Numbered from the stretch's first letter, positions 1 to 64,000 are shown. The stretch: 64,000 bases of DNA from Mytilus californianus (GCF_021869535.1 NW_026262667.1:6324001-6388000), one strand, 5' to 3'. Translations and numbers: made by a program. The notes: generated by a model from the letters alone, not told the origin.

Positions 1-165
1 CACATTCATTCTGTATCAGAAACCTATGCTGTGTCAAATATTTAAATCACAATCCAAATTAAGTGCTGTATCAAGCGTTAATGTTGTGTCCATACTTGCC
101 CCAACTGTTCAGGGTTCAACCTCTGCAGTCGTATCAAGCTGCGCCCCAGCGGAGCATTTTATTAT
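1..165 (-). mobile_element. HINE/Helentron-like non-autonomous element, family D (end fragment)
   Basis: Reverse complement resembles 10620-10700 (GATACGA..GCAGAGG..CAACCCTGAACAGTTGGGGCAA..ATGGAC). Confidence 0.55.
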
Positions 166-538
166 GTTTATAAAGGGACATAACTTATGAACCATAAAAG
201 TGACACCACCCAATTTTGAACTTGATCTGTGTTTTGTGGTAATAAGCATTGTGTATAAGTTTTATAACATTTGGTTGAGGCAATCTAAAGTTAGAGAAAG
301 GAAACGAAAAATTCAGCAATTTTTATGTTTATAAAGGGGCATTACTCATGAAGGATAAAAGTGATGCCACTCAATTTTTAACTTGGATCTGTGTTTTGTG
401 GTAATAATCATTGTGTATAATTTTATAACACTTGGTTGAGGCAAACTGAAGTTAGAGAATGGAAACCAATTTTTGGAACGTACGGACGGGACGAACAAGG
501 GTAACACTTAATGCCTCCTCTGCTTCCACGGGGCATAA
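166..538 (+). mobile_element. HINE/Helentron-like element family A (satellite-bearing), partial
   Basis: Two ~140-bp core units (GGGACATAACT...GTGGTAATAAGCATTGTGTATAAGTT..CATAACATTTGGTTGAGGCAAACTAAAGTTAGAGA), an ACGG microsatellite and a terminal ATGCC...GGGCATAAAA hairpin. Confidence 0.7.
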
Positions 539-678
539 AAAAGCTTCCCAAACAAAAGATAAATGGTTGGTGCTGTATATATATATGAGTCTGTTTTTAG
601 TTTACAAGACTGATCCCTTTATGTTTAAAAAACCAACTTTTTAAAACATATTTGATCATATACAGTAAAAAACAAAAA

Positions 679-750
679 ACCAGATATAAAGAAGGTGTCA
701 TGGGCATATCTAGCAGGATGATGTTGTTGAGATTAGAAAAGTGCATCAAT
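679..750 (-). pseudogene. Degenerate partial duplicate of FARSA-B exon 7 (pseudo-exon)
   Basis: Minus strand reads [22 protein letters not shown] followed by G|GT. It has an in-frame TAA and lies about 56 bp downstream of the real exon 7 donor. Confidence 0.75.
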
Positions 751-807
751 ATATTAATTAAACTGTAATGTATTTATTTATGTGTGAGTGTGTCTGTGTA
801 AGTTTAC

Positions 808-2939
808 CTGATATGAAGAAGGTGTCATGGGCGTCTCTGGCAGGGTGTTGCTGAGGCTGGAAGAGTGCATCAAAATTCCAGAAACTACTTTCTATGAAGT
901 TATTTGTTGGCATCTCTGTAAACCTTGTAAAATAGAAATGATATAAATGATCAGCCTACAAACACTCAAATTCAATTGAAGATAACATTCCATCTCTATA
1001 CATGCTAGTTCAAAAAGGTATTACAGTCTGCAGGAAGACATCTCACCTTACCTTGAAACATTATTTTATCCCCACTAGTCTTTGCTCTTACTCCTTAATG
1101 CTGCATGCTTAGTGGAGAAGCAACAAATTCTAATTCTCAAGTCTTTAGCTTGACCAAGCCTGGAATTGATCTCATACCTCTCATACTCAAGGTGGGCACT
1201 CTACCAAGAGACCATTGAGGCATGTTTTAAGGTCATATCCAAAATTGTACCTCGAGTCTTATACACACTTTTAATACGAAGAATGTATATGCATACATTT
1301 TTATAGAATATTAAATGTTGCCTTCACGTAACATCTACTAAACTTACTATTCTTCCCTATAATACCTGTATTTAAAATTGGTAGGTGAGAAATGTACAGA
1401 CTTATGCTTGTTAATTACAATACTAACCCCATCTCTAAGAAGATTTGTCTGTATTCTGTCCTGACTTTCAGTAATGGATGGAGATGTCCAGCATCTGGTG
1501 GTATACCTAAAGCATCCATATCATATGACTTGAACTTCTTATCTCTCCAGGTACCACTGTAAATAACACAAAGTTAAAAATCAAAACACCATCAGGTGTA
1601 ACCCAGCAAACTAGAGAGAACTTTTTTGTTTTAATTAGAAACAATTCTTACTGAGGTTATTATTAAGGTCATTACAAAGTATAAAGAAACAGTATATTTA
1701 CATCAAAAATTTGAATACAAATATATCTTTTATAAAACTATTTGAAATATTGATCTGGTTTATCTAGAAATAAGAATTATCGAGTGATCTGTTTACCAGG
1801 CAATTCGTTTGAAAATACCATGATGTGTTATGGTGACATAATTTGTAGTTAAATTAAAATTACTGCAAAAGTGAGTGTGCTAGACATATTTTAGCCTAGG
1901 TTATATATCTCTTACTTAGCAATCATCTCTGGAGTTAATTCTGTTTCTAGTCTCTCTATATCTAGTGTAAACATCTCTCCCTTGCTAACTTTATATACTG
2001 TCATTTTACTGAAAAGTAACAAAGTTTTATAATAAATCGTATTTACTTTTATGAAGAGCAAAAATGGATTATATTTGGTCATTCTTCCAAAACTACTAGA
2101 AAAAATATTTTTGCATTGCACAGCCTTATCTGTATTCAAATAAAGATTCTCTGTTTATCATAAAGCTTTACATCTTATAACAAGTAAATCGTGAATCTTA
2201 AGAAATTGCCAGTATGTCCTTCTGTTGTCTACTTATTCTCAACAGAGGCTTATCCTAAAAGTAGCAAAACTTGTAAATTAGGAACAAAAATTAGACCCTA
2301 CCAAAAATCTGTAAAAAGTGTATAGGAAACCTAAAATAAGCAGAAACTGAGATATGTAATATAATATTAAATTAAAAGATATGATTAGAGATGTATGTTA
2401 AACTTACCCTTCATTGATGAGCTTTCTTTTCTTACATTCTGTTTTTTGTTCATCAGATAGATCATTGATGTTACCTGTCTGTACTTTCTTTAACATACTT
2501 TGTATTTTATCATCTATTCTATCAATCTTCAAAAAACAAAACATCATTACTAACAGAAAAGATGAACAAGGTAAGTTTAATTTGGTATTTTTCATTTTCT
2601 CATTTCTCACACATATTAATTTCTTTAATTGCTTTTTATTTTTATTTATTTTTTAAGCCTCTCATTTACTTAATATGTATATATATATATACATAAATTG
2701 AGGTAAATTATATGGCCTTCCAAATACCGTTTCGATTCCTAACATCACTGAAGAGACATTGATTGTGGAAATCCGGATATGGTGTACAAATTTTTGTACT
2801 TTTTTGGTCTTTTGAAAAATGTTGTTTGTGCTGTATTTAGACCCCTCTACCAAGAAATTTGTTTTGCATGCACACGTATAAAAATTGCGGTTTTTATCCA
2901 ACGCAATCATAGGTTTGAACATTGTTTTCAATTTAGACT

Positions 2940-2974
<35 letters not shown>

Positions 2975-5900
2975 AAGCTTGTAATGTTTGAATATTTCAC
3001 AAAAGACATTCGAAGTAGACTCAAGAAATTGGTATATTTTATCTTTTCCAACTGAGCAGTTAAATGGAGAAGAATGTCATTTATATAATTGTAACTTACC
3101 TTCCTATACACCTTTTGGTTATTAATTTCTATCCATTTCTCCTGCATTGCCTTACTGAAACCAATTTCACCGTACTGAGGAACAGATTTCTGTAGGAAAA
3201 TTTCATACAATATATCATTTCATCCAGTGAATAGAAATATTATGTATGCTTGAATCATGTATTTGATAAAGTTTAATGCAAGCAATTTACAAAATAAGAA
3301 CAAAACAAGGGCAAAGAATAATCAGAACATTCCATAACAATCTCACACAATTTCAGATTGCTTTTTTTGCCATAATGCTATCAGCTGAGTTTTACTTTAA
3401 AAAAAATTAAGACCTTCCAATGACCAACGTTAGGGCATTGCTTTATAAGACTGAATTCAAGATTTGTGCTCAATGATACCTATAATCTCTAATCACATTA
3501 GTCAAGCAGTTACCTTGAAATAAATTCAATACAATAACATACAATAACATACCAGTAGTTCCTCTCTAGTGATACCCTGTTGTGGTACAGCATTATATAC
3601 CCTGGCCTCGTGACTTCCATACTTAGCTACAACTTCTCCTTCATCACTTAACTGCCATCTTGTTTTATTTATAGGTTCTGCATTTATAATCTAAGAACAA
3701 AATTTAAACTTTGGAGTTACAAGATAATTATGTTTATTCATTATAAGTATATCTATAAAAAGAAGCTTTAAGACAGTACAATATAATTTGATTTGATTTG
3801 TTTGTTTGTTACGTTTTCTTTCTTTTTTGTGTGTAAACTTTGGATCTGATTTTAAATCTTATGTGTAACATGATTTCAAGATATGCAAATAAAAACGTTA
3901 ATTTCATTATAACAAAGGGTGGATGAGCCTTGTCAGACTGTCAGACATACATATATACCTCACAAAGATTCTATAAATTATTCATGCTATTGCTAATCCA
4001 ACTGAAAAAAGCAAACATGGGTCTCATTTTCTGAAATATTTGTCAAATGAAAGACAAGGACAGAGTGGACACATATACATTTTTTATAATATTTTATTTA
4101 TATTTTTTAATATTTTTTAATATTTTGTTAATAGATATTCCACAAATGACAATAATCAATTTTATGGTCATATCACAAAAAGATAAAATTTTGGAGGTTA
4201 ACACAATCCAACTAGGGTTTAGATTACAAATTGCTTCATGATATCAATATGGTCAAATTTGTCAAATTCAATAGAATAATTTTTCTGTAGTGTCAAGAAT
4301 ATCTAAATCAAAACTAGACCAAAAGCAAGTTTTACAGATATATAACACAAGCAAGACAAATTTACAGTCTTATGAAAAATAACTAAAACTCTACAGCAAT
4401 GAAAAAACAAGTCTTGTAAAATTACCTTCTTCAGTCACTTAGTGACAGGAGTATAAAAGTAACTGAATTATTAATCTTAGTCTTTATACCCTCTTTATCC
4501 AACAAATAAAGTACAAGTTATCTAACATCTGGGTAAGTTTATTAATTGTATATTCTATCTAACTTACTATTTTAAATTGACAACCCCTTGCTGCAATTTT
4601 TATTATATTTCCTTAAATATATCATTTAATAATCATACTAGGGACACTAGGCCAAGAACATTACTGCTTAAAAAAAGGAATTGTATTTGATTAAAATAAA
4701 ATCAGAGCATATGCCATTGTTTTGGACCTACCAAATATGCATACTTTTTCAAGAGATAACTGTTCTCTTATATCATACTTGTGTATTTCTTTTTCGCCAG
4801 TTGAAAGTTTAAACAAATTTTAATCACAATTTGGTAGAATATGTATCAAATTATAAAAAATATATGTATTTAAATTTTCCAACTTCCATGAAACACTTTT
4901 TCCTTAAAAGTTCAAATAGAGATCAGTAATTCAAAAACATGACGGACCATACTCAACAGTTTGCATAATCAATTATAAAAATATACAACTGGATAATAAA
5001 TCGTCATATAAATGATAAAAAAAGAATTATATGGTTCAAAACACAAACTCTGTTTAAGAACTTATAACACCTCATATCTTTTCTACAAAATTACACTATA
5101 TAACTATAGTATTTCTTAAAAGTTTAAAATTCATTTTAATAGAATGCATTCCTTGAACATAAGTTCTTTGTATTTGAAATATTGCATGGATTTATATTTA
5201 GAATAAGTTGCCTATTGACAAGTATAATCAATGTCCTGGATTTTTTGTTCTATAAATAGAACTCTAGTAGATTTAAATTTCTTAAAAACAAGACATAAGA
5301 GGAAAGCTTCTATCTTTTGTTTGAACATTTAAATAAAATCAATACAATTCAAAATCTGACGACTTGATATATCACATAACAATTAACAGTTTTTGGTTAT
5401 TCCACTTTATGAACAGAAAGATATCATTTTGAGACAATTTGACTACAAGACAAAAGAGTTTTTAATCTTATTTTTACTAATGAACTTGATGCCAGAATTG
5501 TAATGAAGTCCTGTTTCAAACTATGATTTTTTTTCAAATAAAAGGTGGAAACAGTTTTTAGTCAAACTACTGGAGAAACAAAAACTTAAGCTCTATTTTT
5601 TTCAATAAATATCTCATAAAATATGTGCAAGTTAGCTAAATATCTAATCTATTAGGTAAGGGGATTTCAGCCATTCACAGAAATATCTGGAGCACTTTCA
5701 GTTAAATATCACAAGATTGGTACAAGCAATGTTCTTGGAATAGAAGCAATTCAGTGATATTCAGAGTTTCCTACTATTAAAGATGTGAACAAAAAACAAA
5801 CCCACAACACCAAGTAGGGATCAGTAACATATAGTCAACCTATGGTTTATCAGCACAAATGTGCAAAGGAAAAATCACTATTTCTGGAAATATTTTCAGA

Positions 5901-6292
5901 AATATAAATTCTCTTAATTGTTCCAGATGGTAGAAAAAAACTTGCTACTGGATCATTTTATGAAGTATGAAAACAGAAAAAGGTATTTCAGTCACTTTTA
6001 ATTTTTTCTCTCCATTCCTCTAATTTTAATAATTTATCAAGTTAGATACTCTTTTCCTTGTCATGAAGAAAATATTAAATATAAACAAATGATGCAACTT
6101 TGGGGAAATTAACTTACCAAATAATGTATTGTATACTTTGCATAAATATCTTACCCCATAATGTGTCTGTAAACTTTTGATTGCTCCAACAATTTTTTGG
6201 TGATCTTCTTGCAATTCTCGAGCTAAATCTTCAGAGTTTACAATATTTTTCTCTTTCAGAGCTAACAACAACCTGCCTTGTAGGTCTGCCAT
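808..6292 (-). CDS. FARSA: Phenylalanine--tRNA ligase alpha subunit, paralog B (exons 1-7 visible; 3' part lies outside the window)
   Basis: Exons (minus): 6155-6292, 3553-3690, 3100-3189, 2408-2526, 1916-2008, 1428-1556, 808-923. All are GT-AG with consistent phases and no stops. Translation runs [10 protein letters not shown]...[14 protein letters not shown]...[16 protein letters not shown]...IGFSKAM...TELTPEMIA...[59 protein letters not shown], matching eukaryotic FARSA. Intron positions equal those of paralog A. Confidence 0.9.
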
Positions 6293-6883
6293 AGTCTTAT
6301 GATTGCTTCACTTTAATTTTCAGCTATGTTAAATTCCAAGTATTTTGGGATTTCTGCTTTCTCTTTAGAAAACCACATGTATGACTAACTTTAAGAAATC
6401 AATAGTATGATGCAATATTTTTTTCAAATATTACTTCCTCTTTTATTGTTTTAAAAAAGATATAAAATGACTTAAAATTTATCTGTGACACATGTTTTGC
6501 CCCTCTTCCTGTCACTTTTGCTTCTTAATGGATAACTTAAGTCTTGTAAGTATAAATGTATGTGTTTTGCACTTTCACTATTTGTCCTTTTTCAAAGAAG
6601 TCTTAAGTTCCTCGAATTAATAACTGGGGTTGAATTACAAGTAAGATTGAGATTTTTGAAATCAGCTACCTGATCATTGAGAAACCACCTTTCAAATGCT
6701 TGTACCTACATGAACTATGATGTTAAAACTTTATTTCTAAATAGCAAAGGGGGGGATTTTTTTTCATAAAGTTGATGACAGATAGATTGAGGATGGATAT
6801 ACCAAGTAATTAGAACAAGAGTCTCCCAAGAGCCCGAATTGATTCATTTGTTTTGGAACAATAAGTCCTCTCAGGGGTAGATT

Positions 6884-7119
6884 CTAAGAAAAGACAAACA
6901 TGACATGACAAAGGTAGCTCTTTGATGGACACCTGCAGAGGGGAAAAGAAAGAGAGGGAGACCAAAAGAAACATGGTGATGCACAATATAGAGTGAACTG
7001 AGAATCATGGGAATGACATGGGGAAAGGCAGAAAGAAAGGCACAAGACAGGCAACAGTGGAGGGTGTTGGTAGTGGCCTCATGTGCAAGTACGCACGAAG
7101 AGGATAAGTGAGTAAGTGA
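6884..7119 (+). mobile_element. 5'-truncated RTE-clade LINE 3' end with 10-bp target-site duplication
   Basis: Encodes WTPAEGKRKRGRPKETW...MGMTWGKAERKAQDRQQWRVLVVA, a typical RTE ORF C-terminus. Tail (TAAGTGAG)n. TSD GGGGTAGATT at 6874-6883 and 7120-7129. Confidence 0.75.
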
Positions 7120-7642
7120 GGGGTAGATTGATAATTTCAACCTTATTGACTTATTTGTAGATCAAATTTTGCTGAACATTTATGCAAAAAATTCATAAAA
7201 TGGGTAAAAATGGTCATTCAGGGGCAAAAATTCCTTTATAACTTTGGCAATGTTTTACTTATTTGTAGATCTTCTTGTGCTTAACACCTTTGCATTTTAC
7301 AATTTCTGCAAAAATGCAAAAAATAAGTCAAGTTAGTCTTTCAAGAGCAAGAACTCCTATAAGAGGTCAATTGATGATTAATCGATGTGGACTCATTTGT
7401 TGATCATATTCTGTTGAATATTTTTCCTATCAAAAGATTCTCTCTACCAAATATAGTTTCACAAAAATTGCAAAAAGGGTAAAAATCATTATTAAAATCC
7501 AATAACTCCTATAAGGGGTCATTTGAAAATTTCTGTCAAGTTGAAGTATTAGTAGATCTGATTGATCAGGTCATTTTTAGTGTTTAAACTTTCTCTTTAT
7601 CTATTATTGTTTTCAAGATAATAAAAAAATAAATTGTTGATA

Positions 7643-8771
7643 GTGTCCCCATGTGGACACAGATGATGCCCCCGCTTGCATATCATATAGTTATACAGGG
7701 ACATAACTGAAGAACAGTAAAAGTGACGCTACCCAAATTTGAACTTGATCGGAGATTTGTGGTAATAAGCATTGTGTGTAAGTCTCATAACATTTGGTTG
7801 AGGCTAACTTAAGTAGAGAACAGAAACTAAAAATTCAGCAATTTTTCTATTTGTAAACACGCATAACACTAGAATGGTTGTGTATAAGTTTTATAACATT
7901 TGGTTGAGACAAACTAAAGTTAGAGAGCGGAAACGAAAAATTCAGCAATTTTTATGTTTATAAAGGGACATAACTCAAGAATGGTAAAAGTGTTGCCTCC
8001 AAATTTCATACTTAATCTGTATTATGTAGTAAGTTTCATAACATTTGGTTAAGGCAAACTAAAGTTAGAAAACGGAAACAAAAAATTTGTACTTGACCTT
8101 AGTTTCGTGGTAATGAATATTGTGTATAGATTCCATAATGTTTGGTTGGGGCAAACTTAAGTTACAGAATGGAAACTAAAAATTTAGCAATCTTTCAATT
8201 TCTCAAGGGGCATAACTCAATAATGGTTAAAGTGACACTACCCAAATTCAACTTGATCATGGAAGTCAAAATTAAACATTGCATTGTATAAAGCATTGAT
8301 TGTAGTTGATTCAACTATAATGATGGACAAAGGAAGATAACTCCAATTTCAAAAATTGATATATAGAAGAAAATAAAAATTTTGCAATTTTTCCATCTAT
8401 AAAGGGGCATAACTCTAGAATGGTTAAAGTGATGCTACCAAAATTCAAACTTGATCTGTGTTTTGTGGTAATAAGCATTGTGTATAAGTTTCATAACATT
8501 TGGTTGAGGCAAACTTAAGTTAGAGAACGGAAACTAAAAATTTTGCAATTTTTCCATTTATAAAGGGGCAAAACTCTAGAACGGTTAAAGTGACGCCACC
8601 AAAATTCAATCTTGATCTGTGTTTTGTGGTAATAAGCATTGTGTATAAGCTTCATAACATTTGGTTGAGGCAAACTCAAGTTAGAGAACGGAAACCAATT
8701 TTGGGACGTACGTACGTACAGACGGACAAGGGTAAAACTTAATGCCCCCACCACTACGGCGGGGGCATAAA
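7643..8771 (+). mobile_element. HINE-like family A element with multi-unit ~140-bp core array
   Basis: Left hairpin GTGTCC..GGACAC plus ATGCCCC, several degenerate core units, an ACGT/ACGG microsatellite and a right hairpin ATGCCCCC...GGGGGCATAAA. Confidence 0.75.
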
Positions 8772-9072
8772 TACTGAAATTTGCAAAAAAATAAAATGAC
8801 ATTTTAGGGGCAATAATTCATAAATGGGTTGTCAATTTTTTTTCTCGAAATTCTGCAGGATATCGACCTTGATCACCTGATAAATTTTACTAATTAAAAA
8901 TTTGCTCTAATTGCTTTAGTGTTTAAGATATAAGCCCAAAACTGCACTTTACTCCATTTTCTATATTTAGCAATACTGGCCATTTTTGATGATGCATCTA
9001 AATTTATGGTGATTCATGATTGATGCCAAGTGAAGGCAAAAGCTCTTGCGGCCTTTAAGGGCTGGTGAGCTT

Positions 9073-10376
9073 AAACAAGAGGCTCCCAAGTGCCTGAATG
9101 GCTCACCTGGCAAAAAATATGCCATTTTAATATTTATTTTTTTCCTTCATTGCAACTACATTTTGTAGTTATATAGCAATAAGTTAATCCAACTTTCATG
9201 GGAATAACTCCCATTAGCCATCAATTGACAACTTTGGCCAAATTGACTTATTATTAGATCTCATTTTGCTGAACACTTTTGTGTTAACAATTTCTCTCTA
9301 TTTATTATAGTTTCTATCAAAACACATAAACAAATGAGTACATTATGTTCTTAAATTATAAACGGACATAACTGAAGAACGGTAAAAGTGACTCTACCCA
9401 AATTTGTTATCGATCTGAGTTTTGTAGTAATAAGTATTGTGCATAAGTTTCATAACATTTGGTTGAGGCAAACTTAAGTTTAAGAACAGAAACGAAAAAT
9501 TCAGCAATTTTTCCTTTTGTAAAGGGGCATAACTCTGGAACGGTTAAAGTGACACCACCAAAATTCAAACTTGATCTGTATTTTGTGGTAATAAGTATTG
9601 TGTATAAGTTCCATAACATTTGGTTAGGGCAAACAAAAAATTCAGCAATTTTTACAATTGTAAAGGGGCATAACTCTAGAACGGTTAAAGTGATGCCACC
9701 AAAATTCAAACTTGATCTGTGTTTTGTGGTAATAAGCATTGTTTATAACATTTGGTTGAGGCAAACTAAAGTTAGAGAACGGAAACCAACTTTGGGGCGT
9801 ACGGACAAAGGTAAAACTTAATGCCCCCTCCACTACGGCGGGGGCGTAAAAATTACATATCAGGGGCAATAACTGGGTTTTCTGAAAATTCTGCTGGAGA
9901 TAAACCTTGACCTGCTGATCAATTCTTCCTTGTCAGATTTGCTCTAACTGCTTTAGTTTTTGAGATATAAGCCAATACTAAAAATTGACATTCCAGGGGC
10001 AATAAATCCTAAATGAATTGTCTTAATTTTTCTGAAAATTCCACAGGTGATAGACCTGGACCTGCTGATGATTTTTATCCATGTTAGATTTGCTCTAACT
10101 GCTTTAGTTTTTTTTTTTTAGATATATGCAAAAAATTGCATTATACCTCCATGTTCTATTTTAAGTAACAGCAGCCATGTTTGATGATGGATCACATTCC
10201 TGGATACAATTTTATGAGTAGATACCCTAAGTTACATTAAATTAAGTTTGGTAACATTTGGCAAAGATTTCAGAGAAGATGATTTTTTTAAACATTTACG
10301 ACGAAGGACAGACAGAAGATGACAACGGACCCCAAGTGATGACAAAAATTGCCTTTTAGGCCAGGTGAGCTAAAAA
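9073..10376 (+). mobile_element. HINE-like family C, copy 2 (contains family A insertion at about 9352-9851)
   Basis: Starts AACAAGAGGCTCCCAAG..GCTCACCTGG and ends CCAGGTGAGCTAAAAA. Family A core units lie inside. Confidence 0.6.
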
Positions 10377-10601
10377 GTAACTGAATTTGGATTGAGATGT
10401 AGGATTTGAAGCAAAGATTCCGGAATATCTTTACAACAGCATACTAACTCTAAATGTTTAGATTTAGTAATTCATCACAGAACGAAACAGTGATTGATAC
10501 TTATAATAATCCTTTAAGGGCATATGAAAAAGAAAACATCTCCCATTCATTTTTCCTTTTAATTTTTACACAAAGTCAATTTTGATTGGCACTATCGAAA
10601 T

Positions 10602-11047
10602 ATGATAAGATAAATTGCTTCGCCGATACGAACGCAGAGGTCCAACCCTGAACAGTTGGGGCAAAAATGGACGCAATATTCGCGCTTGATACAGGTCTGA
10701 ATTTGGATTGTTAATAAATATTTGACACATAAAAGGTTTCTGACACAGAATAACTGTAGTCAAAGAACTTAGAATTGGTTATATGATTTGAATTTATATT
10801 CATTTTTTGCTTTTGTGCAATACACTTTGCTGTTGCGAATTGACCCCCCTCCCCCCACAAAAAAAAAAAATAAATTTACCCCCCTTTTTTTTGTGGTATT
10901 GAAACTTATGATAAAATTTCATAGAGATCCATTCACTTAAACTAAAGTTATTGTGCGAAAACCAATGTGTCTTCGGACGACGACAATGACGACGATGCCA
11001 ACGTCATACCAATATACGACTGCAAAATTTTTTGCGGTCGTATAAAA
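10602..11047 (+). mobile_element. HINE-like family D element
   Basis: Similar to 1-165. Has (GAC)n microsatellite and terminal hairpin ATACGACTGCA...TGCGGTCGTATAAAAA. Confidence 0.55.
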
Positions 11048-12567
11048 AATATACATTAATGACTTACATTCAGTTTGAAATTTGCATGATACATGCATAA
11101 AAATAAAATTTGATTTTTTCCCGGAAAAAATAACACAACTTAGAAACAGAAAGTGATATTTTCACAAGGTTTTTTGCTAAGTGTTCATTCTATAGGCCTT
11201 TAAGAAAGTCCCTTATATGATGACTCAATGCAATAAAACATTTGTGAAATACAATTACTGGATATGAAAAGCTGTAGACATTTTTCTGGCCAATAGAAAT
11301 GTATATAAAAAAAATTCAATATTTGATTTTTCTTACAATTTCAATATTACATTCCTAAAGTAGAATTTAGTCGATTGCAATAGAAATAGAAATGGGGGCT
11401 TATATACTCATTTTTGAGCTAGAAATAGAAAAACCTTATTTTTCAATGCTGGAGATCTCATTTCCCTTTTCTGGCACTATATCACATTGCATTGTATTCT
11501 TTATGTAACTTCATCGTGCAGCTTTCCCCTCCGTACATTAAATCGTTAAACCAATAGCTGTCATATACAAACTTATTGATGATAGAAACATATGCAGTCT
11601 TCATGTGACTCAAATTTTATTACCTGCCCTTGCTACTGTATCATATGCCCTTGAGGTAAAATACTTTATGGCCACATGTTTGAATGAAGACAGGGATAGA
11701 CAGAAACCACTATACCTGATTTTTAAATCTCTGTGCCATTACCTTAATATGTCTATCATTGACAGGCTTATAAAATGCAGTCTCAAGTAACAAGAAACAT
11801 AGCAATGATATTGCACAACTTTTATTCATACATTCATAAAGTAAGATTACAGCATTTACCAAATCGGTGGTTTCACTGTGCTACTTAAGACCACAGATTT
11901 TAATAGTTGGTTTATTGATACTTTTTCTGATCAAAATAATGTCGGAAACTTGGCTGGTCTGTCAGTAGAAAATATTAATTAACATGATTTCTCTTGAAAA
12001 AAAAATCAACATTCTACAGACTTTTGGCTTTGAACCTTTCTGATAAGACATAAACTTTTAACTGCATAAGAAAACATTGGCAACATATTTAAACTGATAC
12101 TGATATACCAAGGTAAATAACATGTACTTGAGTTGCTTTTGGGAGGGGTGGGGGTGGTCAATTTCTTCTTCATATTTTATATGATGAGGAAGATTCTTTA
12201 TCTCATTATTTTTTATAAGATGCAATTATGGCACATGATTATAACTCTTGACAGGAAAAGGTGTGTCACGTACATAAGTCACAATTAAATACAATGTGTT
12301 TCATCTTTAGATAAAGTTGCCAAGTATTAATCCTTTTTTCCAAACTATAAATCAGTATAAAGCCAATTACAGTTGTTAGTACAAATAGGTTCAATGGAAT
12401 TTAAAAAGACATCAATACCAAAGAAGGCTGACGAGTTACACAAACATGACCCAGTGTATTATTTCTGCCATTTTTTTATACCAGGTAAAATAGGTACTGA
12501 ATTGGTCTGAATTTGCTATCACATGATTCATTTAGATCTAATAAATTAATATAAAACTAATCGTACA

Positions 12568-15500
12568 TTAATGTTTCTCTACTCGACAAATAGGATTATC
12601 ATAAACCATCTGTAGATCTACTTTTGGTCCTATTAATGTTCTGATGTCATCGATTTTATATTTTATCATGGTGGGCCTGAAAAAAAAGTAAAACATGATT
12701 AATGTTTAGGGCTGAAATGATACACTTGCCCTGTGGTACAGTTTAATTTTTTTATATAAAAGTCATGGTACAATTCAGGGCTCTGCAAACATCTTGTTTT
12801 CAACCTGTCTATTTGGACAAAAAGTTACTTCTCAGAAACCATTTTGAACTTGTTCAAAATATTCATATCATACAAGATTTCAAATGCATTATGTTATCAT
12901 TGTTTAAAATTTTTTCCTTAAAGATGTTGTATTGTCTTCTTAAAATGATCAAAAGTGGGATTGGCTTGTTATATCTTTATTTTTCATCAAAATCCTCAAC
13001 AGCTCAGTTAAAATTTGTATAAGTATCAGTTCAGACTATTTATTAAGTTATTTTTTTCCTGATGCAGTAGTACCTGAAAACCAGAAAATTAGTTCTATAT
13101 CAACTTATATACAAATGATGTTGAGATGAATTTTCTCGGTTATTTTTCTGTTGTTGGTTAGTTGTCTCACTGACTTTTACACAACATCTATTTTTATTTT
13201 TAATTTTTATATAAGGTAACTAATTTTATAACTTTAGTATTGTCCTCACCTTTCCAATGAGAGTCCCCATGCTATCACAGACACACCCTCAGGTAACCCC
13301 ATAGGTAACAACATTTCTGGTCGGAAGATTCCAGAATTTCCTATTTCAACCCACTTCTTCAAACCTATCAATAAAATTCAAGTCTCTTTAATTCTAAAAT
13401 ATTCATTCTTAATACAACTTACACTTACATGACTTATGCATACAAGGTGTTACTAACCATACACTTGACTGTCAGCATTAAAATAAGTAAAAGTACATTT
13501 TCTATTACTTCATAATATTGGACTGTCTCAATAAAAAATATATTTACATGCTCATGTATTATTCCTGTGTTCACTTTATTCTCAAATATAACAATAATAC
13601 ATTATTCTGCTTTTAATATAGTATTTAATAAAATGTAAATTCTTACATTTATATATTTAAAATATAACACATTAACATACTGTGAATTCATTTTATTTAT
13701 GAGGTGCCATTTTTTATAGGATTTCGTGCGTATAGGGGAACCATTAATCTAGATAAAATAATAATTTCATATAGGTTTGTTTGTAGATTGTCAAAACCAC
13801 AAAATCAAGTAACAAGAGTGCACACCCTGAAATGTCTCCCCTTCTTACTAACCATTGATTTTATGTTGATAGTCCTAAATATCAAGCTTTACTACAACTA
13901 TCACATAAACTTAAGATGATCCAAGAAAATGAGGTCAAGGTCAGATAAACCAAACTGGAAAATACATGTAAACCTTACAATCATTCCATACACCAAATAT
14001 GCTTTAAACATAGTTGACCTATTGCACATCTTAGAAACAAACTTAACCAGGAAAACTTAACATTGATCAATGAACCATGAAAATGAGATCAAGGTCAGAT
14101 GAACCCTGCCAGACAGACATGTACACCTTACAATCATTACATGCTTTAAATATAGTTGACCTATTGATTATCGTATCTCAGAAACAAACTTCACCAGGAA
14201 AACTTAACATTGACCAATGAACCATGAAAATGAGGTCATGGTCAGATGATAATTGCCAGACAGACATATACACCTAACAATCATTCCATACACCAAATAT
14301 AGTTGACCTATTGCTCATAGTATTAGAAAAACAGATAAAAAAACAATAAATGTGGAATGTGTCCATGGGACACAGATGATGCCCCTGCTTGCATATCATA
14401 TAAAATTATAAACGAACATAACTGAAGAACAGGGGCATAACAGTTAAAGTAACACCACCATAATTCAAACTTGATCTGTATTTTGTGGTAATAAGCATTG
14501 TGTATAAGTTTCATAGCATTTGGTTGAGGCAAACTAAAGTTAGAGAACGGAAACCAACTTTGGGACGTACGGACGGACAAGGGTAAAACTTAATGCCCCC
14601 TCCGCTACAGCGGGGGCATAAAAACTTAACATTGAGCAATGAGCCGTAAAAATGAGGTCAAGGTCAAATTAAACATGCCAGACTGACATGTACATCGTAA
14701 AATATTTTCATACACCAAATATAGTTGACCTATTGCATACAGTATTAGAAAAACAGACCAAAACACAAAAACCTAACTTTAACCACTGAACCATGAAAAT
14801 GAGGTCAAGGTCATATGACACCTGCCAGTTGGACATGTACACCTTACAATCGTTCCATACATCAAATATAGTACACCTATTGCATAGTATCTGAGATATG
14901 GACTTGACCACGAAAACTTAACCTTGTTCACTGATCCATGAAATGAGGTCAAGGGCAAGTGGAAACTGTCTGACAGGCATGGGAACCTTGCAAGGTATGC
15001 ACATACCAAATATAGTTATCCTATTACTCATAATAAAAGAGAAAATAAGAATACTAAAAATTTTAACTATTTTTTTCAAGTAGTCACTGAACCATGAAAA
15101 TGAGGTCAAGGACAATGGACATATGACAGATGGAAACTTCATAACATAAGGCATCTATATACAAAGTATGAAGGATCCAGGTCTTCTACCTTCTGAAAAA
15201 TTAAGCTTTTTAGAAGTTTGTTAACGCCACCGCCGCCAGATCACTATCCCTATGTCGAGCTTTCTGCTACAGAAGTCGCAGGCTCGACAAAAAATCCAAA
15301 TTTCCTCAATCTATGCAGATCAGAACCCTAGATAATAACTGAATCCCAATACACTGATTGTATTCTTACCTTCATGGTAACTGAATAGTTCCATACTAGG
15401 TTCTGTATATGGATTATATGTTGGTTTGAAACGTAACTTTTTAATGTTTAATTTTTTAAAGAATTCCTGAATAATGCCCATTAAATTTCCTAATGTTAAT

Positions 15501-18500
15501 CCATAATCTGCAACAACCCCTTCAATCTGGTGGAATTCTGCTAGATGTGTAGCATCAGTTGTCTCATTTCTGAACACTCTGTCTATTGAAAAATATTTCA
15601 CTGGTGTGAACTTTTCCTGAAAACAAACAGATTTGACCTGTATTCTAATATTGTTTATACACTAGAAGTATAAAGTAATAAGCTGTACACTGATAATTTT
15701 CCATGCTGAAAGTATAAAAAAAAAGCCTTTTTTTTCATCAAATGTATTTATACAATTATTGTCTTTTGATTAGGTTGATACAATGACTTATCAACCCCAG
15801 AGATATGATATTCACTAAGGCCAATGGCTGAGGGTGAATATCACATCTCTTGGTTTGATAAATCATTCTATCAACCTAATCAAAAGTCAACAATTGATTT
15901 ATTATACAACTTTTTTATACATCTCCAATTTTCTAGTATTTTCTCAAGATATTTAAAATTGCTCCTTATTTTTATTACTTTAAAAGAATGAACACTGAAG
16001 TATGAAAAAAGAATTTGCATGACGTCATAACTCTACGCCATTTACCTTGCCTAGGAAAATAACTATTTAGGTATATGTTGGCTGTTCCCTATCTAATGTT
16101 TACTTCTCATACTTTTTCATGCAGTGAATATAATATTTTATCAAATCAGATGTACAGTGTTCTCCCCAGAAATTTTTTAAGGCGCAAAATTTCAAGGGCG
16201 TGTAACTCTATTTTAGAGTGAACTATTGTGACCTGAAGCATTCGGTCATAAATCATTATATGCAATAATGCACAGATAAAGAATAAGAATATATATAAAT
16301 ATATGAAATAAATTCATTTTAAACACAAAAAGCATTTATATCACAGTCAATTGAATAAGTCAAAATGTATATATCATGATATATAGTTCGAAAAATCCTC
16401 ATGTTCTTCTAGGCCTTCCAATGCTGAACAGCTTCAGAAATATTTATTTCTGTACTCTCTGTTCCTTCTAGAGATATAGTAACAAGACAGTTTGTAATTT
16501 TGTTGGACAGCCTGTTCCTCAATTTTTATCCTCTTTAGGGTTGAAAACATCATCTGCCTTTCGCTTAACCCATTTTTTCTTTGCAAAGAACATGTTGATT
16601 CAGCATTAAAATTGATTATGTTTAAGATGTTTCACTTTGGTATACAACTTTTTAAAACAAAAAAAATGTAATGAACCAGCTGACCAGTTTCCGTAGCTCG
16701 ACATTACGCTTCTGTGTGTATAATTGTCAAAACGTTTCTTTGGCAGGTAGATATAAACCAGTGAAATTCTAGTGACATTATACAAATGCTGCAGCGATTC
16801 CGTACATATATTTCCCGATGGACGAATTAACGATCGATGTTAAAAAATTATTTTATTTCTAAAACGTGACAGTTGACTAACAAATTTTACTTGCAAGCAA
16901 CAATTTTTCACTTTCTATTAAAATAAATCACTCCTCGTTATCTTTAATAAAAGTTTATTTTACTTTTTTGACGTACAAATACTCTCATTCATAAATTTCA
17001 TCCTAAATTTCTTCAGTAATGTGTATTCAAATTTATCATGTGTATTCATCATGTTCATTGGTTGTGTTTAAATAGATTCTTCTTCTCGACAAATGAAAAA
17101 ATTTGTTACTTAAATGGCCAAGTGATCGCACACAGACGATGCATAAATACAATGTATTTGCGATCTATTGCTTCAATTTTTGCACTGAAGTTTTTAAAAA
17201 CTTTTATTTTCTACTAAAAATATCTATCTTCTTGATGATCATTTACGCTATAACCTGATTACATGGTCTGATAAGGCTGGAACAGGTAAATCAGACACTT
17301 TTGCTAGTTATCAGTTATTGCGCAACATTGACCGACCTCTCAGCAGTGATCAGCAACTTGACAACTTTAACCAACATTTATAATTAAAATGTGAAAATTA
17401 ACACGCTGCGGGATCAAGTATTAAGGGACAGAGGCCAATAAAGGCACTGCAGGATCAACGAAAATATTTTGAAGGCGCTGCGGGACCGCTGCGTCATATC
17501 GGCCTTGGGAGAACACTGATTTATGCTTTGAGCCAATGAGAAAAGAGAAATTTTATAGTTATATAATAAAAATCCTTACTTTATGCAATAGTTTTTTACA
17601 ATAACTCAAACTGTTTAAGTGTGCAAGATAGGACAACAGGGAAAAACAATGGTCTGTTGGATAGGTGAAGAAATTCGAACTGCCACATGAAAACAATGGT
17701 ATGTTGGATTGGTGTAGAATTTTGCCTATGGGGCCATCAAAGAGTTGTTGCAAGAGTTCTTAAAAGTGCACAGAGCTTTTAATGTTTGAAGTCACGAACA
17801 GGAATTGCAAAATTATAATACAAAACCTATTTCATATTATTTATTTTGCAAGATGATTGCATTCTATATAAAGCCTTGGTATTATATCAGTTGTTACATT
17901 TAGAGTTCATCTATACATATTAGTTAACCAACCTGTTGAGCTAACTTATACAACATTCTAGCACTGACAGCTGTAGTATGAGTTCTCAGTATATTTTTCT
18001 CTGCCTCTTCTGTTTTCCAATCAACCTTATACCTGTAAACAAATTGATGTTATGTACATGTATGTCAAAGTTTTGATTTTTTTTGTGCACCATGTCAATT
18101 CCAGTTTAATTTTACGAAATATCAGGTGTTAAAATTCAGCTAAATCTAGTGAGAAATATTTATTCAATATCTAACAAAGTTAACATTCAAATTAAACTAA
18201 GAAATAACAAGGAAATAAGTTCAGACCTCAATTATTTGTAACCACACTGAACAAGATAAAATATTAAATATATTACCCTTGAGACCCATAACCTCCTTCC
18301 GCATGTGTTCTTTTGACCCTTTGTAAATAATCTGGAGGAACCTGTTTTATATCAGAAATCTGTGGCTCTGTAAAAGATAAATTTATATTAGTCTATATAT
18401 TACCTAAATACAGTAAAATGTTATCAATTTTCTTGCTCACTACCAGTCTGCACCGTTAGCCACTAGTCCGATGCCCCATACCAAATTTTATTTGGACTAG

Positions 18501-21500
18501 TAAGTTTTTGCAAAATTTTGTTTAGACACATAAGAAAAATGGCGGAATGTTGGTCTTCGGACTAGTAGTTAGAAAAGATTTTGGTGCAGACTGCACTACA
18601 TAACTATTTTAAAAGGCTCAGGACACTTTGAATCATTCACCTTACTTCTTTCTAAAAGCAGCCATCATTGTCTTATTTCACTTTTTCAGAATATAGCATT
18701 TGGATAATTTTTAAACCCTTGTGACTGGTTAAAAGCATCAAAACTATTGAAATTAACCATATTTTTTTTTATATTCTGAAACAGTAAATTCACCAATATT
18801 GTCCAGTAACTATTGCTATCACAAGGACCATAAATGCTCTAGGGACAATTGTGTGTCTTTAAACATATCTTTAAGACATTATTTTTATTATATAAATGAT
18901 TTTGCTTGTAAATATGGTTACATTAAAACACCAATGTTGAAAAATAGTTTTGAATGATAAATTCTTCCATGTTGACATCTTACGAGTTTTAAAATGGATT
19001 TTAAACCAACTACTAACTAGATGTTGTCGTGGTTGGAAAAGTACATCAATACATATATTACACTGCAATGAGTGTGTCTGTGTGTAAGTGTGTGTTCAAG
19101 TTTACCTGATACGAAGAAGGTGTCATGGGCATCTCTGGCAGGATGTTGTTGTGGTTGGAAAAGTGCATCAAAATTCCAGAAACAGCTCTCAACAAAGTTA
19201 TTGGTTGGCATTTCTGAAAAACTGAAATATAATAGGACAATTTAAATAAGATGCTGCTTATATGAAATTACATACAGAAGTTTCTTTTCCTTTTGAAAAA
19301 CACCATGGATCTACTGTTCATTATCAGTTACTTAAAATCTAATAAACACAACTACAATATGTTATTAATGTAAACTGGCTGTATAATTTACCAGTATGTC
19401 TTTTTCTGATAGCATTTATCTTAAATTCTTATATTCATTTCAAATACATTTTGTGTAAAAAAAAAATTCTTTCCTTGAGTCCATTCTTTTTTATCTTAAC
19501 ATTTTGAACTATAAAATAATGTACTCCTTAGAGGCTGTCTTCTACAAATAAACATGTCAACAACAACAAAAATATCTACAAAGTTGTTTAAATTTAATTT
19601 AATATATTTGAATAGATTCCTTTTTTTTTCTCAGATTTCCTCAATACTTTTCCTCCCTTAGGTAAGTCTGAATTCTAAGAAAAAGTTATTTTCCTCCACA
19701 TTCTAAATTGGATGAAATGTATTAATTTTATATTCAATCTTCCAGTCTTTTTCATTCATAAACAGACAAGAGTGTCATTTGTAATCAAGTTAATCTTTTT
19801 ATGGAATTTTAATAATATTTCAATGATCTACAATGTAAATACCCCATTTCTAAGAAGATCTGTCTATAAGCTGCTCTGACTTTCAACAACGGATGTAAAT
19901 GTCCACCATTTGGTGGAATACCTAAAGCATCAAAGTTATACTCCTTGAAATTTTTAGTTTTCCATGAACCACTGAAATGAAAAAGAGAATGTTATACTGA
20001 TCCTGCATTTTAAGAATCTTTTGACTCTTTGTCACGTTTTTTAGTCTAATTGTATAGAGTAAAAACAGGAAATTGTTTTTTCCTTTGCAACTGATGTAAA
20101 AATTATATTTTATAAGACTGTCAACTTAACATCAGAAAAAATAAATCAAGAAAAGTTTTTCACTATACCGTCTAAGTTCAATAATCACACATTTTGTCAT
20201 AAGTTTCATAACAGGGTCTTTTATATAGCTTACTATACTGTATGGGTTTACTCATTGTTGAAGGCAGTACCGTGACTTGAAACTGTTCACATCTTTGTTC
20301 TTTGATCTTAATGGATAGTTTTCTCATTGGCAATCATACCACACCTCCTTACTTTTATATGAATATCAATAATATTCCATACATGTTCATTACAAGTCTA
20401 GATAGATAGTGAGGTCTGTACACATGTACAACTTGTTTGACTCCAAATTTAGTGCCTGAATCTATATAGGTAATCTAGACCATTTGTTGTAGGTCTTTGT
20501 ATCTCTCATATTTCAGTTGTTGGTTGTTCATGTAGACTGTTGTACTGGTTGATATTTTTATCAATTTTTGTTCTCATTTTTATATATAATCAGTGTGCCA
20601 GCCTGCCCTATATGGAAGGGTGGCCCGCCCTTGGTGCCCTTACCCCCTCCCTTCTGCCCCTCAAACCAAAAAATTGCATCCTTCTGCCGTTTCAACAATA
20701 AACTTAATCAAATTACATATCAGCATTTCCAGTCAACTTGTTACCTGCTTTAATTTTCTAAAAGACTAATAAATTGACACTGACATAAAATCAAATATAA
20801 TAAACCTTTGGCAGTTTTACCATTTCTGTTGATTTGATTTGATTTTTGGAGTTTTAACGCCACTTTTAAGCACCGCTTTTGGGCTATTTTTGTGGCGGCC
20901 AGTTTTTATTGGTGGAGGAAGTCGGAGCGCCCGGAGAAAACCACGACCTTCGATAGGAAAACTGACAATCCTAGTCAATTAAGATTGGAGTCGAGTGCAC
21001 CCGCACGAGCGGGGTTCGAACTCACAACCTCAGTGTTGACTGGCTAGTGATTACAGTAGTAACTACTTAGACCACTCGGCCACCGAGGCCCCTCCACTTC
21101 TGTTGATGATTGGCTTCTGCTAATTAGGTGATTTAAGATAATAGAACAAATACTAGATATTTAATGCAAAATGAGATGACCATTTTATAAATTGTTTATG
21201 TACAGTATGTACATTTGGAAAACTTTAAGTTTGTTTTGTGAGGATTAAATTAAATCACATGTTCTATTAAACAATATTAAAGGCATATTAAAAGACTTAA
21301 TTGGAAAAAGCAGTAAATATTCAGTTTATTTTCCTGTTGTCTTAAATAAAAATTGTATTTTGAACATCAATGTGATTGCATCACTTCCTGTCTCATCTCT
21401 AATATTTATAATATTCCTTACTAAAAAAGGAGCACTTTAATTGGATGTGCACATTAGACTTACTTACTTGTAACATTTATTTAAGAACAAAATAAATAAT

Positions 21501-24500
21501 TTTCAATATACAATATTTGCATGTATTCACAAATATTTTAACTGTAAATAATATTATTTGTTAAGCAATTTAAGTTGTCTATTCATTTATATAGACTGGT
21601 ATATCAGTACCAAAACATTGAAAATTCTGATGTTTTTTCTTCTTCACCATCATGACCATTATTATCATGTGTCTTGCTTCATTTCAATGTGATAAAACAT
21701 GGAAATAACATCAAGAAATATGCTTAAAATATGGCCTCATGTTTATCTTAGAAATATTGAAATTTGTTTTCAGGGGATGTGCTAATAGTCCACTAATGTT
21801 AAATTTGTTGAAATGCTTTATATTGCCTAATTGTATAGGTACATTTCTATAGGAAGGGATTTATCAGAATTGGTATTTTTGGCATTTATTTTACTTTGCA
21901 CAAGTGCCCTAAAAATCTGAATGATTGTGCTATAAAGTGCCCTTTGGGTCAACTAGCACCCTTCTGCCCTGAGATTCAAGCTGAAACACTCATAATGTTA
22001 TCAGTCACAAAGGTTAAAAGGTAATGTATTCAGGCAAAGTACAGGTAATTGGGTAATATTGGGATTTTAAAGTCATATGAAACTTCAAATTTAAAAAAAA
22101 AAGTTTAATATGTTTTAAATACTTGAATGGCTAAGTTATACTATAAAACAAGTGTATGTGAACTTTCTTGTAAAAGAAAACCCTTTATATTATCAAAATC
22201 TTCATAAATGTACAACTAATGTATTTTTGTCTTCCCATACACTAATTCAAAGATATTTTTCCATATGCAGTGACCTTAACTTTGAGACCTCTTGTTAGAA
22301 CCTCGGCCACGGTACAGCGCAAGTGTGAGAGGAAAACCATGATGAAAGATGGTAAACAAACATGCATTGGAAGGTAAACAGTAATAACTAAATTCTTAAA
22401 GATAAAATTTAGTACAACAAATCATTTAACAACTGTGAAGGAAAAATTGAATTAACAAATGGGAACGCATAGAAAATATAAAAACAATATATCATGGCTC
22501 TATTAATGCACTTATTTGTCACATTCTCCAAGTGCTCTGTGTTGATTGTTTATCAATGTCACGATCTGGTAAACATCGGCAACAAACTCGAAAGTTAACT
22601 AGCTTGCGATCAACAATCAGTGAATGAAATATTTGTCGATTATACATTATAGGTTCATAATAAATATAAATAAATGGAGAATGTGTCCCCGCTGGCATAT
22701 AACATTATAAAGGGACATAACTAGAAAACTGTACAAGTGACGTACTTGATCTGAGATTTGTGGTAATAAGCATTGTGTTTCATAACATTTGGTTGAGGCA
22801 AACTAAAGTAAGAGATTGGAAACCAATTTTGGGACGTACATATGTATGTACGGACAAGGGTAACACTTAATGCCCCCTCCGCTGATATATGTTGCATTTA
22901 TAATTCCAGTTAAAATCAAATAAAAGTTTATACCTTTGTAACATTTCTGGCGTTAGATCAACTTCTGGTTTCTCTATGGTAAGACTGAAATTATCTCCTT
23001 TTGTGATCTCATAGCTGGTTATTTTTCTGCAAAACATAGATAAAGATGTATTTAATTTGTTATCTTGTTAACTTGTATTATGATGAGGTGAATTTTTGTT
23101 GTCCGTAATATCATTCTTAAAAACGACACTGAAACTGGGTCACTGAAGCATGACTGACTGAAACCTTAGAAACTAATAACTGACAAAACATATCAAAACA
23201 AATAAGCTTATCTAAATACAAACCAAACAATTAAATTTACACAAATAACACATCTAACAATGATAGAATTCAACATACTGTCATGATTAAAAAATTTCCT
23301 ATAGTAAGAGAAGAATAGTGTTCCAGATAGGCCGTTTTCAGAGGGCGCAGCGCCCTGTGCCCTTTTTCCAATTTCCATTGCCTCTTTCACAGTGCCCTGC
23401 TTTTTGAAAGATCGATTATATTTATTTTGTTCGTTTTTTTATGATCTGCCATTACGTAATAAATTCCTTGTCAAATGTCAAAAATTACAAATCCACTTTT
23501 CATGTGTTCACTGAATTTCAATTACCTCATATACATTTCTTCCTTTTGAATGACTGAATTGCAATCCTTAAAACCTGATAAGGTGAATAACAGGTAAATT
23601 AAGAATTAACATCATTATCAAACATTTTTTTTCTTTTAAGCATTAAATTAAAACAAATCTTAACTATGAATGTCAATAAATTATAAACATACACTTCTGT
23701 TATAAGTTTTCTCTTCTTGTATTCAGCCTTTTGCTCATCTGTTAGGGAATCTGTCTGATCCTGCTGAAGTTTCAGTAGGTTCTTCTGAATAGCATCTTCT
23801 ATACTGTCAGCCTGTAAAAAGAAAGAACAGGTCAGATAAGCTAATTAAAGTCTTCTTTTGATTTGATTTTTCTTCTTGAGATCTTTTCAATAAGATGAAA
23901 TTTTCATAGAGTTTTACATTGTTTCATCAGAGACTTATGAAAGTAAATCCAAATATATATTTCTAATGTATCTTGTTCAAAGTTTGAAAACTGATCATGC
24001 TGCTCTCAACATGTTAAATGTAGGTCTTGCACAGTATTAAGATTCCCAATGAGAACAATAATGGCAATGGATTTTGACAGAATATATAAATGCTGATTTT
24101 CTGAGTCAATCAATCAGTAAAACTCACTGAAGGGATTTTTAGGTATCCAGATAATCATGACATGAAGATTAGTGTAAGACAAAAAACAGTGTTCTATTTT
24201 AATCTTACCTTTTTGTTGACCTTGGGTCCTCCTTCAGCCTTTTTATCCATCACAATCCATCCTGCCTGCATAGCTTTACTGAATCCAATCTTGGCATTAG
24301 GTACAGTTTTCTGTAAATGCAAACTTTGTAAATTTTAATACTGTATGTGTTCATATCTTGGATCAACTATAAAGGTTGGTCTAGGTAACAACTCAACATT
24401 TGTTATTCAGGTAAAATATGGTGGTCACTTGTCTTCCATGATGCATGTGGAAAAATATGATTCGACAGTTTATGGAAAGTTGGATAAATCTTGCTGATAT

Positions 24501-27500
24501 ATTTGGAAGTAAGAAAACCTCTCAACACAGTTAGATGGCGATAACTTGACAGCATACATTGTAACCAAAGGTCAGAGAATTTTTTTCACAGGTTTTTGAT
24601 CATATTTGATGATTTCAAATTCAATATTCTTTTATTCAAACTGTAAATTTCATATACAGCAGAAGTCGAGAAAGCAAATTCCTCAAGAATTGATAATGCT
24701 ACTTTCGATTTTGAAATTAGAAATATGCAGTGGAAATTTTAAGTTGATTATGAATGATGAATGAAAGATTACATTAAATGACAGTAAATAAACATATGTT
24801 TAAAATTCATTCTTGTAACAATATAAAATAAGGAGATGTGGTATGATAATATTATGATTGCCAAAATATTATTATTGTAAAAGTGTTTCATTTATTAGGA
24901 CTGATAAATGTTTTACTCTTGTAATTTTTCATGGAATGGTTGCATATTTTACGATTAAAAATCTAACATCATAGGCATGCATTTCTTTTTTACAACAATA
25001 TTGAATAAAAAGTTATAATTCTAATATATAAATTATCGTTAGCCATATCAGTTAGTGCCTTAATATGTTCTTTTCCATCCCAACTAACATATCAGTAAGC
25101 AACTGCAAGAATATCTTAATCCACTAACAAAAATAAAATAAAAAATTTTGAAAACAAGTATTAACAGAAAAACAAAACTTTAGTTTGTATTGGCAAGCAG
25201 ATACATACCATAATTTGTGCTTGTGAAGTACCAGCATCAGGGATGGCATAGTATACCCTGGCTTCATGACTCCCATTAGTGGCAACATCCCTTCCTTCAT
25301 CAGTCAATTCCCATCTTTTATTAACTATCTGTTCTGCTTTTATTAACTGCAAATACAGGATTATGCAGTTTTATAGTATATGTAAAGCTATGCTGAGGAC
25401 AGAAAAATATTAGTTTACTACCATGTAGTGCTCTTGATCAGGACAACCATGTATTTTGTTACCTATTCTGACATCGGACTTCTTTTAAACTGAGTTTAAC
25501 TGTGTGTATTGCTGTGTGTTTGTTTATTCTACATTGACTAGAGGTATAGTGGAGGGTTGAGATATCACAAAACATGTTTAACCCCACTGCATTTTTGCGC
25601 CTGTCCCAAGTCAGGAGCCTCTGGCCTTTGTTAGTCTTGTATGTTTTTTAATTTTAGTTCATTTATATGTTTTGGAGTTTAGTATGACGTCCATTTTCAC
25701 TGAACTAGTACACATTTTTGGTTAGGATTAGCTGAAGCCCTCCTCTGGGTGCGGGATTTTCTCGCTGTGTTGAAGACCCATTGGTGGCCTTCGGCTGTTT
25801 TCTGCTCTTCGGTCAGGTTGTTGTCCCTTTGACACATTCCCCATTTCCATTCTCAATTGTATGTTCCCAATCATAAATTGAAAACTGCCAAGTTCAACTC
25901 TTTTACTCACTATCTTTTTTAGTTATTGAACTGACACACACTAACATACTGTCTCTTTGAAAAAGAGAATGATAGCAAATTGTAGAAATATCTGTTGTTT
26001 CAAATTGGCTCCTTTTTGATAGAATTATTGCCAGAGTGGAAAATTGATCAGGTTATGATATTGGGATATTGCAAAACATTGTTCTTAAATGTTGAAATGA
26101 GTTTTTCATGATTTTAATATTCCCAGTTGGATATATCATGTATATATTTACCTTTAAGAGCTATTCCAGAAAAAGGGGTTGGAAGGCATTTTATATTAAT
26201 AATACATGGGTGATGGGTATCAGAGCAACTTTTCACACTACAATGCACTATGATTCTCAATTACAATTGTCTGGGTGGCAGGTGCTGAAACAAACTGCCT
26301 TCCAACCCCCCATACATTTTTCTCTGGAACAGCTTTAGAAAAGTGGCCATCAACCAAAGGAAATAGGACAACTTGTACAACCGTCTATAATGAAAACTCA
26401 GATATAGTATTTAAAGAGGGTTTGGACTTTTTAAATGTCAGAGTGTAATGATTAAATGTTATATTTCACATAAAAGTAATAAATTAATGTGTTTTAACTT
26501 TAGTACTTTTAAAATTATTTCTATATTGTATGTCTTAGATTTTACTTACAGTGCTCAAATCATTATGTAAATGCAAAGACACTCATTTAATCATTTATGG
26601 TTAAAACAGGTATCAAAACTCTCCCTTTATACTTTGAGTTGGCACTATATGACTTATTTATGGTCAAACTTCTCACAGTTCCGAGTTGTCTTTTTTGTCA
26701 TAGACACTCTGACATTAAATCAAAATTTTGGTCAAAAGTCTCCTTCAACAGCTTGAGGACAACCTGCCAAATGGGAAACTCTTCCCCATTATGGTAAAAC
26801 TTCTCACAATTCCGAGTTGTCTTTTTTGTCATATATAAAGACACTCAGACATTAAATCAAATTTTTGGTAAAAAGTCTCCTTCAACAGAATGGGGGCAAC
26901 CCGCCAAATGGTAAACTATTTCCCAAATGAGTATCAATCCCTCATTTGAGCAATCATTTGATAGTGCCAAGGCCAAAAAAAAATATATGTCTGTTTACGG
27001 TTACCTGACCGACCCTATTTTTGAGCGCCGACCCTATGTTATTTTATTTCCATTCTAAAGTGAAACTTGTGTCAAAAGCGAAGTTAGTGTTGCAAATAAT
27101 ATAAATCAATTGCCTGATACATCCCAATGTTCACAATCGTGAATATGACAGCTGTTTTAAGGAAATTCGCGACTCGTGTGAAGAAATTAACACTCTGCCG
27201 CCATTTTTTTCCAACCAATTACCAAGGGAATTATCCAATCATTAAAATTACAGGTAAACTCGGCCCTTGATCAACTTGGACCACGACAAGACGAAACCGC
27301 ATGACTCAAAATCATTTCACAAAAAATAAAATGAAAAAATAGAATAAAATGGAAATACCGACCTACATTGTACCTACCCTATTTTTTAAAAGTATGTAAC
27401 CTTAAACAGACATATATTTTTTTTTGGCCTAAAAAGGAAATTTTCTTAACTGGGTGCTTTTACTTAAAATGGCACACATTTATAGAAAATGGAACAACTT

Positions 27501-28278
27501 CTTCCAAAGAAACATAATTTTATTTTGGGTTTTTAAAAAGTTAGTCGCCTTGAAAATAGTCAATTTCTAGAAGTTTTCTGAAGCTTACAACTTCTCAGTA
27601 AATCAGGTTGGGGCTATTTGTCTTTTGGAAAATTTGCTGCATTCTTTATAAATACATGCCATTTTAAATAAAAAAGACTCAGTTAAGAAAATTTTGTTTT
27701 TAGCACTATTAAATGATTTCTCATATATTGGATTGTTATACTCATATGGTGAATAGTTCAATACCCAACCTGTTTTAATATTTTGTTTGAATTGGCATAA
27801 CAGGCATTCCCAGTTGATTAATTGACGGACCAAGTTAATTTCATAGATTGTCTGAGTGGTCTTCGGAGCCCAAGTTGTCTTGCACCCCAACCTAATGATG
27901 CATGCTTGCAAGAGAAACAGCATATACATGATATAGCAATCTACAATTCTGGTTAGAAAATTGAAGCATACAACCTTACATGCAGTTGGATCCCTTAAAA
28001 TATAAGGAAATATACACATTTATAATAACAGAATAATGATTCATTTATTGCATCATCTGTCTGATCTGATATGCCTTCCTATATTTTCGCTTACAGCACT
28101 ATAATTTATTGGTTTCGAATTAAGGTATCACCTCTCCAAAGGACTGAAGACTCTTTATGGCCCCAACAATTTTTTGGTGGTCTTCTTTCAACTCGGTTGC
28201 TAGCTCAAGAGAATTTATATGCCCCTTTTTATCAACATGCTGCAAAACTACTTCAAGTTCAGCCATGTTCTCGCTCAT
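12568..28278 (-). CDS. FARSA: Phenylalanine--tRNA ligase alpha subunit, paralog A (complete, 12 exons, 501 aa)
   Basis: Exons (minus): 28132-28278, 25209-25346, 24209-24310, 23693-23811, 22934-23026, 19843-19971, 19106-19221, 18277-18367, 17933-18032, 15370-15616, 13250-13364, 12568-12676 (sum 1506 nt = 501 aa + TAA). Motifs: [105 protein letters not shown]. An alternative start ATG is at 28266. Confidence 0.95.
13811..15293 (+). mobile_element. HINE-like family B with internal ~130-bp tandem array (FARSA-A intron 10)
   Basis: Starts AACAAGAGTGCACAC. Repeated units AACCATGAAAATGAGGTCAAGGTCAGA...CCATACACCAAATATAGTTGACCTATTGC. Ends with hairpin TGTCGAGC...GCTCGACAAAAA. A remnant of the same family lies on the minus strand at about 61785-61977. 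Confidence 0.7.
14345..14622 (+). mobile_element. Single-unit family A element nested in family B
   Basis: Both termini and one core unit are present, inserted in an A-run of a family B unit (AAAAC|AAAACTTAAC). Confidence 0.75.
16155..17518. mobile_element. Deleted hAT-like DNA transposon
   Basis: TIRs CAGTGTTCTCCC / GGGAGAACACTG. A decayed minus-strand segment near 16390-16480 reads [28 protein letters not shown], resembling a hAT transposase C-terminus. No clear TSD. Confidence 0.55.
18444..18593. mobile_element. 150-bp MITE with 11-bp TIRs and 6-bp TSD
   Basis: CAGTCTGCACC...GGTGCAGACTG with CACTAC duplicated on both sides (18438-18443, 18594-18599). Internal inverted ACTAGTCCG/CGGACTAGT. 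Confidence 0.75.
19017..19050 (-). pseudogene. Degenerate partial duplicate of FARSA-A exon 7
   Basis: Minus strand reads [11 protein letters not shown] at the same offset (about 55 bp) from the exon 7 donor as in paralog B. Confidence 0.65.
20591..21991. mobile_element. Degenerate TIR element (hAT-like ends) hosting a SINE
   Basis: Imperfect TIRs CAGTGTGCCAGC / GCTGAAACACTC with subterminal GTGCCC motifs at both ends. Confidence 0.35.
20834..21093 (-). mobile_element. Full-length tRNA-derived SINE with TSD
   Basis: Minus strand has A box TGGCCGAGTGG, B box GAGTTCGAACCC, central GGTTTTCTCCGGGCGCTCCGACTTCCTCCACC and an (ATCAA)n tail. 14-bp TSD CCA[T/C]TTCTGTTGAT at 20820-20833 and 21094-21107. 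Confidence 0.85.
22670..22883 (+). mobile_element. Short deleted family A element
   Basis: Termini GAATGTGTCC and TAATGCCCCCTCCGC with a truncated core. Confidence 0.65.
25455..25860 (+). mobile_element. Interspersed repeat, probable retroelement 3' UTR
   Basis: GC-richer block ending GTTGTCCCTTTGACACATTCCCCATTTCCATTCTCAATT. It shares AGTCAGGAGCCT with the related block at 30810-31090. Confidence 0.45.
26659..26925. repeat. Tandem duplication, 2 copies of about 130 bp
   Basis: ATGGT(C/A)AAACTTCTCACA..TTCCGAGTTGTCTTTTTTGTCATA...AAAAGTCTCCTTCAACAG occurs twice in FARSA-A intron 1. Confidence 0.8.
26971..27429. mobile_element. MITE with ~28-bp TIRs (PIF/Harbinger-like ends)
   Basis: GGCCAAAAAAAAAATATATGTCTGTTTA ... 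TAAACAGACATATATTTTTTTTTGGCC, followed by TAA. Confidence 0.75.
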
Positions 28279-28508
28279 GCGTTTCTGCGGTCCTGTAAAA
28301 GTGGTGTCTTCAAAAGATTTTTTCTGCAAAATAAGAAATTAAATGTATTTTTTTGCGAATTGTTTGAATCACATCAATATACAGGTGGTTGTGTTTACTA
28401 TATATTATGTACAGAATATATTATTTTTGTTCCGCGACAATTTTTCAGAAGTTCAAGGTCAGATAGCTTTATCCTCTTACGAAACTTTAAAGAATTATTA
28501 TAGTGGAA
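28279..28508. promoter_or_regulatory. Putative bidirectional promoter shared by FARSA-A and GCDH
   Basis: Divergent start codons are only 230 bp apart. The promoter role is inferred from geometry, not mapped. Confidence 0.6.
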
Positions 28509-39924
<11,416 letters not shown>

Positions 39925-40597
39925 TATAGTGTGTTGTGACTTCTACCAGTCTTCTAGTCAGTGAAGAGAAGGTTATTCAATTATATTATCTATATAGTAT
40001 ACGGAAGACACTGGTATTACCTCAATGGTAAAGTGGCATTAAGAAGACAACTGTCCACCTCATTTTGTTTGCTTCAAAACAGTTCTTTTATCATTGAGAT
40101 TGTATATTTAATGAACAAGTATATATTACAAAAAATACATTAAAAAGTGTATTTTAATGATAAGCAGTGTGCCAAGTCTATATTTTTTTTTATCTTATTC
40201 AGATTGATAACATTGTCATTACTATTCAGAGTTTAATTAAGCTTCTATGTTGATATTTATAGACCAGTTATAGGTTTTGGATGAAGCAATGAAGCTTCTA
40301 TTTGTCTTGTTAGTTATTTCCTAATAATGTGATTTTGTAAAAGTTTTCTCATAAAAAGTGAGGAAGATGTAGAAGGGCAGGTAAATATTAAAAGTTTAAG
40401 GACAGATAACACCATCCTCTTAAGAAAAAAAGGCAAACAACATTCTACATCACACAGAAAACTAAAGATTAATAACATGAATCCGCTCAAAACTGGGGGA
40501 ATGTGAATTCTTGTACTCCAGAAGGAAAAGCAGTTCCTACTCTACTATAGGCACTCTTATTTTTGCTTGTGTCAAGGAAAGACCTGGTGAAATCTTA

Positions 40598-41391
40598 AAT
40601 TAGATAAGGAATTACCTATACATTTATAGTTTACTTATGTTTTTATACACCCATCAGTGACAGACCTATAATTAGATAAGGAATTACCTATACATTTATA
40701 GTTTACTTATGTTTTTATACATCCATCAATGACAGACCTATAATTAGATAAGGAATTACCTATACATTTATAGTTTACTTATGTTTTTATACATCCGTCA
40801 GTGACAGACCTATAATTAGATAAGGAATTACCTATACATTTATAGTTTACTTATGTTTTTATACATCCGTCAGTGACAGACCTATAATTAGATAAGGAAT
40901 TACCTATACATTTATAGTTTACTTATGTTTTTATACATCCGTCAGTGACAGACCTATAATTAGATAAGGAATTACCTATACATTTATAGTTTACTTATGT
41001 TTTTATACATCCGTCAGTGACAGACCTATAATTAGATAAGGAATTACCTATACATTTATAGTTTACTTATGTTTTTATACATCCATCAATGACAGACCTA
41101 TAATTAGATAAGGAATTACCTATACATTTATAGTTTACTTATGTTTTTATACATCCGTCAGTGACAGACCTATAATTAGATAAGGAATTACCTATACATT
41201 TATAGTTTACTTATGTTTTTATACACCCATCAATGACAGACCTATAATTAGATAAGGAATTACCTATACATTTATAGTTTACTTATGTTTTTATACACCC
41301 GTCAGTGACAGACATATAATTAGATAAGGAATTACCTATACATTTATAGTTTACTTATGTTTTTATACACCCATCAATGACAGACCTATAA
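40598..41391. repeat. 72-bp tandem array, about 11 copies, downstream of the GCDH stop
   Basis: Unit AATTAGATAAGGAATTACCTATACATTTATAGTTTACTTATGTTTTTATACA(C/T)CC(A/G)TCA(G/A)TGACAGACCTAT, near-identical copies. Confidence 0.95.
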
Positions 41392-42652
41392 TGATATTCC
41401 ATTGTCTGGTTGTCCTAGCAGGTCTAGAGATGATCCAAGTTTGCTATAAGTAATTGGTATGAATTTTTCACACAATGATTGATTCCATTATAAAGACAAT
41501 CTTATTTTCCATTGTGAAAGCATTCAGATTTTAGTAATTACACTCAAGGATTATCAGCACTTTTCATGTTAACTTAGTTTTCTTTGAAATGTGTGTTTTT
41601 GATATTAACATGTACTTTTTCGTTGCATGGTGACATGACCTCTTTTGATTTTGAAGATATTCAGATGTGTTATTCCACTGGTAAGTGACATCCAATTATG
41701 AAATATGTGACAATTTCAATTATACATGTCATGGCTCTTGATGCAGCTGTTTATTTACAGAAAACTGAGCTAAAATAGGAAGTAATTGTTTTATTTATAT
41801 TCAGTTCTCTCTATGGAAAGAGATAATTTTTTAACAATAAATGATTTGTTAGCTGTGATAGTTTTTATTATTATTATTGTTGATAAAGGAGATCATGATA
41901 ATTATAATGTGTAAATATTTCATATAATGTCGCTTGTTTTAAAAAAAAAAGTTTCTTATTGGAATCATGATAAAGGTATATGTACTGAGGATTTATTAAT
42001 ATTTGTGAGTTTAAATTGTTGTGGATCAAAGTAAAACTGAATTTTTGTACATGCTTGATTTCAAACGTAAAGTAAATTTAGGTTTACTTAAACACTAACA
42101 TCCCTAGTTCACTTGTAACAACAAAATCCAAGAAAATTAGTACCAAAAACATTGAAAAATTAATTTACACAAAGTCAGTGTTTTTTATGTGCACTTTTGA
42201 TGCCTTATTTGTATTTGATGAATTGACAAAAAATGTCTAGATACTGTTATAAAGCATGTTATTTTTCTACTTCTGAAACTCACAATTTAATTTTCTGGTG
42301 AAATTATCATAAAAAAAGGTATTTTTTAAAAGTTGTTTTACATTATTGGTACAATGATTACTATATATTTGTTATTTGTTAAGCAAAATAAATGAATTAT
42401 TTCAACATAACATACATGTGCTTATATTATAAACATATTAATGAAAAATCAATACCTCAGAGAAGAAGGGAGAAGGATATTAAAAAAGTTAAAAATCAAT
42501 TAATAATCAGCATTTTTATGTTTATTATATTTTAAAGATTTTGCATTTTTGAATATTAAAAATTAAACGATATTTGATTTGCGATGTATATGTATAAATG
42601 TATTTTCGTGTTATGTTGTTTTTATTTCATAGTTATTTGAATGATAATATTT

Positions 42653-43212
42653 TTATATGCCCGTTTACAAGACGTATTATGGTATACTGTTGTTCGTCCG
42701 TCCATCTGTCCCTCCGTCTGTCTGTCCATCCGTCGTCAACATGTCAGACAATAACTCAAAAATGCTATAACCAATTTTCTTGAAACTTTGGTGAATTGTT
42801 TATATTTATTGACGTAAGCTCCCTTTCGATTTTTATAAATTTTGGATTTTACGTTTCCGAGAAATTGGATTTTATTTATTAAAAAAGGGGGGAGTTTCCA
42901 GTTTTTCAGACAATAACTCAAAAACACTTTAATCAATTTTTATCAAACTTTAGTAATTGTTTATATCTATTGACGTAAGTTCCCTTTCGATTTTTATAAA
43001 TTTTCGATTTTATGTTTCGGAGTTATTGGTTTTTATTTATAAAAAAAATGCTTTAAGCAGTTTTCTTGAAACTTTTATGACTGGTTTATATCAATTAAAA
43101 CAAGCTCCCTTTAGTTTTTTTTATTAATTTCAGATATGACATTGAGGAGTTATGGAACTTTATTCATTGAAAAAGTGACAGGCATATCATGCGCTCATGG
43201 CGCAGCTCTTTA
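42653..43212. mobile_element. HINE-like family E
   Basis: TTTTATATGCCCG start, (GTCC/GTCT)n microsatellite, repeated CAGACAATAACTCAAAA units and end GGCATATCATGCGCTCATGGCGCAGCTCTT. Confidence 0.65.
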
Positions 43213-43220
43213 TTTCAGTG

Positions 43221-43583
43221 GACCGCCTTGGTGGTCTCGTGGTAGTGTGTTCCTTTGAGTGCGGGATGTCGTGTGTTAGAACCCCGGCCGGGTTAAAACA
43301 AAGACTTTAAAATTGGTATTTGCTGCTTCTACACTAAGCACGCGGCATTAAGGAGTAAGAGCAAAGACTGGTTAGCCTGGAGTCAGAATAATGTGTCCAG
43401 GTAAGGTGACATATCTTCCTGCGGACTGTTACCTTGTGAACTAGCACGTTAAAAATCCAGCTCAGCGTGTCAGTCTAGTACAAAGCAGGGCTAAATTTCA
43501 TATTACATTAACATGTTCTCGTCCTGAATATGCATATTAATTTGCCGCTGGATGTTAAGCAGCCATCCATCATCATCATCTTT
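43221..43583 (+). mobile_element. tRNA-derived (CORE-type-like) SINE
   Basis: tRNA-like head with A box TGGTCTCGTGG and degenerate B box GTTAGAACCC, body AAAATTGGTATTTGCTGCTTCT..CTAAGCACGC.GCATTAAGGAG, and (CAT)n tail. Confidence 0.7.
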
Positions 43584-46285
43584 ATTCAGTGATATATTGG
43601 ATGGTAACAAAGGTTAATGCAAACATTAAGGTTCATTTTATTGGATGGTAACAAAGGTCAATGCAAACATTAAGGTTCATTTGACTTTTTTACACCTGAT
43701 TTTATGGATTTGGTTTTAAATAGGGTACTGGAAATGGAATTGAATATGATATGTGGGTGACAGTGGCCATCAATTAGCCAAAACAACCACTCTTCATACA
43801 TTATTTAAGCCTTCTCCTTCAACAAAATAATTGAACTTTGACTACTGCTGTGGTTATGGAATTACTACGGTTGTAATCTGGTACAACACTGACCTCAAAA
43901 TTAGGACATTTTAGGTTGGTTCCCTGTTAAATGTTCAATATGCCTTTGGTAATATACAAATGTTAACAACAATTAAGTATTATCAAACTTGTCAAAAAAG
44001 ACTGGGTATCAGGATGTTTTGAATTTAATTGTATCCAGGTAAACCAAAGACCAGTATTTGGACTTCCAGATTTCCTGCAAGAGCTTAGCTATTAGGAGTA
44101 AGAATAAAGACTCATTGGCTTTAGTTGAGAATAATGCTTTAAACTGGAAGAGGGGAAACACATCTTTTTCAAATATTTTGAATTTGAGTTTAAAATTGCT
44201 GCTAGATGGTTAAAATAAAATTGGTCTTAGAATAAAAAATAAAGATACTGGTTAGGTGTATAGGTAACTTTATCCAAAATATACAGATAAAAATCTGCAG
44301 CTCACTGTGGAGTCTGCAAAAGCTAGCATGAACTATACCCTCTGCTTCATAAGGTGACATAATGAGGAGTTTGCCCCTTTAAACAAGGATAAACAAATCA
44401 ATCCAATGTTATTCTATTAAACAATATAATGGAAGGTACAATACAAACACAAGAAATTAACGTTTGTTTTAACAGGCTTATATGAGATACAGTGTACTAG
44501 TTTACAGGCTTGTGCAACCAACTTGCTATAGTGAAACGTCAGTGGCCAACTGTAAACCTAATATTCAATTTGTCTCTCGTACTTAAAGATATAGACGTAT
44601 GTGGCTTTTGTGCAAATAGAGTACTAGTAGTAGTAACCATGGATGGTCTTATATTCAGTGTTAGTGACTTATTTTTTACTTAAAATTAAAATTTTGCTGT
44701 GCTAAATGTTATATTCATGATTTAATGGATTCATTTTATAGTGGACATATACTTCTGCATGCAAAAATTGAATACAAAGTTTGCATGGGAGTATTATGAT
44801 AACAGTTAACAAAGGAAACAGGTATACAGCATCAAATCATTCTGAAAAAAAATACTCATTTGCATACTACTTGTTATAGAAAAAACTTTCAGATCACTTA
44901 CTGAAAGTTTCCACTAAAACTAACAGCTAATACTTTGTTCATTGAGGTATATTAAAGATATTCTTCGAGTTAATTGGTTTTATCTAGTTACTTGTACTCT
45001 TTCAAAGACTTTATATATTAAAGAAGCAATGCATTGTAAAATTGCAGGGGACCTAAAAGAATGGCTGCAACAAATCATGAACTGCATTTTTTAGAACTCA
45101 TTTTATTAAAATAAATGCATAGGAGACAGCCATTGCCTTAGCATGGACTACATAGTGAGGATATTGCCACAATATATAAAGTCTTTGAAATAAATTCTTT
45201 TAATTGATTAACTAAATTTTCCATTGGTATGTCTTTTAATAATTTCTGGAATAGGGAGTAGTTATTTTAAGTGTAATTTGGTAGAAAAGGTCCCATATTT
45301 TAAACTTGAATTTTTTATACTTTTCAATTCGCCTTTATAGAACTAAAGGGCTATGGGTTACCTCATTGTTTGTACCCCTAAATGAAAATAACGTTACATC
45401 ATTGGTTGAAATTCCATGTTTTTTGACATTTTTAACCAATCACAACGTTTTGGTGTACTCTTGTGAAAATTTTACCTAGAATGCATTAGATTCTGAAACT
45501 GCAAATGGTTTTAATATTGAACTGGTCTTTTATATCAAACATATTTTCTTCAAGAAAGTACAGGACCTCTTAGCTTACTGCATGACAAGATTTGTCTTGT
45601 ATACTTATTTGTAGAGGGAGGTGTTACTTGGATATAAAATTTGAAAAAAACAACTGAAAATTGTAAATTTTTCTTTGGTTGTTATGAATGATGGCAACTA
45701 TAGTTTACTGATGTTCAAGTCTCATTAATCGATAAAGAGAATATAAATCAAGAAAACTAACAAACACTGAGAGAATCATCGCATGAACCCCATAGGTTTC
45801 GAGACACGGGACCCTGAAACCCCCTGATAAGTATTATGCTAATGGCAATGCAGACCTCATCCTAATGATGGTTCCACATACTTTATTGAGTAATTTAGTA
45901 TTTTATTTTTCATAAATGATGCCTTATTGCAAAGCTTATTCAAATTTGCGGAAAAGATAGGACTTTAAATCATAAAATTTTGTAACTATTCGAACATTGC
46001 AAAGTCTCTTCTGAAGTCAATAATGCACATTTTATCCTTTCGCTATGTTGATTGCTAGAGCATAATTAGCTTCAAGCTTATATTGTTCCATTAGGTCTCA
46101 ACAATTAGTTCATGTCTCAAAATATGCTATATAATTACTAAGAGCCTTTTAATGTCAAATATTGTAGTGCATGTCCATAATTCAGTGTGTATGCTCTTTG
46201 GTATGTATAGAGGAAGGCAATTTCCTTTCTATGTCTTATGGTAATAGTCATTGTGGTGTAATTATGCTTGGTGATAAATGACATA

Positions 46286-46400
46286 GGGGCCTCGTTGGCC
46301 GAGTAGTTCATCTACTGTATCACTAGCCTGCCAACAATTATGTTGTGAGTTTGAACCCCGAACGTGGCAGATGCATTCGACTCCAATTTGAATTGGTCAT
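46286..46400 (+). mobile_element. 5' fragment of the SINE family at 20834-21093
   Basis: GGGGCCTCGTTGGCCGAGTAG...GTGAGTTTGAACCCCG...CATTCGACTCCAAT. Confidence 0.7.
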
Positions 46401-46444
46401 AATTATAAATGAAGTGTTTACAAAACTTTGACATTCTCGAAGTA

Positions 46445-47345
46445 CTAGACGAGAGGCGAAAAAGATCAAAGGGACATTCAAACTCATAAGTCGAAAATAA
46501 ACTGACAACGCCATGGCTAAAAAAGAAAAAGACAAACAGACAAACAACAGTACACAAAACACAACATAGAAAACTTAAGACTGAGCACTGAGCAATACGA
46601 ACCCAACCAAAAACTTGGTGATTTCAGGTGCTCCGGAAGTGTAAACAGATCCTGCTCCACATGTGGCATCCGTTGTGTTGCTCATGTTAGTACAAACCCG
46701 GTGATAAGTCTAATTCGGTAGGTCACATTCGGGTAAAAGGGGACGGGATTGTAATTACGACAATTGGAACATATCCGCTATCATATGTGAAACAGATATT
46801 CCATAAAGGTCAACCAATTCGTGATGGCTCCGTAAAATTAACGAAGGGATTTCAACTTCACCACTTGGAACTCTTGTTTTAAAAGCTTCCTCCTTGCAAG
46901 CAGCAATCCTCTATCAAGGAAATCATGATAGGAAATACAAGCCCTGGAATATCCTTTCAACTGGGAGATATACACTCCGTATGCAAGCGCTGCTGGAATG
47001 TTGCTACATAGAAATGGAAAGTTCACAATTGGGAAGCTGAAATCATCTCTTTTGTCGTAAAGTTTTGTTTTAAACCGACCCTCATTGTCAATTTCTAGAT
47101 GTCAGACTTAACTGTAGCTGTTGTATCCTTCATCTCAAGTTCGAGGGGATAGATGCGTTCAACATGTCACCAAATTTCAAATCATTTAGTGAGAGAACAT
47201 CATTTATATAAACGGAAAGTGAAGTAAAAGGATATTGCTAACTTCTTTCCTTTCTTCCTAAGAAGTTCATGTATGAAGTCAGCCTCATTAATAAAGGAAC
47301 AAGTCTGCAAGAAGAGGAGCACAGTTGGTTCCCATGGGAATCGCT
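46445..47345 (-). mobile_element. Penelope-like retroelement remnant (RT C-terminus and 3' region)
   Basis: Minus strand encodes ..NFPFLCSNIPAALAYGVYISQL.. and PMGTNCAP-like sequence. Closely similar to 54596-55860. Confidence 0.8.
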
Positions 47346-47689
47346 ATTGCCATCCGGACTCATGGTTTCTTTTTTAAGAATCAACGCTTATTCATTATAT
47401 CTATAATACATAACTACAATTGACCTAAGTTAGAAATGATTAATAAAAATATATATATACCCTATTACATAGTTTTTGACAAAAAATACACCTGCTATTA
47501 TGATTACGACATTTCAAGAAGAGATAATTATATTTGATAAATATCTGATATATTTACGACTGAGGTATTAATCGAATCTGTGAAAAAATATCGACATCTG
47601 ATTAATTGCAGATATTTTTTATTCAATCAGCAACCTTTTCTTTATATTTCATCTTAATTTCTCAATCTTATGATATACTATAAAGCTTG

Positions 47690-50600
47690 ATTAGTGATCT
47701 ATTCCAGCGGCGGCTCATCCCTACCACTTATTACATAGTAAGTGGTCCCCGAAGGTCAGGAGTACTAAACAACTCGTCTAACTACTACACAGTGGCACAA
47801 AACCAAATCCAAGTCATAGACAACCAAGATGTCCATGCGCAATTTACCAGAAATCATGCAAATTGGAATCTATAGCCTGATTTATTGGAATGTCCAGAAT
47901 TCAGCAATTAAGGGAAATGTGAACACACTTGATCTTGCTCATCTTGTTCCAAACCAAACAATTCTTCGACAAAAATATACTTCATACCAAATGGTAATTA
48001 CAGTAATCATTCAATTATTAAATATTTCAACCAATCCGTTATTTGGCTGAGAGTATATCCGAAGCAATCAAGACCAAGCACAAATTCCCCATCATTTAAC
48101 CGTTCATCATTCAGTGCTGAGACCAATCATGACACCATCCCAAAACCAACAAAAACCAAGCCAGTACCAAAGAAACAGTTGAGAATATTAAACATCAATT
48201 TCCAAGAAAGTTTCAACTGAACTAGATGTAACCATAGGGACAGAACCATTGTTAAATTCAAACATCAAATTAAGCCAGATAATCCCTGATTAACTAAACT
48301 ATGATATTATCTGTATCTATATCTGATACCGAACGCAGAGATCGCACGAAAGATCCTCATGGAGGAGGAGTTATGGTAGCTGCAAAAATTCATAACAGCA
48401 AGGGAACATCACAAAAACTAAAAAACAGAATTAATAACTGGAACAATAAATCTAGAAAAAGAAAATGCTTGTAGGTACCTTCTATCGACCACAGATAAAA
48501 CAGTCGACAGCTATCTGCACCAAAAGAAGACCACAATTAATACTATTCGAATGAAACATCAGAAAGATATTTTCTTAACTGGAGGCGACTTCAACATACC
48601 AGATATTAACTGGTCAGAACAAACCATCACAAGTTGACACTATCCTTCCAGGACCAACTAAACTTTCTTGGAGATTGTAGCTGACAATGGATTTAAACAA
48701 ATTGTAGACGTCACAACACGTTTTACAAAATTAAATGCATGACTATATCAACCACCTGAACGAATGGAAAACAACTGTCATGTTCCTGACTTGGTACGAA
48801 GTTAAACCTGGTTTTGTAATTAGCTAAATATCCCACTTGTATGAATAGTCAAAAGTTCCGTTATTTTGACAAAATTGGATGAGAAACCCAAACAGACATA
48901 ATTGGTTAACGTGACAACAACAATTGGGATGCAGCAGCTAAAACTGTGAAAACATACATCACATACATACAACAAAACTAAACAAACATACAAATAAATC
49001 TGACAAAGACTGTTTTTGTAGTTGATAGTACACACAGTATAGTTAAACATAATGACAACTACACTTTCCCGATAGGGTACAACTTAAGTAAAACAATATA
49101 AATGCAAAGGTATACAAAATGGAAAAAAACCCACGATTAAACTTCAAGCGTCCGAATTGCACCTCTGGACCCACCAGCATCAGGAACACCCAAAGCCCAA
49201 AACCCGAAAGCTGGTTACACAAATACCGAGCCACGTCGAGTTATACGACCAAAAGGAATATAATAGAACAAAGATAAAATAATCACCAAAGGAGTCCACA
49301 AAGTACATAAAAGCTACTGGACCAGGTTCAATTTTATCTCTCATACTAGCGACATACCAACTCGCTCCTATTCTCAAAAATCTGTACAACCATCACCCAA
49401 CACCGGAGAAGTCCCACAAGATTAGAGAGATGTTAATGCAGTACCCCTATTCAAGAAAGAGGAAAGACATTTAGGTTCCAATTAAAAACCTGTATCGATT
49501 ACCTCCTGATGTGGAATCTCAATAAGTACGATATGATTGCAATATACATTTTTAAAATCGTCGTGATATATAGCTATGAAATCTATAAATTAACGTCATA
49601 CAATAAAGCGTTATGGCTACAACGTTACCATAGTTAAATGTTAGTACTTCGCGTATTTTCCGACATTCTGGGGGCAGACAAAATTGAAATATGTAATCAT
49701 GAAAACTTAAATAAATGAAGTTCACACTTTAGATAAAAGAAATGTAAAAATAATGTCCACCTCAAATGAAATACTTTAGTCACTTAACCTTAACTGATCA
49801 CAATTAAAGTTTATCTCTTAGTCCATTCATGGATGTTTCTTCTGGCACACACGAAACAGTAATCGTCTTTGCATGTTACTTATTCCTGGCCTGTATCTAT
49901 GTGGCTACTTGACTCTACCAGTTGCTGGTTTGCTCTAACGGGTGGCCTTGATTCTAATTTGTGTCCTTGGAGCTTTTCATCAAGTGAATTTACGTGCGTT
50001 CTGCTTTGAACGAGGCATTGCGATATGTTCTCTGTCCTACTTATAGCAACGGCCATATTTGAAAGTAGATCTAGATGGTCATGTTTCCATGGTAACTTTG
50101 CCGTGTACTTTCCGTTCTTGTAGGCAATAGCTGTGTTCTGGTATGAAATGACGAACTGTAGATGATGAAGACTGGTTGATGTTTCTACTGATTGGTCATG
50201 ATAATAAATATCCGATCTTTGACTGAACAGCGGTGGGTCTTTTTCCTCTAATAACTTGGTCCTCGATAATTCCCCAGTAGTAGTCGGCGCCTATTAGTAA
50301 ATCAATTTCGAAACGTTCTATAGCTTGGCACAGAGTGTGCAAGTTTAAATCTTCTAAAGTGTGGCAAGCTCCTTATATTATGCGAAATCTTTTTCTGAAT
50401 CAGGACGGCAATCTGTGGAACAATGAGCGTGTTGATACGGATCTTTTCTCCTGTGTAGGTATGTTGTATTGTTGCAGTGTCTAAGTTTTGAACATTCTGT
50501 GATAAATTTCCAAACGCAGTCAGATGAATGCTGACTTTTCTTGTCGGTTTTATCTCCAATTTATCCGCTAAGTTTTGAGTTATGAACGAACGTTGTGCTC

Positions 50601-52560
50601 CCTCGTCAAACAAGATGTTAGATTCTATTCCTTGGTCGATATAACTAACTGGTGCAATGGATGTTTCAAGAAGAATGTCGCGACTTGTTGTGAAGAATGC
50701 ATTACACTAGTCTCGTCTGTTGTTTCAACTACGGTTATCGCTGACTGTTAGTAAATCATTGTAGGCTGCTGTGTCGTACCTGGAATGACCTCTTTTCCTT
50801 TACATATGCTGGTATGATACATTCCGTTACATGTTTTGCATCGTTTTATAAAATTACATGCGGTCACTCAATGTGACCCTAAACAGTTGAAGCATAACTG
50901 TTTCTGTTTGACAATTTGACTTCGCTTGTTTACGTCTGTTACTTCAGTGCACTTTGTCTGAAAGTGCTCACCTGAACAAAAATACATGTACGTGTATTAA
51001 GCTTCTTACGTGATTCTGAGAATTTGGCCTTGATGTATGAATATGATTTCGTACCCATGAAAAATGCAATGGTGTGCAATCCGTCTGATTCCGTGACCCC
51101 TTGTCCTGCTTCGAGTAAGTCGATATCTATAGTTATCGATTTGCGTAAATTTTCTAAGAACAAATTATGTCTCCCTTGTTCTCGCGCAATAGATTTCCTT
51201 ATTTCAATTGGTAATTTGTCCAAAACAACTGGGACCAAAAGCGATCCATACATATCTGGTGTTTGACCAAGTGATTAGAAGCCTCGCACATAGGATTCTA
51301 GTTCGTCTCCGTAAAACCTCAATCTCTATGCATCATTTGTTGGTGGGGGTAGGTTCATGAGTGCTTTCATGCAAGTATGTATCAGTTTACTTGATTGTCC
51401 GTAACGATCTCAAAGAAGGTTGACTGCGGTTTCGTAATTTGCATTGGTCCAAGCGAATCCCTCTACTGTTTGTGCGGCGCTTTCCGCAGGCTGGGCTTTT
51501 AGATTATTGGTCTTTTGGATTGGCGTTAAAGTATTATTATGATGAATAAATGACTCGAAACAATCCAAAAATGTTTGCTACTTGAGTATATCTCCATTAA
51601 AATAGGGCAAGTCTAACTTAGGTAGCCTGTAGTAATTACTTTTTGACGATTTCGACCCTAACGGGACTTGATACATACTATTCTCTGACGATCGGGTATG
51701 TACTGCAGGGGCGTCAATTGAATACTGCTTGTTCAAAGAATCTGTTGCACAAGTGTTCATATCAACTCTGACCTCGGGCGTGAAATTATATGCATTTACG
51801 TTAAGTCTGCTTGTTGAAGGATCAACATTACATACATCATGTGACGTTCTAGTGTTTGTTTAATTTTGCCATTTGATAAGGGACTTTCCGTTTTGAATTT
51901 TCCTTGGAGTTCGGTGTTTTCGTTATTTTACTTTTTTCTAAAGACTTGGTAAATTTGCGAATTTGTCTAAGCTTGCAATCTAGTTCATACATATACTCAT
52001 CTGAGTTGGTGATTTCCTGTTCCGGATTTTCTTCCGATTTTTGATCCAAAAGTCTGCTATTTAAGTCAATCAATGTTTTCTGTTTCTGCGTGACGGCATC
52101 ATCGAGAACTTTCACTTCGTCAACTTCTGTATTTGTGTTAGACTTTAACTCGTAGAATGTTAACAGTAACTTCTTACGGCTCCTTTGTGTCCAGCACAAA
52201 CTGACTTCAGCATTGAATCCATATCCTGTTCACGGCACCATTAAATGTTGTGGAATCTCAATAAATACGTTATAATTGCAATATACGTTTAATCGTCGTG
52301 ATATATAGTAATGGAATCTATACAATAACGTCATACAATACAGCGTTATGGCTACAACGTTATCATAGTTCAATGTTAGTACTTCGCGTTTTTTCCGTCA
52401 CCCCATCATATGCAAGGCAAAAAAGATCACATTGATAGAACAAGTGCAAAAAGAAGCAGTGAGATTTGTCGAAAACAACTGCAAAGACCGAAAACCTGGC
52501 TTTGTAACAAACATGATAAATCAAATAATAAAGGAAATCCTCGGAGAACGAAGGAAAACC
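47690..52560 (+). mobile_element. Fragmented CR1/L2-like LINE (APE endonuclease and RT start), interrupted by later insertions
   Basis: Decayed motifs PHGGGVMVAAK, VGTFYRP, GGDFNIPDINWS (48350-48620), then ..NAVPLFKK..PVSITS (49440-49506) continuing as IICK after the LTR element (52405 onward). Confidence 0.6.
49507..52400 (-). mobile_element. Internally deleted BEL/Pao LTR retrotransposon with two ~155-bp LTRs
   Basis: Direct repeats 49507-49665 and 52246-52400 (TG..CA). PBS TGGTGCCGTGA (52230-52240, minus), complementary to the tRNA-His 3' end. Frameshifted gag RLPKLDLPYFNGD, YGSLLVPVVLDKLP, protease FDEGAQRSFIT, and LLIGADYYW. Confidence 0.85.
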
Positions 52561-53441
52561 AACAGAATATGTATGCTACTATATAAAAATACGGAGATGT
52601 GGTATGATTGCCAATGAGACAACTATCCACCAACGTTCAAATGAAGTGGATGTAAGCAATTATAGGCAATTGTTTACTTTTATTTTTAAGATACAGCATT
52701 AGGTAATAGACAGACTTTAATCCCACCTAACGAACGACATGTTTTCGCAATCTTAGATCTTCAGATACGAGTGAAGTTGACTGATCTATAATTTAACCTA
52801 TTGAGACAATTGCAGTATTCAATGTTGTTTTTTGTAGGCTGTTGTTTGTCTTTTTTTGCCACGGTATGACAGTTCGTTTTCGACTTATGAGTTTGAATAT
52901 CCTTTTGGTTTCTCCCACTTCGCTTTAATCACGATATTTCAGAATCATCTTTTACTACAGAAAGAATGGTGGTCAGAACATTAGAAAGATGTATCGTTCT
53001 TCATAAGGATTTTTGTGAAGTTGAGGTATCCAGTATAAAAATGGGAGATTTTCATCGTCCTTTTTTATTGCTAAAACCAAAGGAGAGAAGTACCAAAGAA
53101 CTGACTTGTGAGCTATAAAACATCTATACAACACCAAACGCTCACTGACTGTACTTTGCCTTAAAAACTAGTAATCATTTTTACTAGCAGGTTATCTTTT
53201 GAAGTTGTCTAGTCTATCTTTCTCTAATCTCTGAAAGAGTCTACTGTACTTGAGTGTATATCGTTCTTTTTGTGTTATACACGTTCACATAGTTCTTCGG
53301 TTGTACCATCCTTTAATACTAGTAGTAAATCTCAAAGGTTTAAGCGTTGTAAAGTGTAGTAAAGTGTAGGTCCAATTATTGTCATACATCATGCGATCTT
53401 ACTGTTTGTGACATCGGATCTTTATTATCTCTATAGATATG

Positions 53442-53449
53442 TATATAAG
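53442..53449 (+). promoter_or_regulatory. Candidate TATA box of the GH114-like gene
   Basis: TATATAAG about 85 bp upstream of ATG 53530. AT-rich context weakens this call. Confidence 0.35.
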
Positions 53450-53529
53450 TAAAGAGAGGTCGCGACTGATAAGAAGTTAAACATTGAACAAAGATACCTA
53501 ACAGAGAATAAATAAATGCTTGGTTGAAC

Positions 53530-56500
53530 ATGTTGCCAACTTTGGTAATTTTGATTTCGTGCTTTTTATTTGTACATGCATCGTGGTGGCGCCCACATCA
53601 GCACATGGCCTGGAACGATGTGATAAATGAACATCACATCAACACTGGTGTTCATGGAGACATGTTTGTCGTCGATTTGTTTGATGTGCCTACAAGTATC
53701 ATTGATGATCTCCACAGGTTTGTCATATTGTTGCGAGCAAAATCTTTATTTTTGTTGAAAAAAGCCTATTGGAAAATTTGGTCGGTGGGGTTTCTGCTTG
53801 TCTTTGCATGAGTTACCTAGAAATTAAAAAGACGCTGCAAAATAATGCTAAAAAAGCATAACATATCTGCCGCAAATTATACAAACACTATGCAATTTCC
53901 AGTTATAATGAATTTGATACCGCACTTTATTTTTAAATTTTATTGCCTGTTTGCATTATTGATTCACTGTTACTTGGTCGATAACACTGTTGATTAACTA
54001 TATTTTTTTATGGCTTCTAAACAGTCAATAACGTTGTCACTATTTGTTGTAAACATTCATTCTCAGATGCAATTCATAAACTGTGTTATAGATGCTCCAA
54101 TTATCTCAGACAATTTGACGTTAACAGTTTTTGCTAACTTATTTATACCGTACATGATTTTTGTCTCAAAGCTTTCTTTGTAATATGTTTCCTCCAAATT
54201 CAGGAAAGGGAAAAGGGTAATATGTTACTTTTCTGCTGGAACGAAAGAAGATTGGCGAAATGATGCCGGCAAGTTTCCATCCGATGGACTTGGGGTTCCT
54301 AATAAGGACTGGAAAGGCGAGACATGGGTTGACATAAGAAATAGTCAGTATGTATACATAATGTTTAGTCCAAATGGCGTCTGTCGTCGTCTGGTGTCTG
54401 TCGTAAACTTATTCGATGATCTCTGAAACTACGGAATCAATTTTAACCAAACTTGGCCTGAATGATCCCTAGGCCATCTAGTATAAAGTTCATGTTTTTT
54501 TTATTCAAGCCAATCCACCAACATGGCAACCATGGATCAAAATAGAACTGATATCTTGAAAACTATAGATAAAAGAGAAAATCTGAAATGATAAGATGAT
54601 CAAACTCATAAGTCGAAAATAAACTGACAACGCCATGGCTAAAAAAGAAAAAGACCAACAGACAAACAATAGTACACAAAACACAACATAGAAAACTAAA
54701 GACTGAGCAACACGAACCCTTACACAAACTTGATGATCTCAGGTGCTCCGGAAGGGTAAGCAGATCCTGCTACACATGTGGCACCCGTCGTGATGCTCAT
54801 GTTAGTACAAACCCGTTAATAAGTCTAATTCGGTAGGTCACATTTGGGGAAAAGGGGACGGAATTGTAGTTACGACATTTTGAACATATCCGCTATCATC
54901 TGTGAAACGGATATTCCATAAAGGTCAACTATTTTGTGATGGCGTCCGTAAAATTTACGAAGGGATGATTCAACTTCTCCACTTGGAACTCTTGGTCTAG
55001 TAGCTTCCTTGTGAGCAGCAACCCTCTATCAATGAAATCATGATAGGAAATTCAAGCCCTGTAATATCGTATCAACTGGGAGATATATACTCCGTTTGCA
55101 GGCGCTGCTGGAATGTTGCTACATAGAAATGGAAAGTTCACAATTAGAAAACTGAAATCATCTCTTTTGTCGTAAAGTTTTGTTTTCAACCGACCCTCAT
55201 TGTCAATTTCTAGATGTGAGTCAAGATATGAGGCAGACTTAACTGTATCTGTTGTATCCTTAATCTCAAGTTCGATGGGATAGATGTGTTCAACATAGTC
55301 ACCAAATTTTGAATTATTTAGTGGGAGAACATCATCAATATAGCGGAAAGTAAAGTTAAAGGATACTGCTAACTTCTTTTCTTTCTTCCTAAGAAGTTCT
55401 TGTATGAAGTCAGCCTCATATAAATTAAGGGACAAGTCGACAAGAAGGGGGCACATTTGGTTCCCATGGGGTTGCCGATTGTTTGTTGAAAAACACGTCC
55501 TCCAAACGTAACAAATATGTTGTCAATCAAGAAATCAAGTATCTTGATAATAGATATAGGAAGATGTGGTATGAGTGCCAATGAGACAACTCTCCATCCA
55601 AGTTACAATTTATAAAAGTAAACCATTATAGGTCAAGGTAAGGCCTTGATAATGTCCGTTTCAGAGAATTTTTTGTTTGAATCAGAGAGATTTTTTACAA
55701 AGTAGGATTTATCCCTCCCTAAGACAAGATGCTTGTATCTAAGTTGGCCATTCTTTTTGATGAATCAAAGCAGGACCAACTCTTTCAATTTGTCTTTTAG
55801 TTTGGAATGGGGGAGATCAACAAATAAGATATGTTGATCATGAATGATATGCTAGTCTTATAATGTCGGGCAATTGTTGAAGATGCACATATATCCAGGC
55901 GAGCGACACAGGCTCTGTAGAGCATCTTGTTGTTATTCATACGAAAAAACAAATTTTCTTGTTTTATTCAAGTGAGTCAAAACAAAATCTTTAAAATTAT
56001 TATTTGCTGCTTCTCCGCCGAAACTGATCGGCTATGGAGATATATCTTCTCTGGCCATTAACTGGTAGACTAGCCCGTTATATGTAACAGGCTGGTACAT
56101 AGCAGGGTACATTCATATTGCATTAACATGTCATTTTCATATGCATGAAATACTTTGCGCTGATAGTCAACCATCCACTTATCAACTAATCAATCAAAAT
56201 TACTAAAACAGTACAATTTATCATATCACTACGTTGTTTTGTAGAGTTAGACGTATAATGAGGGATCGGATTGCTCATGCAAAATCTCGCCATTGTGATG
56301 GTGTAGATCCGGATAATGTTGATGGATGGGCACAGAATCAAGCAGGACTCCATTTAACATCAGATAATCAATTGGACTATAACAGATATTTAGCGAGAGG
56401 TAAAACATTTATATATGAAGGACAACTACCGACGTTCCTCACTTTTTATCCTCGTCTAAACTTTGCAATCATGTTTCAACATACAAGTGAAATATTCATA

Positions 56501-59500
56501 TGTTACACTTAATCATTTTCCGCTCAATATTTTAAAATCTTAATTGTCTTCTCCAAGAACAATTAAATGATAAATATCAACTGCTGATATCATAATAAAG
56601 AGGTAGTGATCAAATAAATCCAATTTCATATGAACGAAGGCGTTTCAAACGGATAATCTTTATTTCAACATCTAACCTTTGTAAACCACCTTCACACAAC
56701 ATATGATACTTAATTCGTGCACACACGACGTGTTTCTGGATTGACCTTCATAAAGTACGCTAGAGACCAACAGTTGGAAACCATAGAAATATAAAACGTT
56801 TGAGAGCATTCAACCCGGTTTGGAGGTAGACCTGGACAGTGAAGGAAAGTCTCAAGTATACCTATGTAATAGCTGACTTTCAGGCTTCATATAAAACTCG
56901 AGCCGATTTGCTAGGGTTCAGGGTAACGTTAAACATCCTCTAGTAACAATGATAAAATCATAAATTTGGTATTACATATAAAAACTATAACATACTATCA
57001 TCACATTTAATGGTAATATACAAAACATTGCTCTTCAAAAATACGATTAAATTGTGAACATAATAAGTGCAAATGAGATTTTGCTTTACATAATACTTAG
57101 TTTTTTCAACCTATTTTAGAAAAATACATTATAATTCTAATAGCATATTACTAATCCTCACCAACTTGTGGAGAAAGGTAGTTACTGCTATGACACAAAC
57201 CATTTCAAAAGTATATTATATACTGGTATATCACACAGTGAACTTATAATATATAACAGCTTACAAATTCTGTAATCCAAAATTACAAGGTTTAATTAAT
57301 GATTTTAATGTTACCATATTGAAACATAGACATAGTTATAAAACATGCAATGTAAGCGATGTTTTCATGTAAGGAAATCATACATAAATCAGGCAATACT
57401 TTAAATATGTACAGAACTATCGTTCTCTTTCTAATACAACTTTATTTATGTTTTTCTATTTGTAATCAATCAATACTGTTATCGTGTACGGACTGATGCA
57501 CTCAATTAATACACTGTAGTATTCAAAATTTACTTATAACAAAGTGTTATCGAATACACCTCATAATATCGATCGGAATGTGTGTACTTTCTAAACTGAT
57601 TTACATATAGTTCTACCGAGTGACTTCCATTTTATTTATGCAACACACGATGTATATATATATATTTGCAAAATATGTCGCAATAATACATTTCTGAAAA
57701 AATAGAGAAAAATAATCATTCATTCAATAAATCATTCACTCAATGAAAATATATTAGGCATATTAATAAAGAAGAAATTAAGAAAAACTCACGTCAAAAT
57801 GTCAAGTCTGTCAATCTATTCAATATAAATTCTCAATAATTTCTATGGCTTCTGGACATAAACATCTATCTATTTCAAATCCATTAGTCTTTCTGTTTCA
57901 AACAAAATAAGTCACAAATCAGCGCTAAAACCTCAAACCAACAAATCAGATTACCAGAAATCCAAATAATCATGAATATTTAACAATACGTCAATAATGT
58001 ATGGAAACGTTTGAATGTAATCAAAATTTAGAAAAAATATAATATTTTGAAGTTTTATTTAACATTTACATAATTATGCATCTTTATTTTACCATTTGAA
58101 TATACACTAAATAAAAAGACTATCACCTTCTCTAACGTGTTGGAAAAATGACTTTCACGCCATTCGACTCTTCCTCCTTCTGATGAAGATATGACGTCAA
58201 AGCATTCAAAACAGGTATTCACTATGCTGTTTCTTTCACAATTTCAATTATAGTACGTGTGATATCTCTCTCCATTCTTCTAAACCTTCCTTCCTTCAGT
58301 TGTTTCTTTAACCATTCTACTTTATGTAGCTAAGATGTTTGTCCAATACCTTGGTTGTAACTATAACTCTGTTGTTGGTTATTCTCATGGTAGTGTATAT
58401 ATGTAGTATTCCTCGTCCTCTGAGCCTTGTTGGTTACTGCAGTGTGTTATCTGGAGCCACTGGTTCCTTTGTGTTTGCCTCGGTATCACCTGATGTGTCT
58501 GAGAGCGTACTACCATCCTGATCATTCTGTTTGTCAGAAGTATCCCCTCTTATCAATCTAGTCAGTCGCTTCTTAGCCTGTTGTCGCATTAGTCACAAGT
58601 GCTAGTTCACCAGTGTTCAACTGTGCTAGAGGGAAAGAGTCATGTCCAAAATCATTCTCTTGACTACCACCAACTGTAGTCCGATCGTTACCAGCTTAAT
58701 TGACGCTATCTTGTTGCCAACCTACCACAGGTACAGCATCACTGTTGGTGTTGCTTTGTGCGTCTTCCTCTGGCAACCAAATAATGAAGCCCTGCTCTGG
58801 CTCTTTATCAGATTATGTCTCGTACTATAGGATTTTGTCTTCTGTTTCTCAAGGACTGTCTCAATATGTTGCGTCCTTGGTGTAGGGTTTCTTTTAGGCC
58901 GTTGTGATAACTGAACATTATCACTTTATGATCTGTAAACAGATACATTGATGCTAACATGTGGAAATGTATTTAAGTGCGAAATTGTTATTTAGATAAA
59001 GTCCGAAACCGTAAGATTTGAGTAATGTTGTCTTGTCTGCACGTGTTTTCAATAGTAAGATAAGGGTCATGGGAAAGTTCACTTAAAGCTGCATGCATTG
59101 ATTCATTATTATTTTGAAGTTCGACCGTTTAGGATTAATAAATTATAGCTTAGGAACTTTGTGTTTTTCTATGGGTGTATAGTTAAGATACCACATATTT
59201 TGTCGACGAGGATAAACTATTATATTAATTAAAACATTTACAATGGCTGATGATCCACCAGTAGCAGTTGTTATGCCTTCAAATACGACAGAATAGAAGA
59301 ATTTGATGAACATTCTGAAGACTGGATTCAGTACACAGAAAGATTAGAATTCTATTTTACAACAAATAACATAGACAATGCCGAGAAAAAACGAGCAATA
59401 TTACTAAGCGCTTGTGGGAAGAAAACCTATAAACTGATGAGAAATTTATTTGCACCAGGGAAACCAGGAGAAAAAACATTTGATGAACTGGTAAAATTAG

Positions 59501-62500
59501 TAAGAGATCACCAAAATCCTAAGCCATCAGAAACTGTACAGAGGTATAAATTTAATACTAGAGATAGAAATCAAAACGAAACGACTAGTTCGTATGTAGC
59601 CGAATTGAGGAATATTTCGGAACATTGTAATTTTAATATGACATTAGAGAACATATTAAGAGATAAACTTGTGTGTGGCAAAGAAGACGACCGAATACAG
59701 AGGCGACCTTTAGCTGAACCAAAATTGAAATTTCCAAAAGCAATGGAAATAGCGCAGCGATGGAGACAGCTGCGAAAAATGCACAAGATTTGCAAACTAC
59801 GGAATCACGTCAGACCGTGCATAAGATGACATTCAGACAAGAGGAATGTTACCGTTGTGGTGGAAACCATAGACCACATGAATGCAAATGGAAAGACGCC
59901 AAGTGCTACATATGTGAAAAAAGGGACACTTAGCAAAAAGGTGCAGGAATAAAGGGAGGCAACACCCAGCTAACGTGAAACCAAGGAATAAGCAACAGAC
60001 GCAGTCAGGACATCCGAAATCTAAACAGAAGCAACAGAAAACACATTTTGTAGAGGAGGATAATAGTGAATGCAAGGAAAAATATTCTATGTATCAAGTG
60101 CAAACGGAAAAGAGGAAACCTTATTGCATTAAGGCTCAAGTCAACAATATGGAGATCGAACTGGAATGTAGCCTTTTCCAAACCGGGCATACGTCCAATT
60201 GGTCGAATGATATTTCTGTACAGAGTTTTTTTTCGTCCTTTTCCATATCTTGCAGTTTTGCCATCAAATTCTATCTCTCTAAACAAAAGCCATGAATAAT
60301 CTTAAATATAGAATGATAAATGAATTAAGAAAAATTCAAAATTGTTTGTGATTTAGTATAAATCTTCTTCTAAAACTGTTCAACTTTCAATTATAATATA
60401 AATGTAAATATAAATGAAACACTCAGAAACGTGTCCTTCCCCTCAAACGTGTCCAACCCCCCAAACGTCTTCATATAACGCATAGACATGTATAGCTTGT
60501 GTAAGACACCGAAACGTGTCCTTTTAATAAACGTCCATATTTTGAAAACGTCCAAATGGGCCTACCTATATGAAAAGTTATTCGTTATCACATATGTTGT
60601 TTGAAAACAAATTAAGTCGAAAAAAACAAATTAAATCGAAATTTGAACAGGAACGTTATACCCGGTGAACAAGAAAAAAATATTTCATGTATATTAAGGA
60701 CGAGAACAAATTAACAATTAATACAATTTAGTTGGTTCTTATAACTTGGAGCGGACACGCTTGGGGGAGATGGACACGTTTCGGCGAATCGGACACGTTT
60801 GGGGGATGGACATTTATGAAAGTGTAACATATATGACAGCCTGAAAAAGATTTTTATTTAACAATTTTTGATTAACATTAACCGCACCTTAAGCCGGTCT
60901 TTTCTTCTTATTTCATAAGGTCTCATTGAGCCGCTAAATGTATGTAATATCTTACTTTGAATTTTAGTTGTAAAAGAAGTTGAATATAGATATTTCACAA
61001 CCATTATCAATTTTTTATCCAACCAAAGAAGAATAAACTTTTTTTAATGGATGGCTGGTTGCGCCTCGTCTGGTTCCTGAAAGTTATATCATACAATTTA
61101 TAACTTTTATGCAAATATTTTGTAAATTTTGAATATATTTGTGCAAAGTTAAGTTCCTAATAAAAATTAATCCTAGAAATTTTATTTCTTAAAAACTATT
61201 TTCAATATATGACTGCCAAATTTCAAAGTTGTATAAATTTTTCCTTCTAGTAAATATCTTTAGCTACAGTTTTTACTTGGAGAATTTTTTAAACCCCCAT
61301 TATTACATAACATTTATGTTTCATTAGAATCTGTAATTTTTGGCGGACAACAATTGCGAGGAACTCCCATATCAAATTTTATTTTCGTAAGAAATACAAT
61401 ATCTATGAATAGCTTGATATAACTCTTAATTTCATGTTTGTAGCATAAAAATATAATTCTAAGAACTGAATGCTTGTTTTTATAATATTGTATGGCGTTA
61501 ATGCGTTGAACGTGAGCACATTTTTAATAAATGTGCTTCGGTCAACGCTTTTACACCCCAATAAAATTATAAAAAGAAGCATTTAATTTCTTAATTGAAG
61601 AGCACCATTTACATATAATATCTAGTCTTGTTATATAAAAACTTAATCACGACGGCTCATTCAATTTGCTGATGGCTGCTTTGTCAACAACATCAACTCC
61701 AACTAGCAACGCGGATATTCTTTATTGACTTTGAGACGGCTACCCGTTATTCTGCCCAACGAACATTTGCCAACATTAAGTGTACATGCTTGTCTGACAG
61801 GGTTCATCTGACCTTGACCTCATGTAAATGGATCATTGATGGTGATGAAGTTTATGTGATATTTGTAGTAAAAACTTCATATTACAGTTATATTACAGTC
61901 ATATTACAGTCTTTCAACACAAATTAATTCATGATAAATAAAACAGGCAGTACATTTCAGCGTGTGCACTCTTGTTTATCAATTAAACTTTTTTGTGCTT
62001 AATTCAAAGATTATTTTTTGTATACTATTAATGTGTCCACAAGTTAAAACATTTTCTTGCGCATAATTTCAGGATTTTATAGTGTTTTGTCCATAAGGGC
62101 TAATATTGTAAATAATTTCATACGATTGTAAAATAGTTTGTTCGTTGTTTACCACTGTTTTGTATATTAGTGCTCTTTGGTGAAATAAATATGTTTTTTT
62201 CAATTTTGACTTTTTTTCAACTATCAATCCGGCAGATTATTCAAAAGTATATTTGAACTAGATTCACTGTAACTATAATAACAGCTAAATTTCACTAATC
62301 CTTATTGCCAAAAAAAAAATCACGTTTCTCAAACACGAAATTACTTACCTGTATACAAAATTATCAAATGTTGGAGAAAACTGAACACACCGATGATGAT
62401 TTTTTGGCAGAAAATGAGGGGACACATTACTTTGTAACACCTGTTTCATATCTTTATCGTGTTTTTCTTGACATTCTTTGATAAAATAAGAGATCACACA

Positions 62501-63652
62501 AAATGTGTGCTAAAGATCTTCGGTCCAAGAATTTTTTTCTTGTGTTATGCACTATATTTTACTACTAAGACCTTTGAAAATTACTTTACAGAGGCACACG
62601 GCTATGGTTTAGCTATCGGACTGAAGAACGATGTAAGCCAACTTGATGACCTGGTTGGCGACTTTGACTTTGCCATTAACGAATCCTGTATGGATTATGA
62701 TCACGAGTGTGACCGGTACAAACCATTTTTTGATGCTAGAAAGGTATACCGAAATAAGTTATATTAATTTTATAGTTGCCTTGTTGAGATAGACACCTTT
62801 ACAAATCATACCAATTACGGAAAATAAACTATATAATATGACAGTTTATATTATCACCGACCTGTAATGCTGATTTGATTCAGTAAGAATTGTTTATTAA
62901 ATACTCCCCCATTTACACTGAACGGTTTCTGACTGTTAAACCAAATTAATTTACAAGATCTACATTCAGGTTTTTAAAATATAATCATTAGGTGATGTCT
63001 GTCTACAGTCATCAAATTGACTTCCAATCCACCATTTGAGGTTGAGTAGAAATGGTTTCAAACCTATGATAAGACAACAACAATACAATTTGTATTCATA
63101 AACTAAAGATTTCAGTGTTCACTATTTACCACATGATGCAGTGTTGGTGTCTATATGAAATTCGTTATAATGCTTTCATTTACATCCATGTAGAATGTGT
63201 TCAAGAACTTAGACTGACACTCTCGTAATATCTAAAAAAAAACTTGCTTTGGGACTGCAATTGCCACATTCTCCTTTCTGTAAAGGTAGATGACCAAGAC
63301 TCAATTTCCAAAGAGGATGCCATCGTAAGTTTGTTTTAGGAAGTACGAATAAAAGATTTGGGGTTTAAGTCAACAATACACCAATCTAATCACATAATAA
63401 TCTACTGTCACATATTTTCTTGATTAGTTAGGAAATTTTGTATCATTTATTATGTTTTCATCTAAGTAGGCACCATTAGTCTTTCATACATTTGATTTTT
63501 TATAATTTTAGCCGGTGTTTCACATCCAATATGTTAGTTCTACGACAGAAGGTCATCAAAAGCAACACGAAATATGCTCATCGTCAAAACGACCTCATAA
63601 CATGAATACTTTAATTAAGCATGGGATGGTAAACTGGAAAATTGGTTGTTAA
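53530..63652 (+). CDS. Secreted glycoside hydrolase family 114-like protein (endo-alpha-1,4-polygalactosaminidase/Ega3-like), 5 exons, 259 aa
   Basis: Exons: 53530-53717, 54204-54347, 56245-56399, 62592-62743, 63512-63652 (780 nt, phases consistent, all GT-AG). Hydrophobic leader MLPTLVILISCFLFVHA, then WWRP, VVDLFD, KRVICYFSAGTKEDWRNDA, WKGETWVDIR, CDGVDPDNVDG, QLDYNRYLAREAHGYGLAIGLKND, FDFAINESC...ECD, PVFHIQY. These motifs match GH114 as I recall it; no search was run. Confidence 0.88.
54596..55860 (-). mobile_element. Penelope-like retroelement remnant in GH114 intron 2
   Basis: RVFQQTIGNPMGTKCAP..LYEADF..FTFRYIDDVL..SYLD..KTKLYDKRDDFSF..VNFPFLCSNIPAAP, a PLE RT with a YIDD motif. Frameshifted. 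Confidence 0.85.
59201..60180 (+). mobile_element. Ty3/Gypsy gag remnant in GH114 intron 3
   Basis: PBS-like TGTCGACGAGGAT (59201-59213), then EEFDEHSEDWIQYTERLEFYF..LLSACG..TFDELVKLV.DH.NPKPSETVQRYKFNTR..LRDKLVCG, and CYRCG / CYIC.K.GH zinc knuckles. Frameshifted; pol is absent. Confidence 0.85.
60427..60813. mobile_element. MITE-like element with inverted subterminal repeats
   Basis: Clustered AAACGTGTCC on the left and GGACACGTTT on the right. Exact ends are not resolved. Confidence 0.5.
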
Positions 63653-64000
63653 TTTTTTTCAAGTAAAGATCATCTTCGTGGTGTGTTTGTTTTTATTAAA
63701 ATCGTCTGATGAAAGGACTATATTGTTCTATATTATTTGTATTATTTTGAATATTGCATATGTGGCATCATTATATGTTTGGCACTGGCTACGGTTACGT
63801 TGAAATGTAACAATAATACAAAAATTATTGTTACATTGGACACTAACGTTAACAATAATATTTGTGTCTACGGGTACGTTGTGTTATTGTTACGTTAGAG
63901 TCTTGACGTTTCTAAAAAGACGATCAAAGGAAAGAAAGTAAATTGTTTAATTACAAAAATACTGGACAGTAGATATTGAGGTAAGCTGAAAAAATATCAA

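What the first reader, a model, noticed from the sequence alone, without database searches (positions are those of the whole stretch)
53530..63652. Intron-containing, secreted GH114 (Ega3-like galactosaminidase) gene in an animal genome: candidate horizontally acquired anti-biofilm enzyme
Seen: five exons spread over 10 kb splice in phase into an uninterrupted 259-aa ORF with a signal-peptide-like leader and the full GH114-type motif series. Both predicted catalytic acids are intact (D in DPDN and E in AINE, 59 residues apart; D189/E247 in Aspergillus fumigatus Ega3 are 58 apart). Established: characterised GH114 enzymes are bacterial or fungal and cleave alpha-1,4-galactosamine polymers such as fungal galactosaminogalactan and Pseudomonas Pel, disrupting biofilms. 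Inference: a filter-feeding bivalve may have acquired this gene from a microbe, added spliceosomal introns, and now secretes it to digest or defend against cationic biofilm polysaccharide. The ORF track shows only three exon fragments of it, so it is easy to miss.
Basis: partly seen in the sequence, partly recalled or inferred. Interest (0 to 1): 0.88.

Follow-up and report, generated by a model that had tools for sequence, protein, structure and literature searches.

The report
Mussel GH114 galactosaminidase gene, anciently acquired
The region holds an intact five-exon mussel gene for a secreted enzyme of a family (GH114) otherwise known from bacteria, fungi and protists; it is not a recent bivalve acquisition but one copy of a gene family shared by chitons, snails and bivalves that most likely came from a bacterium before molluscs diversified.

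Summary
Five exons (53530-53717, 54204-54347, 56245-56399, 62592-62743, 63512-63652, + strand) have canonical GT..AG introns and splice into a 259-aa ORF. Exons 2-4 each hit Pfam Glyco_hydro_114 above its cut-off. The best solved relative is Aspergillus Ega3, and its Trp154, Asp189 and Glu247 are conserved as W99, D134 and E193.

The window is Mytilus californianus; RefSeq LOC127726959 is a truncated 144-aa model of this gene. The M. coruscus orthologue keeps all exons and splice sites. Exon divergence is 1.7% against 5.8% for introns, and dN/dS is about 0.29, so the gene is under purifying selection.

The interpretation needs revising. The gene belongs to a Mollusca-wide family found in chiton, limpets, periwinkle, apple snail, oysters, pearl oyster, clam, unionid and mussels. 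Three of its four intron positions are shared by every class examined, and the fourth is bivalve-specific. The window gene is a fast-evolving pteriomorph "type A" paralogue of the ancestral "type B". Type B is 58-60% identical to Myxococcota/Proteobacteria enzymes.

Ancient bacterial-to-mollusc transfer is the best reading, with vertical descent and massive loss as the rival. The proteins are already in RefSeq and UniProt with an automatic GH114 label. I found no paper describing animal GH114. Activity and expression remain untested.

The parts
53530..53717 (+). Exon 1 (188 nt, ends in phase 2). Start ATG at 53530. Signal-peptide-like leader aa 1-17 (53530-53580), then the N-terminal barrel strand WWRPHQHMAWNDV...
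   Evidence: One mismatch in 188 nt against the M. coruscus orthologue. The 5' flank is homologous to the 5'UTR of the mRNA-like contig L001.
54204..54347 (+). Exon 2 (144 nt, phase 2). Carries the VICYFSAG strand and the beta3-insertion lid loop with W99 (54310-54312), which aligns with Ega3 Trp154.
   Evidence: Pfam E 1.4e-15; Ega3 alignment; codon check.
56245..56399 (+). Exon 3 (155 nt, phase 1). Carries CDGVDPDNVDG with the predicted nucleophile D134 (56312-56314), which aligns with Ega3 Asp189.
   Evidence: Pfam E 2.5e-15; Ega3 alignment. The second D is invariant in 57 of 58 non-mollusc homologues.
62592..62743 (+). Exon 4 (152 nt, phase 0). Carries GLKND and FAINESC with the predicted acid/base E193 (62681-62683), which aligns with Ega3 Glu247.
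   Evidence: Pfam E 7.6e-14; Ega3 alignment. The Glu is invariant in 58 of 58 non-mollusc homologues.
63512..63652 (+). Exon 5 (141 nt including the TAA stop). Carries PVFHIQY and the C-terminal Cys-containing tail. An ATTAAA poly(A)-like signal lies at 63695.
   Evidence: 100% identical to RefSeq LOC127726959 residues 99-144.
55052..55581 (-). Retroelement-derived ORF fragments inside intron 2, with a near copy at 46841-47101.
   Evidence: No Pfam hit; the repeat nature is inferred from the second copy.
59254..60292 (+). Degenerate gag-like ORFs with a CCHC knuckle inside the 6.2-kb intron 3. The deposited M. coruscus model wrongly splices exon 3 into the equivalent element.
   Evidence: P0001 carries PF03732 plus PF03537. 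No Pfam hit for the window copy itself.

Best explanation
Window 53530-63652 is an intact, selectively maintained five-exon nuclear gene of Mytilus californianus. RefSeq LOC127726959 is an N-terminally truncated model of it. The gene encodes a 259-aa secreted GH114 glycoside hydrolase, a (beta/alpha)8 barrel. By homology with Ega3 it should be a retaining endo-alpha-1,4-galactosaminidase. D134 would act as nucleophile and E193 as acid/base, with a Trp99 lid loop, and the enzyme would cut de-N-acetylated GalN stretches of cationic exopolysaccharides such as bacterial Pel or fungal galactosaminogalactan. It is one of several tandemly expanded, fast-evolving 'type A' paralogues restricted to mussels and oysters. 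These arose by duplication of a slowly evolving 'type B' gene present throughout Mollusca. That ancestral gene was most likely captured from a bacterium (closest: Myxococcota/Pseudomonadota enzymes) before crown molluscs diverged. It then gained three introns, with a fourth added in bivalves. Shown here: gene structure, family membership, catalytic residues, purifying selection, distribution in molluscs and shared introns. Inferred: secretion, substrate, physiological role (digestion of, or defence against, biofilm matrix), and the direction and donor of the transfer.
For: Gene and family:
- Splice model.
- Pfam GH114 hit on three separate exons.
- Ega3 is the best PDB hit by sequence.
- By fold, an AF2 model of the 85%-identical M. 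galloprovincialis protein P0156 (pLDDT 92.8) matches 6oj1 at E 1e-27, TM 0.85-0.87 and 38% identity. GH191 gives 12-17% and PelA 15%.
- W99, D134 and E193 are conserved.

Host genome:
- 100% identity to M. californianus LOC127726959.
- Two multi-exon PheRS-alpha genes lie upstream, and retroelements sit in the introns.
- The locus is colinear with M. coruscus.

Selection:
- All exons and splice sites are intact in M. coruscus.
- 13 of 780 exon differences against 177 of 3036 intron differences (Fisher p 1.6e-7); dN/dS 0.29.

Family history:
- Homologues occur in 3 mollusc classes.
- Introns 1, 3 and 4 are at identical alignment columns and phases in Mytilus, Ostrea, Crassostrea type B, Mactra, Sinanodonta, chiton, Patella and Pomacea.
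- Intron 2 is bivalve-only, and at the same site in type A and in Crassostrea type B.
- Types A and B lie head-to-head in C. virginica beside GH56 and Ank-SOCS genes. The same neighbours flank the Ostrea gene.

Bacterial affinity:
- Type B is 58-60% identical to Myxococcota/Proteobacteria proteins.
- The type B clade (SH-aLRT 90.6) sits next to a bacterial clade.
- The nearest metagenomic relative of type A lies in a dense bacterial operon context.

Transcription in relatives:
- Intron-free mRNA-like contigs of about 0.9-1.2 kb exist (L001, P0292, P0420, P0425).
Against: - No transcript of this particular gene was found. RefSeq models only exons 3-5 (144 aa), so use of exons 1-2 rests on conservation, not RNA evidence.
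- No enzyme assay exists for any animal GH114.
- The signal peptide was judged by rule of thumb only.
- In ML trees type A does not sit inside the mollusc type B clade but beside metagenomic bacterial sequences. Mollusc monophyly is only 'not rejected' (AU p 0.105-0.148) or weakly recovered (SH-aLRT 41).
- Fungal and holozoan GH114 were not in my trees, so vertical descent from an old eukaryotic gene is not excluded.
- Only the best 120 hits of each search carry names, so other animal phyla could be hidden lower down.
- Some paralogues have lost the nucleophile (M. gigas DPGN, mytilid mRNA DPEN) or both catalytic residues (LOC127727174). Not every family member is an enzyme.
Confidence: 0.72

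Rival explanations
1. Vertical inheritance. GH114 is an old eukaryotic (for example opisthokont) gene kept in molluscs and lost in all other sampled animals. No horizontal transfer into animals occurred.
For: GH114 is patchily present in many eukaryotes: fungi (Ega3, FsGH114), oomycete, Plasmodiophora, Diplonema and a foraminifer transcriptome, and brown algae and chlorophytes (PMC11468063). Three introns are as old as crown Mollusca. Backbone support in my trees is weak.
Against: Mollusc type B proteins are 58-60% identical to Myxococcota/Proteobacteria enzymes, but the mussel model is only 38% identical to Ega3 and 28% to FsGH114. More than 150 cluster representatives, mostly bacterial or metagenomic, outscore Ega3 on exon 3. 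No named hit from any other animal phylum appeared in three searches. This scenario needs many independent losses.
Confidence: 0.15
2. Two independent transfers. The mussel/oyster type A genes and the Mollusca-wide type B genes were acquired separately from different bacteria.
For: The ML trees place type A (100/100 clade) apart from type B, next to a metagenomic bacterial group.
Against: Type A shares all four intron positions and phases with bivalve type B, including the bivalve-specific intron 2. Types A and B are adjacent in C. virginica. The best non-A BLAST scores of the window protein are to mollusc type B (246-242 bits), above any bacterium (235). The AU test does not reject A as sister of pteriomorph B (p 0.105) or of all B (p 0.148). 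Type A has a long stem branch, so long-branch artefact is plausible.
Confidence: 0.07
3. The window copy is a decaying or non-enzymatic paralogue. Either it is expressed only as the truncated 144-aa product annotated by RefSeq, or not at all.
For: RefSeq LOC127726959 starts at Met116 in exon 3. No full-length transcript or protein of this gene is in the 15-billion-protein collection. A 6.2-kb intron 3 is filled with retroelement debris. Sister paralogues have lost catalytic residues.
Against: The ORF is uninterrupted and the splice sites are canonical. Exons 1-2 differ at only 2 of 332 nt from M. coruscus while the introns differ by 5-6%. dN/dS is 0.29 and the catalytic D134/E193 are intact. 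The truncated product would lack strands beta1-beta3 of the barrel.
Confidence: 0.08
4. Bacterial contamination or assembly artefact.
For: None beyond the microbial affinity of the protein.
Against: The gene has four spliceosomal introns carrying animal retroelements and a GC content of 31-37% like the rest of the window. PheRS-alpha genes are on the same contig. The orthologous locus is colinear, introns included, in an independent M. coruscus assembly. Synteny is conserved in two oyster genomes.
Confidence: 0.01

Closest known systems
Ega3 of Aspergillus fumigatus (CAZy GH114; PDB 6OJ1/6OJB), endo-alpha-1,4-galactosaminidase
   Same: Same Pfam family and the same (beta/alpha)8 fold. A model of the 85%-identical homologue aligns at TM 0.85-0.87, rmsd 2.3 A and 38% identity. 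The nucleophile Asp, acid/base Glu, lid-loop Trp and four aligned cysteines (VICYF, CDG, E-x-C, EC) are conserved.
   Different: Ega3 is described as membrane-bound (PMC12054363), whereas the mussel protein has a cleavable-looking signal peptide and no other hydrophobic segment. The host is an animal and the gene is split by four introns. Activity is untested.
Bacterial GH114 endo-alpha-1,4-polygalactosaminidases (Pseudomonas sp. 881 enzyme; annotated homologues in Myxococcota, Cupriavidus and marine Gammaproteobacteria)
   Same: These are the closest sequences outside molluscs: 45-51% identity to the window protein and 58-60% to mollusc type B. They are single-domain secreted enzymes of similar length.
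   Different: They are intronless genes in operon-like contexts, often fused to SH3_3, Ig-like or GH114_assoc modules. The mollusc genes are stand-alone catalytic domains.
GH191 (TmGH191, Env-GH191) and GH166 PelA hydrolase domain
   Same: Same barrel fold and the same Asp/Glu geometry. Both act on, or are linked to, cationic GalN/GalNAc exopolysaccharides (PMC12054363).
   Different: Only 12-17% (GH191) and about 15% (PelA) identity, with far weaker Foldseek E-values (1e-11 to 3e-14 against 1e-27). The mussel protein is GH114 proper.
Other glycoside hydrolases and lysozymes horizontally acquired by bivalves or invertebrates (phage-type lysozyme in bivalves, PMC5303276; GH45 cellulases, PMC13084967)
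   Same: A microbial-type secreted hydrolase, intronised and duplicated in a mollusc genome, with a patchy distribution among animals.
   Different: A different enzyme family and substrate. Here the distribution is phylum-wide, with introns shared across classes, which implies a much older event than the class-level lysozyme transfers.

Membership tests
CAZy GH114 / Pfam PF03537 | Significant match to the Glyco_hydro_114 profile over the whole catalytic domain | tested here: met
   Exons 2, 3 and 4 score 57.6, 56.8 and 51.9 bits, each above the 27-bit cut-off. Exon 5 scores 13.3 bits. Together they cover profile positions 38-225 of 231 colinearly.
CAZy GH114 / Pfam PF03537 | Closer to GH114 proper than to the split-off GH191 or to GH166/GH135 | tested here: met
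   PDB sequence hits rank Ega3 above FsGH114 and far above GH191. Foldseek gives Ega3 E 1e-27 at 38% identity, FsGH114 2e-18, GH191 3e-14 to 1e-10, and PelA 6e-11. The fold test was run on P0156, 85% identical, not on the window protein itself.
CAZy GH114 / Pfam PF03537 | [quoted passage not shown] | tested here: met
   AF2 model of P0156: pLDDT 92.8, pTM 0.89, alternating strand/helix pattern with extra strands 76-78, 92-95 and 102-105. The ESM Atlas model of paralogue P0157 has TM 0.89 to a fungal GH114 cluster.
CAZy GH114 / Pfam PF03537 | Catalytic Asp nucleophile and Glu acid/base (Ega3 Asp189/Glu247) | tested here: met
   D134 and E193 align with them. Both are invariant or nearly so in 58 non-mollusc homologues.
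CAZy GH114 / Pfam PF03537 | Lid-loop tryptophan (Ega3 Trp154) | tested here: met
   W99 in KDW aligns with the DDW of Ega3 and is conserved in most mollusc copies.
CAZy GH114 / Pfam PF03537 | Endo-alpha-1,4-galactosaminidase activity on de-N-acetylated GalN polymers | not testable with these tools
   Needs recombinant enzyme and Pel, GAG or GalN-oligomer assays.
CAZy GH114 / Pfam PF03537 | Electronegative substrate cleft | not tested
   Only bulk values were computed: mature protein pI 6.2, 35 D+E against 29 K+R. No surface electrostatics were calculated.
Horizontally acquired gene in an animal | Physically integrated in the host genome (introns, host neighbours, orthologous locus in relatives) | tested here: met
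Horizontally acquired gene in an animal | Absent from other animal phyla and outgroups | tested here: inconclusive
   Three protein searches named only molluscs among animals. Only the best 120 hits are listed, most hits are unnamed, and no genome-level tblastn of other phyla was possible.
Horizontally acquired gene in an animal | Phylogenetic nesting within a donor clade | tested here: inconclusive
   Mollusc type B (SH-aLRT 90.6) is adjacent to a Myxococcota/Proteobacteria clade, and type A to metagenomic bacteria. The backbone is weak and no fungal or holozoan sequences were in the tree.
Horizontally acquired gene in an animal | Functional in the recipient (selection, expression) | tested here: met
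   Purifying selection was shown. mRNA-like intronless contigs exist for relatives. Expression of this exact copy was not shown.

The most novel reading that the evidence does not exclude
A bacterial enzyme that degrades biofilm matrix (Pel/GAG-type polymers) was captured by the stem lineage of molluscs. It has been kept for more than half a billion years in biofilm grazers (chitons, limpets, periwinkles) and suspension feeders. In this reading it serves as a digestive or antifouling tool for dissolving cationic exopolysaccharide, so an HGT would have helped found the mat-grazing lifestyle of early molluscs. Mussels and oysters then duplicated the gene into fast-evolving type A copies, some of them catalytically dead and possibly lectin-like binders of GalN polymers used in immunity.
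Probability: 0.2. Interest if true: 0.75.

Novelty: new member of a known kind. Interest (0 to 1): 0.5.

Why it matters
GH114 enzymes are of interest as anti-biofilm agents, since Ega3 disrupts Pel and GAG biofilms. They are described in the literature as bacterial, fungal and algal only (PMC12054363, PMC11468063).

A phylum-wide animal GH114 family, selectively maintained and duplicated, would matter in three ways:
- It would add a well-dated, ancient case to the short list of animal HGTs. Introns shared across mollusc classes place it before crown Mollusca.
- It would suggest that molluscs enzymatically attack cationic biofilm polysaccharides. That is relevant to grazing ecology, gut and gill microbiome control and shellfish disease.
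- It would supply eukaryote-expressed, disulfide-stabilised GH114 variants, including natural dead paralogues, for enzymology. Bacterial GH114 enzymes have resisted soluble expression (PMC12054363).

The work also corrects three deposited gene models.

Tried and rejected
- The spliced 259-aa protein could not be handed to the database tools by reference. All remote searches therefore used single exons or deposited homologues, and the structure was predicted for P0156 (85% identical), not for the window protein.
- The search of earlier findings near the locus returned nothing.
- The treekit AU test of bivalve monophyly did not finish in two 300-s runs. Two plain IQ-TREE runs timed out.
- A '-fast' constrained search gave delta-lnL 139. 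I discard this as a failed search, because a single regraft of the same taxon costs only 12.9 lnL.
- The first trees lacked mollusc type B sequences and wrongly suggested that Sinanodonta was unrelated to the mussel/oyster clade. Adding type B and comparing introns resolved this.
- The chiton isoform P0324 is not on record for a locus look-up, so its paralogue P0407 was used instead.
- The AFDB cluster search hides organism names, so it gave no taxonomic information.
- Literature searches for GH114 or polygalactosaminidase combined with mollusc, bivalve, gastropod or HGT terms found no animal case. The HGT-in-Metazoa compendium text does not mention it; its supplements were not searched.
- Contamination and pseudogene readings were considered and rejected on the evidence listed under rivals.
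Full report
**1. The observation**

On the + strand, five segments have canonical GT..AG borders: 53530-53717, 54204-54347, 56245-56399, 62592-62743 and 63512-63652. They join in phase (2, 2, 1, 0) into a 780-nt CDS of 259 codons ending in TAA. An exact-threading script recovers the same model.

Pfam Glyco_hydro_114 (PF03537) matches exons 2, 3 and 4 separately at E 1e-14 to 1e-15, each above the 27-bit gathering score. Exon 5 matches weakly. The matches run in colinear order along the profile.

The best solved relative of each exon is A. fumigatus Ega3, PDB 6oj1/6ojb. Trp154 and Glu247, named in PMC12054363, fix the chain numbering at index + 41.
- The verified nucleophile Asp189 then falls on the second Asp of the mussel DPDN motif (D134, codon 56312-56314).
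- The acid/base Glu247 falls on the Glu of AINE (E193, codon 62681-62683).
- The lid Trp154 falls on W99.

The first 17 residues look like a signal peptide, and there is no other hydrophobic segment. The mature protein has six cysteines, four of which align with Ega3 cysteines.

**2. Whose genome, and is the gene alive?**

The product of exons 3-5 is 100% identical to RefSeq LOC127726959 of Mytilus californianus, a 144-aa model that starts at an internal Met in exon 3. The window is ordinary animal DNA.
- GC is 28-39%.
- Two tandem multi-exon phenylalanyl-tRNA synthetase alpha genes lie on the minus strand.
- There is retroelement debris, including inside introns 2 and 3.

The orthologous M. 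coruscus locus (L002) is colinear with 52.0-63.8 kb of the window at 87-96% nucleotide identity. It contains all five exons with identical splice-site flanks and an open 259-aa frame. The deposited M. coruscus protein CAC5377558.1 is a mis-model that runs from exon 3 into a gag-like element in intron 3.

Between the two species the exons differ at 13 of 780 sites (1.7%) and introns 1, 2 and 4 at 177 of 3036 aligned sites (5.8%; Fisher p 1.6e-7). Exons 1 and 2 have one change each. dN/dS is about 0.29 from 7 non-synonymous and 6 synonymous changes, so this is a rough value.

The gene is under purifying selection over its whole length. No transcript of this very copy was found. A 914-nt intron-free contig from a sequencing run (L001, 69% identical protein, with a 5'UTR homologous to the window upstream of the ATG) shows that a related mytilid gene is transcribed and spliced in this arrangement.

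**3. The family**

A whole-library phmmer search with exon 3 and three word-indexed searches found the following.

"Type A" proteins:
- Mytilus californianus (three loci on one 12.5-Mb scaffold), M. coruscus, M. galloprovincialis, M. trossulus and M. edulis.
- Ostrea, Crassostrea, Magallana and Saccostrea.

"Type B" proteins:
- M. edulis, C. virginica and Pinctada.
- The clam Mactra and the unionid Sinanodonta.
- The gastropods Lottia, Patella, Littorina, Gigantopelta and Pomacea.
- The chiton Liolophura (two genes).

No named hit came from another animal phylum. However, only the best 120 hits are listed per search and most are unnamed.

I threaded nine proteins onto their loci.
- Introns 1, 3 and 4 sit at the same alignment column and phase in every species, chiton and gastropods included.
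- Intron 2 is present only in bivalves. It is at the same site in Mytilus type A, Ostrea type A and Crassostrea type B, and 9 nt upstream in Mactra and Sinanodonta.
- Pomacea has an additional 13-nt exon and its own intron near the intron-2 site; both may be annotation artefacts.
- The Sinanodonta deposit skips exon 2, which is present at L005:33197-33328.

In C. virginica, types A and B lie head-to-head, flanked by GH56 hyaluronidase, Ank-SOCS and aquaporin genes. GH56 and Ank also flank the Ostrea gene.

Gene structure and synteny therefore indicate one ancestral mollusc gene, a bivalve intron gain, and a pteriomorph duplication giving type A.

**4. Phylogeny and origin**

Type A is a 100/100 clade on a long stem. 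Type B molluscs of all classes form a clade (SH-aLRT 90.6) next to a Myxococcota/Proteobacteria-rich clade.

In ML trees type A lands beside a metagenomic bacterial group instead of inside type B. However, regrafting it as sister of pteriomorph type B, or of all type B, is not rejected (AU p 0.105 and 0.148). The window protein's best scores outside type A are to mollusc type B. I read the tree position as a long-branch effect.

Type B proteins are 58-60% identical to bacterial enzymes. The mussel model is only 38% identical to Ega3 and 28% to the Fusarium GH114. The nearest metagenomic relative sits in a dense, intronless bacterial gene array.

This favours an ancient bacterium-to-mollusc transfer. 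GH114 also occurs patchily in fungi, oomycetes, Plasmodiophora, Diplonema, brown and green algae (PMC11468063), and my trees lacked fungi and holozoans. Vertical descent with massive loss therefore remains a live rival, at roughly 15%.

**5. Mechanism**

An AlphaFold2 model of the 85%-identical P0156 is a confident (beta/alpha)8 barrel (pLDDT 92.8). Its best solved match is Ega3 (E 1e-27, TM 0.85-0.87), followed by FsGH114, then GH191, then PelA.

By homology the enzyme should be a retaining endo-alpha-1,4-galactosaminidase acting on de-N-acetylated GalN stretches, as in Pel and galactosaminogalactan. Substrate, secretion and role are inferred, not shown.

Not all paralogues can be enzymes:
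- LOC127727174 and its M. coruscus orthologue carry Thr and Val at the two catalytic positions.
- A M. gigas protein has Gly at the nucleophile position.
- The L001 product has Glu there.

**6. Novelty**

The proteins are already public, as RefSeq "uncharacterized protein" entries and with UniProt's automatic GH114 domain names. No paper in the searchable library links GH114 or polygalactosaminidase with any animal. Recent papers list the family as bacterial, fungal and algal.

The finding is a new host lineage for a known enzyme family and a new, old HGT candidate. It is not a new kind of system.

The same genome has other first-stage notes of candidate acquired glycosidases, which I did not test.

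Noticed in passing
window 761-6307 (-) and 15323-28338 (-): Two tandem copies of the phenylalanyl-tRNA synthetase alpha-subunit gene. Each has a PheRS_DBD1 exon (6029-6307; 28123-28338) and class-II core exons (761-955; 19020-19241 and 15323-15661). The first copy runs off the window start. A duplicated aaRS gene is unusual; whether both copies are intact was not checked.
   Followed up: partly
L003 region / proteins P0155 and P0004: A type A paralogue conserved between M. californianus (LOC127727174) and M. coruscus has Thr for the nucleophile Asp (VVPTN) and Val for the acid/base Glu (AINV). It is a candidate catalytically dead, possibly carbohydrate-binding, pseudoenzyme. A M. gigas protein (P0167) has DPGN and the mytilid mRNA product P0160 has DPEN.
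   Followed up: partly
L002:9926-24125 (M. coruscus), window 56258-63652, L005:10001-40860 (Sinanodonta): Three deposited gene models of this family are wrong. CAC5377558.1 fuses exons 1-3 to a gag element in intron 3. RefSeq LOC127726959 lacks exons 1-2. KAL3860194.1 skips exon 2 (present at L005:33197-33328).
   Followed up: yes
L007:1936-15777 and L004:10001-24781: In oysters the GH114 gene or genes sit next to a GH56 hyaluronidase-like gene and an ankyrin/SOCS-box gene. In C. virginica the type A and type B GH114 genes are divergently oriented neighbours.
   Followed up: partly
window 49883-52229 (-): Retroelement remnant with an aspartyl-protease-like ORF (50305-50706; Pfam Asp_protease_2/DUF1758, E about 1e-4) and neighbouring long ORFs without Pfam hits.
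   Followed up: partly
window 38296-39040: Minisatellite-like repeat read as GKTIML units, with long ORFs on both strands. It has no Pfam match and is probably non-coding.
   Followed up: no
window 112-261, 8314-8490, 9410-9742, 14326-14589, 22724-22897 (-): Recurrent short ORF fragments ([14 protein letters not shown]..., [13 protein letters not shown]...) indicate an interspersed repeat family scattered through the PheRS introns.
   Followed up: no
L006:6848-9131: The closest metagenomic relative of type A lies in a bacterial scaffold with two tandem GH114 genes, one fused to SH3_3. They are near a polysaccharide deacetylase and a GH77 gene.
   Followed up: no
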